Source: Escherichia coli
GTDB lineage: Bacteria; Pseudomonadota; Gammaproteobacteria; Enterobacterales; Enterobacteriaceae
NCBI RefSeq assembly: GCF_050320075.1
Contig: NZ_CP190018.1
Reading direction: 5' to 3' (one strand)
Length of the DNA stretch: 64,000 bases
Shown here: positions 1 through 64,000 of the stretch, in pieces
Position numbering within the stretch: position 1 is the stretch's first letter
How the letters are laid out: every line of letters starts with the position of its first letter
Program-made: the position numbers and the translations under genes
Notes under the pieces: generated by a model
What the model saw: only the letters and a program-made list of their open reading frames with translations
Databases searched by the model: none
What the model was told of the DNA's origin: nothing

Positions 1-1
1 C

Positions 2-1261
2 CAAGGGAATACTCGCGTTCGGGTTGATAACATTGGCGGCGTCGGTGCACAAACGGTCAACGGTATTGAACTCATTGAGGTCGGCGGTAATTCTGCAGGT
101 AACTTCGCGCTGACCACCGGAACTGTCGAAGCTGGGGCTTACGTCTACACGCTGGCTAAAGGGAAGGGGAATGACGAGAAAAACTGGTATCTGACCAGTA
201 AATGGGATGGCGTAACGCCAGCGGATACACCCGATCCCATCAATAATCCCCCTGTTGTGGATCCGGAAGGCCCATCAGTTTATCGCCCGGAGGCCGGAAG
301 CTATATCAGCAACATTGCCGCAGCCAACTCGCTGTTTAGCCATCGCTTACACGACCGTCTGGGTGAGCCGCAGTATACAGATTCACTGCATTCTCAGGGT
401 TCGGCAAGCAGTATGTGGATGCGTCATGTCGGGGGGCACGAACGTTTCAGGACCGGTGACGGCCAGCTAAATACTCAGGCTAACCGCTATGTATTGCAGC
501 TAGGCGGCGATTTGGCGCAGTGGAGTAGCAACGCGCAGGATCGCTGGCATCTTGGCGTGATGGCAGGCTACGCCAATCAGCACAGTAATACTCAGAGTAA
601 TCGTGTGGGTTATAAATCGGATGGGCGCATCAGCGGTTACAGCGCAGGACTGTACGCGACCTGGTATCAGAACGATGCGAATAAGACCGGCGCTTATGTT
701 GACAGCTGGGCGCTGTATAACTGGTTTGATAACAGCGTCAGTTCCGATAACCGTTCTGCTGACGACTATGATTCTCGCGGTGTGACGGCCTCTGTTGAGG
801 GTGGGTATACCTTTGAAGCGGGAACTTTTAGCGGCAGCGAAGGGACGCTGAATACCTGGTACGTCCAGCCACAGGTACAAATCACCTGGATGGGTGTGAA
901 AGATTCTGACCATACCCGGAAAGACGGAACACGCATTGAAACGGAAGGCGACGGAAACGTGCAAACGCGACTTGGGGTGAAAACCTACCTGAACAGCCAT
1001 CACCAGCGTGACGATGGTAAACAGCGTGAGTTCCAGCCTTACATTGAAGCGAACTGGATCAACAACAGCAAAGTCTACGCAGTGAAGATGAATGGTCAAA
1101 CCGTAAGCCGTGATGGTGCGCGTAATCTCGGTGAAGTACGTACCGGGGTTGAGGCGAAAGTAAATAACAACCTTAGCCTGTGGGGGAATGTCGGTGTGCA
1201 ACTAGGTGATAAAGGCTATAGCGATACTCAGGGCATGCTGGGAGTGAAATATAGCTGGTAA
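2..1261 (+). CDS. Autotransporter C-terminal beta-barrel (translocator) domain, 5' partial; reading frame open from window start
   Basis: Frame open from nt 2 to the stop at 1261; Gly/Tyr/Trp-rich beta-strand sequence ending in KYSW, typical of an autotransporter outer-membrane barrel terminus; lies upstream of hipBA where K-12 has the yneO/ydeK autotransporter remnant. Confidence 0.75.
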   Translation, partial: QGNTRVRVDNIGGVGAQTVNGIELIEVGGNSAGNFALTTGTVEAGAYVYTLAKGKGNDEKNWYLTSKWDGVTPADTPDPINNPPVVDPEGPSVYRPEAGSYISNIAAANSLFSHRLHDRLGEPQYTDSLHSQGSASSMWMRHVGGHERFRTGDGQLNTQANRYVLQLGGDLAQWSSNAQDRWHLGVMAGYANQHSNTQSNRVGYKSDGRISGYSAGLYATWYQNDANKTGAYVDSWALYNWFDNSVSSDNRSADDYDSRGVTASVEGGYTFEAGTFSGSEGTLNTWYVQPQVQITWMGVKDSDHTRKDGTRIETEGDGNVQTRLGVKTYLNSHHQRDDGKQREFQPYIEANWINNSKVYAVKMNGQTVSRDGARNLGEVRTGVEAKVNNNLSLWGNVGVQLGDKGYSDTQGMLGVKYSW

Positions 1262-1268
1262 ACCGTAT

Positions 1269-1300
1269 AAGCCGCATGTCGAGATGGCATGCGGCTTAAG
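1269..1300 (+). terminator. Hairpin after autotransporter stop (aagccgcatg...catgcggctt)
   Basis: Perfect inverted repeat seen directly; no strong T-run follows, so terminator function is uncertain. Confidence 0.4.
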
Positions 1301-1309
1301 CCTTCCTTT

Positions 1310-1423
1310 TATCCGCGATCGCGGATATCGCAGCGTTTATCCCGTACAGCGGATAAGATGTGTTTCCTGATTGACTTTATCCCCACTAAAGGATAAAACT
1401 GATAATATCCCCTTGAGCGGATA
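1310..1423 (+). promoter_or_regulatory. hipBA promoter region with four HipB operator palindromes TATCC-N8-GGATA
   Basis: Four exact TATCC(N8)GGATA sites read directly at 1310-1327, 1338-1355, 1378-1395 and 1406-1423, immediately upstream of hipB. Confidence 0.9.
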
Positions 1424-1444
1424 AATATGCTGTGGACGTATGAC

Positions 1445-1711
1445 ATGATGAGCTTTCAGAAGATCTATAGCCCAACGCAATTAGCGAATGCAATGAAACT
1501 GGTTCGTCAGCAAAATGGCTGGACGCAGAGCGAGCTGGCGAAAAAAATCGGCATTAAGCAGGCGACAATTTCCAATTTCGAAAACAACCCTGACAATACC
1601 ACGCTGACGACATTTTTTAAGATTTTACAGTCGCTTGAACTCTCAATGACGCTATGCGACACGAAAAATGCCTCGCCAGAATCAACAGAACAGCAAGATC
1701 TGGAGTGGTAA
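1445..1711 (+). CDS. hipB: HipB antitoxin (Xre-family HTH repressor)
   Basis: 88-aa product starting MMSFQKIYSPTQLANAMK matches HipB as recalled; 1-nt overlap with hipA start (TAATG). Confidence 0.95.
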   Translation: MMSFQKIYSPTQLANAMKLVRQQNGWTQSELAKKIGIKQATISNFENNPDNTTLTTFFKILQSLELSMTLCDTKNASPESTEQQDLEW

Positions 1712-3033
1712 TGCCTAAACTTGTCACTTGGATGAACAACCAGCGGGTAGGCGAGTTAACGAAGTTAGCCAATGGCGCGCACACCTTTAAGTATGCACCG
1801 GAGTGGTTAGCCAACCGTTATGCCAGACCGTTATCACTTTCGCTGCCATTGCAGAGGGGGAATATCACCTCTGATGCCGTATTTAACTTCTTCGATAACC
1901 TGTTACCCGATAGCCCGATTGTACGTGACCGGATCGTTAAACGTTATCATGCCAAATCCAGACAACCGTTTGATTTATTGTCAGAAATAGGGCGAGACAG
2001 CGTTGGTGCCGTGACGTTAATACCCGAAGATGAAACCGTAACGCATCCGATAATGGCATGGGAAAAGCTTACTGAAGCCAGACTTGAAGAAGTATTAACG
2101 GCTTATAAAGCAGATATCCCTCTGGGCATGATTAGAGAAGAAAATGACTTTCGCATCTCGGTTGCTGGCGCGCAGGAGAAGACAGCGCTGCTCAGAATAG
2201 GCAATGACTGGTGCATTCCGAAAGGAATAACGCCGACGACGCACATCATTAAATTACCGATTGGCGAAATCAGGCAGCCCAATGCGACGCTCGATCTCAG
2301 CCAAAGCGTTGATAATGAGTATTACTGTCTGCTGCTGGCGAAAGAACTTGGGTTGAATGTGCCGGACGCAGAAATCATTAAAGCGGGGAATGTGCGCGCG
2401 TTAGCGGTCGAACGTTTTGACAGGCGTTGGAATGCTGAGCGAACGGTTTTACTTCGCTTGCCACAGGAGGATATGTGTCAGACATTCGGTTTACCTTCAT
2501 CGGTGAAATATGAATCAGATGGAGGCCCAGGCATCGCGCGGATCATGGCTTTTTTGATGGGGTCCAGCGAGGCGCTGAAAGATCGCTATGATTTTATGAA
2601 GTTTCAGGTGTTCCAGTGGTTGATTGGCGCAACGGATGGCCATGCAAAAAACTTCTCCGTATTTATTCAGGCTGGCGGCAGTTATCGACTCACGCCATTT
2701 TACGACATCATTTCAGCATTTCCGGTATTGGGTGGCGCAGGAATACACATCAGCGATCTCAAACTGGCAATGGGGGTTAACGCATCCAAAGGCAAAAAAA
2801 CGGCAATCGATAAAATTTATCCGCGACATTTTCTGGCGACAGCAAAGGTGCTGAAATTTCCGGAAGTGCAGATGCATGAAATCCTGAGTGACTTTGCCAG
2901 AATGATTCCGGCAGCACTGGATAACGTGAAGACTTCATTACCGACAGATTTTCCGGAGAACGTGGTGACGGCAGTTGAAACCAATGTGTTGAGGTTGCAC
3001 GGCCGGTTAAGCCGAGAATACGGTATTAAGTAA
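1711..3033 (+). CDS. hipA: HipA serine/threonine kinase toxin
   Basis: 440-aa product starting MPKLVTWMNNQRVGELTKL; Gly22 present (wild type at that position, not the hipA7 G22S allele). Confidence 0.95.
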   Translation: MPKLVTWMNNQRVGELTKLANGAHTFKYAPEWLANRYARPLSLSLPLQRGNITSDAVFNFFDNLLPDSPIVRDRIVKRYHAKSRQPFDLLSEIGRDSVGAVTLIPEDETVTHPIMAWEKLTEARLEEVLTAYKADIPLGMIREENDFRISVAGAQEKTALLRIGNDWCIPKGITPTTHIIKLPIGEIRQPNATLDLSQSVDNEYYCLLLAKELGLNVPDAEIIKAGNVRALAVERFDRRWNAERTVLLRLPQEDMCQTFGLPSSVKYESDGGPGIARIMAFLMGSSEALKDRYDFMKFQVFQWLIGATDGHAKNFSVFIQAGGSYRLTPFYDIISAFPVLGGAGIHISDLKLAMGVNASKGKKTAIDKIYPRHFLATAKVLKFPEVQMHEILSDFARMIPAALDNVKTSLPTDFPENVVTAVETNVLRLHGRLSREYGIK

Positions 3034-3232
3034 GATATGGGGTTTTGGTCGTTGTTAATGAGCAGGACAATCATGACCGCCAACGACTGGATTCTCCCTT
3101 GGTTTATGTTTGTCAAAGCTCAGTGAAAATGTCTAATCACTGGCTCATTAGAAATGTCCATATGTTGAAAAGGCCGCTGCGAAAATCCCTCCCGCAACGG
3201 CCTCTTTAGCATAACGTCATTATGCGAACCAA

Positions 3233-4585
3233 TTATGGTTTGAGTTTATACTTCTGACCATTAATGATTTTTTTGATTAACTCGAATGCAGCGGGGGAAT
3301 ATTTATGAACACCTTCCTTCCCCGTTTTCACTAGCACATGATAGTTATTATCTGAGGATTTAATATTAAAACCAGTTTCCTTGTGTATTCTTTCTAATAC
3401 TTTATGGACGTAATGCCAAGATCCCATATCAAGTAATTTTGCAAGTTCAGATATGGTGTAGGGATAGCTTGCGTTAAGTGCTTGCCCATTATTTAACTCT
3501 GCAATTCCATAAAGTTTCGCTAACACGTTATCTTGCTCAGCAATGTTCTTAAGCATTTCAAAATCATATGGAAGCTCTTGTTTTACAAGAGATTGAGAGG
3601 CAAATGTATAGGTTCTGGCTAATAGCGCCCTGACTAATTTTGGGTTAACACTGATTTCTGGCGTATTTGACGATAGGGCATCATAAATCCAACCGAAATC
3701 ATTGGCATAGATCACTTTGATTCGGATGCTTTTATTTTCACCAACACCAATCAAAATCTCTTTCTGGTGTGAACCTGTACCTTCACATTCTGGACTAAAG
3801 GAAACCAAATAAATATTCGGAATCAAAGCGTTATTTGGCGCAATTATCTCATCAATATCAGACAGGATGGCTTTAATATTCTCATCATTAATACTATAGC
3901 CAATGAAGAACAACGGATGCTCGACGAAATATGTTAATAGTTTTGCACTGATATACTTTTTACGCTTATAAAACTCAACATAGTCTTCATTTGTTATAAT
4001 GATGCTTTCTGGTTCTTTACTACTGCCGTGAATCTTCATGATTTCACCGTATGTAGTATAGTTAACAGTCACAACATTATGGCCAACTATCGGTTGGTAG
4101 TTATCAAATATCTTTTCAAGCAGATCGTCATAGTTTGTTGTAATAATGGCATGGGGCCTTACTTTTTTTAACTTTTCAATTTCTTCAGTGTACTCCATTG
4201 CTGAAAAATCAACCGAGTCTGAAAGGTTATTCAACAATGTTGCAATCTCATGCTTGATATATATATCTTTAGAGCTTTTTCCATTGAAATACTGTTCAGG
4301 ATAACGAGATGTCCCCACATCCCAAGCCCACTCAGCGTATGACTCAGAAAAATCACTTGCTATCATTGGTTTATTGTCATTTCTTGTTTGACTGTAGTAA
4401 CCATACGGGCGAGTGATTAATGGGCAAGTTTCAGCGAGATACTTTAACAGGTTTTCCCAATCAGGAGCTTTCAAGTAGCGTTGAGATACCCCTGCACCCA
4501 TAAAGAGAATTGGCTGTACCTGTAAACCTTCAAGACATGATTTGATATCTTCAATTATTTCTGTCTGATATTCAGAGAAGTCCAT
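3233..4585 (-). CDS. SIR2-like (SIR2_2 / DHS-like NAD-binding fold) protein with uncharacterised C-terminal domain; candidate orphan defence NADase
   Basis: 450-aa ORF; N-terminal motifs PILFMGAGVSQ...PDWENLL, then ITTNYDDLLE and KIHGS resemble the defence-associated SIR2 family (ThsA-like/DSR-like); markedly low GC compared with flanks; function is inferred. Confidence 0.6.
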   Translation of the reverse strand: MDFSEYQTEIIEDIKSCLEGLQVQPILFMGAGVSQRYLKAPDWENLLKYLAETCPLITRPYGYYSQTRNDNKPMIASDFSESYAEWAWDVGTSRYPEQYFNGKSSKDIYIKHEIATLLNNLSDSVDFSAMEYTEEIEKLKKVRPHAIITTNYDDLLEKIFDNYQPIVGHNVVTVNYTTYGEIMKIHGSSKEPESIIITNEDYVEFYKRKKYISAKLLTYFVEHPLFFIGYSINDENIKAILSDIDEIIAPNNALIPNIYLVSFSPECEGTGSHQKEILIGVGENKSIRIKVIYANDFGWIYDALSSNTPEISVNPKLVRALLARTYTFASQSLVKQELPYDFEMLKNIAEQDNVLAKLYGIAELNNGQALNASYPYTISELAKLLDMGSWHYVHKVLERIHKETGFNIKSSDNNYHVLVKTGKEGVHKYSPAAFELIKKIINGQKYKLKP

Positions 4586-4799
4586 ACTTTAGCCTTTAGG
4601 ATGTGAGATGCTGGAGTAGTAAATCGCCGCGGAGCGGTTCGGGGTTCTGTGACACCCGAATTTTACCTCGGTTTCCTTTGTATATAATATCATTGAAGTT
4701 ATTTGCATTTCTCAGAAATCTTCTCTGGCTTTGATTGCTATAGCCGAAAGATAGCGCACACTTCGCCGTTGGTCAGTTAGTACGAGGTTTCCGCCAAGT

Positions 4800-5835
4800 T
4801 CACCTTTTACCAAAGATGGCCTCAGAGCTTCCCTGAAGCTTTATCATGGTTTCAAGTAGGTCATCTTCGTTCAGTGAGCGCTGAGATTTGTTGATGCTAG
4901 GCGCGTGCCGTCTGCGGGAAGGCTCATCACCAGAACAAGGTAACGATAGTGAGCGATTATTGTCCCGTTTTCTCTGGACCTGACGGGCAACATCCAACAC
5001 ATGGCCAAGTCTCTTGTTATCTACAATGGCGACGGGCTCAACCTCAGAAAGCCGGTCATAGGTGGAGTAGGGTAGCAGCACGCCATTTAGTCGCAGCTCC
5101 TTATGTCCGTCAGGATAATGCCAGACATCAATATACTTGCCGATGGCTCTTCGACTGTACTCGTTGTCCTCAATCAGATAGAGCATTTTATCGTATTGTA
5201 CAGTCAGATTTTTTGATACCCGGCGAGGCTCTCGCCAGGTAAATTCTGCATCAAGGTCATCGTCTAATGCCAGCGGCCGGTACGCGTTAAAATCATGCAA
5301 GGGTTCTTTGGCAAAGCGCCGGTTATAATCCGCCATGTATTCTTCTGCAAATGCATTGGCCGCTTCTATTGTACAGATCCCCTTAAGCCTGAGCTCCTTA
5401 ACGAGTCGGTCCTGAAGTGTCAAATGAGCACGTTCAACGCGGCCTTTTGCCTGGCTGGTTTCAGCACACAAAGGAGTAATATTAAGGCAGCGCATGGCCC
5501 TGGCAAACTGGGTATCGCCGAGACCGGTGGTGGCGTGCTTATTATTGACTCTGAATACGCTGGCTTTATCGCTGTAGAGGATCATCGGTTTACCGTATTC
5601 AGTGGTGGTCGCAGCCATCAATTTGTATCAGCTCGCCAGTACAAGGACGCCGGTAACGAGGCTGATGAATTTTCGGTGCGCGTTGTCTGCGGGGGATCCA
5701 GAGTCCCGCGTTTATCATGAGACGTCGGATGGTTTCCTTTCCAAGGACCAGACCGTGAACTTCCTCCAGCTTTTCCCGCGCCAGCGTGGGGCCAAAATCA
5801 CGGTAGTGCTCCCGGATTATACTGAGTGCCTCCAA
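4800..5835 (-). pseudogene. rve-type (integrase-core, DDE) transposase split by a frameshift; IS remnant
   Basis: Two overlapping ORFs in different frames (5599..5835 N-terminal part ending IQIDGCDHH; 4800..5621 C-terminal part with YSDKASVF and KGRVERAHLTL motifs) together resemble one IS481/ISNCY-like transposase; family assignment is tentative. Confidence 0.55.
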
Positions 5836-6198
5836 TGAGCCACAAATAGAACATTAGCATTGAGCCTCTATAATTTTGGTGCGCATAATGTATATTATGT
5901 TAAATGTGGTGGGTTTGTTCTTAAGTTCATGTGTTCCGCTCTTTCAGTAGCTTAACTGATGAATCAGTCAGCAGCTCTTGCCGTGCAAGCTACGCGGCGG
6001 TTCGTACCAGATTGGCCACCTCCATCTCCTGGTTCGCTTTCCCCTCCCCCCGGTAAACCTCACCCAACGTTAATTAATGATGTCAGTATGTGGGCGCTAT
6101 CCTTGTATGTAAAATCCACTGACGATTACGCCCATCTGTGAAAAAAAACTCACAATGCCATTCGATGCATCTCCATACTGAACGAGGCGTTATCGTCT

Positions 6199-7098
6199 TT
6201 ATCGCCCCGTAGTGGATATCAGAAAATCAATCAGGGCCTTCACTCTTTTCGTTTTACCCGCGTTTTTGGGGTAATAGAGATACACTGGCGGGTAGGTTTT
6301 CCAGTATCTCTCCATCACCGGAATAAAGCGCTCCCTGTCCGGCTGTAACTGCCAGACAGGCTCAAACAAGCGCCCAATTCCCAGCCCGTTACGGATCCCG
6401 TCTGCCATAACGTCAATATCGTTGCTGATTAACTGCCCCGGCATCTCAACGGTCAACTGCTCACCGCGATCGTTCAGGAGCAGCGGAAGGATGCGGTTGT
6501 TGGTGATAAAACGGTAACCAATCAGCTGGTGATGACAGAGATCTGCCGGCACTTCAGGCGTTCCATGTCGGGAGAGATACGCTGAGGATGCATATAATCC
6601 TTCACGAAACGGTTTCATTAACGGTCGGGCCACCACCCCTCCCTCAAGAATATCGCCAAAACGGATCCCCAGATCAAAACGCTCTTTGATGATATTCACG
6701 GTACCGTCGTAGACCGAAATTTCTAACTGTATACCCGGATATTGCTGACAGAATTCTGCCATCGCAGGCTTAAGAATTAACAGGTAGGCAAAACGCGAGA
6801 GCGTAATTCGCACCATCCCAGAGGGCTCCTGATGCTGGTCGCGAATGCTTTCAAGTGAGTTTTCCAGCGACTCCACCGCCGCAGCGGTCTGTTCCAGCAA
6901 TAATTGACCGGTTTCCGTCAGCTCTATACGGCGGGTCGTACGCACAAAAAGCGGATGGCCGATATACTCTTCCAGCAGCTTTAGTGCATTGCTGACGGAG
7001 GGAGGCGTAATTTCCAGTTTCCTTGCGGCTGCCGAAATATTGCCCTCCCGCGCAATGCTCTGGAAGATGCGAATCTGGTTATAAAGAGCGTTATTCAT
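6199..7098 (-). CDS. LysR-family transcriptional regulator
   Basis: 299 aa; N-terminal HTH IAREGNISAAARKLEITPPSVSNALKLLEE typical of LysR family; divergent from adjacent operon. Confidence 0.85.
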   Translation of the reverse strand: MNNALYNQIRIFQSIAREGNISAAARKLEITPPSVSNALKLLEEYIGHPLFVRTTRRIELTETGQLLLEQTAAAVESLENSLESIRDQHQEPSGMVRITLSRFAYLLILKPAMAEFCQQYPGIQLEISVYDGTVNIIKERFDLGIRFGDILEGGVVARPLMKPFREGLYASSAYLSRHGTPEVPADLCHHQLIGYRFITNNRILPLLLNDRGEQLTVEMPGQLISNDIDVMADGIRNGLGIGRLFEPVWQLQPDRERFIPVMERYWKTYPPVYLYYPKNAGKTKRVKALIDFLISTTGR

Positions 7099-7233
7099 AA
7101 TGTTTTCCTAAGCAATTCTCGCCTGATTATTAAGTACAGTCTAAAAATGCTTAAGTCAATGACCCTCTAATCTTCCTGAAATACGCCTCTTATACTTTAG
7201 TCTCTTTCTACTACGACCTGAGTTCAGGAGACT

Positions 7234-7545
7234 ATGATGCGAATTTTATGTCTGGATATCCCTGCCCCTGGAGCATCGCTGGAGAAATATGCTCCGCACC
7301 TCAACGCTGAAGCGCTGCACGCCTGGGGATTGTATAAATCAGGCTTCATCCGCGACATCTACTTCCGTCAGGACAGACCTGGCGTCGCTATTTTTCTTGA
7401 ATGTGACTCTGTCGATGAAGCGATGAACGTTATGGCCGAATTCCCGTTGGCAAAAGCAGGCTTACTAAGCTTCGAGTGTATACCGCTTGGCTCCTTTATT
7501 AACTGGGAAAATCTCTTCGCCGATGAATTTAAAAATAAAGAGTGA
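7234..7545 (+). CDS. Small muconolactone-isomerase-like (Dabb-fold) protein
   Basis: 103 aa, AGGAG RBS at 7225-7229; pattern W-G-(x)-R-Y-(x)-G-V-F-(x)-S-(x)-EA-M-(x)-PL resembles the muconolactone isomerase family; weak, by recollection. Confidence 0.45.
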   Translation: MMRILCLDIPAPGASLEKYAPHLNAEALHAWGLYKSGFIRDIYFRQDRPGVAIFLECDSVDEAMNVMAEFPLAKAGLLSFECIPLGSFINWENLFADEFKNKE

Positions 7546-7553
7546 GGACCGAT

Positions 7554-8243
7554 ATGAAACCTGCATATAAACCAGTGCTATGTGTCGTTTCCAGCCATCC
7601 GATTAAAGGCGCATCCGGTGTACCAACCGGTTTTTTCCTGGCCGAGCTGACTCATCCGCTGAAAGTACTGGAAGATGCCGGAATAAAAACAACAATAGCC
7701 AGTATTCGCGGGGGGCAGCCACCGGTGGATGGATTTGACCTCAGCGACCCTGTTAACGCCTGGTACTGGAACGAAACCGATTTTCAGCAGCGCCTGGCAA
7801 CAACACCTGCGTTATCCGAGCTGAAAGGTGCCGATTACAGCGCAGTTTTCTTTGCAGGTGGTCATGGGACCATGTGGGATTTCCGTGATAATCAGGATGC
7901 CCAGCGTATTATCCGCGAAGTGTATGAAAGTGATGGGATTGTCTCAGCCGTCTGCCACGGGCCTGCGGCATTGGTTGACGCAAAACTCAGTAGCGGCGAA
8001 TACCTGATAAAAGGGAAAAATGTGGCGGCCTTTACCAACAAGGAAGAGGAAGAAGTTCACACAACAGATGTGGTTCCCTTCCTGCTTGAAACCGCACTTC
8101 GCGAGCATGGTGCGCTTTATCATGAAGCTCCAAACTGGTCTGAAAACGTGGTTACCGACGATCGCCTTATCACGGGGCAGAATCCCGCTTCAGCACATGG
8201 GGTTGGTGTGGCGCTGTTAAATGCACTCCGCCGGACAGCTTAA
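7554..8243 (+). CDS. DJ-1/PfpI (class I glutamine amidotransferase-like) family protein
   Basis: ATG at 7554 with GAGG RBS; conserved AVCHGPAAL nucleophile-elbow-type motif. Confidence 0.75.
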   Translation: MKPAYKPVLCVVSSHPIKGASGVPTGFFLAELTHPLKVLEDAGIKTTIASIRGGQPPVDGFDLSDPVNAWYWNETDFQQRLATTPALSELKGADYSAVFFAGGHGTMWDFRDNQDAQRIIREVYESDGIVSAVCHGPAALVDAKLSSGEYLIKGKNVAAFTNKEEEEVHTTDVVPFLLETALREHGALYHEAPNWSENVVTDDRLITGQNPASAHGVGVALLNALRRTA

Positions 8244-8316
8244 TTAATTCATCGTTACTCACCTTACTTGGCCGGTTTAAGTCAGCCACGATCCGGCCTT
8301 TTTTCAGGAGCTGAAT

Positions 8317-9264
8317 ATGAAAACACTACCTCCAGTCGCACTAGGTACATGGTCCTGGGGCACAGGCTTTGCCGGCGGCGACACCGTCTTTGGTAATCAT
8401 CTTTCTGATACTCAGATGGCAGAAGTGTTCACTGCGGCCATGAGTAAGGGCCTCAATCTCTGGGATACCGCAGCAGTATATGGTATGGGGAGTTCCGAGA
8501 CTGCGCTGGGAGCATTAGTCCGTCAGTTTCCCCGCGAGAACATAATTTTATCCACCAAATTCACGCCGCAGATTGCGGACAAGCAGTCTGCGCAGCCTGT
8601 CAGCGATATGCTTGAGGCCAGCCTTGGGCGCCTGGGCGTGGACGCGATTGATATCTACTGGATCCATAATCCCCTCGACGTCGAAAAATGGACACCAGGA
8701 CTGATCCCACTTTTACAAAGCGGTAAGGTAAAACGCGTAGGTGTTTCCAACCACAATCTGGCACAAATCAGACGCGCCAATGAAATCCTTAACGCTTCCG
8801 GTTATTCCCTCAGTGCAGTACAAAATCACTACAGCCTGCTCTATCGCGCTTCTGAAGAGGCCGGGATCCTTGATTATTGCCGACAAAATAACATCACGTT
8901 CTTTGCTTACATGGTCCTGGAGCAAGGCGCGCTCAGTGGTCGTTATGATTCAAATCATCCCATGCCTGCCGGGAGTGGCCGGGCCGAAAGTTATAACGCA
9001 GTACTGCCGCAGATAGAAAGACTAACCGCCGCCATGAAAAAAATGGGAGCCGAAAGGAATGCCAGCGTGGCACAGATAGCCATCGCATGGGCTATTGCGA
9101 AAGGTACCCTTCCCCTCGTTGGTGCGACTAAAGTCCATCACGTTCTGGACGCCGCCTGCGCTTCAGACATCCAGTTACGCGATGAGGAAATCATCCTGCT
9201 GGAACAACTCGCCGCAGAGACCAGAGTGGATACACGAGGCGCCTGGGAAAAACCGATGGTGTAA
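8317..9264 (+). CDS. Aldo/keto reductase
   Basis: 315 aa; AKR-type motifs (WDTAAVYG, LSTKF, GVSNH). Confidence 0.8.
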   Translation: MKTLPPVALGTWSWGTGFAGGDTVFGNHLSDTQMAEVFTAAMSKGLNLWDTAAVYGMGSSETALGALVRQFPRENIILSTKFTPQIADKQSAQPVSDMLEASLGRLGVDAIDIYWIHNPLDVEKWTPGLIPLLQSGKVKRVGVSNHNLAQIRRANEILNASGYSLSAVQNHYSLLYRASEEAGILDYCRQNNITFFAYMVLEQGALSGRYDSNHPMPAGSGRAESYNAVLPQIERLTAAMKKMGAERNASVAQIAIAWAIAKGTLPLVGATKVHHVLDAACASDIQLRDEEIILLEQLAAETRVDTRGAWEKPMV

Positions 9265-9366
9265 AGCCCGTCCGGAACAGACTGTCATGAATGACACACA
9301 CGAACGGGCTGTTCCGGGTGATTCTAATCTGTATCACTTTTACTGCTTTGTATGAATGGTGAGAAT

Positions 9367-10044
9367 ATGAAAATCATTTGCCTCGAAGAACATTATCTCG
9401 ACAGCGAGTTAGGGCGAGCGTGTATGCCTGTTGCGCTTGAGCAGGCACCTTTCCTTGGCGACAGGGGGAAAACCGTCGCTGATGGTCATAATCCTGACCG
9501 ACTCCCTGCTTTCCCGCTTTAATAAACTGAATGTGCCACTCTATCTTCATCCCGGGTTACCGCTTAAAAGCGTACAGCAGGCCTACTTCACGGGCTTCAG
9601 CGCAGAGGTCAACGCCAGGCTTTCTATGTTTGCCTGGGGCTGGCATCACGAAGCGGGGATCCATTTGTTGCGGCTGATGTTATCGGGCGCATTTGATAAA
9701 TATCCCAACCTGCAGGTAATCAGTGGCCACTGGGGGGAGATGTTACCCTTCTGGCTCCAGCGTCTTGATGACAGCCTACCACTGGCTGCAACGGGTCTGT
9801 CACGCACGCTAACGAGAACCTTCCAGGAACACGTTTACGTTACCCCGTCATATGCTAACACTGCCGCACTTCCAGTTTATCTACGCGTTAATGGGTGCTG
9901 AAAGGATCCTGTTCTCCGTCGGTTATCCCTATCAGACCCCTGGACGGTGTAAAAACCTTTATAGACAGTCTGCCCGTCAACAAGGCTGAAAAAGAGGCCA
10001 TCGCGTTTCGCAATGCAGAACGTTTACTGGGCATCACGGTTTAG
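9367..10044 (+). pseudogene. Amidohydrolase-2 family gene broken into three reading frames
   Basis: Starts MKIICLEEHY (frame 1, stops after about 50 codons), continues in the 9431..9901 ORF (HWGEMLPFW motif) and ends in a third frame (ILFSVGYPY ... AERLLGITV stop); at least two frameshifts. Confidence 0.6.
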
Positions 10045-21329: not shown

Positions 21330-21731
21330 TTATTTGCTAACGAGTAGTCAACCACGCACCCTACGTAAAAATTAAAATGGGGCAGCCATTCCCTGCCCCG
21401 CGTTGTTTTTAGGCGATATATTTATTGAAATAAACAAGTGACATTCATCACATATTTATGCATTTGCATAACCTGTTGCATGATTATTTATGATTTCAAT
21501 TCGGAATTTTGTCAGTAAAATACAATAATTCATTAAATATCAATAGATTAGTTGTTTATCTGCGAGAAATTACTTAGTAGAATAGAAAGTAATGTCAACA
21601 GTTTATGGACTGTTATTTCTCTTTTTTTAGCTAAATCTGCTATCTCTTTATGTGACTAACTTCACTTACATTCACTTATTTCTCTTCGTAAAATTACTTT
21701 GGAATTAAGTACAATAAGAAGAGGAACATTT

Positions 21732-23414
21732 ATGAAGTCTGCATTAAAGAAAAGTGTCGTAAGTACCTCGATATCTTTGATACTGGCATCTGGTATGGCT
21801 GCATTTGCTGCTCATGCGGCAGATGATGTAAAGCTGAAAGCAACCAAAACAAACGTCGCTTTCTCAGACTTTACGCCGACTGAATACAGTACCAAAGGAA
21901 AGCCAAATATTATCGTACTGACCATGGATGATCTTGGTTATGGACAACTTCCTTTTGATAAGGGATCTTTTGACCCAAAAACAATGGAAAATCGTGAAGT
22001 TGTCGATACCTACAAAATAGGGATAGATAAAGCCATTGAAGCTGCACAAAAATCAACGCCGACGCTCCTTTCATTAATGGATGAAGGCGTACGTTTTACT
22101 AACGGCTATGTGGCGCACGGTGTTTCCGGCCCCTCCCGCGCCGCAATAATGACCGGTCGAGCGCCCGCCCGCTTTGGTGTCTATTCCAATACCGATGCTC
22201 AGGATGGTATTCCGCTAACAGAAACTTTCTTGCCTGAATTATTCCAGAATCATGGTTATTACACTGCAGCAGTAGGTAAATGGCACTTGTCAAAAATCAG
22301 TAATGTGCCAGTACCGGAAGATAAACAAACGCGTGACTATCATGACAACTTCACCACCTATTCTGCGGAAGAATGGCAACCTCAAAACCGTGGCTTTGAT
22401 TACTTTATGGGATTCCACGCTGCAGGAACGGCATATTACAACTCCCCTTCACTGTTCAAAAATCGTGAACGCGTCCCCGCAAAAGGTTATATCAGCGATC
22501 AGTTAACCGATGAGGCAATTGGCGTTGTTGATCGTGCCAAAACACTTGACCAGCCTTTTATGCTTTACCTGGCTTATAATGCTCCGCACCTGCCAAATGA
22601 TAATCCTGCACCGGAGCAATATCAGAAGCAATTTAATACCGGTAGTCAAACGGCAGATAACTACTACGCTTCCGTTTATTCTGTTGATCAGGGTGTAAAA
22701 CGCATTCTCGAACAACTGAAGAAAAACGGACAGTATGACAATACTATTATTCTCTTTACCTCCGATAATGGTGCGGTTATCGATGGTCCTCTGCCGCTGA
22801 ACGGGGCGCAAAAAGGCTATAAGAGTCAGACCTATCCTGGCGGTACTCACACCCCAATGTTTATGTGGTGGAAAGGAAAACTTCAACCCGGTAATTATGA
22901 CAAGCTGATTTCCGCAATGGATTTCTACCCGACAGCTCTTGATGCAGCCGATATCAGCATTCCAAAAGACCTTAAGCTGGATGGCGTTTCCTTGCTGCCC
23001 TGGTTGCAAGATAAGAAACAAGGCGAGCCACATAAAAATCTGACCTGGATAACCTCTTATTCTCACTGGTTTGATGAGGAAAATATTCCATTCTGGGATA
23101 ATTACCACAAATTTGTCCGTCATCAGTCAGACGATTACCCGCATAACCCCAACACCGAGGACTTAAGCCAATTCTCTTATACGGTGAGAAATAACGATTA
23201 TTCGCTAGTCTATACAGTAGAAAACAATCAGTTAGGTCTATACAAACTGACGGATCTACAGCAAAAAGATAACCTTGCCGCCGCCAATCCGCAGGTCGTT
23301 AAAGAGATGCAAGGCGTGGTAAGAGAGTTTATCGACAGCAGCCAACCACCGCTTAGCGAGGTAAATCAGGAGAAGTTTAACAATATCAAGAAAGCACTAA
23401 GCGAAGCGAAATAA
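21732..23414 (+). CDS. ydeN: Sulfatase (arylsulfatase family), exported
   Basis: Signal peptide; sulfatase signature around SGPSRAAIMTGR (Ser-type FGly motif). Confidence 0.85.
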   Translation: MKSALKKSVVSTSISLILASGMAAFAAHAADDVKLKATKTNVAFSDFTPTEYSTKGKPNIIVLTMDDLGYGQLPFDKGSFDPKTMENREVVDTYKIGIDKAIEAAQKSTPTLLSLMDEGVRFTNGYVAHGVSGPSRAAIMTGRAPARFGVYSNTDAQDGIPLTETFLPELFQNHGYYTAAVGKWHLSKISNVPVPEDKQTRDYHDNFTTYSAEEWQPQNRGFDYFMGFHAAGTAYYNSPSLFKNRERVPAKGYISDQLTDEAIGVVDRAKTLDQPFMLYLAYNAPHLPNDNPAPEQYQKQFNTGSQTADNYYASVYSVDQGVKRILEQLKKNGQYDNTIILFTSDNGAVIDGPLPLNGAQKGYKSQTYPGGTHTPMFMWWKGKLQPGNYDKLISAMDFYPTALDAADISIPKDLKLDGVSLLPWLQDKKQGEPHKNLTWITSYSHWFDEENIPFWDNYHKFVRHQSDDYPHNPNTEDLSQFSYTVRNNDYSLVYTVENNQLGLYKLTDLQQKDNLAAANPQVVKEMQGVVREFIDSSQPPLSEVNQEKFNNIKKALSEAK

Positions 23415-23465
23415 CTAAACCTTCATGCGGCGGATTTTTCCGCCGCCTTATTGAGCGAGATAGCG

Positions 23466-24623
23466 ATGCACGTTACAGCCAAGCCCTCCAGTTTTCAATG
23501 TAATCTCAAATGTGATTACTGTTTTTACCTTGAAAAAGAGTCGCAGTTTACTCATGAAAAATGGATGGATGACAGCACTCTGAAAGAGTTCATCAAACAA
23601 TATATCGCAGCGTCTGGCAATCAGGTCTATTTTACCTGGCAAGGCGGTGAACCCACTCTGGCTGGCCTGGATTTTTTCCGTAAAGTTATTCACTATCAAC
23701 AACGCTATGCAGGCCAAAAACGTATTTTTAATGCATTACAAACGAATGGCATTTTATTGAATAATGAATGGTGTGCCTTTCTCAAAGAACATGAGTTTCT
23801 GGTTGGTATCTCGATCGATGGACCCCAGGAGCTACATGACCGTTACAGACGCAGTAATTCTGGTAACGGTACTTTTGCAAAAGTGATAGCAGCCATCGAG
23901 CGTCTGAAATCATATCAAGTAGAGTTTAATACGTTAACCGTCATTAATAACGTTAATGTCCATTACCCTCTTGAGGTTTATCATTTTTTAAAATCTATCG
24001 GCAGTAAACATATGCAATTTATCGAATTGCTCGAAACCGGGACGCCGAATATTGATTTCAGTGGTCATAGTGAGAACACATTCCGTATCATTGATTTTTC
24101 TGTGCCTCCTACGGCTTATGGCAAGTTTATGTCGACCATTTTTATGCAATGGGTTAAAAACGATGTGGGTGAAATTTTCATCCGTCAGTTTGAAAGTTTT
24201 GTCAGCCGTTTTTTGGGGAATGGGCATACCAGTTGTATTTTCCAGGAGTCCTGCAAGGATAATCTGGTTGTTGAAAGTAATGGAGACATTTACGAATGCG
24301 ACCATTTTGTCTATCCACAGTACAAAATTGGAAACATTAATAAATCTGAACTTAAAACGATGAACAGTGTACAACTGACAGCGCAAAAAAAACGGATTTC
24401 AGCGAAATGTCAGCAATGTGCATATAAACCTATCTGCAATGGCGGTTGCCCTAAGCATCGTATTACTAAAGTAAACAATGAGACTGTTTCCTATTTTTGC
24501 GAAGGTTATAAAATCCTTTTTTCAACCATGGTACCTTATATGAACGCCATGGTGGAGTTAGCCAAGAACAGAGTACCGCTTTACCACATTATGGATGTTG
24601 CAAAACAAATGGAGAATAATTAA
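23466..24623 (+). CDS. ydeM: Radical-SAM anaerobic sulfatase-maturating enzyme homologue
   Basis: CNLKCDYC radical-SAM cysteine motif near N-terminus plus C-terminal Cys cluster; 385 aa from ATG at 23466. Confidence 0.8.
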
Positions 24624-24914
24624 TAACGCTCCTTCTTTGCTCCAGTCTTAGCCTCCGTCTTATGACCTTAACAAAGCACCCGACATAAATTCCTGTTGGG
24701 TGTTTCGTCATAATCATCTTCCCTTGCGAAAATTCTGGCTTACGTGGCATGCGTCAGGGCATTAGCAATACCCTTGATTATCAATAGCATAACCGTAACC
24801 ATTGAAAATAAAAAAATTTCTTTATATTTCAAAATGTTAAATGACACTTAAATAAATTTCATCAGTAAATCATTGCCATAGATAATCATTGGATGGCACA
24901 ATCAATTTTCGCTA

Positions 24915-26600
24915 ATGATAACCATTCCCATTACGTTTCGTATGTTGATAGCAAAGTATCTCTGTCTGCTGAAGCCCTTTTGGCTGCGTAAGAATAATAA
25001 AACTTCAGTGCTGTTAATCATTATTATCCTCGCCATGATCCTTGGCGTGGTTAAAATTCAGGTCTGGTTAAACGACTGGAATAATGATTTTTTCAATGCG
25101 CTAAGCCAGAAAGAAACCGATAAGCTTTGGCAGCTTGTCCTTTGGTTCCCTGCCCTGCTGGGGATCTTTGTATTAATATCCGTAAACAAAACATGGTTAA
25201 TTAAACTGCTGACTATTCGCTGGCGCGAATGGTTAACAGATTACTACCTTAATCGGTGGTTTGCAGATAAAAACTACTACTTCACGCAGATCTACGGCGA
25301 GCATAAAAATACAGATAACCCTGACCAACGTATCGCTGAAGACATTCTCTTACTGATCAGCAAAACGCTCAGTCTTTCATTTGGCTTCATCCAGTCACTT
25401 AGCATGCTGATCACCTTTACCGTTATTCTTTGGCAAAGCGCGGGTACGCTCTCATTCACTGTTGGTGGAACAGAATGGAATATCCAGGGGTATATGGTCT
25501 ATACCGTTGTGCTCATTGTGATCGGTGGAACTTTATTTACTCATAAGGTTGGTAAACGTATTCGTCCGCTTAATGTGGAAAAGCAACGTAGCGAAGCGAC
25601 ATTTCGAACTAATCTTGTGCAGCATAATAAGCAGGCTGAACTGATTGCGCTAAGCAATGCTGAGTCTCTACAACGCCAGGAGTTGAGCGACAATTTTCAT
25701 ACCATTAAAGAGAACTGGCATCGTTTAATGAATCGTCAGCGCTGGCTTGATTACTGGCAGAATATTTATTCGCGCTCGCTTAGCGTTCTTCCCTACTTTC
25801 TGTTATTGCCACAGTTTATTAGCGGACAGATCAATCTGGGCGGACTGATGAAATCGCGCCAGGCATTTATGCTGGTATCGAACAATTTAAGCTGGTTTAT
25901 TTATAAATATGACGAACTTGCTGAACTGGCTGCGGTTATCGATCGTTTGTATGAGTTCCATCAACTCACCGAACAGCGCCCTACGAATAAGCCTAAAAAT
26001 TGCCAACATGCGGTACAAGTGGCTGACGCGAGTATTCGTACTCCTGATAATAAGATCATATTAGAGAACCTGAACTTTCATGTTTCGCCAGGCAAATGGC
26101 TATTACTGAAAGGTTACTCTGGTGCGGGAAAAACCACACTGCTTAAAACATTATCCCACTGCTGGCCGTGGTTCAAAGGTGATATTTCTTCTCCTGCTGA
26201 CAGTTGGTATGTGTCACAAACACCGTTAATCAAAACCGGCTTACTGAAAGAGATTATTTGTAAAGCACTTCCCCTGCCCGTAGACGATAAATCGTTGAGC
26301 GAAATACTGCATCAGGTTGGTCTGGGGAAATTGGCTGCGCGTATTCATGACCACGATCGCTGGGGAGATATTCTTTCCAGCGGCGAAAAACAACGTATCG
26401 CCCTGGCACGATTAATTTTACGACGTCCGAAATGGATATTTCTTGACGAAACTACCTCTCATCTTGAGGAACAAGAGGCTATCCGCTTACTGCGTTTAGT
26501 GCGTGAAAAACTACCCACAAGCGGCGTCATTATGGTTACACATCAACCCGGTGTCTGGAACCTGGCTGATGATATTTGTGACATTAGCGCGGTTTTATAA
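24915..26600 (+). CDS. yddA: ABC transporter, fused permease/ATPase
   Basis: 561 aa; Walker A GYSGAGKTT and ABC signature LSSGEKQR. Confidence 0.85.
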   Translation: MITIPITFRMLIAKYLCLLKPFWLRKNNKTSVLLIIIILAMILGVVKIQVWLNDWNNDFFNALSQKETDKLWQLVLWFPALLGIFVLISVNKTWLIKLLTIRWREWLTDYYLNRWFADKNYYFTQIYGEHKNTDNPDQRIAEDILLLISKTLSLSFGFIQSLSMLITFTVILWQSAGTLSFTVGGTEWNIQGYMVYTVVLIVIGGTLFTHKVGKRIRPLNVEKQRSEATFRTNLVQHNKQAELIALSNAESLQRQELSDNFHTIKENWHRLMNRQRWLDYWQNIYSRSLSVLPYFLLLPQFISGQINLGGLMKSRQAFMLVSNNLSWFIYKYDELAELAAVIDRLYEFHQLTEQRPTNKPKNCQHAVQVADASIRTPDNKIILENLNFHVSPGKWLLLKGYSGAGKTTLLKTLSHCWPWFKGDISSPADSWYVSQTPLIKTGLLKEIICKALPLPVDDKSLSEILHQVGLGKLAARIHDHDRWGDILSSGEKQRIALARLILRRPKWIFLDETTSHLEEQEAIRLLRLVREKLPTSGVIMVTHQPGVWNLADDICDISAVL

Positions 26601-26637
26601 AAACAATAAAAGCCCTGCTGTACGGAGATAAAAATAA

Positions 26638-29010
26638 ATGAAGCGAGTTCTTATTCCTGGCGTCATTTTATGTGGCGCTGATGTGGCGCAGGCCGTCGAT
26701 GACAAAAACATGTACATGCATGTTTTTGAAGAGATGACGGTCTATGCTCCTGTCCCTGTACCCGTAAACGGCAACACGCATTACACCAGTGAAAGCATCG
26801 AGCGTTTACCGACCGGGAATGGCAATATCAGCGATCTGCTGAGAACCAACCCTGCGGTACGCATGGATTCAACGCAAAGTACCTCATTGAACCAGGGAGA
26901 TATTCGCCCTGAGAAAATCTCTATTCACGGTGCGTCGCCCTACCAGAATGCCTATTTGATTGACGGTATTAGTGCAACTAATAACCTGAACCCAGCGAAT
27001 GAGTCCGATGCCAGTAGTGCAACCAATATTAGCGGGATGTCACAGGGGTATTATCTTGATGTCAGCTTACTGGACAATGTGACGCTTTATGACAGTTTTG
27101 TGCCGGTTGAATTTGGTCGCTTCAATGGCGGGGTAATTGATGCAAAGATCAAACGCTTCAACGCTGATGATAGCAGCGTGAAACTGGGTTACCGCACTAC
27201 GCGTTCGGACTGGTTAACATCGCATATCGATGAGAATAACAAGAGCGCATTTAATCAAGGCTCTTCAGGAAGTACTTATTACTCCCCAGATTTTAAAAAG
27301 AACTTTTATACTTTGTTATTTAATCAGGAACTCGCTGATAACTTCGGCGTTACCGCCGGTTTATCGCGCCGCCAGTCTGATATCACCCGCGCGGATTATG
27401 TTTCGAATGACGGCATTGTCGCCGGTCGGGCACAGTATAAAAACGTTATCGATACCGCAGTGAGCAAATTTACCTGGTTTGCCAGTGACCGCTTTACCCA
27501 CGATTTAACCTTAAAATATACCGGCTCCAGCCGTGATTATAATACCAGCACCTTCCCGGAGTCTGATCGCGAAATGGGTAATAAATCCTATGGTCTGGCA
27601 TGGGATATGGATACGCAGCTCGCATGGGCCAAACTGCGTACTACCGTTGGTTGGGATCATATTAGTGATTATACCCGTCACGATCATGACATATGGTACA
27701 CCGAACTTTCATGTACATATGGTGATATTTCAGGGCGTTGCACCCGTGGCGGATTAGGACACATTTCCCAGGCTGTAGATAATTACACCTTCAAAACACG
27801 CCTGGACTGGCAAAAATACGCCGTGGGTAATGTTTCGCATCAACCCTACTTCGGCGCGGAATACATCTATTCCGATGCATGGACTGAACGCCATAACCAG
27901 TCTGAATCCTATGTGATTAATGCTGCAGGAAAGAAAACTAACCATACCATTTACCATAAAGGTAAAGGCAGTCTGGGAATTGACAACTACACGCTGTATA
28001 TGGCGGATCGCATTAGCTGGCGGAATGTGTCGTTAATGCCCGGTGTGCGATATGACTATGACAACTATCTGTCAAACCACAATATCTCCCCGCGATTTAT
28101 GACGGAATGGGATATTTTTGCTGATCAAACCTCAATGATTACTGCCGGTTATAACCGTTACTATGGCGGGAATATTCTTGATATGGGATTACGTGATATC
28201 CGCAATAGCTGGACGGAATCGGTATCAGGCAATAAAACCCTGACGCGTTATCAGGATTTGAAAACACCTTATAACGATGAACTGGCAATGGGGTTGCAGC
28301 AGAAAATCGGAAAGAACGTTATTGCGCGTGCAAACTATGTTTATCGTGAAGCGCATGATCAAATCAGTAAAAGCAGTCGTACCGACAGCGCGACTAAAAC
28401 CACCATTACTGAATATAACAACGACGGCAAAACCAAAACGCATTCGTTCAACCTCAGTTTTGAACTGGCCGAACCCCTGCATATCAGCCAGGTAGATATT
28501 AACCCGCAAATTGTCTTTAGCTATATCAAGAGCAAGGGCAACTTGTCGTTAAACAATGGTTATGAGGAGAGCAATACCGGTGATAACCGGGTGGTATATA
28601 ACGGTAATCTGGTCTCTTACGATAGCGTTCCAGTGGCGGATTTTAATAATCCACTAAAGATCTCCTTAAACATGGATTTCACGCATCAACCGAGCGGGTT
28701 GGTGTGGGCGAATACGTTGACCTGGCAAGAAGCGCGTAAAGCTCGCATTATCCTGGGTAAGACGAATGCGCAATACATCAGCGAATATTCAGATTACAAG
28801 CAGTATGTTGACGAGAGACTGGATAGCAGCCTGACCTGGGACACCCGCTTGTCCTGGACGCCACAATTTCTGAAACAACAAAACCTGACGATCAGTGCCG
28901 ATATTCTCAATGTACTGGATAGCAAAACCGCTGTTGATACAACGAATACCGGCGTGGCGACCTACGCCAGTGGCCGTACTTTCTGGCTTGATGTCAGCAT
29001 GAAATTTTAA
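26638..29010 (+). CDS. yddB: TonB-dependent-receptor-like outer membrane protein
   Basis: 790 aa, signal peptide, plug/barrel-like composition, terminal aromatic residue. Confidence 0.8.
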   Translation: MKRVLIPGVILCGADVAQAVDDKNMYMHVFEEMTVYAPVPVPVNGNTHYTSESIERLPTGNGNISDLLRTNPAVRMDSTQSTSLNQGDIRPEKISIHGASPYQNAYLIDGISATNNLNPANESDASSATNISGMSQGYYLDVSLLDNVTLYDSFVPVEFGRFNGGVIDAKIKRFNADDSSVKLGYRTTRSDWLTSHIDENNKSAFNQGSSGSTYYSPDFKKNFYTLLFNQELADNFGVTAGLSRRQSDITRADYVSNDGIVAGRAQYKNVIDTAVSKFTWFASDRFTHDLTLKYTGSSRDYNTSTFPESDREMGNKSYGLAWDMDTQLAWAKLRTTVGWDHISDYTRHDHDIWYTELSCTYGDISGRCTRGGLGHISQAVDNYTFKTRLDWQKYAVGNVSHQPYFGAEYIYSDAWTERHNQSESYVINAAGKKTNHTIYHKGKGSLGIDNYTLYMADRISWRNVSLMPGVRYDYDNYLSNHNISPRFMTEWDIFADQTSMITAGYNRYYGGNILDMGLRDIRNSWTESVSGNKTLTRYQDLKTPYNDELAMGLQQKIGKNVIARANYVYREAHDQISKSSRTDSATKTTITEYNNDGKTKTHSFNLSFELAEPLHISQVDINPQIVFSYIKSKGNLSLNNGYEESNTGDNRVVYNGNLVSYDSVPVADFNNPLKISLNMDFTHQPSGLVWANTLTWQEARKARIILGKTNAQYISEYSDYKQYVDERLDSSLTWDTRLSWTPQFLKQQNLTISADILNVLDSKTAVDTTNTGVATYASGRTFWLDVSMKF

Positions 29011-29054
29011 TAGTTCGGATTTTACTTTACCGGGTAAATTCGCCCGGTTTTCGC

Positions 29055-31850
29055 ATGGAGATAATTATGAGAAACCTCTGTTTCTTACTGACGTTAGTGG
29101 CAACTCTGTTGCTCCCCGGGCGACTGATTGCCGCCGCCTTACCGCAGGATGAAAAGTTAATTACCGGGCAACTGGACAATGGCTTGCGATATATGATTTA
29201 TCCGCATGCTCAACCAAAGGATCAGGTAAATTTATGGCTGCAAATTCATACCGGTTCATTGCAGGAAGAAGACAATGAGCGCGGCGTGGCTCATTTTGTA
29301 GAACATATGATGTTTAACGGCACAAAAACATGGCCGGGTAATAAAGTCATCGAAACATTTGAGTCAATGGGCCTGCGCTTTGGTCGCGATGTTAATGCCT
29401 ATACCAGCTATGACGAAACGGTGTATCAGGTAAGTTTGCCGACTACGCAGAAACAAAATCTGCAACAAGTGATGGCAATCTTCAGTGAATGGAGTAATGC
29501 CGCAACCTTTGAAAAACTCGAAGTAGACGCTGAACGCGGCGTAATTACTGAGGAATGGCGTGCCCATCAGGATGCGAAATGGCGCACCTCTCAGGCGCGC
29601 CGCCCTTTCCTGCAGGCTAATACCCGTAATTTAGACCGTGAACCTATCGGCCTGATGGATACTGTCGCTACGGTCACACCGGCACAATTGCGCCAATTTT
29701 ATCAACGCTGGTATCAACCAAATAATATGACCTTTATCGTGGTCGGCGATATTGACAGTAAAGAAGCGCTGGCGCTGATTAAGGATAATTTAAGTAAGCT
29801 TCCGGCTAACAAAGCAGCTGAAAATCGCGTCTGGCCGACAAAAGCCGAAAACCACCTGCGCTTTAATATCATTAATGATAAAGAAAACCGGGTGAACGGC
29901 ATCGCACTCTATTATCGCCTGCCAATGGTGCAAGTGAGCGATGAGCAAAGCTTTATCGAACAAGCTGAATGGAGCATGTTGGTTCAGCTGTTCAATCAGC
30001 GTCTGCAGGAACGCATACAGTCGGGCGAGTTGAAGACTATTTCTGGCGGCACTGCGCGCAGCGTTAGAATTGCACCCGATTATCAGTCGCTGTTTTTCCG
30101 TGTAAATGCACGAGACGATAATATGCAGGATGCTGCGAATGCATTAATGGCAGAGTTGGCAACTATTGATCAGCATGGTTTTTCTGCTGAAGAACTCGAT
30201 GATGTCAAATCTACCCGTCTCACCTGGCTGAAAAATGCGGTTGATCAGCAAGCTGAACGTGATTTACGTATGCTGACCAGTCGCCTGGCATCCAGCTCAT
30301 TAAATAATACGCCGTTCTTGTCGCCGGAAGAGACATATCAACTTTCGAAACGTCTGTGGCAGCAAATTACCGTGCAAAGTCTGGCGGAAAAATGGCAGCA
30401 GTTAAGAAAGAACCAGGATGCATTTTGGGAGCAAATGGTAAACAATGAGGTTGCTGCCAAAAAAGCATTGTCTCCTGCGGCTATCCTGGCGCTGGAAAAA
30501 GAGTACGCCAACAAAAAGCTGGCGGCTTACATCTTCCCAGGCAGAAATTTATCGTTAACAGTAGACGCTGACCCACAGGCGGAAATTAGCAGCAAAGAAA
30601 CGCTGGCTGAGAATCTGACATCATTAACACTTTCCAATGGTGCCAGGGTTATTCTGGCAAAATCTGCGGGTGAAGAGCAAAAGCTACAAATTACTGCCGT
30701 ATCTAATAAAGGCGATTTAAGTTTCCCTGCGCAGCAAAAATCACTTATCGCGCTGGCAAATAAAGCAGTAAGCGGAAGCGGCGTTGGTGAACTCTCCTCT
30801 TCCAGCCTGAAACGCTGGAGTGCGGAAAACTCGGTAACCATGAGCAGTAAAGTCAGTGGCATGAATACATTGCTCTCTGTTAGCGCGCGGGCTAATAACC
30901 CTGAACCTGGTTTCCAGTTGATTAACCAGCGAATCACCCACAGCACGATTAACGATAATATTTGGGCATCGCTACAAAATGCTCAAATTCAGGCGTTGAA
31001 AACGCTCGACCAGCGTCCAGCGGAGAAATTCGCCCAGCAGATGTATGAGACGCGCTATGCTGATGACCGCACGAAATTACTGCAAGAAAATCAGATTGCA
31101 CAGTTTACTGCCGCAGATGCGCTGGCTGCCGATCGCCAGTTGTTTTCATCTCCAGCGGATATCACGTTTGTCATTGTCGGTAATGTCGCAGAAGACAAAC
31201 TCGTGGCGTTAATTACGCGTTACTTAGGATCAATCAAACACTCTGATTCGCCATTAGCCGCAGGTAAACCATTAACTCGCGCGACGGACAACGCATCGGT
31301 TACTGTAAAAGAACAAAATGAACCTTTGGCACAGGTTTCACAGTGGAAGCGTTATGATTCCCGGACACCTGTAAATCTGGAGACGCGTATGGCGCTCGAT
31401 GCTTTTAACGTCGCACTGGCAAAAGATCTACGCGTTAATATTCGTGAACAGGCCTCTGGGGCATACAGCGTTTCTTCTCGCCTCTCGGTTGATCCTCAGG
31501 CCAAAGATATCAGTCATTTGCTGGCTTTTACTTGTCAACCGGAACGACATGATGAACTGTTAACGTTAGCGAATGAAGTGATGGTTAAGCGTCTGGCTAA
31601 AGGGATCAGTGAGCAAGAACTGAACGAATACCAGCAAAACGTTCAGCGCAGCCTCGATATCCAACAGCGTAGCGTTCAACAATTAGCGAACACCATTGTA
31701 AATAGTCTTATTCAATATGACGATCCTGCAGCATGGACTGAGCAGGAGCAATTGTTGAAACAAATGACGGTAGAGAATGTTAACACTGCCGTTAAACAAT
31801 ATCTTTCTCATCCGGTGAATACCTATACCGGAGTATTGTTGCCAAAATAA
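29055..31850 (+). CDS. pqqL: Periplasmic M16-family zinc metallopeptidase
   Basis: 931 aa; inverted zinc-binding motif HFVEH. Confidence 0.9.
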   Translation: MEIIMRNLCFLLTLVATLLLPGRLIAAALPQDEKLITGQLDNGLRYMIYPHAQPKDQVNLWLQIHTGSLQEEDNERGVAHFVEHMMFNGTKTWPGNKVIETFESMGLRFGRDVNAYTSYDETVYQVSLPTTQKQNLQQVMAIFSEWSNAATFEKLEVDAERGVITEEWRAHQDAKWRTSQARRPFLQANTRNLDREPIGLMDTVATVTPAQLRQFYQRWYQPNNMTFIVVGDIDSKEALALIKDNLSKLPANKAAENRVWPTKAENHLRFNIINDKENRVNGIALYYRLPMVQVSDEQSFIEQAEWSMLVQLFNQRLQERIQSGELKTISGGTARSVRIAPDYQSLFFRVNARDDNMQDAANALMAELATIDQHGFSAEELDDVKSTRLTWLKNAVDQQAERDLRMLTSRLASSSLNNTPFLSPEETYQLSKRLWQQITVQSLAEKWQQLRKNQDAFWEQMVNNEVAAKKALSPAAILALEKEYANKKLAAYIFPGRNLSLTVDADPQAEISSKETLAENLTSLTLSNGARVILAKSAGEEQKLQITAVSNKGDLSFPAQQKSLIALANKAVSGSGVGELSSSSLKRWSAENSVTMSSKVSGMNTLLSVSARANNPEPGFQLINQRITHSTINDNIWASLQNAQIQALKTLDQRPAEKFAQQMYETRYADDRTKLLQENQIAQFTAADALAADRQLFSSPADITFVIVGNVAEDKLVALITRYLGSIKHSDSPLAAGKPLTRATDNASVTVKEQNEPLAQVSQWKRYDSRTPVNLETRMALDAFNVALAKDLRVNIREQASGAYSVSSRLSVDPQAKDISHLLAFTCQPERHDELLTLANEVMVKRLAKGISEQELNEYQQNVQRSLDIQQRSVQQLANTIVNSLIQYDDPAAWTEQEQLLKQMTVENVNTAVKQYLSHPVNTYTGVLLPK

Positions 31851-32112
31851 TAACAGCCCCGTCAACACCTCGTTGGCGGGGATTTTAGCAATATTCGCTA
31901 TTTTTATGTAATAATTTTATAAATGCGTTCAAAATAATAACCAAGTACTAATAGTGATATTTTAAGGTCTGATTTTTACGTGATAATTCAGGAGGCGTAG
32001 AAAGCGCATAAAAATAACAACATAAAACACTTTACCACCACCAAAAAATTCTCTATTGCATTGTTTTTTAATGAAAAAACATTATTCTCGTAATATTTCA
32101 CGATAAATAACA

Positions 32113-32132
32113 TTAGGATTTTGTTATTTAAA
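32113..32132 (+). promoter_or_regulatory. GAD box (GadE binding site) TTAGGATTTTGTTATTTAAA upstream of gadB
   Basis: Exact 20-bp match to the GAD-box consensus as recalled, about 80 bp upstream of the gadB start. Confidence 0.75.
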
Positions 32133-32211
32133 CCCGAGTCCTTTGCACTTGCTTACTTTATCGATAAATCCTACTTTTTTAATGCGATCCAATCATTTTA
32201 AGGAGTTTAAA

Positions 32212-33612
32212 ATGGATAAGAAGCAAGTAACGGATTTAAGGTCGGAACTACTCGATTCACGTTTTGGTGCGAAGTCTATTTCCACTATCGCAGAATCAAA
32301 ACGATTTCCGCTGCACGAAATGCGCGATGATGTCGCATTCCAGATTATCAATGACGAATTATATCTTGATGGCAACGCTCGTCAGAACCTGGCCACTTTC
32401 TGCCAGACCTGGGACGACGAAAATGTCCATAAGTTGATGGATTTATCCATTAACAAAAACTGGATCGACAAAGAAGAATATCCGCAATCCGCTGCAATCG
32501 ACCTGCGTTGCGTAAACATGGTTGCCGATCTGTGGCATGCGCCTGCGCCGAAAAATGGTCAGGCCGTTGGCACCAACACCATTGGTTCTTCCGAGGCCTG
32601 TATGCTCGGCGGGATGGCGATGAAATGGCGTTGGCGCAAGCGTATGGAAGCTGCAGGCAAACCAACGGATAAACCAAACCTGGTGTGCGGTCCGGTGCAA
32701 ATCTGCTGGCATAAATTCGCCCGCTACTGGGATGTGGAGCTGCGTGAGATCCCTATGCGCCCCGGTCAGTTGTTTATGGACCCGAAACGCATGATTGAAG
32801 CCTGCGACGAAAACACCATCGGCGTGGTGCCGACTTTCGGCGTGACCTACACCGGTAACTATGAGTTCCCGCAGCCGCTGCACGATGCGCTGGATAAATT
32901 CCAGGCCGACACCGGTATCGACATCGACATGCACATCGACGCCGCCAGCGGTGGCTTCCTGGCACCGTTCGTCGCCCCGGATATCGTCTGGGACTTCCGC
33001 CTGCCGCGTGTGAAATCGATCAGTGCTTCAGGCCATAAATTCGGTCTGGCTCCGCTGGGCTGCGGCTGGGTTATCTGGCGTGATGAAGAAGCGCTGCCGC
33101 AGGAACTGGTGTTCAACGTTGACTACCTCGGTGGTCAGATTGGGACTTTCGCCATCAACTTCTCCCGCCCGGCGGGTCAGGTAATTGCACAGTACTATGA
33201 ATTCCTGCGCCTCGGTCGTGAAGGCTATACCAAAGTACAGAACGCCTCTTACCAGGTTGCCGCTTATCTGGCGGATGAAATCGCCAAACTGGGGCCGTAT
33301 GAGTTCATCTGTACCGGTCGCCCGGACGAAGGCATCCCGGCGGTTTGCTTCAAACTGAAAGAGGGTGAAGATCCGGGATACACCCTCTACGACCTCTCTG
33401 AACGTCTGCGTCTGCGCGGCTGGCAGGTTCCGGCCTTCACTCTCGGCGGTGAAGCCACCGACATCGTGGTGATGCGCATTATGTGTCGTCGCGGCTTCGA
33501 AATGGACTTTGCTGAACTGTTGCTGGAAGACTACAAAGCCTCCCTGAAATATCTCAGCGACCACCCGAAACTGCAGGGTATTGCCCAGCAGAACAGCTTT
33601 AAACATACCTGA
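32212..33612 (+). CDS. gadB: Glutamate decarboxylase beta
   Basis: 466-aa product starting [18 protein letters not shown]; PLP-lysine motif SGHKFGLAP. Confidence 0.95.
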
Positions 33613-33767
33613 TAACGTTTAACGGTAACGGTGTCCCGAAACACACCCGTTTCGGGACAATTTCCAAAGTCTGTTCACTGGCATTAGCAACGGAAAATAT
33701 TGTTCTGAATACGTTTCAGAACAAAACAGGTGCGGTTCCGACAGGAATACCGTTTTAGGGGGATAAT

Positions 33768-35303
33768 ATGGCTACATCAGTACAGACAGGTAAAGCTAAG
33801 CAGCTCACATTACTCGGATTTTTTGCCATAACGGCATCGATGGTAATGGCTGTTTATGAATACCCTACCTTCGCAACATCGGGCTTTTCATTAGTCTTCT
33901 TCCTGCTATTAGGCGGGATTTTATGGTTTATTCCCGTGGGACTTTGTGCTGCGGAAATGGCTACCGTCGACGGCTGGGAAGAAGGTGGTGTCTTCGCCTG
34001 GGTATCAAATACTCTGGGGCCGAGATGGGGATTTGCAGCGATCTCATTTGGCTATCTGCAAATCGCCATTGGTTTTATTCCGATGCTCTATTTCGTGTTA
34101 GGGGCACTCTCCTACATCCTGAAATGGCCAGCGCTGAATGAAGACCCCATTACCAAAACTATTGCAGCACTCATCATTCTTTGGGCGCTGGCATTAACGC
34201 AGTTTGGTGGCACGAAATACACGGCGCGAATTGCTAAAGTTGGCTTCTTCGCCGGTATCCTGTTACCTGCATTTATTTTGATCGCATTAGCGGCTATTTA
34301 TCTGCACTCCGGTGCCCCCGTTGCTATCGAAATGGATTCGAAGACCTTCTTCCCTGACTTCTCTAAAGTGGGCACCCTGGTTGTATTTGTTGCCTTCATT
34401 TTGAGTTATATGGGGGTAGAAGCATCTGCAACCCACGTCAATGAAATGAGCAACCCAGGGCGCGACTATCCGTTGGCTATGTTATTGCTGATGGTGGCGG
34501 CAATCTGCTTAAGCTCTGTTGGCGGTTTGTCTATTGCGATGGTCATTCCGGGTAATGAAATCAACCTCTCCGCAGGGGTAATGCAAACCTTTACCGTTCT
34601 GATGTCCCATGTGGCACCGGAAATTGAGTGGACGGTTCGCGTGATCTCCGCACTGCTGTTGCTGGGTGTTCTGGCGGAAATCGCTTCCTGGATTGTTGGT
34701 CCTTCTCGCGGGATGTATGTCACAGCGCAGAAAAACCTGCTGCCAGCAGCATTCGCTAAAATGAACAAAAATGGCGTACCGGTAACGCTGGTCATTTCGC
34801 AGCTGGTGATTACTTCTATCGCGTTGATCATCCTCACCAATACCGGTGGCGGTAACAACATGTCCTTCCTGATCGCACTGGCGCTGACGGTGGTGATTTA
34901 TCTGTGTGCTTATTTCATGCTGTTTATTGGCTACATTGTGTTGGTTCTTAAACATCCTGACTTAAAACGCACATTTAATATCCCTGGTGGTAAAGGGGTG
35001 AAACTGGTCGTGGCTGTTGTCGGTCTGCTGACTTCAATTATGGCGTTTATTGTTTCCTTCCTGCCGCCGGATAACATCCAGGGTGACTCTACCGATATGT
35101 ATGTTGAATTACTGGTCGTGAGTTTCCTGGTGGTACTTGCCCTGCCCTTTATTCTCTATGCTGTTCATGATCGTAAAGGCAAAGGGAATACCGGCGTCAC
35201 TCTGGAGCCAATCAACAGTCAGAACGCACCAAAAGGTCACTTCTTCCTGCACCCGCGTGCACGTTCACCACACTATATTGTGATGAATGACAAGAAACAC
35301 TAA
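33768..35303 (+). CDS. gadC: Glutamate:GABA antiporter
   Basis: 511 aa, APC-family polytopic membrane protein immediately downstream of gadB. Confidence 0.95.
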
Positions 35304-35433
35304 CCATGTCTGAATGGTTATAAGATAAGGGAGCGATAATTCATCGCTCCCTTTTTCGTGCTTGCTGTCGTATTGACTTAACCGGGATAAGTACGAGAAT
35401 GAGCGCACATCTGTTTACCGGAAACCAGCACAT

Positions 35434-36753
35434 ATGGATATCTGCTCCCGAAACGAGAAATTAGCGATTAGAAGACCAGCGATACTGGTTGCACTGGCAC
35501 TTTTACTGTGTAGTTGTAAAAGCACGCCTCCAGAGTCCATGGTGACACCACCAGCGGGTTCAAAGCCACCAGCCACGACGCAACAATCGTCACAACCGAT
35601 GCGTGGCATCTGGCTGGCTACGGTGTCTCGCCTCGACTGGCCACCGGTTTCCTCGGTTAACATTAGTAACCCCACCAGCCGGGCCCGTGTACAACAACAG
35701 GCGATGATCGACAAACTGGATCATCTGCAACGTCTCGGCATAAACACGGTCTTTTTCCAGGTCAAGCCGGACGGTACCGCCCTGTGGCCATCAAAAATTT
35801 TGCCGTGGTCCGATCTTATGACCGGAAAGATTGGTGAAAATCCAGGTTACGATCCGCTGCAATTTATGCTCGACGAAGCCCACAAGCGTGGGATGAAAGT
35901 ACACGCCTGGTTTAACCCCTATCGCGTATCGGTTAATACGAAGCCCGGTACTATCAGGGAACTGAATAGCACTCTGTCTCAACAACCAGCGAGCGTCTAT
36001 GTGCAACACCGCGACTGGATCAGAACGTCCGGCGATCGCTTTGTCCTCGACCCGGGCATCCCTGAAGTTCAGGACTGGATCACATCAATAGTCGCGGAAG
36101 TGGTTTCCCGCTATCCGGTAGATGGCGTGCAGTTTGACGACTATTTCTATACTGAGTCACCAGCTTCACGGCTAAATGATAACGAAACGTACCGCAAATA
36201 CGGAGGCGCATTTGCGTCAAAAGCAGACTGGCGGCGCAACAATACTCAGCAGTTAATTGCGAAGGTATCGCACACCATTAAAAGCATTAAGCCGGAAGTC
36301 GAATTTGGCGTTAGCCCGGCAGGCGTGTGGCGTAACCGATCACACGATCCGCTCGGTTCCGATACCCGAGGCGCGGCAGCCTATGACGAATCCTACGCTG
36401 ACACCCGTCGATGGGTGGAACAAGGATTGCTGGATTACATTGCTCCCCAAATTTACTGGCCGTTCTCACGGAGTGCCGCACGTTATGACGTTTTGGCAAA
36501 ATGGTGGGCAGATGTCGTTAAACCGACCAGGACCCGCCTGTATATCGGTATCGCCTTCTATAAAGTGGGTGAACCTTCAAAGATAGAGCCAGACTGGATG
36601 ATTAACGGCGGCGTACCGGAACTGAAAAAACAGCTCGATCTTAACGATGCCGTGCCAGAAATTAGCGGCACAATCTTGTTCCGTGAGGACTATCTGAATA
36701 AACCGCAGACTCAACAAGCGGTTAGCTATCTGCAAAGTCGTTGGGGCAGTTAA
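35434..36753 (+). CDS. yddW: Lipoprotein, glycoside-hydrolase-like
   Basis: 439 aa; lipobox LLCSC near N-terminus; synteny with gadC. Confidence 0.8.
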   Translation: MDICSRNEKLAIRRPAILVALALLLCSCKSTPPESMVTPPAGSKPPATTQQSSQPMRGIWLATVSRLDWPPVSSVNISNPTSRARVQQQAMIDKLDHLQRLGINTVFFQVKPDGTALWPSKILPWSDLMTGKIGENPGYDPLQFMLDEAHKRGMKVHAWFNPYRVSVNTKPGTIRELNSTLSQQPASVYVQHRDWIRTSGDRFVLDPGIPEVQDWITSIVAEVVSRYPVDGVQFDDYFYTESPASRLNDNETYRKYGGAFASKADWRRNNTQQLIAKVSHTIKSIKPEVEFGVSPAGVWRNRSHDPLGSDTRGAAAYDESYADTRRWVEQGLLDYIAPQIYWPFSRSAARYDVLAKWWADVVKPTRTRLYIGIAFYKVGEPSKIEPDWMINGGVPELKKQLDLNDAVPEISGTILFREDYLNKPQTQQAVSYLQSRWGS

Positions 36754-37129
36754 ACTCCCATTCATACTTTGTGACAAGCCGGTGGTTTACCCACCGGCTT
36801 GCTACCCTCTTGAAATATCCCACTAGTAATCATGCTTACTTAAGTCAAATTAACTACGCAATTAACCACACTTAGTTAAACAGTCATAAATCCCCTAATA
36901 AAAATGTATGAACATGAAAAAACATACGATATTCGCTGTCACCGAAAAATAATTACGATGGGCTATACTCTTCTGAAGAACAGTAGCGTAGATTGAAACT
37001 GTCCTAAGTCGCTTATTTCTTTTCAGTATATCTTCATATTTCAGGAGAATATGGTGCAGTTAGTCGATCTCGCACGTTGCGTTTCGTTTTGATTCCGTCT
37101 GCTTTCCCAGCCTTATAAGGGTGTGAATT

Positions 37130-37467
37130 ATGGAGATGTATTTTAAAAGAATGAAAGATGAGTGGACCGGGCTTGTCGAACAAGCAGATCCGCTCATTCG
37201 TGCTAAAGCCGCGGAAATTGCCGTTGCGCATGCCCATTATCTGAGTATTGAGTTTTACCGAATTGTCCGTATCGACCCGCATGCCGAAGAATTCTTGAGT
37301 AATGAACAAGTTGAGCGGCAGTTGAAAAGTGCGATGGAACGCTGGATTATTAACGTGCTTTCTGCCCAGGTGGACGATGTCGAAAGGCTAATACAAATCC
37401 AGCATACCGTTGCGGAAGTGCATGCCCGCATAGGAATTCCGGTAGAAATTGTCGAGATGGGGTTTCG
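37130..37467 (+). pseudogene. dosC: dosC (diguanylate cyclase DosC/YddV) N-terminal globin-domain fragment truncated by IS1
   Basis: Product starts MEMYFKRMKDEWTGLVEQ and runs into the IS1 end at 37468 after about 113 codons. Confidence 0.8.
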
Positions 37468-38235
37468 GGTGATGCTGCCAACTTACTGATTTAGTGTATG
37501 ATGGTGTTTTTGAGGTGCTCCAGTGGCTTCTGTTTCTATCAGCTGTCCCTCCTGTTCAGCTACTGACGGGGTGGTGCGTAACGGCAAAAGCACCGCCGGA
37601 CATCAGCGCTATCTCTGCTCTCACTGCCGTAAAACATGGCAACTGCAGTTCACTTACACCGCTTCTCAACCCGGTACGCACCAGAAAATCATTGATATGG
37701 CCATGAATGGCGTTGGATGCCGGGCAACCGCCCGCATTATGGGCGTTGGCCTCAACACGATTTTCCGCCATTTAAAAAACTCAGGCCGCAGTCGGTAACC
37801 TCGCGCATACAGCCGGGCAGTGACGTCATCGTCTGCGCGGAAATGGACGAACAGTGGGGATACGTCGGGGCTAAATCGCGCCAGCGCTGGCTGTTTTACG
37901 CGTATGACAGGCTCCGGAAGACGGTTGTTGCGCACGTATTCGGTGAACGCACTCTGGCCACACTGGAGCGTCTTCTAAGCCTGCTGTCGGCCTTTGAGGT
38001 CGTGGTATGGATGACGGATGGCTGGCCGCTGTATGAATCCCGCCTGAAGGGAAAGCTGCACGTAATCAGCAAGCGTTACACTCAGCGAATTGAGCGGCAT
38101 AACCTGAATCTGAGACAACATCTGGCAAGGCTGGGACGGAAGTCACTGTCGTTCTCAAAATCGGTGGAGCTGCATGACAAGGTCATCGGGCATTATCTGA
38201 ACATAAAACACTATCAGTAAGTTGGAGTCATTACC
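37468..38235 (+). mobile_element. insAB: IS1 copy 2 (768 bp), insA 37523..37798 and insB 37717..38220 on plus strand
   Basis: Both terminal repeats read directly; A6C frameshift motif TTTAAAAAAC at about 37773; InsA/InsB identical to copy 1; no target duplication. Confidence 0.95.
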
Positions 38236-38430
38236 GAAAATTCAACAGCAGAACCCGCTCTGGTTAATGCCATTGAGCAAGGCCTTCGGGCAGAGCACGG
38301 TGTTGTCACTGAAGATGACATTCTCATGGAGCTGACCAAATGGGTGGAAGCTTCTGATAACGACATCCTCAGTGATATCTACCAGCAAACGATCAATTAT
38401 GTGGTCAGTGGCCAGCACCCTACGCTTTAA
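38236..38430 (+). pseudogene. bdm: bdm (biofilm-dependent modulation protein) C-terminal fragment
   Basis: Frame reading ...ENSTAEPALVNAIEQGLRAEHGVV...QHPTL-stop begins right at the IS1 boundary; N-terminus absent. Confidence 0.7.
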
Positions 38431-38531
38431 GGTGCTATGCTTGATCGGCAACCTAATTTAGGGGTTTAGCACGTGTTTCTTCGCTACGGCGATGTTGTCC
38501 TTAAAACTAGCAACAGGATTGAGGAGTTAAA

Positions 38532-38669
38532 ATGAAATCGAACCGTCAGGCACGTCATATTCTTGGACTGGACCATAAAATTTCTAACCAGCGCAAAATA
38601 GTTACCGAAGGTGACAAATCCAGCGTGGTAAATAACCCAACCGGCAGAAAACGCCCCGCTGAAAAGTAA
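38532..38669 (+). CDS. sra: Stationary-phase ribosome-associated protein Sra (45 aa)
   Basis: ATG at 38532 preceded by GAGGAG; translation [45 protein letters not shown]; below the ORF-track length cutoff. Confidence 0.85.
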
Positions 38670-38825
38670 TTCATAACCATCAGTCCTCAATGACGATTAA
38701 ACACCATTGCCTGCGCAATGGTGTTTTTGTTTTTATCTGCTTTATACTTGGGGCCGACGCCCTGGCGGTAAAGCAAAGACGATAAAAGCGTGCCAGGGTT
38801 GGATATTCAAAAAAGAGTGAGTGAC

Positions 38826-40523
38826 ATGGAACCAAAAACAAAAAAACAGCGTTCGCTTTATATTCCTTACGCTGGCCCTGTACTGCTGGAATTTCCGTTG
38901 TTGAATAAAGGCAGTGCCTTCAGCATGGAAGAACGCCGTAACTTCAACCTGCTGGGGTTACTGCCGGAAGTGGTCGAAACCATCGAAGAGCAAGCGGAAC
39001 GAGCATGGATCCAGTATCAGGGATTCAAAACCGAAATCGACAAACACATCTACCTGCGTAACATCCAGGACACTAACGAAACCCTCTTCTACCGTCTGGT
39101 AAACAATCATCTTGATGAGATGATGCCTGTTATTTATACCCCAACCGTTGGCGCAGCCTGTGAGCGTTTTTCTGAGATCTACCGCCGTTCACGCGGCGTG
39201 TTTATCTCTTACCAGAACCGCCACAATATGGACGATATTCTGCAAAACGTGCCGAACCATAATATTAAAGTGATTGTGGTGACTGACGGCGAACGTATTC
39301 TGGGGCTTGGTGACCAGGGCATCGGCGGGATGGGCATTCCGATCGGTAAACTGTCGCTCTATACCGCTTGTGGCGGCATCAGCCCAGCGTATACCCTTCC
39401 GGTGGTGCTGGATGTCGGGACGAATAACCAACAGCTGCTTAACGATCCGCTGTATATGGGCTGGCGTAATCCGCGTATCACTGACGACGAATACTATGAA
39501 TTCGTTGATGAATTTATCCAGGCTGTGAAACAACGCTGGCCGGACGTACTGTTGCAGTTTGAAGACTTCGCACAAAAAAATGCGATGCCGTTACTTAACC
39601 GCTATCGCAATGAAATTTGTTCTTTTAACGATGACATTCAGGGCACCGCGGCGGTAACGGTCGGCACACTGATCGCAGCCAGCCGCGCGGCAGGTGGTCA
39701 GTTAAGCGAGAAAAAAATCGTCTTCCTTGGCGCAGGTTCAGCGGGATGCGGCATTGCCGAAATGATCATTGCCCAGACTCAGCGCGAAGGATTAAGCGAG
39801 GAAACGGCGCGGCAGAAAGTCTTTATGGTCGATCGCTTTGGCCTGCTGACCGACAAGATGCCGAACCTGCTGCCTTTCCAGACCAAACTGGTGCAGAAAC
39901 GCGAAAACCTCAGTGACTGGGATACCGACAGCGATGTGCTGTCACTGCTGGATGTGGTGCGTAATGTAAAACCAGATATTCTGATTGGCGTCTCAGGACA
40001 GACCGGGCTGTTTACGGAAGAGATCATCCGTGAGATGCATAAACACTGTCCGCGTCCGATCGTGATGCCGTTGTCTAACCCGACTTCACGCGTGGAAGCC
40101 ACACCGCAGGACATTATCGCCTGGACTGAAGGTAACGCGCTGGTCGCCACTGGCAGTCCGTTTAACCCAGTGGTATGGAAAGATAAAATCTACCCTATCG
40201 CCCAGTGTAACAACGCCTTTATTTTCCCGGGCATCGGGCTGGGCGTTATTGCTTCCGGCGCGTCACGTATCACCGATGAGATGCTGATGTCGGCAAGTGA
40301 AACGCTTGCTCAGTATTCGCCACTGGTGCTGAACGGCGAAGGTCTGGTACTGCCGGAACTGAAAGATATTCAGAAAGTCTCCCGCGCAATTGCCTTTGCG
40401 GTTGGCAAAATGGCGCAGCAGCAAGGCGTGGCGGTGAAAACCTCCGCCGAAGCTCTGCAACAGGCCATTGATGATAATTTCTGGCAAGCCGAATACCGCG
40501 ACTACCGCCGTACCTCCATCTAA
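38826..40523 (+). CDS. maeA: NAD-dependent malic enzyme
   Basis: 565 aa from [17 protein letters not shown]; malic-enzyme motifs. Confidence 0.95.
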
Positions 40524-40526
40524 GCC

Positions 40527-40556
40527 TGCGCCCGGTAGTCAAGGCTACCGGGCAAT
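40527..40556 (+). terminator. Stem-loop after maeA (cccggtag...ctaccggg)
   Basis: Inverted repeat read directly after the stop codon. Confidence 0.5.
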
Positions 40557-40656
40557 TTCCCTCTCCCTTTTTCAGATCTCATCCATACTGGGTAGTGGCG
40601 AATAAATCTCATTTGCCTCACCTGCTATGCAGAACATCATCCGAAAAGGAGGAACT

Positions 40657-41667
40657 ATGAAGGCTGCAGTTGTTACGAAGGATCATCATGTTGACGTTAC
40701 GGATAAAACACTGCGCTCACTGAAACATGGCGAAGCCCTGCTGAAAATGGAGTGTTGTGGTGTATGTCATACCGATCTTCATGTGAAGAATGGCGATTTT
40801 GGTGACAAAACCGGCGTAATTCTGGGCCATGAAGGCATCGGTGTGGTGGCAGAAGTTGGCCCAGGTGTCACCTCATTAAAACCAGGCGATCGTGCCAGCG
40901 TGGCGTGGTTTTACGAAGGATGCGGTCATTGCGAATACTGTAACAGTGGTAACGAAACGCTCTGCCGTTCAGTTAAAAATGCCGGATACAGCGTTGATGG
41001 AGGGATGGCGGAAGAGTGCATCGTGGTCGCCGATTACGCGGTAAAAGTGCCAGATGGTCTGGACTCGGCGGCGGCCAGCAGCATTACCTGTGCGGGGGTC
41101 ACCACCTACAAAGCCGTTAAGCTGTCAAAAATTCGTCCAGGGCAGTGGATTGCTATCTACGGTCTTGGCGGTCTGGGTAACCTCGCCCTGCAATACGCGA
41201 AGAATGTCTTTAACGCCAAAGTGATCGCCATTGATGTCAATGATGAGCAGTTAAAACTGGCAACCGAAATGGGCGCAGATTTAGCGATTAACTCACGCAG
41301 CGAAGACGCCGCCAAAATTGTGCAGGAGAAAACTAGTGGCGCTCACGCTGCGGTGGTAACAGCGGTAGCTAAAGCTGCGTTTAACTCGGCAGTTGATGCT
41401 GTCCGTGCAGGTGGGCGTGTTGTGGCAGTCGGTCTGCCGCCGGAGTCTATGAGCCTGGATATCCCACGCCTTGTGCTGGATGGCATTGAAGTGGTCGGTT
41501 CTCTGGTCGGCACGCGCCAGGATCTAACCGAAGCCTTCCAGTTTGCCGCCGAAGGCAAAGTGGTGCCGAAAGTCGCCCTGCGTCCGTTAGCGGACATCAA
41601 CACCATCTTTACCGAGATGGAAGAAGGCAAAATCCGTGGCCGTATGGTGATTGATTTCCGCCGCTAA
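40657..41667 (+). CDS. adhP: Zn-dependent alcohol dehydrogenase
   Basis: 336 aa from [11 protein letters not shown]; zinc ligand motif GHEGIGVV and structural-zinc Cys cluster. Confidence 0.95.
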
Positions 41668-41783
41668 GAGGCCTTTGCTGCGACTGCCATGTTCGGGTCG
41701 CAGCATCGCACACTCTCCAACATGAAATGGCTAAATGGATTATTGTTGCGTAGGAAGGAACGCTACTGAGAGTAAAGACACTA

Positions 41784-42068
41784 ATGAAAATGGCCAATCA
41801 TCCCCGCCCGGGGGACATTATTCAGGAATCACTGGACGAACTTAATGTCAGCCTGCGCGAGTTTGCCAGAGCAATGGAAATTGCGCCCTCAACGGCAAGC
41901 CGATTGCTGACCGGAAAAGCAGCTTTGACACCAGAAATGGCGATTAAACTTTCCGTGGTGATCGGCAGTTCGCCGCAAATGTGGCTGAATCTGCAAAACG
42001 CCTGGAGTCTGGCAGAGGCAGAAAAAACGGTGGATGTGTCGCGATTACGCCGTCTGGTTACGCAATAA
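41784..42068 (+). CDS. yddM: HigA/Xre-like HTH antitoxin-type regulator
   Basis: 94 aa with [24 protein letters not shown]; no cognate toxin ORF adjacent. Confidence 0.75.
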
Positions 42069-42073
42069 TAAAT

Positions 42074-42100
42074 ATCCTCCGGCATAGCCGGAGGTTTTTC
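42074..42100 (+). terminator. Rho-independent terminator after yddM (cctccggc ata gccggagg TTTTT)
   Basis: GC stem followed by T-run, read directly. Confidence 0.7.
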
Positions 42101-42815
42101 AAATGCGCCTGTAAGGCTCTGTTACCAGCCGCGCCCTAACAGGCGCATACGATCTGACATTTGCATTCAACTTCGTTACTTACGGCCCGTAAACGGGCTG
42201 CCCGGATATGGAATCGATAACTGCTCCCCCATTTTATCCTCTTCAAGCTGGTGCTTTATGTAGTCCTGTATCTTCGCCGTGTTCTTACCCACCGTATCGA
42301 CATAGTACCCTCGGCACCAGAACTCCCTGTTTCTGTATTTGAATTTCAAATCCCCAAACTGCTCGTAAAGCATCAGACTGCTTTTCCCTTTCAGATATCC
42401 CATAAAGCCGGATACGCTCATTTTGGGTGGGATTTCCACAAGCATATGGATATGATCTGCGCAGCACTCTGCTTCCAGAATCCGTACGCTTTTCCACTCA
42501 CACAGCTTTCTCAAAATACTGCCTATCGCCCTACGCTTCTCTCCGTAAAACGCCAGTCTTCGGTATTTCGGCGCAAAAACTATGTGATATTTACAGTTCC
42601 AGCGGGTGTGCGCTAAGCTCTTTTCGTCCCCCATTGGGACCCCCTTTTGATTTCTTGTTTGACACTTGCAGTTGCCAGACCGCAAGGTGTTTTAACAAAT
42701 CAAAAGGGGTTTTAATAACTGGCTCAAAGCTGAAAGCTTTCCGGAACCCCCAGCCTAGCTGGGGGTTTTCTGTGCACAAAAAAAATGGCGCTTCTTAAAG
42801 CGCCATTTTCAGCTT
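42100..42815 (-). mobile_element. tnpA: IS200-like element (IS200/IS605 family) with Y1 transposase tnpA 42176..42634
   Basis: TnpA starting MGDEKSLAHTRWNCKYHIVFAPKYRR with HIHMLVEIPPK (HUH) motif; element boundaries approximate, set by the flanking terminators. Confidence 0.8.
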
Positions 42816-42830
42816 AAAGTTCAAAAGAGA

Positions 42831-43484
42831 TTATATCCCTTCTTCACTCTCTTTTTTCGCTTCTGCCTTCTCGATTTCACGATACCAGCGCGGATGGTGT
42901 TTCTTCGCCCAGCGACGGCTCACCTTTCCTTCGATCATCCCTTTAATCGATCCTTTCACCCAGAATGCCATATACATATGGATCAGGATGGCGTGGATCA
43001 GGATGATACCCGCAGCCGCGTGGATCAGCAGGCTATAACGGACAACCTGTATCGGGAAGTACTGCGCAAAGTACGGACGCCAGATAATCACCCCGGTCAC
43101 CAGCAGCACGAAAATCATGCTCATGATCGACCAGAACATCATCTTTTGCCCGGCGTTGTACTTACCGACATCCGCCACTTTGTGCTCATTGCCTTTTAAT
43201 ACTTCGACAATGTTCAACAGCCACGGAATATCTTTCTTATCCGGGATGTTGTGATGCACAAAACGCACAAACATAAACATCAGCGCGACGAAAATCGCAA
43301 TGCCGAAGAACGGGTGCAAAATGCGTCCCATCTGCGGCGTACCGAAGGTTTGCGTCAGCCATTGCAGCGTCGGGAAGAAGAACGAAATCCCGGACAGCGC
43401 CACCAGGAAGAAGCAAATCACCACGGTCCAGTGACAGGCGCGATCAATAAATTTGGTGCGCACAATCATTTTCGACTTACTCAT
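42831..43484 (-). CDS. fdnI: Formate dehydrogenase-N gamma (cytochrome b) subunit
   Basis: 217 aa from [19 protein letters not shown]. Confidence 0.95.
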
Positions 43485-44361
43485 GATGATCCTCCTCGTC
43501 ATCGTCCACTTCCTTATTCGGGCCAATACCGATGTAGTGGAAAATCAACCCGGCAAAAGTGGCAATAAAGCCAGCCGCTGCCAGCGGTTTCAGCGCGCCT
43601 TTCCACAGGCTTACCGAGGTGTCGATCTTCGGATCTTTCGGCAGACCGTGATACAGCTCCGGCTGATCGGCGTGATGCAGCACGTACATAACGTGCGTAC
43701 CACCGACCCCTTCCGGATTGTAGACGCCAGCATGTTCGTAACCACGCGCTTTCAGTTTCGCCACGCGCTGTTCCGCCAGCTCCAGCATCTCCTTCTTGGT
43801 GCCGAAGTGGATAGCCCCGGTCGGACAGGTTTTCACACAAGCCGGTTCCTGGCCGACGCTGACGCGATCGACGCAGAGCGTGCATTTATATACCCGGTTA
43901 TCCTCTTTGTTGAGGCGCGGAATATTAAACGGACACCCGGCAATGCAGTAACCACAGCCGATGCAGTTTTCCGACTGGAAATCGACAATCCCGTTAGCGT
44001 ACTGAATGATTGCACCAGCAGACGGGCACGCCTTCAGGCAGCCCGGATCTTCACAGTGCATACAGCCGTCTTTACGGATCAGCCACTCCAGCTTGCCGTT
44101 CTGTTCGGTTTCGCTAAAGCGCATCACCGTCCAGGACTTGGCGCTCAGATCGGCGGGGTTATCGTAAACCCCGACGCAGTGCCCCACTTCATCACGGATG
44201 TCGTTCCACTCCGAACACGCCACCTGACAGGCTTTACAACCGATACAGGTGGAAACGTCGATAAGTTTCGCGACTTCTGCTTTGTAATCACGCACCTGAG
44301 AAGGCGGCGTGATGGAGTTAGTTGCGGACCTTTTGATAATGTCCTGCGTTTCCATAGCCAT
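43477..44361 (-). CDS. fdnH: Formate dehydrogenase-N beta (4Fe-4S) subunit
   Basis: 294 aa; multiple CxxCxxC ferredoxin motifs; overlaps fdnI start. Confidence 0.95.
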
Positions 44362-44373
44362 CTGTTCGCCCCC

Positions 44374-64000: not shown

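Follow-up and report, generated by a model that had tools for sequence, protein, structure and literature searches.

A decayed IS1202-family element beside the chromosomal dif site of Escherichia coli holds a SIR2 gene as passenger

Insertion sequences of the IS1202 family are recognised by their one large DDE transposase, of about 400-500 aa, which has an N-terminal HTH, a DD pair and a Q residue seventh after the catalytic E, and by a target duplication of 5 bp (5-6 bp). The published traits of the ISAba32/ISAjo2 subgroup comprise a 5-bp duplication, an IRL (the transposase-side inverted repeat) abutting a XerC arm, TGT/ACA tips and a second internal binding site, together with a DD pair located between D1 and D2, Q at E+7, members carrying passengers (tIS) and tandem arrays; tISKpn21 targets dif and dif-like sites (PMC10132070; bioRxiv 10.1101/2022.12.17.520857). 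The fold of the subgroup's transposase was modelled on TnsB (PMC10132070). Other mobile DNA uses the Xer system. An IMEX is recognised by integration into the central region of dif, by dif or hybrid sites in direct orientation at both ends and by the lack of a target duplication, and an Acinetobacter-type dif module by two inverse, recombination-competent XerC-XerD sites with 6-bp spacers. The hypervariable accessory regions (pHVRs) of Vibrio inoviruses were reported to carry defence genes (PMC12715192).

The window (the whole stretch of 64,000 nucleotides of E. coli DNA that was analysed) has three sizeable ORFs between hipA (stop at 3033) and a LysR regulator gene (6199-7098, minus strand), namely a SIR2 gene and a transposase in two frames, as stated in a first-pass annotation of the sequence. 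There, the transposase was taken for an IS remnant bounding a SIR2 islet, with its end ~200 bp from the SIR2 gene. The islet as a whole proved to be the IS, with SIR2 internal, and the far end (IRR) lies at 3111, beyond the SIR2 gene. Positions 3111-5872 form a single transposable element of 2762 bp (2.76 kb) with terminal inverted repeats at both ends. It is very probably a fossil 'transporter IS' (tIS) of the IS1202 family, ISAba32/ISAjo2 subgroup, inserted beside dif with the SIR2 gene as passenger. The features of the region are:

3034-3110, no strand: native hipA-dif spacer, 77 bp (comparison with the empty-site genome L002)
3106-3110, no strand: left copy of the target-site duplication, ATGTT, the last 5 bp of the hipA-dif spacer
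3111-3160, plus strand: IRR, passenger-side terminal inverted repeat, TGTCAAAGCTCAGTG... (inverted-repeat search; family alignment)
3161-3230, minus strand: inovirus attP-derived block with a XerD-arm remnant, a stem-loop and an inverted dif-like site (homology to inoviruses)
3204-3230, within the attP-derived block: inverted dif-like site GGTTCGCATAA-TGACG-TTATGCTAAAG, 5-nt spacer (dif-like site search)
3233-4585, minus strand: gene of a SIR2_2 protein, 450 aa, WP_001551127.1, ORF intact (Pfam PF13289, E=3.7e-26)
4624-4676, plus strand: inovirus intergenic hairpin block, GCGGTTCGGGGTTCTGTGACACCCGAA..., in the 5' leader region of SIR2 (homology to inoviruses)
4677-4799, minus strand: conserved backbone from the transposase stop to the hairpin block (near-invariant across passengers)
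4684-4692, minus strand: extended -10-like TGATATTAT, candidate passenger promoter (read from the sequence)
4800-5831, minus strand: dead IS1202-family (ISNCY) transposase gene (alignment to the intact relatives L005, L007 and L026)
5832-5872, minus strand: IRL remnant, transposase-side inverted repeat (inverted-repeat search; alignment of relatives)
5873-5877, no strand: right copy of the target duplication, ATTTT, also the 5-bp spacer between IRL and the XerC arm (empty-site comparison)
5878-5905, plus strand: intact chromosomal dif, GGTGCGCATAA-TGTATA-TTATGTTAAAT, the insertion target (28/28 match)
5906-6198, no strand: native dif-LysR intergenic DNA outside the element (collinear with L002)

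The exact junctions are given by the empty-site genome, in which hipA is followed by 77 bp and dif, with a single ATGTT. In respect to this layout the insert ends are clean, and the window shows ATGTT...ATTTT in place of the one ATGTT. The search for terminal repeats and a target duplication proposed in the first-pass annotation was successful, yielding IRR (3111-3160), IRL (5832-5872) and the ATGTT/ATTTT pair. The IRR has a TGT tip and two AAATGTC-type repeats, presumably the outer and inner sites bound by the transposase; its terminal ~50 bp are kept in 14 family members, every one of which finishes with ...TTGACA. The IRL is decayed, with the tip TAT instead of TGT, a 1-bp insertion and its inner part (the inner repeat copy) deleted, and pairs with the IRR over 35 nt at 71% complementarity. 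The two duplication copies (3106-3110 and 5873-5877) are identical at 4 of 5 positions. As these copies differ by one base and the IRL tip is TAT, the window copy fits the end rules imperfectly.

The canonical E. coli dif at 5878-5905 matches at 28 of 28 positions (0 found in 100 shuffles). It had gone unnoticed in the first-pass annotation. The IRL ends at 5872 and the XerC arm of dif begins at 5878, placing the element exactly 5 bp away, and the choice of the chromosomal dif as target explains the position of the element beside hipA. In a strain of the same lineage (L081) an inovirus is integrated in the same dif, which indicates that XerCD still uses the site. The element very probably arrived by DDE transposition with duplication of 5 bp of the target, its transposase-proximal end (IRL) landing 5 bp from the XerC arm, as published for the subgroup.

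The transposase remnant is read in two ORFs of the minus strand (4800-5621 and 5599-5835), annotated in RefSeq as 'ISNCY family transposase; frameshifted; incomplete'. Relatives have an intact transposase of 465 aa to which each fragment aligns, confirming that the two ORFs are a single transposase, and the catalytic residues are divided as previously described, with the first Asp (IQIDGCDHH) in the upstream fragment and the second Asp (LYSDKASVF) and the Glu (GRVERAHLTLQ) in the downstream one. The label 'rve-type' finds weak support, with a Pfam rve score on the intact relative (18.9 bits) below the cutoff of 32.6; the curated match is NCBIfam transpos_ISNCY_2 (477 bits, cutoff 250). The split had been ascribed to a frameshift arising by mutation and not programmed. 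An inactivating mutation it is, but the apparent frameshift is really an internal deletion of 134 bp (junction 5599/5600), in which the stretch WFENRG..VYVDDATS..GYIEK was lost, and a 5' deletion of ~310 bp had been missed (junction ~5831-5833, from the alignment to intact relatives). Codons 1-78, start codon included, went with the latter, as did the promoter and the inner portion of the IRL. A programmed -1 frameshift of the IS3 type (orfA/orfB) is rejected, because the intact relatives have one continuous 465-aa ORF and the split corresponds to the 134-bp deletion. The transposase of the window copy is dead through the two deletions. These, with the decay of the IRL, would have followed the insertion and fixed the element in one E. 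coli lineage.

The remnant retains D1 (IQIDG), D2 (LYSDKAS) and the E with Q at +7 (GRVERAHLTLQ). The HTH and the DD pair (VYVDDATS) are gone from the window copy and present in the intact 465-aa relatives, in which the nucleotide differences from the remnant are only scattered. The intact relatives have TGT/ACA tips at both ends, perfect 5-bp duplications are found in 10 relatives (element lengths 1.5 to 7.2 kb), and two relatives (L014 and L015) are 2278 bp long, the published ISKpn21 length. In 28 of 48 relatives (from other species) a dif-like site lies 78-137 bp upstream of the transposase gene, in the same orientation, which repeats the geometry of the window copy.

The SIR2 gene is located between the transposase stop (4800) and the IRR, hence inside the IS, and was brought in as a passenger; the IS does mark the arrival of the gene, as had been suggested. 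An identical insert is present in 213 of 5426 complete E. coli genomes, none of which has SIR2 at this site without the IS remnant (0/213), so that the refuting case named in the first-pass annotation was not seen. The hipA-dif junction is uninterrupted in 5065 of the 5426. The backbone is also present on 737 PLSDB plasmids, and the same backbone occurs with four different passengers, with sharp boundaries. The passengers of the relatives (0.7-5.7 kb) take the same position between transposase and IRR. Those found include SIR2/PDC-S25, an AbiJ-like protein, a ThsB-like TIR with PDC-M50A, a CHAT protein and a TCAD9 system; non-defence passengers (GNAT-MarR, GrpB, a 5.6-kb metabolic cluster) are also seen. 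No copy combining an intact transposase with the SIR2 passenger was found.

Both flanks of the passenger are homologous to filamentous-phage DNA. On the IRR side, the attP-derived block (67 bp) is 92.5% identical to the attP region of a dif-integrated inovirus of E. coli G5 (L092) and 85% to a further one (L083); the 3150-3240 block gave no match in a phage collection, its homology being seen only against prophages in bacterial genomes. The block is conserved across sister elements holding four different passengers, and its site at 3204-3230 is the sole dif-like site in the 64-kb window besides dif. On the transposase side, the hairpin block (53 bp) is 91.8% identical to the 'major intergenic region' of phage If1 and 90.6% to the L092 inovirus, and all IMG/VR contigs carrying its 26-nt core (24/24) are inoviruses. 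The order attP - slot - hairpin is shared by 19 of these 24 contigs, with slots of 400-1460 bp, and a Providencia inovirus prophage holds a 75%-identical SIR2 in the same slot. The AbiJ-like, ECs_2282-set, TIR-set, DUF6904 and GNAT passengers had no match in 15 IMG/VR inovirus slots, and among 10 sampled inovirus slot proteins no PADLOC family was recognised, Pfam naming one HTH alone.

The passenger slot would be bounded by half of a folded attP and by the intergenic hairpin that travels with the Rep gene, and the homology of both flanks suggests an inovirus integrated at a dif site as the probable source from which the module was captured. The whole subfamily may be an IS-inovirus chimera, in which an IS1202-family IS took the phage accessory slot with its flanks, now homology anchors for the swapping of genes. 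We offer this tentatively, as a serious possibility that falls short of likely. In the chimera reading, the flanks could serve as anchors because they are conserved in resident inoviruses integrating into the IS-abutted dif. If two IS copies had once flanked the cargo (the capture model), a vestigial inner IRR would be expected; within 4677-4800 the local alignment score is 13, the mean of 2000 shuffles, which counts against that model.

The backbone at 4677-4799 is nearly invariant in elements carrying the SIR2, AbiJ-like, ECs_2282 and TIR passengers, and the 175 bp of backbone upstream of SIR2, including the -10-like TGaTATTAT, are kept in sister elements with other passengers. That the IS contributes a promoter, as proposed in the first-pass annotation, is consistent with this conserved backbone and its motif, but no sigma-70 site was called upstream of SIR2 in a consensus promoter scan. 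SIR2 transcription would start in the conserved upstream backbone and end at the downstream stem-loop, which was not called as a terminator in the same scan (4 T only). On the minus strand of 3161-3230 a stem-loop is followed by TTTT, resembling a terminator of SIR2. No known RNA was recognised in the conserved leader when 3000-6300 was scanned with Rfam (no match at E<=1).

Several other origins of the islet were considered. A separate acquisition of SIR2, with an ordinary rve-type IS remnant at the islet's margin and the IS end about 200 bp upstream, would agree with the two genes being neighbours across a 214-bp gap and with the GC content, which suggests different origins (0.34-0.39 over SIR2, about 0.48-0.50 over the transposase). 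It is nevertheless most unlikely: a family-type IRR lying beyond SIR2 pairs with the IRL at 5832-5872, the edges of the insert in respect to the empty site are these repeats with the 5-bp duplication, and other genes occupy the same internal position in sister elements. The least probable reading is that of an IMEX, integrated into dif by XerCD like the filamentous prophages, with the transposase incidental. The islet adjoins dif and contains attP-like DNA with a second dif-like site (3204-3230), and true IMEX prophages occupy the same dif in other strains. Xer integration was, however, rejected from the anatomy of the junctions. The insertion lies 5 bp outside the XerC arm and misses the central region, one intact 28-mer represents dif, and the side towards hipA shows no hybrid site. 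The inner dif-like site is inverted, with a 5-nt spacer and no partner XerC arm, and transposition is indicated by the 5-bp duplication together with the terminal inverted repeats. Xer recombination might instead have mobilised the passenger cassette alone, as a dif module like those of Acinetobacter plasmids, in place of homologous exchange with phages; the target dif and the internal site stand in inverse orientation on either side of transposase and passenger, a layout like that of dif modules, and ISKpn21 was reported inside a dif module (PMC10132070). Such a module is very unlikely here, given that the variable region is the passenger alone and not transposase plus passenger, that the internal site with its 5-nt spacer is the bottom half (lower strand) of the phage attP hairpin, and that the other passenger boundary shows no second dif-like site.

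The function of the passenger of this tIS also has two readings. Its protein matches the PADLOC family PDC-S25 (PDLC04968; E=2e-82, 275.9 bits, residues 10-354), which is a candidate family only, for single-gene phage defence. The residues N151 and H186, invariant among 30 homologues, correspond to the catalytic Asn (TTNYD) and His (KIHG), and the modelled SIR2 domain matches the NADases DSR2, ThsA and KomC. As a member of the PDC-S25 candidate family, the protein most likely acts alone against phages by consuming NAD+. A housekeeping NAD-dependent protein deacylase is suggested by the RefSeq product name ('SIR2 family NAD-dependent protein deacylase'), and the defence role of SIR2 is only a candidate one; we nonetheless consider a deacylase unlikely, since the Pfam domain is SIR2_2 (PF13289), the nearest solved relatives by sequence and fold are the anti-phage NADases DSR2, ThsA and KomC, the PDC-S25 match has E=2e-82, and the gene is accessory on mobile elements and in the inovirus accessory slot. 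Against the INPHARED phage collection SIR2 matched no inovirus, only distant proteins (about 30%) of tailed phages of Gram-positive hosts, and literature searches on WP_001551127.1 and PDC-S25 found no experimental paper on the protein.

With DSR2, Thoeris ThsA and Kongming KomC the passenger shares the SIR2 fold and the conserved catalytic Asn and His. At the C-terminus of its 450 aa is a small helix-strand domain (residues ~367-441). In DSR2 (about 1000 residues) the N-terminal SIR2 domain is followed by a large ~700-aa C-terminal sensor region that binds the phage tail tube and is absent from the passenger. The sequence match to DSR2 is confined to SIR2-domain residues 137-244, and the assignment as DSR2 was rejected (450 vs ~1000 aa; NCBIfam Dsr2 23.7 bits, cutoff 1400). 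ThsA possesses a C-terminal SLOG (cyclic-ADPR-sensing) domain and a neighbouring TIR protein (ThsB), both missing here. The ThsA models match the SIR2 core alone (residues ~130-250), no TIR gene is present in the element, and Thoeris ThsA was likewise rejected. No ThsB or KomA/B partner genes were found within the element.

An apparent 'gene plus IS scar' beside hipA is, then, a precise targeted insertion at the chromosome dimer-resolution site. A dif-targeting family described for the most part on plasmids of Acinetobacter and Klebsiella has here brought a candidate immune gene to the chromosomal dif of E. coli, where it is fixed in about 4% of complete genomes. The passengers of the IS1202 family, earlier reported as hypothetical proteins, now include several defence-type genes, a set that marks these elements as a likely compact carrier of single-gene defence systems, present on hundreds of conjugative plasmids. 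From the phage-derived flanks, a concrete and testable path can be proposed for how a transposon may gain and swap cargo, the source being filamentous phages with which it has its target in common. If so, genes of accessory or defence function (SIR2, AbiJ-like, TIR and others) could move by exchange among phages, tIS copies on plasmids and the chromosome, and dif would be an exchange point common to two mechanistically unrelated kinds of mobile element. This joins the literature on Xer-exploiting phages with hypervariable regions to that on dif-targeting IS; literature searches found no prior description combining IS1202 with defence or filamentous phage.

In general, the element belongs to a known kind, the dif-targeting tIS; the homology of its passenger flanks to filamentous-phage DNA is a new observation, which points to a possible chimeric origin. 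It has the same transposase family as tISKpn21 (2278 bp; Harmer, Pong & Hall 2023, PMC10132070; Siguier et al.), and the transposases of L014 and L015 show 71% identity with the one in the intact relative of the window copy. Common to both are the TGT...ACA ends, the second internal repeat, the 5-bp duplication, the IRL 5 bp from the XerC arm and a passenger between transposase and IRR; the ISKpn21-like elements form tandem arrays and occur at chromosomal dif. The passenger differs, being SIR2/PDC-S25 in the window element and a DUF6904 protein in the ISKpn21-like elements, and the inovirus-derived blocks surround the passenger in the subfamily of the window only, the ISKpn21-like elements having none. 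Unlike tISKpn21, the window copy is dead, with two deletions and a decayed IRL. As in Tn7/TnsB-type transposition, insertion is in one orientation beside a conserved chromosomal site, with TGT/ACA ends and multiple transposase-binding repeats; unlike Tn7, there is one transposase protein without TnsA, TnsC or TnsD, and insertion is directed to the XerC side of dif and not to glmS. The dif-integrating filamentous prophages (IMEX, with a CTXphi-type folded attP) use the same dif site, and the E. coli inoviruses share the 67-bp attP hairpin and the 53-bp hairpin in the same order and orientation around a variable slot. In contrast to the inoviruses, the element is without phage replication, coat and assembly genes, sits outside dif and holds only an attP half-site, its mobility being due to a DDE transposase where the dif-integrating inoviruses depend on XerCD.

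Between hipA and the LysR gene, every ORF listed by the first-pass annotation is present in the window:

up to 3033, hipA (end of the gene)
3233-4585, minus strand, SIR2_2 ORF, 450 aa
4800-5621 and 5599-5835, minus strand, two transposase fragments
6199-7098, LysR gene

The GC content falls to 0.34-0.39 in the SIR2 stretch. In YZLc1-3, where the region is identical, RefSeq records a 'SIR2 family NAD-dependent protein deacylase' and an 'ISNCY family transposase; frameshifted; incomplete; missing N-terminus'. In the complete genome NZ_CM163380, which represents the empty site, hipA and the LysR gene are only 397 bp apart. Reading the two side by side places the insert of the window between ...GGTTTATGTT and GGTGCGCATAATG..., and these borders give a span of 3111-5872 (2762 bp). 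The right-hand neighbor, GGTGCGCATAATG, is the canonical 28-bp E. coli dif, the dimer-resolution site acted on by XerC and XerD; the 64 kb contain a single copy, at 5878-5905 (28/28 positions matched, versus none in 100 shuffles), which RefSeq leaves unannotated in the identical strain. The insert starts with TGTCAAAGCTCAGTG... and ends with ...GAGCCTCTATA, which are imperfect inverted repeats. ATGTT (3106-3110) precedes it and ATTTT (5873-5877) follows, against one ATGTT in the empty site, which indicates that 5 bp of target were duplicated and that one base was substituted later. The gap between the element and dif is exactly 5 bp, on the side of the XerC arm.

The 3111-5872 element is an IS1202-family transporter IS (an IS with passenger genes) targeted to dif, a kind already known. 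The behavior seen here is that of the ISAba32/ISAjo2 subgroup (PMC10132070, Harmer, Pong & Hall 2023; bioRxiv 10.1101/2022.12.17.520857, Siguier et al.), whose members insert next to dif or pdif, 5 bp away on the XerC side, with the transposase-side repeat (IRL) always proximal, produce 5-bp duplications, form tandem arrays at a single site, and have TGT...ACA tips with a second internal transposase-binding repeat; the transposase has 400-500 aa, a DD pair between D1 and D2, and a Q seven residues past the catalytic E. The same two reports also describe a few transporter IS, e.g. ISKpn21 (2278 bp), which has a passenger ORF. An intact 465-aa relative, encoded by a 3.0-kb element on the plasmid NZ_JBUBJS010000002 (L005 5006-8015), scores 477 bits with NCBIfam transpos_ISNCY_2 and only 18.9 bits with Pfam rve, and the remnant in the window retains the IQIDG, LYSDKAS and GRVERAHLTLQ motifs, with Q at +7.

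Scanning one genome per species for relatives of the transposase gave 74 loci, of which 48 were examined. A dif-like site in the expected orientation is located 78-137 bp upstream of the transposase start in 28 of these 48, and ten of the 28 show perfect 5-bp duplications; the elements measure 1.5-7.2 kb, two of them 2278 bp. In E. coli G5 (NZ_CP060065) a transposase of this type, named 'ISNCY-like element ISKpn21 family' by PGAP, is 5 bp from the XerC arm. The G5 locus (L092 1-17211) comprises this ISKpn21-family transposase and a DUF6904 passenger, with ATATT before the XerC arm and, beyond the IS, two tandem inovirus prophages followed by an intact dif; it looks like a snapshot of IS and phages using one dif. 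Two distinct IS1202-family elements are found in tandem (L005 3547-8052, L003 7814-7841) beside a dif-like site of ColV/IncF-type plasmids, TGTGCGCACAA-TCTATC-TTATGTTAAAT.

The transposase of the window is dead, and its lesions were mapped by alignment to intact relatives. A deletion of ~310 bp, with the junction near 5831-5833, took the inner IRL, the promoter, and codons 1-78 including the HTH. The break described at first pass as a frameshift is real, but by the same alignment it is a 134-bp deletion at 5599/5600, with which the stretch carrying the conserved DD pair is gone. The IRL is damaged as well, with a TAT tip in place of TGT and a 1-bp insertion (an extra T); together with the G to T change in the duplication, these form a cluster of three changes at 5868-5877, outside which the element is identical among the genomes listed. 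The widespread plasmid copy with an AbiJ-like passenger has a separate lesion, an 11-bp deletion.

The adjoining dif is intact. In NZ_OZ547048 (L081 9078-11960), of the same lineage as the window, the same SIR2 element is present and a filamentous prophage (Rep, DUF2523, Zot) is integrated in the adjoining dif, so Xer recombination there is not abolished. At least 80% of the interval is present in 213 of 5426 complete E. coli genomes, with 99.9-100% identity among the matches listed. The hipA-dif junction is unbroken on the XerC side in 5065 of the 5426; about 350 genomes are without it, and the SIR2 element accounts for 213. Some genomes (hits H144-H146) match the hipA-dif query just to base 90, inside dif, an ending characteristic of Xer-integrated elements; of these, the one retrieved (H144, NZ_CM128601) has two tandem inoviruses integrated at dif. 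The backbone is also found on 737 PLSDB plasmids; most of them are conjugative, and E. coli, Klebsiella, and Salmonella are the main hosts. The identity band of the AbiJ-like variant holds 584 plasmids, and many of the sampled records show it at a near-identical coordinate (about 15.6-15.7 kb). Elsewhere in the window there are two IS1 copies (15499-16196 and 48074-48771), one interrupting a fimbrial usher gene (truncated, 13805-15484) and the other directly upstream of bdm.

The SIR2 gene lies between the transposase stop (4800) and the passenger-side repeat, IRR (3111-3160), and hence inside the element; it is a passenger. On E. coli plasmids, sister elements that have the ends, transposase, and flanking backbone in common with it contain other genes in this position, and in the alignments conservation is lost within a few bases of 3232 and of 4626.

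Passengers of related elements
Sister element 1: AbiJ_NTD4+DUF7014 protein (STM4504 family)
Sister element 2: ECs_2282 zinc-binding protein and two small ORFs
Sister element 3: PDC-M50A protein and a split ThsB-like TIR protein
More distant relatives: DUF6904 protein; GrpB; MarR-GNAT fusion; 1268-aa CHAT protein; TCAD9/HATPase/AAA trio; 5.6-kb metabolic cluster

These sets indicate that the passengers are often, though not always, conflict-related. The larger elements at dif-like sites include a 6.8-kb one in Erwinia (L011 5889-12691; TCAD9/receiver, HATPase, and AAA proteins), a 5.6-kb one in Providencia (L017 5874-11447; the 1268-aa CHAT protein), and a 7.2-kb one in Enterobacteriaceae bacterium LSJC7 (L007 5889-13094; SDR, LysR, two quinone oxidoreductases, and a hydrolase).

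The passenger gene is bordered on both sides by segments related to filamentous phages. Apart from dif, the window contains a single dif-like site, GGTTCGCATAA-TGACG-TTATGCTAAAG; it maps to 3204-3230 (minus strand), and its spacer is 5 nt long. In other E. coli genomes dif is occupied by filamentous prophages, and the prophage end beside the hybrid dif folds into one long hairpin (-60.6 kcal/mol) with the order XerC arm, central region with a 6-nt bulge, XerD arm, and stem-loop, which resembles the CTXphi-type folded attP. Window 3161-3226 is homologous to the stem-loop and lower strand of this hairpin, the attP block being 85% identical to the inovirus of NZ_CM128601 and 92.5% to that of G5. 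Across SIR2 from this block, the segment 4624-4676 matches a portion of the phage If1 'major intergenic region' at 91.8% identity and the G5 inovirus at 90.6%. The inovirus order is attP, small accessory gene (minus strand), hairpin, Rep; that of the element is attP part, SIR2 (minus strand), hairpin, transposase.

All 24 IMG/VR contigs with the 26-nt hairpin core encode inovirus Rep and/or the Zot/pI assembly protein, and 19 of the 24 have the 5-nt-spacer site 400-1460 bp to the left of the hairpin, with low-GC minus-strand genes of no known function in between. The core is identical across inoviruses with Rep proteins 72-100% identical (e.g. If1, L100/L091 5052-5100), and a 40-bp stretch is 95% identical in the marine inovirus Alteromonas phage phiAFP1; the core may be the Rep-cognate origin or have some other cis-acting role. 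An inovirus prophage on a Providencia contig has its slot beside attP filled by a SIR2 homologue (75% identical) and a DUF6953 gene. Hypervariable accessory regions carrying defence genes are described in dif-integrating Vibrio inoviruses (PMC12715192). The two tandem inoviruses of NZ_CM128601 (L083 9076-12200) are different, and their sequences part directly past the XerC arm of the inverted attP site, which is also the boundary where the transporter IS passengers vary.

Judging from these sequence comparisons, the passenger module of this transporter IS subfamily was probably captured from an inovirus. IS copies would have inserted at the XerC sides of both dif copies flanking a prophage, and deletions would then have stripped out the phage genes in between; this model predicts a leftover inner IRR, which is not detectable. 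A 74%-diverged relic elsewhere in some chromosomes (L006 6001-7691, L084, L085), with ypjA, ankyrin, and DUF6387 genes as neighbors, keeps the IRR, the attP block, a SIR2 homologue, and the hairpin block, and its transposase is gone. A diverged relic of the same architecture indicates that the SIR2-bearing element is an old one that diverged as a whole.

The original transposase promoter is missing from the window copy. The conserved backbone at 4677-4799 has, on the SIR2 strand, TGATATTAT (4684-4692), a putative extended -10 element by its resemblance, and the attP-derived stem-loop with TTTT just past the SIR2 stop codon is a candidate terminator; a consensus promoter/terminator scan called neither the -10-like site nor the stem-loop.

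The SIR2 protein matches the PADLOC candidate PDC-S25 (E=2e-82), and its matches to ThsA, LmuA, and Dsr models are confined to the SIR2 core. Full-length homologues of ~450 aa are widespread, with N151 (TTNYD) and H186 (KIHG) invariant in the 30 compared. A literature search found no experimental report on this protein. The solved structures closest to the passenger protein, in sequence and in predicted fold (mean pLDDT 79.6), belong to the anti-phage NADases DSR2, ThsA, and KomC. Its last ~75 residues make up a small helix-strand domain. The most likely function is NAD+-depleting defence. In contrast to ThsA, the passenger has neither the SLOG domain nor a ThsB neighbor, and it is too short for DSR2.

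The window copy is particular in being fossilised, in having a SIR2 defence candidate aboard, and in its location at the chromosomal dif of E. coli. The chimeric IS-inovirus make-up of the passenger slot, apparently undescribed as judged by the literature search, is where most of the interest of the finding lies.

Follow-up and report, generated by a model that had tools for sequence, protein, structure and literature searches.

Does a lone gene for a SIR2-like protein, lying in a low-GC islet beside hipBA in Escherichia coli, constitute a defence module of its own, and how did it come to occupy this position? The question was raised by a sequence-only reading of the window, the stretch of 64,000 nucleotides analysed here, in which the gene was proposed as an undescribed single-gene abortive-infection module. 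The open reading frame was confirmed at 3233-4585 on the minus strand, with an ATG start and the stop codon at 3233-3235. It encodes a protein of 450 aa (RefSeq WP_001551127.1, product name SIR2 family protein / NAD-dependent protein deacylase). The hallmarks quoted for it, GAGxS, TTNYDDLLE and HGS, are all found in the protein, in ILFMGAGVSQR (GAGVS at residues 30-34), ITTNYDDLLE (148-157) and KIHGSS (184-189). The Pfam profile SIR2_2 (PF13289) matches residues 146-266 with E=3.2e-25. The GC content is 0.34-0.39 over 3200-4600 (about 35% for the islet), as against 0.46-0.50 in hipA and 0.49-0.52 in the LysR cluster, and is thus low as claimed. The answer that we hold to be probable is that the gene is a stand-alone sensor-effector of the defence-type SIR2 NADase class, carried as the passenger of an insertion sequence (IS) that homes to dif.

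The carrier insertion sequence and its target

The whole islet, at 3111-5872 on the minus strand (2.76 kb), is an IS1202-family element (ISNCY, ISAba32-subgroup-like) with a passenger gene; it retains both its ends and has a disabled transposase. On the strength of its behaviour and its hosts, the backbone may be labelled ISKpn21-like. It is 98% identical to plasmid copies, NZ_CP026208.1 for example, and the left end of the islet is also present in six other genera. The right inverted repeat, IRR (3111-3152), begins TGTCAAAGCTCAGTG, and this end is conserved in about 593 plasmids. The left inverted repeat, IRL (5831-5872), is kept beside Xer sites in the copies L100, L101 and L030. Together they hold the longest inverted repeat of the region, with 35-nt arms (3118-3152 and 5831-5865) that are 71% complementary. 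The element is flanked by a target-site direct repeat, ATGTT at 3106-3110 and ATTTT at 5873-5877, the right copy having one mismatch to the left (4/5). The corresponding 5-bp repeats are perfect in plasmid (ATCTT) and Pantoea (CCATT) copies, and where the islet is absent, at the empty site in NZ_AP022478.1, ATGTT occurs once, directly against dif.

The last position of IRL is 5872, and dif opens at 5878 with GGTGCGCATAA, which we take to be its XerC arm, so that the element lies 5 bp from this arm. On the plus strand the arm is followed by the centre TGTATA and the XerD arm TTATGTTAAAT, and the site as a whole (5878-5905) is an exact 28/28 match to the chromosomal dif of E. coli as given in PMC3025954. 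The match is unique in the window and did not occur in 100 shuffles. The rule for the ISAba32 subgroup is that insertion is oriented and takes place 5-6 bp from a XerCD site, IRL lying by the XerC arm, and that chromosomal dif is among the targets (bioRxiv 10.1101/2022.12.17.520857). The islet also has in common with the ISKpn21/ISAba32 subgroup a transposase of the ISNCY/IS1202 type, terminal inverted repeats and a 5-bp direct repeat, besides the Xer-site insertion itself and a single passenger gene downstream of tnp. Passengers in the ISAba32 subgroup of the IS1202 family have been described only as unrelated hypothetical proteins (Siguier et al., bioRxiv 10.1101/2022.12.17.520857). The islet departs from these in having a SIR2 defence candidate as passenger, in the exchange of cargo at precise junctions and in the deletions within its transposase. 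Two other accounts of the ends were considered and rejected. A long target duplication of 27-28 bp was set aside since the 28-bp sequence is dif itself, and an integron cassette of the attC type since the islet is bounded by the inverted repeats of an IS and by a 5-bp repeat.

The cargo-swap junctions lie at 4626/4627 and 3231/3232: homology to the plasmid copy L100 resumes at 4627 (98.8%) and breaks at 3231/3232. In sister elements the same slot is filled by AbiJ_NTD4 with DUF7014, by a Doc-family toxin or by a three-gene set. Between the transposase stop and the cargo, conserved IS backbone (4627-4799, minus strand) probably serves as cargo promoter or leader; a simple promoter scan found no consensus sigma-70 promoter directly upstream of the SIR2 gene. 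The conserved 126-bp IS end contains, immediately after the cargo, an intrinsic terminator hairpin (3164-3206, minus strand) with a 17-bp stem followed by UUUU (dG -32.3 kcal/mol, z = -5.9), which is kept in L100.

The transposase remnant occupies 4800-5835 on the minus strand as two open reading frames (4800-5621 and 5599-5835), annotated in RefSeq as an ISNCY family transposase pseudogene. Its DNA is 98% identical to the 466-aa plasmid gene, whose product matches NF033594 (transpos_ISNCY_2) with E=1.6e-144. Compared with this intact gene in L100, the remnant lacks 134 bp internally, at 5599/5600, and a further 311 bp at 5831/5834, a loss that has removed the transposase start and the first ~78 codons. 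The decayed transposase that had been seen as bounding the SIR2 gene on one side is thus real, a frameshifted ISNCY transposase without its N-terminus, but it forms no separate boundary, as the same mobile element contains the SIR2 gene. Horizontal acquisition of the low-GC islet is upheld, the gene being the cargo of an IS.

The islet had also been placed at the position of the yneL remnant of K-12, with a suggested association with hipBA. Instead, it lies between the 3' flank of hipA and dif, which K-12 joins directly, and yneL is located beyond dif. Neighbour clustering of 80 other loci of the family recovered no hipA- or hipB-like family among the recurrent neighbours. A functional link of the SIR2 gene to hipBA was rejected on this indirect evidence: the islet is where it is because the carrier IS targets dif, and the adjacency is incidental. 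That the SIR2 gene is the passenger of a dif-targeting IS accounts for its low GC, for the transposase remnant and for its place beside hipBA.

Distribution and genomic neighbours of the family

The gene for WP_001551127.1 is present in 258 of 5426 complete E. coli genomes, and the 450-aa family as a whole in 148 of 100,044 species, archaea included; a member of 460 aa occurs in Neisseria sicca. Isolated phage genomes (50,697) contained no complete family member, only partial homologues of the SIR2 region. The surroundings of the gene vary. The Acinetobacter homologue lies inside a prophage, between head genes, the Pseudomonas homologue adjoins a Pf-like prophage, the Thioalkalivibrio homologue is in a defence island, and others are found in integrase islets or on plasmids, conjugative ones included.

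The absence of a TIR protein, HerA helicase, Argonaute or STAND NTPase had been pointed out from the sequence, and it holds: none of these genes, short pAgo included, is beside the SIR2 gene in the window. When neighbouring genes were clustered over 80 loci, one from each of 80 species, no real neighbour family was shared by more than six loci, and neither TIR, HerA, short pAgo nor cas genes were seen among the annotated recurrent families. Two clusters, covering 22 and 16 of these loci, proved to be antisense shadow open reading frames inside the SIR2 gene itself. The genes of 256 aa lying downstream of the homologues in Pseudomonas and Vibrio, considered as a conserved partner, are unrelated. 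Genes of type I and type II restriction-modification systems do recur as neighbours. In four of 11 loci sampled with PADLOC, AbiE, a dGTPase, PARIS or PD-T7-3 lies within 3 kb of the SIR2 gene; the flanks of the other seven gave no strong match, some of them showing a weak DarT match or prophage or P4-like contexts. Thus, the gene has no conserved partner, is patchily distributed and occurs in mobile and defence-rich contexts.

These observations bear on the possibility that the protein serves its element and not the host, stabilising its IS or plasmid in the manner of the Doc-like and AbiJ-like cargoes. This could occur by post-segregational, addiction-type toxicity or by exclusion of competing mobile elements at Xer sites, and protection from phage would then be incidental. 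The passenger slot of a dif/xrs-targeting IS, which elsewhere holds a Doc-family toxin, and the presence of family members on conjugative plasmids speak for such a role. However, the gene has no antitoxin-like partner or conserved neighbour, most members of the family are not associated with an ISKpn21-like IS, and the recurring neighbours are anti-phage systems. In addition, the chromosomal copy has stayed intact, with at least 99% identity in 238 genomes, although the transposase is dead. We regard a role confined to the element as unlikely.

Domain architecture and relationship to known systems

Three parts can be distinguished in the protein. Residues 1-310 (3656-4585, minus strand), predicted with high AF2 pLDDT, comprise a SIR2 NADase domain with a beta-rich extension, in which the Rossmann motif GAGVS, Asn151 of TTNYD and His186 of KIHGS are located. 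Linker helices follow at residues 311-366 (3488-3655, minus strand), with low predicted confidence (pLDDT below 50 for residues 321-366); they contain a LAKLYGI motif that is conserved in the homologue alignment. The C-terminal residues 367-450 (3236-3487, minus strand) form a family-specific winged helix-turn-helix (wHTH) domain of the MerR/excisionase type, a putative sensor.

Asn151 and His186, together with Gly30 and Gly32 of the GxG Rossmann motif, are invariant across 40 homologues of 43-80% identity. Asn151 and His186 fall in the ITTNYD and (K)xHG motifs, which align with DSR2; N133 and H171, which we take to be the catalytic residues of DSR2, would be their counterparts. The sequence matches to solved DSR2, ThsA and KomC cover both motifs. 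When the AF2 model was searched against the PDB with Foldseek, the same defence NADases, DSR2, KomC and ThsA, came out on top (E~1e-9), in line with the fold anticipated from the motifs. By these comparisons the protein has a defence-type SIR2 domain with its predicted catalytic residues intact.

The C-terminus gave nothing significant in sequence searches of Pfam or the PDB, and the lead came from fold comparison only, in which it resembles the DNA-binding domains of RacA, Par, MerR, GlnR and Xis. Trp390, Asn413, His416, Tyr429 and Ser430 of this domain are invariant. Pfam gave no SLOG or APAZ domain in the protein, in agreement with the earlier guess that SLOG is absent, and the accompanying guess of a winged-helix-like module gains modest support from the predicted fold. 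Shuffling of this domain among other effectors was considered and rejected: among 1.84 billion representatives searched by HMM, and in a fold search of AFDB50, it was seen only in the 450-aa family, and a 1262-aa match to the HMM was a low-complexity artefact. At modest strength, the modelling suggests that the last 84 residues are a wHTH found only in this family.

Such a fold may also be read as directing the enzyme to DNA, where the SIR2 domain, in place of depleting NAD+ in bulk, would ADP-ribosylate or deacylate DNA or the proteins bound to it, or would work as an NAD-sensing transcription factor. The resemblance to DNA-binding domains fits this, and some sirtuins do ADP-ribosylate their substrates. 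Yet the nearest relatives in both sequence and structure are all NAD+ glycohydrolases, the wHTH domain is near neutral in charge, and there is no target operon or conserved adjacent gene to regulate; we consider the proposal doubtful.

Among described systems, the closest is a PADLOC candidate. The PDC-S25 model PDLC04968 matches residues 10-354 with E=2e-82 (276 bits), and PDLC04967 matches with E=1.6e-35; eight family members from distant bacterial and archaeal lineages score 247-285 bits against PDC-S25. PDC-S25, also a single-gene SIR2-domain candidate, is one of 145 phage defence candidates in PADLOC and is predicted only (Payne et al., bioRxiv 10.1101/2024.01.29.577857). The alignment, however, is confined to profile positions ~10-350 of 517, and the C-terminal ~170 align with no member of the 450-aa family that was checked, so that neither the protein nor the eight distant members have the full-length PDC-S25 architecture. 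By the profile alignments, the family is a sister subfamily of PDC-S25 with an 84-residue wHTH of its own.

With DSR1 and DSR2 the protein has in common the ITTNYD and HG motifs, the fold and the principle of SIR2 NADase defence by one protein; DSR2 depletes NAD+ on binding phage tail tube protein. The DSR proteins, though, are ~1000-1200 aa long with a large helical sensor region, as against 450 aa with a small wHTH here, and the NCBIfam Dsr2 model scores only 23.7 bits against a cut-off of 1400. ThsA has a SIR2 NADase domain of similar size (PADLOC ThsA model, E=2e-19), and its structures 6lhx and 8bto are among the top matches. It differs in its C-terminal SLOG domain, which binds gcADPR, and in its need for the TIR protein ThsB, whereas the 450-aa protein ends in a wHTH and has neither SLOG (Pfam) nor an adjacent ThsB. 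Relationship to SIR2-HerA (Nezha) or SPARSA (SIR2-APAZ/pAgo) is not indicated, as no HerA or pAgo gene is found in the window or in the recurrent families of the 80 loci.

Our literature search on the RefSeq accession and on stand-alone SIR2 proteins returned only the preprint on sole-Sir2, a stand-alone protein of ~440 aa with a Sir2 domain like that of DSR2 (bioRxiv 10.1101/2024.12.27.630466). It turns NAD+ into ADPR in vitro and is encoded between cas3 and cas5c of type I-C operons; protection of E. coli from T2 and T4 was seen with a close homologue (bioRxiv 10.1101/2024.12.27.630466). Compared by description only, the two proteins are alike in standing alone and in size, but the Sir2 domain of sole-Sir2 is described as C-terminal with an unrelated N-terminus, and the SIR2 domain here is N-terminal. 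With PDC-S25 listed in PADLOC-DB, a RefSeq entry as SIR2 family protein and sole-Sir2 published, the gene cannot be called undescribed.

Many SIR2 effectors act in multi-gene systems, and the protein also matches the PADLOC models of ThsA, LmuA and Aga_SIR2, so it might be an effector left behind after the loss of a sensor partner (ThsB, HerA or Ago, for example), without activity by itself. This is very improbable in view of the conservation of the full length, C-terminal domain included, in bacteria and archaea, the 80 loci without a partner and the lack of SLOG or APAZ. That the protein is a plain housekeeping deacylase dependent on NAD, as its product name in RefSeq would have it, is hardly credible, given that no NCBIfam deacylase model matches (Dsr2, far below its cut-off, being the best), Pfam assigns SIR2_2 and no other SIR2 family, the structural neighbours are defence NADases, and the gene is found in fewer than 5% of E. 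coli genomes, in mobile DNA of low GC.

Proposed mode of action and significance

The stand-alone sensor-effector is most likely an NAD-destroying anti-phage protein that acts alone, and a single-gene abortive-infection module is plausible. The N-terminal ~310 residues would form the NAD+-hydrolysing domain, with Asn151 and His186 as catalytic residues, joined by a flexible linker to the small wHTH peculiar to the family. The enzyme may be held inactive until the C-terminal domain, or the protein as a whole, detects an infection cue; phage DNA, a replication intermediate or a phage protein are candidates. Detection would probably lead to oligomerisation and depletion of NAD+, whereupon the infected cell would stop supporting phage replication, and no partner gene would be needed for this. 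As for the locus, an ISKpn21-like IS has inserted 5 bp from the XerC arm of dif, and two later deletions have removed the function of its transposase.

On a wider and more tentative view, which we put forward as a possibility that may well prove wrong, the Xer-site-homing IS1202-family lineage is a shuttle with a bounded cargo slot, in which immune and toxin modules (SIR2-wHTH, AbiJ-like, Doc-like and the three-gene set) are swapped, with dif and xrs as landing pads. SIR2-wHTH would then be a new nucleic-acid-sensing NADase with a MerR/Xis-like wHTH as its trigger. An IS that homes to dif or xrs and exchanges defence-like cargo at exact junctions would give immune genes an easy way to pass between plasmids and the chromosome terminus, and would explain the presence of such genes beside dif.

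If protective, the protein would be among the smallest self-contained SIR2 immune proteins, with an 84-residue winged helix as its sensor, and a tractable system for how a SIR2 NADase gets switched on. A PADLOC candidate class would thereby become a characterised system, with members in bacteria, archaea and prophages and on plasmids of clinical relevance.

An insertion sequence beside dif and its cargo slot

The SIR2 gene is carried by an ISKpn21-like element of the IS1202 family. When set against NZ_AP022478.1, where hipBA and the LysR cluster are present and the SIR2 gene is absent, the insertion is bounded at 3111-5872. The longest inverted repeat of the region (arms 3118-3152 and 5831-5865) lies a few bases inside these junctions. 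The decayed transposase that the sequence-only reading placed on one side of the gene is indeed a decayed ISNCY pseudogene, but both lie inside this one islet. The transposase has a 134-bp internal deletion and another of 311 bp that removes its start, and the ends are complete; the element is thus without a transposase of its own. Downstream of the SIR2 cargo, the conserved IS end holds a terminator with a 17-bp stem (dG -32.3 kcal/mol, z -5.9). Directly to the right of the islet, 5878-5905 (GGTGCGCATAATGTATATTATGTTAAAT) reproduces the 28-bp E. coli dif without mismatch and is its sole copy in the window, which therefore covers the replication terminus. The islet ends 5 bp from the XerC arm and is flanked by the pentamers ATGTT and ATTTT. 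Within the IS1202 family, members of the ISAba32 subgroup generate direct repeats of 5-6 bp and show oriented insertion 5-6 bp off XerCD sites, chromosomal dif included, with the left inverted repeat (IRL) beside the XerC arm; a few, such as ISKpn21, carry a passenger gene (bioRxiv 10.1101/2022.12.17.520857). The ends of the islet, its direct repeat, Xer-site adjacency and passenger all match this published behaviour.

On the XerD side of dif lies a 9.3-kb cluster of LysR, DJ-1/PfpI and aldo-keto-reductase genes, present in 428 of 5426 genomes. Homology to K-12 (NC_000913.3, ~1590080-1590749; region compared, 5906-15229) ends at 5905, the last base of dif, and the K-12 equivalent of the cluster is 670 bp with the yneL pseudogene. 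With the islet on one side and the cluster in place of 670 bp on the other, dif is thus variable on both sides, which might reflect Xer-mediated or dif-adjacent integration. Four entries described as E. coli plasmids of 50-72 kb (CP057297.1, CP057306.1, CP057078.1, CP057410.1) match the whole of 4789-5905 (99.8% identity), transposase deletions and chromosomal dif included, and may be chromosomal fragments deposited as plasmids. A second low-GC stretch is seen at 51001-54000 in a coarse composition profile (GC 0.35, GC skew -0.14).

More than 600 enterobacterial plasmids carry an element that shares 98% identity with the islet backbone. The copy on plasmid NZ_CP026208.1 (1321-4168 in locus L100) consists of IRL, a 466-aa transposase (NCBIfam transpos_ISNCY_2, E=1.6e-144), an intergenic leader, a passenger and a 126-bp right (IRR) end with the terminator hairpin; it adjoins a plasmid Xer site and has the 5-bp direct repeat ATCTT. 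Homology between this copy and the window breaks at two exact points: 3231/3232, near the SIR2 stop, and 4626/4627, which is 41 nt upstream of the SIR2 start. Thus, SIR2 replaces the plasmid passenger in a defined slot. That passenger belongs to the STM4504/CBY_0614 family, contains AbiJ_NTD4 and DUF7014 domains and weakly matches PDC-S32. Other copies carry three small genes including one for an ECs_2282-type CxxC protein (NZ_CP076655.1; 3501-6553 in locus L101) or a Doc-family toxin (NZ_CP031796.1; 3501-5416 in locus L102), and at least one of these again adjoins an Xer-like site. In NZ_CP031796.1 a second ISNCY element lies just past the first, apparently in tandem. A Pantoea copy with the same backbone, whose SIR2 is 79% identical, adjoins GGTACGCATAATGTATATTATGTTAAAT and has a perfect CCATT repeat. 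In Citrobacter, Kluyvera, Dryocola and Erwinia (Erwinia dacicola), the equivalent of 3111-4788 (IRR end, SIR2 and leader) shares the left boundary and is ~73% identical, and the flanks examined contain no transposase; this argues that the association of SIR2 with the IS end is of some age. Several of these segments lie among REP-like palindromes. The K. pneumoniae ATCC BAA-2146 plasmid pCuAs (NZ_CP006663.1; 3501-7117 in locus L103) has the IS end twice, with a hypothetical gene and one for a TIR-domain protein enclosed between the copies and a DUF262 (GmrSD-like) gene alongside. No transposase lies in range, and the arrangement may represent either a remnant or a further defence cargo.

The carrier, an IS that homes to dif and holds defence-like genes in a slot whose cargo is exchanged, is a more surprising result than the SIR2 gene itself. 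No description of such a slot was found in the IS1202 paper (bioRxiv 10.1101/2022.12.17.520857). As cargo, the SIR2 gene could alternatively serve its element, through an addiction or exclusion function.

The SIR2 protein and its C-terminal domain

The 450-aa ORF was confirmed at 3233-4585 on the minus strand, with an ATG start and its stop codon at 3233-3235. The SIR2 motifs predicted from sequence were all read in it (GAGVS at 30-34, ITTNYDDLLE at 148-157, KIHGSS at 184-189), and the low GC content held as well (0.34-0.39 over the gene versus 0.46-0.52 in the flanks). The suspected SIR2_2 domain (Pfam PF13289) was matched at residues 146-266 (E=3.2e-25), with no other significant domain in the Pfam search. 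A 1.8-kb SIR2 query was found over its whole length in 258 of 5426 complete E. coli genomes, at ≥99% identity in 238 of them. In a search of 5.8 billion proteins, relatives number in the hundreds. Among the best 120, many are full-length proteins of ~450 aa with 42-80% identity (Proteus, Providencia, Vibrio, Acinetobacter, Pseudomonas, Paenibacillus, Scalindua, cyanobacteria), and shorter partial E. coli entries also occur. An alignment of 40 relatives shows no variation at G30, G32, T149, T150, N151, D153, H186 and G187 or, towards the C-terminus, at W390, N413, H416, Y429 and S430. Partial homologues in two isolated phages, Bacillus phage phBC6A51 (NC_004820.1, 53317-54234) and Mycolicibacterium phage J1 (MZ417522.1, 13148-14104), cover the SIR2 part (residues 18-326, 31-32% identity) but do not extend into the winged helix.

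Modelled with AlphaFold2 from this alignment (mean pLDDT 80), the protein comprises a confident SIR2 domain (1-310), a low-confidence linker (321-366) and a confident small domain with a probable winged helix-turn-helix fold (367-450). When a profile of this last domain was compared with 1.84 billion representative proteins, only 195 matches were obtained, all of them SIR2 proteins of ~450 aa, with the domain at ~365-450, or their fragments. A Foldseek search of AFDB50 agreed, and the domain is thus specific to this family; by both searches, a shuffled module was rejected. The domain is only mildly basic (median pI 7.8 versus 4.8 for the SIR2 part). A DNA-targeted ADP-ribosyltransferase or regulator is a less probable rival reading of the protein. 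In RefSeq the ORF is WP_001551127.1, 'SIR2 family NAD-dependent protein deacylase', and a housekeeping deacylase is a further, improbable rival. Among solved structures, those retrieved by sequence comparison are all of defence NADases (DSR2, ThsA, KomC and a USG protein), with matches spanning the catalytic ITTNYD and HG motifs, and Foldseek against the PDB placed the model with DSR2, KomC and ThsA (E~1e-9).

The proposal that the gene is undescribed did not hold, as the protein falls within an existing candidate class: the PADLOC-DB model PDC-S25 matches residues 10-354 (E=2e-82). The PDC systems are 145 candidates predicted from their position within BREX, DISARM or type I R-M loci (bioRxiv 10.1101/2024.01.29.577857), and PADLOC has reported PDC-S25 in an O157:H7 strain. 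Eight distant 450-aa members all match the model (247-285 bits), but only over ~10-340 to 10-380 of its 517 positions; the 450-aa family is therefore a sister subfamily with another C-terminal module. A distinct C-terminal domain sets the protein apart from the class. No paper citing WP_001551127.1 was found. A preprint describes sole-Sir2, a stand-alone ~440-aa protein inside type I-C cas operons, which is an NADase in vitro and whose close homologue protects E. coli from T2 and T4 (bioRxiv 10.1101/2024.12.27.630466). Compared by description, its C-terminal Sir2 domain does not fit the protein studied here. Neisseria is the dominant genus among the CRISPR I-C-embedded systems of that preprint (bioRxiv 10.1101/2024.12.27.630466); a full-length 460-aa member of the present family occurs in Neisseria sicca ATCC 29256 (AFDB C6M374) and could link the two.

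Neighbours, genomic contexts and proposed function

With one genome taken per species, relatives were found in 148 of 100,044 species, nearly all spanning residues 1-450. Hosts include Gamma-, Beta- and Alphaproteobacteria, Bacillota, Planctomycetota, Bacteroidota and Archaea (Methanococcoides, Methanosarcina, Natrinema). RefSeq places the ORF with hipA on one side and, on the other, an ISNCY transposase pseudogene that is frameshifted and has lost its N-terminus. ORFs were called in 80 kept loci and clustered all-against-all. The two largest non-SIR2 clusters proved to be antisense shadow ORFs within the SIR2 gene and were discarded. No family of genuine neighbours is shared by more than 6 of the 80 loci; those that recur are IS3 transposases, serine recombinases, P4-type primases, type I and C5 methyltransferases, helicases, and generic ABC and SDR paralogues. 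The SIR2 gene therefore has no obligate partner, as the sequence-only reading had claimed; an orphaned effector is another improbable rival. The tie to hipBA suggested in the same reading is rejected on indirect grounds, as hipBA is absent from the recurrent neighbours of the 80 loci and is simply the gene pair adjoining dif in E. coli.

The gene lies within an Acinetobacter prophage, between a Mu-F-like head gene and capsid genes, beside a Pf-like filamentous prophage in P. aeruginosa and in a prophage-like region in Vibrio. It is also found in an integrase islet with pyruvate kinase and zwf on either side, in a Thioalkalivibrio defence island with SNF2 helicase, Eco57I-type methylase, Mrr, ParE and PIN genes, and on several plasmids: a Rep3 plasmid, large conjugative ones in Vibrio and Photobacterium, and an IncFII plasmid of E. 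coli, where two restriction systems adjoin it. When 3 kb on either side of the gene was scanned with PADLOC in 11 loci from diverse taxa, four gave matches (AbiEi/AbiEii, a defence dGTPase, PARIS (AriA/AriB) and PD-T7-3, E=8e-165); among others, a weak DarT match and prophage or P4-like contexts were seen. Such flanking systems and contexts are the pattern expected of an anti-phage gene.

The gene is real, and its reading as anti-phage defence is reasonable and somewhat favoured. The best-supported reading is a self-contained SIR2 NADase. Its domain identities, catalytic residues, lack of a partner and genomic contexts come directly from the analysis; its enzyme activity, any protection and the nature of the trigger are argued by analogy with DSR2, ThsA and possibly sole-Sir2. 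The enzyme would stay inactive until it detects infection, for which the family-specific winged helix is the most plausible sensor, and once triggered would deplete NAD+ and so abort the infection.

Follow-up and report, generated by a model that had tools for sequence, protein, structure and literature searches.

One of the three IS1 copies in the window analysed here (the whole stretch of DNA, 64 kb) joins the 5' part of dosC directly to the 3' part of bdm, and the DNA that lies between these two points in close relatives is missing. We found that the window equals the complete E. coli genome YZLc1-3 minus 10,551 bp, and that YZLc1-3 carries the same IS1 as a simple insertion in bdm. We consider it likely that a single transposase-mediated intramolecular IS1 event removed the dosC-bdm interval, leaving the element itself in place.

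Anatomy of the junction and extent of the loss

The features at the junction are as follows.

37130..37467, + strand: 5' remnant of dosC (dgcO), codons 1-113, with a partial globin sensor domain and without the middle and GGDEF domains
37130..37489, + strand: chimeric ORF of 119 aa (ORF list), DosC residues 1-113 plus VMLPTY and a stop encoded by the left end of IS1
37468..37490, + strand: IRL, GGTGATGCTGCCAACTTACTGAT; the dosC junction at 37467/37468 is the deletion point
37523..37798, + strand: insA, 91 aa (ORF list)
37717..38220, + strand: insB' reading frame, ORF of 167 aa (ORF list)
37774..37780, + strand: A6C slippery motif for the -1 frameshift that gives the InsAB' transposase; the fused 232-aa frame is open
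38213..38235, - strand: IRR; the bdm junction at 38235/38236 is the same as in the simple insertion of YZLc1-3
38236..38243, + strand: GAAAATTC, the right-hand and only remaining copy of the 8-bp target duplication, from the comparison with YZLc1-3
38236..38430, + strand: 3' remnant of bdm, codons 8-71 and the stop, without native start codon or promoter
38532..38669: sra, downstream of the bdm remnant and followed by maeA

An end-motif search and reading of the sequence over 36600..39000 placed the element at 37468..38235. It is an intact, 768-bp IS1 on the + strand with IRL on the left and IRR on the right, and the end motif matched six times in a pattern search of the 64-kb window against zero matches expected. 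The ends conform to the imperfect terminal inverted repeats of about 23 bp, GGTGATGCTGCCAACTTACTGAT and GGTAATGACTCCAACTTA(C/T)TGAT, and insA and insB' are joined via the A6C frameshift. A protein identical to the InsAB' product matches the Pfam families Zn_ribbon_InsA, HTH_Tnp_IS1 and DDE_Tnp_IS1, and the identical IS1 copy in YZLc1-3 carries the annotation 'programmed frameshift'. Copy A of the window (15484..16251) and the IS1 in bdm of YZLc1-3 are both 100% identical to the element.

On the left, the dosC ATG lies at 37130 and the final base that belongs to dosC only is 37467, so that dosC is cut after nucleotide 338. Codon 113 (CGG) is finished by the first G of IS1, and the frame continues for six IS1 codons before the stop. 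Because dosC continues GGTG and IS1 begins GGTG, the dosC breakpoint is ambiguous by 4 bp. K-12 DosC aligned to the window by tblastn over residues 1-115 only (98.3%), and K-12 Bdm over residues 8-71 (64 of 71 residues, 98.4%). A product identical to the 119-aa chimera has a weak Pfam match to Protoglobin; an NCBIfam search with the 119-aa product gave no match.

IS1 makes target duplications of 8 or 9 bp on simple insertion (PMC12428005). No such duplication flanks the dosC/bdm IS1: ...GGGGTTTCG precedes the element and GAAAATTCA... follows it, and these are not a direct repeat. An internal control is provided by IS1 copy C in yddG, where the usual 8-bp duplication (CGTTTATC) is present. The initial annotation, made from the sequence, had described an IS1 without target duplication that joins the dosC N-terminus to the bdm C-terminus, with dosC ending after about 113 codons and about 65 codons of bdm remaining. 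Each of these statements holds, as the cut falls in codon 113 and codons 8-71 plus the stop of bdm remain.

We then aligned both flanks to K-12, a check proposed in the initial annotation together with an estimate of roughly 11 kb between the two points. Each flank corresponds to one unique K-12 position, and the gap between them is NC_000913.3 1556260..1566802, or 10,543 bp. Absent relative to K-12 are dosC codons 114-460, dosP, ddpXABCDF, osmC, the bdm promoter region and bdm codons 1-7. Neither blastn nor tblastn found a trace of dosP, ddpX-F or osmC elsewhere within the 64-kb window. The predicted loss of dosCP, the ddp operon and osmC is thus correct for the 64-kb window, which is the scope over which it is established.

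The decisive comparison is with YZLc1-3, a complete E. coli genome from chicken faeces in Yangzhou (NZ_CP123240.1; RefSeq GCF_025583585.2, a second version). We found no mention of this strain in the literature. Positions 1..37471 of the window aligned to it with 37,471 of 37,471 bases identical (100.000%). From the start of the dosC/bdm IS1 to position 64000 there were no mismatches and a single gap, an artefact that arose where the alignment ran slightly past the junction. The two genomes have IS1 at the same three positions, including those in the fimbrial usher gene and in yddG. The window thus appears to come from an E. coli clone essentially identical to YZLc1-3. The density of IS1 had raised the suspicion of a Shigella origin, which we rejected: the flanks are 100% identical to many E. 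coli, the window equals YZLc1-3, and S. flexneri 2457T has a different allele, in which dgcO is truncated and pdeO is listed as present.

YZLc1-3 keeps dosC, dosP, ddpXABCDF and osmC intact and has no IS1 in its dosC. In its bdm, IS1 forms a simple insertion flanked by a duplication of 8 bp (GAAAATTC), and the element stands between ...GGCAGAAAATTC on the left and GAAAATTCAACAGC... on the right. The IS1-bdm junction is identical in the window and YZLc1-3 over 200 of 200 bases, and among the 5,426 complete E. coli genomes searched this junction was found at 200/200 identity in YZLc1-3 alone. The missing 10,551 bp correspond to 2644518..2655068 of the YZLc1-3 record and run from dosC nucleotide 338 to the left end of IS1; they consist of the 10,543 bp equivalent to K-12 plus one 8-bp copy of the duplication, the left one. 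Other strains of the same sub-lineage, with flanks 100% identical and without the IS1, have exactly 10,543 bp between the two points. Together, the IS1-free relatives, YZLc1-3 and the window form a three-state series, from an intact locus through bdm::IS1 to an IS1-adjacent deletion. Apart from YZLc1-3, the 66-aa IS1-fused Bdm product was found only in one other contig and a draft contig common to six sibling samples.

Two accounts of the missing DNA that involve no true loss were considered. In the first, the genome really resembles YZLc1-3, and 10.5 kb were skipped during assembly. In its favour, no other difference separates the window from YZLc1-3, whose own RefSeq assembly is a second version. 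However, a collapse needs repeats at both ends, and the intact genome has no IS1 in dosC; real molecules must therefore exist in which dosC nucleotide 338 is joined to precisely the first base of IS1. The same kind of junction is also present in independent data sets (see below), and we regard an assembly artefact as very improbable. The window could represent either a sibling isolate or the same strain assembled a second time, and the deletion allele could then be a variant of a culture subpopulation.

The second account is relocation, in which the 10.5-kb segment was excised as a circle with an IS1 copy and re-integrated elsewhere in the genome. Replicative deletion does yield an IS1-bearing circle, for which each of the numerous IS1 copies would in principle be a possible partner in recombination. 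Against this, no trace of the segment lies within the 64-kb window, the dosC-bdm interval is single-copy in YZLc1-3, and matches to the interval are almost all chromosomal (5 of 5,664 places are on plasmids). Relocation therefore strikes us as the remotest of the explanations considered here.

The other IS1 copies and several further features of the window were recorded alongside the junction. Copy A (15484..16251, - strand) has no target duplication, with ...CTGGAACAC on its left and CAAAAATGA... on its right. It links a fimbrial usher (ydeT-like) that has lost its C-terminus to a fimbrial subunit that has lost its N-terminus, and 1,822 bp are missing there relative to the genome GD33 (the usher 3' end, ydeS and the ydeR 5' end). 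We read copy A as the probable scar of a second, older IS1-adjacent deletion, shared with YZLc1-3. Copy C (48157..48924, - strand), which interrupts yddG, is divergent, with 36 mismatches to copies A and B, the latter being the dosC/bdm element. A 450-aa SIR2-family protein is encoded at 3233..4585 (- strand), between hipBA and an ISNCY transposase remnant; it matches PDC-S25, a family of candidate anti-phage defence proteins in PADLOC (E 2e-82), and more weakly the SIR2 domains of ThsA/Dsr. The ISNCY remnant, at about 4800..5808 (- strand), is frameshifted, and an IS200/IS605 tnpA lies between yddM and fdnI at 42176..42634 (- strand); both were mapped from the YZLc1-3 annotation. Tandem leucine-rich-repeat proteins are encoded at 50833..52098 and 52161..53414 (+ strand), between an ompC-like porin gene and narU, and show only weak similarity to the leucine-rich-repeat region of the SlrP effector and to internalin J. 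Finally, fdnG (44374..47421, - strand) appears as two ORFs of 195 and 803 aa, a split that we take to be due to the in-frame TGA selenocysteine codon. It is annotated full length in YZLc1-3, and for this reason it is not a pseudogene.

IS1 at the dosC-bdm locus in other genomes

Neither the whole structure of the window nor the dosC-IS1 junction occurs in any of the 5,426 complete E. coli genomes. The first BLAST matches that suggested IS1 at dosC in complete genomes proved to be insertions upstream of dosC or elsewhere. Since the allele is absent from this set, it is probably recent.

A look-up of the 119-aa product returned only contigs of another lineage. These are human-gut metagenome contigs (L004-L008; ENA, JGI and Logan) in which IS1 is joined to the same dosC nucleotide through IRL, in the same orientation and with the same 119-aa ORF. 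They are equivalent to 33479..37592 of the window and are nearly identical to one another across the ENA, JGI and Logan samples. From the window they differ at 74-80 positions per 3.5-4.1 kb (about 2%), 10 of these within the 338-nt dosC remnant. Their flank matches another group of complete genomes (WCHEC020031, UK_Dog_Liverpool, AMA1167 and others), all with dosC intact. IS1 has thus struck dosC nucleotide 338 independently in this second lineage. No record was found of the 355-aa downstream form of DosC predicted for a simple insertion in the second lineage, and a 347-aa form occurs only in genomes without IS1 there. Scans of metagenome contigs for the IS1-bdm and dosC-IS1 junctions gave zero matches, a result to be read with the fact that the dosC-IS1 scan also missed the known JGI contigs L006 and L007.

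The bdm side has been reached more than once as well. In CUWW10 (L031 6333..7100), a variant IS1A forms the same junction with GAAAATTC of bdm; no duplication is present, and the osmC side has lost 301 bp. In GD33 (L030 6333..7100), an IS1B lies about 290 bp upstream of bdm with its other side in ydeQ; compared with YZLc1-3, this genome lacks about 30.8 kb between ydeQ and the osmC-bdm spacer, a stretch that contains gadBC, dosCP, ddp and osmC. About a dozen other genomes have the IS1-bdm spacing of GD33, as judged by spacing alone. The left junction of CUWW10 and the right junction of GD33 are 2 bp apart in K-12 coordinates, and for this reason the osmC-bdm spacer is suggested to be another preferred IS1 site. 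From these junctions, the dosC-bdm locus is a repeated target of IS1.

A further reading is that both breakpoints are preferred IS1 targets, and that the dosCP-ddp-osmC block is 'IS1-fragile' and recurrently, perhaps adaptively, lost in IS1-rich gut and poultry lineages. The preferred-target part of this reading draws on the same dosC-IRL junction in a second lineage, on the same bdm junction made by a different IS1 variant in CUWW10, and on the spacer site. In addition, dosC nucleotide 338 adjoins GGTGCTG-A7, which resembles the IS1 terminus GGTGATGCTG. We hold the reading as a whole to be speculative and doubtful. At least 80% of the interval is held by 4,209 of the 5,426 complete genomes, and about 22% hold less than 80%. 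There is also a common IS-free allele, digH-[72-aa GGDEF fragment of dosC]-dosP-osmC-bdm, which is without the ddp operon and without most of dosC (e.g., L011, L012 and L015).

Two other arrangements were seen at this locus. In GCA_012426605.1 (L043 2663..4044), dosC is split into ORFs of 114 and 347 aa that overlap at codons 113-115, and the split adjoins an A7 run (CTGAAAAAAATCC) directly after the IS1 target; a homopolymer frameshift is one possibility. NR319, NR363 and NR341, of about 5.17 Mb each and with matches at similar coordinates, have the order IS1-bdm-sra-maeA (NR319) or IS1-maeA (NR363 and NR341). The latter arrangement looks like another IS1-adjacent deletion, running the opposite way.

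The route of the deletion

The junction, the intact element, the near-isogenic earlier state and the exact extent of the loss are direct observations, and the following series of steps would account for them. In an ancestor, IS1 would have entered bdm at codons 7-10, duplicating 8 bp (GAAAATTC). Later, the transposase of the bdm IS1, or of a sister copy, would have joined IRL to a dosC target after nucleotide 338 by intramolecular transposition, a type of step known as 'replicative deletion' or 'abortive transposition'. Excision would then have removed the 10,551 bp that separate the left end of IS1 from the dosC target, and with them dosC codons 114-460, dosP, ddpXABCDF, osmC, the bdm promoter and first seven codons, and the left copy of the duplication. 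IS1 would have stayed in place with its right junction untouched. Intramolecular rearrangements by IS1 were reportedly described by Turlan and Chandler in 1995, a study cited by PMC12428005. According to this order, bdm would already have been inactivated by the IS1 insertion before the deletion, so that the bdm defect would not be caused by the deletion.

The features expected of an adjacent deletion are present. The endpoint falls exactly at the terminal base of a retained, intact IS1, the opposite junction is unchanged, and a progenitor with a simple insertion, a duplication and intact neighbouring DNA exists in YZLc1-3. We infer an IS1-adjacent deletion from the combination of the exact endpoint at the IS1 terminus, the preserved opposite junction, the intact element and the lost duplication, and with it the order of events and a single transposase-catalysed step. 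The initial annotation had proposed such a deletion from the missing direct repeat, and the simple insertion with its duplication and intact interval in YZLc1-3 bears this out. Such events have precedents. Deletions of 11-66 kb immediately at IS1 ends, with variable far ends, arise in clinical E. coli at 2-99 per million cells, and the authors ascribe them to abortive IS1 transposition (PMC10569738). Adjacent deletions have also been stated as a cause of missing target duplications (PMC11708052).

The same product could be reached in two steps. A second IS1 would insert in dosC after nucleotide 338 in the same orientation, and RecA-dependent recombination between the two IS1 copies would then delete the interval together with one IS1. 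Such a route gives the same sequence base for base, including loss of the matching duplications, so sequence alone cannot separate the two. A donor would be at hand in the identical copy A or copy B, and the gut-metagenome contigs of the unrelated lineage, with their shared dosC-IRL junction, demonstrate that IS1 ends do reach this dosC position. However, none of the 5,426 complete E. coli genomes has IS1 at this dosC position, nor does YZLc1-3, and no relative in that set has IS1 at both borders (dosC nucleotide 338 and bdm), bearing in mind that a transient intermediate would escape sampling. Moreover, the clone shows no point difference over 64 kb, yet the two-step route calls for a pair of rare events in it where one suffices. 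We therefore consider it unlikely, though it deserves to be kept in view beside the single intramolecular event.

Illegitimate recombination independent of IS1, by slippage or end-joining at the short identity TTCG/GGTG, would make the endpoint at the IS1 terminus a coincidence. The sequences do share bases at the join: dosC reads ...TTTCG/GGTGCTG and the progenitor junction ...AATTC/GGTGATG, giving 4 bp of identity at the join itself and TTCGG nearby. Yet four bases of identity at a distance of 10.5 kb are a very weak substrate, and the endpoint falls exactly on the transposase cleavage site. Moreover, IS1 ends recur at deletion borders, both at the dosC-bdm locus and elsewhere (PMC10569738), and in the window a 1.8-kb gap without a target duplication adjoins copy A as well. 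We consider this explanation highly improbable. Taken together, we favour removal of the interval by a single intramolecular IS1 event.

Predicted consequences and comparison with known systems

Only residues 1-113 of DosC are encoded in the window, and full-length relatives have the domain order Protoglobin, DosC_2nd and GGDEF. As the fragment is without the middle and GGDEF domains, it is not expected to make c-di-GMP, and DosP, the phosphodiesterase paired with it, is gone. Without ddpXABCDF, the D-Ala-D-Ala dipeptidase/permease of stationary phase would be missing, and without osmC a peroxiredoxin that acts on organic hydroperoxides. DosC/DosP have been linked to oxygen-dependent control of curli and PNAG (PMC5635171). 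From these established functions, we predict a strain that lacks the DosC/DosP pair, which couples oxygen sensing to c-di-GMP, the operon for the D-Ala-D-Ala dipeptidase/permease, and the peroxiredoxin OsmC. One transposon event would have removed ten genes' worth of function, affecting the control of c-di-GMP by oxygen, the scavenging of D-Ala-D-Ala and the defence against organic peroxides. When strains are typed or phenotypes predicted, dosCP, ddp and osmC should not be taken as present in this clone.

The type of event, the element and the dispensability of the genes were already known, and the window adds nothing new on IS1 or on the loss of DosC. What is particular to it is a private allele with an almost perfectly isogenic undeleted partner, which makes it a tidy example. 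The two genomes, with 64 kb identical and one 10.5-kb loss, form a clean natural before-and-after pair for an IS1-adjacent deletion.

Absence of a functional DosC is not unusual. A passage in Cimdins et al. 2017 (PMC5635171), citing Povolotsky & Hengge 2016, describes DosC/DgcO as frequently absent among E. coli isolates, and dgcO of S. flexneri 2457T is listed as 'truncating deletion, no GGDEF' (PMC11327459). The natural decay of DosC in E. coli and Shigella and the allele of the window have in common the loss of the GGDEF part. They differ in what else is lost: pdeO (dosP) is still listed as present in S. flexneri 2457T, and the common IS-free E. coli allele keeps dosP and osmC while lacking the ddp operon and most of dosC, whereas in the window dosP, ddp and osmC are gone together and an IS1 scar remains. 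CUWW10 and GD33 resemble the window in having an IS1 without duplication beside bdm; they differ in IS1 variant (IS1A and IS1B, respectively), in lineage and in extent, and GD33 also loses gadBC.

In mechanism, the closest known system is the set of nfsB-region deletions in clinical E. coli (Wan et al. 2023, PMC10569738). There, too, the deletions start at one IS1 terminus, the IS1 is intact, no duplication is present and the far end is arbitrary and inside a gene; the 10.5 kb of the window are comparable to the 11-66 kb reported. Nothing mechanistic differs. In contrast to that system, the window belongs to a natural isolate pair with no known selection, its deletion extends from the IRL end, and its far end coincides with a site also struck by IS1 in another lineage. 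The IS150 adjacent deletions of the Lenski lines (Ngan et al. 2024, PMC11708052) pass through the same two stages, an insertion with duplication and then a deletion that erases it, and in both cases the earlier state can be recovered from a near-identical genome. The Lenski deletions involve an element of the IS3 family in the laboratory, whereas the window involves IS1 in natural isolates.

Follow-up and report, generated by a model that had tools for sequence, protein, structure and literature searches.

Intact sra gene beside an IS1-truncated bdm and a 10.5-kb deletion in an Escherichia coli genome

Upstream of maeA in an Escherichia coli genome lies a reading frame of only 45 codons with an insertion sequence a short distance in front of it. 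The locus raises the question whether this frame is a genuine gene and, if so, how it would be expressed with its upstream surroundings rearranged. It was studied within a stretch of 64,000 nucleotides (NCBI RefSeq assembly GCF_050320075.1, contig NZ_CP190018.1), which is referred to as the window in the following. ORF finding in the window gave a frame at 38532..38669 on the + strand that begins with ATG and comprises 45 codons and a TAA stop. An earlier note, made from the sequence of the window, had taken it for a 45-codon sra gene situated between a remnant of bdm and maeA. The gene and the elements in its immediate vicinity are the following.

38532..38669, + strand: sra (rpsV, protein D, formerly 30S protein S22), assigned by PF08136, NF007473 and identity to K-12 b1480
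38521..38526, + strand: Shine-Dalgarno sequence GAGGAG with a 5-nt spacer to the sra ATG
38495..38531, + strand: nearly invariant upstream block TTGTCCTTAAAACTAGCAACAGGATTGAGGAGTTAAA, found in the six-locus alignment
38699..38736, + strand: intrinsic terminator of sra with a 12-bp stem and a 4-nt loop, then TTGTTTTTAT, found in the terminator scan
38826..40523, + strand: maeA (NAD-dependent malic enzyme), which follows sra and has a start of its own

The encoded protein was compared with Sra of E. coli K-12 MG1655 (b1480) and was identical in 45/45 residues. The alignment of the translation with Sra, on which the earlier note had let its identification depend, was thereby carried out and ended in 100% identity. 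On the DNA level, the two genes differ in one base at position 38627, and this difference is synonymous. The Pfam family PF08136 (SRA_like, "Ribosome hibernation factor SRA") matched the protein with an E-value of 2.6e-31 and 108.2 bits (cutoff 25), with residues 1-44 of Sra aligned to positions 1-46 of the 46 profile positions. The NCBIfam equivalog NF007473 was matched with 74.5 bits (cutoff 35). The DNA from the right end of IS1 to maeA is identical in two RefSeq genomes in which sra is annotated (WP_000841554.1). Apart from the protein itself, the K-12 locus shares bdm and maeA as neighbours, the Shine-Dalgarno sequence as well as the candidate -10 element described below, and its flanks show scattered substitutions only. 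Sra of the window has 45 amino acids, a mass of 5095.8 Da, a pI of 11.04 and a net charge of +7 with 11 Lys and Arg vs 4 Asp and Glu residues. The presence of sra, as the earlier note had it, is thus borne out by the identity to K-12 and by both family models. The frame at 38532..38669 is an intact and ordinary sra orthologue, and there is no argument against this identification.

The ribosome-binding site of sra had also been described as strong, and rightly so, as GAGGAG with its 5-nt spacer is predicted to form a duplex of -8.8 kcal/mol with the 3' end of the 16S rRNA (anti-Shine-Dalgarno). Six loci were aligned, namely, those of E. coli, Salmonella, Citrobacter, E. albertii, Intestinirhabdus and one metagenomic locus. 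AGGAG was invariant in all six and the full GAGGAG was present in five, the Citrobacter locus having AAGGAG. The final ∼40 nt in front of the sra ATG are nearly invariant in 6/6 loci, and the block at 38495..38531 may represent the 5' leader and/or the proximal promoter. On the other side of the gene, the terminator hairpin (38699..38726) starts 30 nt past the sra stop. Its RNA fold was calculated with -20.1 kcal/mol (z -4.4), a stability that 0 of 200 shuffled sequences reached.

A database search yielded 66 relatives of Sra, 65 of them with a precomputed PF08136 match and one short partial sequence without it. The named relatives belong to Escherichia, Shigella, Citrobacter, Salmonella and Intestinirhabdus. 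This restriction to Enterobacteriaceae agrees with the description of Sra as a young protein confined to this family (preprint, bioRxiv 10.1101/2025.11.04.686544). Across 14 orthologues, residues 1-9, L11, G12, S18-Q20, K22 and G38-R39 were invariant. For codons 1-35, pN/pS amounted to 0.15 against Salmonella, 0.10 against Citrobacter and 0.17 against Intestinirhabdus with pS at ∼0.5. Judged by these comparisons of sequence, sra is under purifying selection. The order osmC (- strand), bdm, sra and maeA is kept in Salmonella, Intestinirhabdus and the E. coli references. In Citrobacter sp. Cm038 and E. albertii, the order is osmC, sra and maeA, and no bdm was called between osmC and sra. In E. 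albertii, bdm persists as a natural 3' remnant only and sra is intact together with the conserved upstream block; in Citrobacter sp. Cm038, sra is likewise intact and the block is kept. In the window, the bdm remnant is found 5' and maeA 3' of sra as the earlier note had stated, and osmC is deleted.

Tight binding to the 30S subunit has been reported for Sra of K-12, which was originally regarded as a ribosomal protein (S22, rpsV) (PMC10502375; 30S binding also PMC9959377). In stationary phase, its level rises from ∼640 to ∼5,850 copies per cell, which is an approx. 9-fold increase (PMC11102965), and its copy number then exceeds that of the ribosomal protein uS2 according to the literature, where Sra is counted as a putative ribosome hibernation factor. 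It is found on ribosomes in early stationary phase and appears and disappears with RMF (PMC9959377). The distribution of ribosome states is not altered by Sra (PMC10746276). RMF, HPF and RaiA resemble Sra as they are small, induced in stationary phase and bound to the ribosome. In exponentially growing cells, CsrA acts as a repressor of the genes of RMF, RaiA and Sra, indirectly in the case of sra, while hpf fusions were unaffected by CsrA (PMC10746276). However, Sra has no sequence relationship to RMF, HPF or RaiA, is without a solved structure and is found in Enterobacteriaceae only, while for the other three the binding sites and the effects (100S formation, blockage of the A/P sites) are known.

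In a phmmer search of 177,635 distinct PDB sequences, no chain matched Sra at E ≤ 1, and thus no structural mechanism can be cited. An AlphaFold2 model calculated from a 14-sequence alignment was of low confidence (pLDDT 64, pTM 0.28) with a short helix at residues 4-11. Very short and highly basic peptides bound to the 30S subunit are also represented by bS22 of mycobacteria and Bacteroidetes and by Thx of Thermus, and Sra and bS22 share the historical label 'S22'. Ribosome structures containing bS22 and Thx are presumably among the PDB entries that were searched. Still, Sra has no detectable sequence similarity to bS22, Thx or bS21 (0 PDB matches at E ≤ 1), and the resemblance is one of analogy and not of membership. 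Sra may be pictured as a basic peptide that would be disordered when free and would become ordered on the 16S rRNA, where it could help to stabilise or silence idle 30S/70S particles alongside RMF.

The DNA upstream of sra differs from that of K-12 and contains the following features.

37130..37467, + strand: truncated dosC with its first ∼113 codons, the ORF continuing into IS1 to 37489
37468..38235, + strand: IS1 of 768 bp with insA (37523..37798) and insB (to 38220 by programmed frameshift), reading towards sra
38236..38430, + strand: bdm remnant with codons 8-71 of 71 and the stop (38428..38430), assigned by PF10684 and NF008515

Both family models match the bdm remnant at profile positions 7-71 of 71, in agreement with the earlier note, which had recognised it as such. 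The junction with the right end of IS1 maps after bdm codon 7 (bdm codon 7/8). The left junction is located at 37467|37468, where dosC codon ∼113 is joined directly to the left end of IS1. Further to the left, digH precedes the dosC stub, and neither osmC nor the 5' end of bdm is present on this side. In comparison with the intact reference CFSAN061763, 10,543 bp are absent, comprising the 3' two-thirds of dosC, dosP, ddpXABCDF, osmC, the bdm promoter and bdm codons 1-7. The K-12 locus, in contrast, has bdm with its promoter intact and osmC, ddp and dosCP upstream, while in the window bdm is truncated by IS1 and ∼10.5 kb are gone.

The origin of this arrangement is illustrated by E. coli YZLc1-3 (NZ_CP123240.1), which shows 0 mismatches to the window over 37,467 + 26,533 bases when the deletion is set aside. 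YZLc1-3 carries an IS1 at the same bdm site (annotated as IS1 family transposase) that is identical in 768/768 positions and has the identical right junction in bdm. There, the element is flanked on both sides by the 8-bp target duplication GAAAATTC, and osmC, ddpXABCDF, dosP and a full-length dosC are retained. YZLc1-3 thus represents a simple bdm::IS1 insertion with duplication, whereas the window has the same junction on the right side and a deletion on the left. No target duplication was found at the IS1 of the window, where the left flank is dosC ending in ...GGGGTTTCG and the right flank begins with GAAAATTC... A simple insertion was rejected for the window due to the missing direct duplication of 8-9 bp at the 768-bp element. 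The absence of the duplication on the left and its presence in YZLc1-3 fit an adjacent deletion that occurred after the insertion. In the simplest history suggested by these sequences, IS1 would first have inserted into bdm codon 7/8 and would then have mediated an adjacent deletion that extended leftwards into dosC. A misassembly is unlikely to have caused the deletion, as the junction lies exactly at the terminal base of IS1 and dosC of YZLc1-3 contains no IS1.

The full dosC'-IS1-'bdm arrangement was found in 0 of 5,426 complete E. coli genomes. Three genomes appeared as candidates for the dosC'-IS1 junction, which turned out to be joined matches of non-adjacent sequences and were rejected. 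The best of them, STEC276, has a simple IS1 insertion elsewhere in dosC; in the other two, the matches span 474 and 732 bp for a query of 240 bases. IS1 adjoins bdm-sra in 25 genomes. Two of these were inspected besides YZLc1-3, and E. coli WCHEC050613 and C1 carry independent IS1B insertions at two other osmC-bdm intergenic sites with bdm intact. Accordingly, the osmC-bdm area has been hit by IS1 repeatedly. One of the two IS1B insertions reaches to within ∼30 bp of the bdm ATG and is expected to disconnect the bdm promoter as well. Two more copies of IS1 in the window were inferred from the annotation of the base-identical YZLc1-3, one at ∼15499..16196 (- strand) that interrupts a fimbrial usher/subunit cluster and one at ∼48172..48869 (- strand) that splits yddG.

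Regarding the frame of the bdm remnant, the TAA stop of insB (38218..38220) is in frame with it and is the only stop between them. The first canonical start in this frame is ATG 38326, which would give 34 aa. The 66-aa 'bdm' CDS annotated by RefSeq in YZLc1-3 starts at an ATT (window position 38230) inside the right end of IS1 and is probably an annotation artefact.

Concerning expression, transcription of sra normally has two sources, its own promoter and the bdm promoter upstream (PMC10746276). An intact bdm promoter and the bdm start were searched for 5' of sra in the window and are absent. As IS1 truncates bdm and ∼10.5 kb are deleted, the bdm-sra operon transcript cannot be made, and with the bdm promoter removed, the expression of sra must depend on its own promoter. 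Between IS1 and the sra ATG, 296 bp of native DNA are retained, which are identical to both RefSeq references; 4 positions deviate from K-12, all of them outside the candidate -10. This region contains the element below.

38433..38444, + strand: candidate promoter of sra itself, an extended sigma-S-type -10 TGcTATGCTTGA just after the bdm stop codon

The candidate -10 (38434..38444) is located 98 nt upstream of the sra ATG and fits KCTAYRCTTAA, which we take to be the sigma-S -10 consensus from published sigma-S promoter analyses, at 10/11 positions. With up to one mismatch allowed, this consensus had a single match in 128,000 window positions, and 0.002 matches would be expected in the retained 296 nt. 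Either TGCTATGCT or TGCTAAGCT is conserved at this position in five of the six aligned loci, the Citrobacter locus being without it. Judging from the motif, its conservation and the retained upstream DNA, the own promoter of sra is most likely positioned at 38434..38444, and sra is most likely still expressed in this strain from its own stationary-phase promoter. The sigma-S-type -10 would drive transcription, possibly with some read-through from dosC'/IS1.

Whether the deletion has changed the regulation of sra is a further question. The gene is now located downstream of, and in the same orientation as, the dosC promoter, the dosC' stub and IS1. It is conceivable, though we consider it rather unlikely, that the IS1 deletion has rewired sra in such a way that its levels could be governed by its own sigma-S-type promoter alone or by new read-through from dosC'/IS1. 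There is also a low probability that sra, although its sequence is intact, is in effect silent in the strain and decaying into a pseudogene. The deletion has taken away bdm codons 1-7 and the bdm promoter, from which sra is normally transcribed as well, a polar IS1 is situated 296 bp in front of the gene, and a scan for sigma-70 promoters between IS1 and sra found none matching the consensus. However, sra has a reported promoter of its own (PMC10746276), and the retained upstream DNA equals that of the intact references, with no K-12 difference touching the candidate -10. The latter is unique in the window, nearly perfect as a sigma-S-type element and conserved across genera. Furthermore, sra has stayed under constraint in E. 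albertii and Citrobacter, neither of which has an intact bdm, and the coding sequence in the window shows no lesion. Taken as a whole, we are highly confident that the locus is best explained by an intact sra encoding a basic peptide that would act on the ribosome and be expressed from its own promoter after the IS1 deletion.

As the earlier note had pointed out, sra was absent from the ORF list of the window owing to its size, as a protein of 45 aa is invisible at a cutoff of 60 aa. Among ORFs of at least 60 aa, those that overlap this part of the window (sra with the bdm remnant) are maeA and the two antisense frames below.

38484..38690, - strand: antisense shadow ORF of 68 aa opposite sra
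38242..38451, - strand: antisense shadow ORF of 69 aa opposite the bdm remnant

The window contains 142 ORFs of 45-59 aa, and therefore a length of 45 codons alone is not beyond chance. Instead, sra is judged real on the basis of homology, its translation and termination signals, synteny and purifying selection. That 38532..38669 is a chance frame, or that the real gene is the 68-aa antisense ORF, has a negligible probability: frames of this length are numerous and no stop interrupts the antisense frame in the window or in three orthologous loci, but the sense frame matches curated families (E 2.6e-31) under purifying selection, and the antisense frame is broken by 3 stops in E. albertii and by 1 in the metagenomic locus, begins with TTG without a Shine-Dalgarno sequence (upstream GCAATGGTGTTTAATCGTCA) and would have its start in the stretch that separates the sra stop codon from the terminator hairpin. 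The 68-aa antisense ORF is thus considered a shadow ORF and sra the gene at this position.

The same cutoff conceals a second small protein, in line with the remark of the earlier note that small proteins of the window escape a 60-aa cutoff.

24589..24711, - strand: YneP, 40 aa, assigned by PF23696 (E 2e-29)

In the RefSeq annotation of YZLc1-3, the ORF of YneP is listed as 'hypothetical protein' only, and it runs antisense to ydeM, whose 3' end it overlaps.

Further small proteins had been suspected around the SIR2 islet, a suggestion that did not hold. ORF finding was repeated with a 20-aa cutoff over 3034..3232, 4586..4799 and 5836..6198 and gave 18 ORFs, none of them with a ribosome-binding site close in strength to the Shine-Dalgarno of sra. 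The best scores in the three intervals were -5.6 and -5.8 kcal/mol vs -8.8 kcal/mol for sra, and both were located over the ISNCY transposase pseudogene. No Pfam match was obtained for the 8 of the 18 ORFs that were scanned, including the longest inside each interval, and none of the three intervals contains a CDS in the closest annotated genome. Hence, with weak ribosome-binding sites, no Pfam match and no CDS, the ORFs in these intervals were rejected as small genes. The islet itself (3233..5808) comprises a 450-aa SIR2-family gene (3233..4585, - strand) in a patch of low GC (0.35-0.39), with hipBA on one side and a frameshifted ISNCY transposase remnant (4800..5808) on the other. Many E. 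coli genomes contain the islet with 100% identity.

A 51-aa 'hypothetical protein' CDS (WP_023063624.1, 9367..9522, + strand) gave no Pfam match, and 41 nt of it are shared with the beginning of a short 'amidohydrolase family protein' CDS (9482..9901). It resembles a piece left from a disrupted gene more than a true small protein. Rfam matches in the window were restricted to two, namely, STnc490 at 42644..42767 (- strand, 146 bits), which adjoins an IS200/IS605 tnpA, and a SECIS element at 46781..46839 (- strand, 84 bits) inside fdnG. The latter accounts for the split ORF of fdnG that ends at 46785.

The gene itself is a textbook one: sra has been named since 2001 and is annotated by standard pipelines in essentially every E. 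coli genome. The additions made here are the 10.5-kb IS1-mediated deletion and the YneP call. The value of the sra case is methodological, and it carries little weight as a discovery. A cutoff of 60 aa hides sra (45 aa) and YneP (40 aa) and displays antisense shadow ORFs of 68 and 69 aa in their place; lowering the cutoff alone would add ∼140 chance ORFs of 45-59 aa, so that evidence from homology, ribosome-binding sites and conservation is needed. For the strain, the deletion removes dosCP, ddp, osmC and the bdm promoter, which is relevant when its biofilm, c-di-GMP and stress phenotypes are read. The strain is thus also devoid of OsmC, the DosC/DosP module of c-di-GMP turnover and the Ddp system for D-Ala-D-Ala, and if the rewiring of sra were true, it would join E. 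albertii and Citrobacter, both naturally without an intact bdm, as an experiment of nature on the reason for the two promoters of sra.

Follow-up and report, generated by a model that had tools for sequence, protein, structure and literature searches.

The Y1 (HUH) transposase gene that lies between the convergent genes yddM and fdnI of this Escherichia coli genome raises the question of whether it marks a mobile insertion sequence or a resident chromosomal gene and, in the first case, of where the element ends, why it sits where it does and what it may have done to its neighbors. The original prediction, made on the 64,000-nucleotide stretch of DNA analyzed here (hereafter the window), was that of an IS200-type transposase convergent with yddM and codirectional with, and downstream of, fdnGHI. 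Both the family assignment and the arrangement were borne out. On the left, yddM (41784–42068, plus strand) encodes a HigA-family antitoxin/HTH regulator; the other neighbor, fdnI (42831–43484, minus strand), encodes the gamma subunit of formate dehydrogenase-N, lies upstream of the transposase gene and is read in the same direction.

The transposase

The tnpA gene (42176–42634, minus strand; nt 145–603 in the numbering of the element given below) is an uninterrupted reading frame for a 152-amino-acid Y1 (HUH) protein. It carries the HUH motif as H61-I-H63 (residues 61–63) and the catalytic tyrosine as Tyr125, whose replacement in the Y125F mutant provides a catalytically dead control (Ellis et al. 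2015, PMC4513863). The protein matches Pfam Y1_Tnp (PF01797) with an E-value of 1.1e-36 and 126 bits (cut-off 23) and NCBIfam transpos_IS200 (NF033573) with 143.9 bits (cut-off 55). Its closest relatives of solved structure are the IS200-type transposases of Sulfolobus (PDB 2EC2, 2.4e-23, and 2F4F), to which TnpA aligns along its length, and the TnpA proteins of IS608 (2A6M, 3e-19) and ISDra2 (2XM3, 5e-16). The list of open reading frames starts the gene at a TTG codon (42685, 169 amino acids), whereas RefSeq, in a genome identical to the window here, starts it at the ATG at 42634 (WP_000502112.1), which is the better reading. The RefSeq label of that protein is the generic "IS200/IS605 family transposase" and not IS200C, while the window TnpA differs from the TnpA of IS200C (WP_000526135.1) at only 4 of 152 residues. 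No other open reading frame of the element has a family match, the remaining ones overlapping tnpA in other frames. A single tnpA encoding a 152-residue Y1/HUH protein with Tyr125 is the organization of Salmonella enterica IS200 and of E. coli IS200C; IS608 of Helicobacter pylori and ISDra2 of Deinococcus radiodurans, whose TnpA proteins are homologous, also carry tnpB, which the window element lacks.

Boundaries and termini of the element

The stop codons of yddM and fdnI are 762 bp apart in the window and 50 bp apart in two alleles that are empty at this site (L002 and L003), which gives an insert of 712 bp. We assign it to 42067–42778 on the minus strand, with nt 1 of the element at 42778 and nt 712 at 42067, so that its end coincides with the last two bases of the yddM TAA stop codon. 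The interval first proposed (42100–42815) was thus shifted by about 33 to 37 nt: it lacks 33 nt at the right end, among them the hairpin at 42076–42094, and takes in 37 nt of the chromosome, where the ancestral terminator (42782–42809) lies. The length compares with 707 bp quoted for the Salmonella IS200.

The ends, TGTGCACAGAA... on the left and ...GGATATTTATT on the right, are common to 10 E. coli IS200 copies at nine sites; they are not inverted repeats of each other, and each is followed inwards by a subterminal hairpin. Because T runs hold both junctions, the termini are ambiguous by 1–2 nt. They were examined by comparing occupied sites with the empty sites of K-12, a comparison in which an element starting with TTT was excluded by the sseA site and one ending in TTT by the window and deaD sites; termini of the form T+core+TT and TT+core+T are both compatible with the result. 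The gnd-ugd site was uninformative, the length of its T-run varying between strains, and the plaP and wzzB sites have other neighbors in K-12. We prefer T+core+TT since it reproduces the published nt 12–34 numbering: with nt 1 at 42778 the left-end hairpin falls at nt 12–34 and the 5'UTR stem at nt 70–138, against 12–34 and 69–138 in the published Salmonella IS200. Only T residues are repeated at the junctions, and in a T-run target a T duplication of 1–3 nt is indistinguishable from T residues belonging to the ends of the element. The window copy resembles IS200 and IS200C in being without terminal inverted repeats and without a demonstrable target duplication. The segment 42067–42778 is, almost certainly, an intact copy of IS200, that is, a member of the IS200 group of the IS200/IS605 family, with tnpA only and without tnpB.

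Hairpins and RNA structures at the two ends

Terminal hairpins are characteristic of this family, and both were found. The left-end hairpin (42745–42767, minus strand; nt 12–34), detected both by folding and as a repeat, has a 10-bp perfect stem and a 3-nt loop. In IS200 this hairpin is described as terminating transcription in both directions and protecting tnpA from transcripts that enter from outside (PMC4513863), and by analogy with related elements it is presumed to be the subterminal hairpin bound by TnpA. It is followed by a 5'UTR stem-loop with 16-nt inverted-repeat arms (42641–42709, minus strand; nt 70–138), whose RNA folds at -47.3 kcal/mol (z = -3.85); the stem at nt 69–138 of IS200 is known to sequester the Shine-Dalgarno sequence (PMC4513863). 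The region as a whole matches the Rfam family STnc490 (RF01405), the IS200 left-end/5'UTR RNA, at 42644–42767 on the minus strand (nt 12–135), with 146.4 bits (gathering score 56), E=2e-31 and all model positions (1–124 of 124) covered. The left-end layout specific to IS200 and IS200C is thus present in full, with its nt 12–34 hairpin, its Shine-Dalgarno stem at about nt 69–138 and its STnc490/art200 region. The same 23-nt left-end hairpin occurs in IS1541, the IS200-like element of Yersinia pestis, whose first 11 nt read TGTGCCCAGAA against TGTGCACAGAA in the window element. Weak Rfam matches to Ysr202, STnc320, SdsR, TarB and sX6 fell far under their gathering scores on terminator hairpins and were put down to chance or to generic features of terminators.

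An antisense sRNA, art200, is predicted at about 42626–42715 on the plus strand by homology to its published description (PMC4513863). Since the STnc490 match is in the sense of tnpA and art200 is described as its antisense, the predicted coordinates of art200 derive from that paper and not from the Rfam match. A candidate promoter for the art200 region can be read from the sequence, with a -35 box TTTACA (42589–42594) and a -10 box TAAGCT (42613–42618); a consensus promoter scan of 41700–43000 returned no sigma-70-like site for either tnpA or art200. Expression of tnpA would be expected to be very low, in agreement with what has been published for IS200, as the left-end hairpin would block read-through from fdnGHI, the 5'UTR stem would hide the ribosome-binding site of tnpA and art200, if made as predicted, would act as an antisense sRNA.

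At the right end, a hairpin of the form CCTCCGGC-TAT-GCCGGAGG (42076–42094, minus strand; nt 685–703; DNA fold z = -3.4) is terminator-like on both strands. On the top strand of the element it is followed by ATATTTATT; on the plus strand it reads CCTCCGGC-ATA-GCCGGAGG and is followed by TTTTTC. It is kept in all the IS200 copies examined and is missing from the empty alleles. Between it and the tnpA stop codon lies a second, interior inverted repeat (42103–42148, minus strand; nt 631–676), with 14-nt arms that are 93% complementary.

The insertion site and its neighbors

The element had been placed between a yddM terminator and a fdnI terminator. The empty alleles do not have two such structures: their sequence, ...GCAATAA|AAAAAATGGCGCTTCTTAAAGCGCCATTTTCAGC..., contains a single hairpin with A/T runs on both sides, directly 3' of the yddM stop codon, and this one bidirectional terminator serves both convergent genes. 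What looked like the yddM terminator in the window is the right-end hairpin of IS200. The ancestral terminator is chromosomal and survives at 42782–42809 as a bidirectional intrinsic terminator with a 12-bp perfect stem, folding at -13.9 kcal/mol (z = -5.6), and IS200 entered at its T-run on the fdnI-sense side.

The consequences for the two genes should be limited. The fdnI terminator is intact, its T-run now counting 8 T against 7 and leading into the left-end hairpin, and read-through into tnpA should be minimal. In contrast, yddM has been separated from the shared terminator; 8 nt past its stop codon it now runs into the right-end hairpin and TTTTT, a probable substitute. Since the fdnI terminator is intact and the right-end hairpin probably replaces that of yddM, the insertion is likely to be almost neutral, and its retention by entire lineages fits this.

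Distribution of the insertion and identity of its variants

Occupancy of the yddM-fdnI junction was surveyed in 5,426 complete E. coli genomes with 41700–43200 as the query. The site proved polymorphic: IS200 is present in 303 of the 5,426 genomes (~6%) and the other ~94% are without it, nearly all of them matching the flanks only. At least 80% of the element is found somewhere in 2,063 of the 5,426 genomes, at up to 35 matching places per genome, carrier genomes having about 9–35 each. K-12 MG1655 has no IS at the site, in line with the original prediction; its fdnI-yddM spacer measures 406 bp and is made up of a tandem pair of 178-bp units, both of which contain REP-like palindromes and one copy of the terminator hairpin.

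These data bear on whether the gene could be a resident one. A RAYT (TnpA_REP), a domesticated REP-associated tyrosine transposase that would not be a mobile IS, is also a Y1/HUH relative of IS200 TnpA and also acts on hairpin DNA; the window TnpA does give a weak match to NCBIfam REP_Tyr_transpos (NF047646; 5.2e-07), and K-12 holds REP-containing repeats at the same intergenic site. However, that match scores 29.6 bits, below the cut-off of 80, against the far stronger score for transpos_IS200, and the gene is absent from the site in most genomes while being multicopy in its carriers. It is moreover bordered by IS200 ends and a terminator instead of inverted REPs. Family scores and distribution together refute a resident single-copy RAYT gene, to which we give practically no credence. 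The idea of a conserved gene lost from K-12 was rejected likewise, with only 303 of 5,426 genomes occupied.

Most E. coli copies belong to the IS200C variant, which is ~95–96% identical to the window copy, and only 215 records contain copies at least 99% identical to it; IS200C-type and other diverged copies that were compared differ from it by 27–35 nt (3.8–4.9%). Of the 303 occupied genomes, ~215 would thus be of the window type and ~90 of the IS200C type, a split estimated from identity bands and not counted directly, so that the remaining carriers probably hold the IS200C variant (~4% divergent). Genomes identical to the window at the locus include 28Eco12 and NMBU_W05E18, both documented as ST38 and the latter also as phylogroup D. 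An IS200C-type copy occupies the same site in the same orientation in strain 98222 (L004) and at least 40 identical genomes.

The relationship between these two occupied alleles can be read in two ways. They share the terminator, the orientation and the fdnI protein allele WP_000045646.1, and the many IS200 copies of carrier genomes are possible conversion donors, so that a single ancestral insertion, followed by gene conversion from other copies and by slippage of the T-run, would account for both. However, the IS cores of the window and L004 differ at 27 of 709 positions spread across the whole element, and the divergence between the flanks of these alleles (2.5% on the left, 1.0% on the right) is about as large as that which separates them from the empty alleles (2.3% and 1.2–1.3%). 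The junctions read 2A|IS|8A in the window and 3A|IS|7A in L004, where the empty allele has 7 A. Slippage would need two separate events to produce this coordinated +1/-1 shift. Because a single different insertion point would produce it, we favor independent insertions on the same terminator, as judged from the sequence comparison, and regard one converted ancestral insertion as unlikely. The insertion had been put forward as a strain marker; it does serve as a marker, but "strain" is too narrow for an insertion found in whole lineages, including ST38, with a second variant at the same terminator; lineage marker is the better term, for a site that was hit at least twice.

Movement or dormancy

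In strain ETEC1738, the interval between deaD and mtr holds a copy with 0 differences over 712 positions from that of the window, and this identity favors recent movement, on an evolutionary scale, of precisely this variant. Two studies describe IS200 as almost immobile (PMC4513863; PMC12594629), and the window copy may for that reason be dormant. One may go further and see in it a dormant fossil, retained for the sake of its left-end transcripts (5'tnpA and art200), which would serve the host as regulatory sRNAs in the way reported for the IS200 of Salmonella. The literature presents IS200 as essentially immobile and its 5'UTR-derived sRNA as a regulator of virulence regulons (PMC5435999, PMC12594629, PMC4513863), and the left-end RNA structure is perfectly conserved in the window copy. 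Against this, tnpA and both ends are intact, the identical copy at another locus of another strain speaks for recent movement, and two variants whose junctions differ by 1 nt share the terminator, a sign of repeated insertion. We therefore hold the fossil to be possible but rather improbable. The two descriptions, dormant fossil and mobile IS200, are not mutually exclusive.

Target preference and orientation

Each of the 10 E. coli copies examined, at nine distinct sites, has a GC-rich hairpin and a T-run directly before its left end on the IS top strand. In eight of these nine cases the hairpin lies just 3' of a co-directional gene (deaD, sseA, htpX, yfeX, lom, wzzB, plaP or gndA, and fdnI). 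The comparison was extended by scanning species-representative genomes for the 23-nt left-end hairpin, which yielded at least 118 usable unique flanks from taxa other than E. coli, with Yersinia pestis, Vibrio ruber, Brenneria, Dickeya, Edwardsiella and several metagenome-assembled genomes among the matches listed. The E. coli copies were collected separately, and L133, a divergent pseudogene copy that lacks an exact match to the hairpin, was left out. The resulting set comprises 127 unique IS200-type left-end flanks from many taxa, again among the matches listed.

Among these 127 listed flanks, the 45 nt located 5' of the element fold to -10 kcal/mol or better in 97.6% of cases, against 19.9% for random TTTNT occurrences at the same loci. 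With a strict perfect-stem terminator pattern the values are 77% of the 127 listed flanks, 6.4% of random TTTNT and 1.9% of random 45-mers. The five bases 5' of nt 1 are T-T-T-N-T, position -1 being T in 125 of the 127 listed flanks. Survivorship of harmless insertions alone would not give such exact positioning, so that these figures point to a real target specificity of IS200.

The orientation of the element follows the same logic, as targeting of a terminator places it co-directional with fdnGHI. With respect to replication, the leading strand could not be told from GC skew, which was too noisy across the 64 kb, and the dif site was used instead; it lies at 5878–5905, 36.9 kb from the element, as in K-12. 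Given this position, and provided that replication ends near dif and that the region is not inverted locally, the fork would pass the element toward lower coordinates, and the IS top strand (minus) would be the lagging-strand template. TnpA of this family acts on single-stranded DNA at the lagging-strand template, and a matching orientation has been reported (PMC5027513).

The window copy resembles IS608 and ISDra2 in more than its homologous TnpA: each end has a subterminal hairpin, a short specific sequence precedes the element on its 5' side, and the orientation puts the top strand on the lagging-strand template. By analogy with these elements, TnpA would move IS200 as single-stranded DNA ("peel and paste"): it would bind the subterminal hairpins at nt 12–34 and nt 685–703, the top strand would be excised as a circle, and the circle would then be joined to the lagging-strand template on the 3' side of a short target, with no duplication of the latter. 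The target here would have been the T-run of the single bidirectional terminator of fdnI and yddM, and the element would have landed directly behind the fdnI terminator, in the direction of both fdnGHI and replication. This single-stranded mechanism is extrapolated to IS200 from IS608 and ISDra2.

The targets of IS608 and ISDra2 are plain tetra- and pentanucleotides (TTAC and TTGAT). IS200-type copies, unlike them, lie after a TTTNT that nearly always has a stable hairpin in front of it, and the placement of IS1541 after a hairpin and T-run is of the same kind. We lean, if only slightly, toward an intrinsic terminator in its DNA form as the target of the IS200 group, with TTTNT behind a stable hairpin and exposed as single-stranded DNA on the lagging-strand template, and toward a near-obligatory and structural recognition of it instead of that of a plain short sequence; the right end of the element, a hairpin followed by ATATTTATT, would then mimic the target. 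Such mimicry, if true, would explain the tandem copies of Y. pestis, where IS1541, whose copy number is much higher, occurs as copies 710 bp apart, none of which is seen in the window. The association with terminators is partly known. Rho-independent terminators were reportedly proposed as hot spots of IS1541 by Odaert and colleagues in 1998. A 2025–26 preprint describes terminator-like sequences upstream of IS200/IS605 elements. New would be only the near-universality (98% of the 127 listed flanks) and the structural recognition.

Significance

The insertion is an ordinary and already known one, annotated in RefSeq and present at the same site in hundreds of sequenced genomes, and it leaves the current understanding of IS200 unchanged. 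It provides a presence/absence marker that tags ~6% of complete E. coli genomes, ST38 among them, with two distinguishable alleles. It also calls for caution in annotation, the apparent yddM terminator belonging to a mobile element and the ancestral terminator being common to both convergent genes. More generally, it is an example of IS200 settling where it would do little harm, after the terminator of a co-directional operon and with its own end hairpins probably keeping termination on both sides. If the terminator-targeting model is true, IS200 would be a "safe-harbour" transposon that lands after co-directional genes, its left-end hairpin lying behind the intact terminator of the upstream gene, its right-end hairpin turned to the other neighbor, and the two together keeping both sides terminated.

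Targets of IS200-type elements

Among the matches listed, IS200-type elements carrying the exact 23-nt left-end hairpin of the IS200 copy studied here (window 42745-42767) were nearly always located directly 3' of a hairpin followed by TTTNT, a structure resembling an intrinsic terminator (127 unique left-end flanks at loci L005-L133, from E. coli and other taxa). This placement was seen, among the same matches, in Enterobacterales and Vibrio as well as in MAGs assigned to Desulfovibrionaceae (Mailhella), Oxalobacter, Bacillota and Saccharibacteria.

In Yersinia pestis NCTC5923, two loci carry tandem IS1541 copies (L071, 2661-3393; L073, 12605-13337), whose left-end hairpins lie 710 bp apart. 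At L070 and L117, the right-end hairpin of another copy directly precedes the left end, with ...GGATATTTAT(T) abutting TGTGCCC. This suggests that the terminator-like right end can itself be an insertion target.

The exact 23-nt hairpin also occurred, among the matches listed for L005-L065, in MAGs of distantly related groups (Bacillota, Saccharibacteria, Elusimicrobia and Desulfovibrionaceae). In these assemblies it usually lay about 100 nt or less from a contig end, probably reflecting assembly breaks at multicopy IS elements. Its presence there could be due to either horizontal spread or mis-binning.

Rfam families at the IS200 ends

The Rfam family STnc490 matched window 42644-42767 (-), on the tnpA-sense strand, with the left-end hairpin as its first element. 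By contrast, PMC4513863 describes art200, an sRNA that used to be called STnc490, as antisense to tnpA. As the Rfam model lies on the sense strand, the family seems to describe the sense-strand left end and 5'UTR, and not art200 itself. At the other end, the Yersinia sRNA family Ysr202 gave a weak match (window 41995-42099, +; 29.5 bits, where the gathering score is 315), the 3' part of which aligns with the IS200 right-end hairpin. In Yersinia, Ysr202 may correspond to a transcript whose end lies at the right end of an IS1541 copy.

Genomic context of the insertion site

An exact 28-bp match to E. coli dif, GGTGCGCATAATGTATATTATGTTAAAT, was found at window 5878-5905 (+), 36.9 kb from the IS200 element, and the window therefore covers the replication terminus region. 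The neighbouring yddM encodes a HigA-family antitoxin. No toxin gene was found upstream of it in the window (41668-41783, the region directly upstream) or in K-12; in some of the E. coli genomes surveyed, a RelE/ParE-family toxin is annotated beside yddM. The antitoxin in the window therefore resembles an orphan remaining after loss of its toxin gene.

The fdnI-yddM spacer measures 406 bp in K-12 MG1655 (L134, 1493-1898), compared with 50 bp in the minimal allele. It contains two tandem 178-bp units, 98% identical, each comprising REP-like palindromes and one copy of the terminator hairpin, which is therefore present three times in this spacer. In other E. coli genomes of the survey, the fdnI-yddM spans fit 0, 1 or 2 units. 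The fdnI-yddM site is thus a hot spot at which hairpin-associated insertions of more than one kind have occurred.
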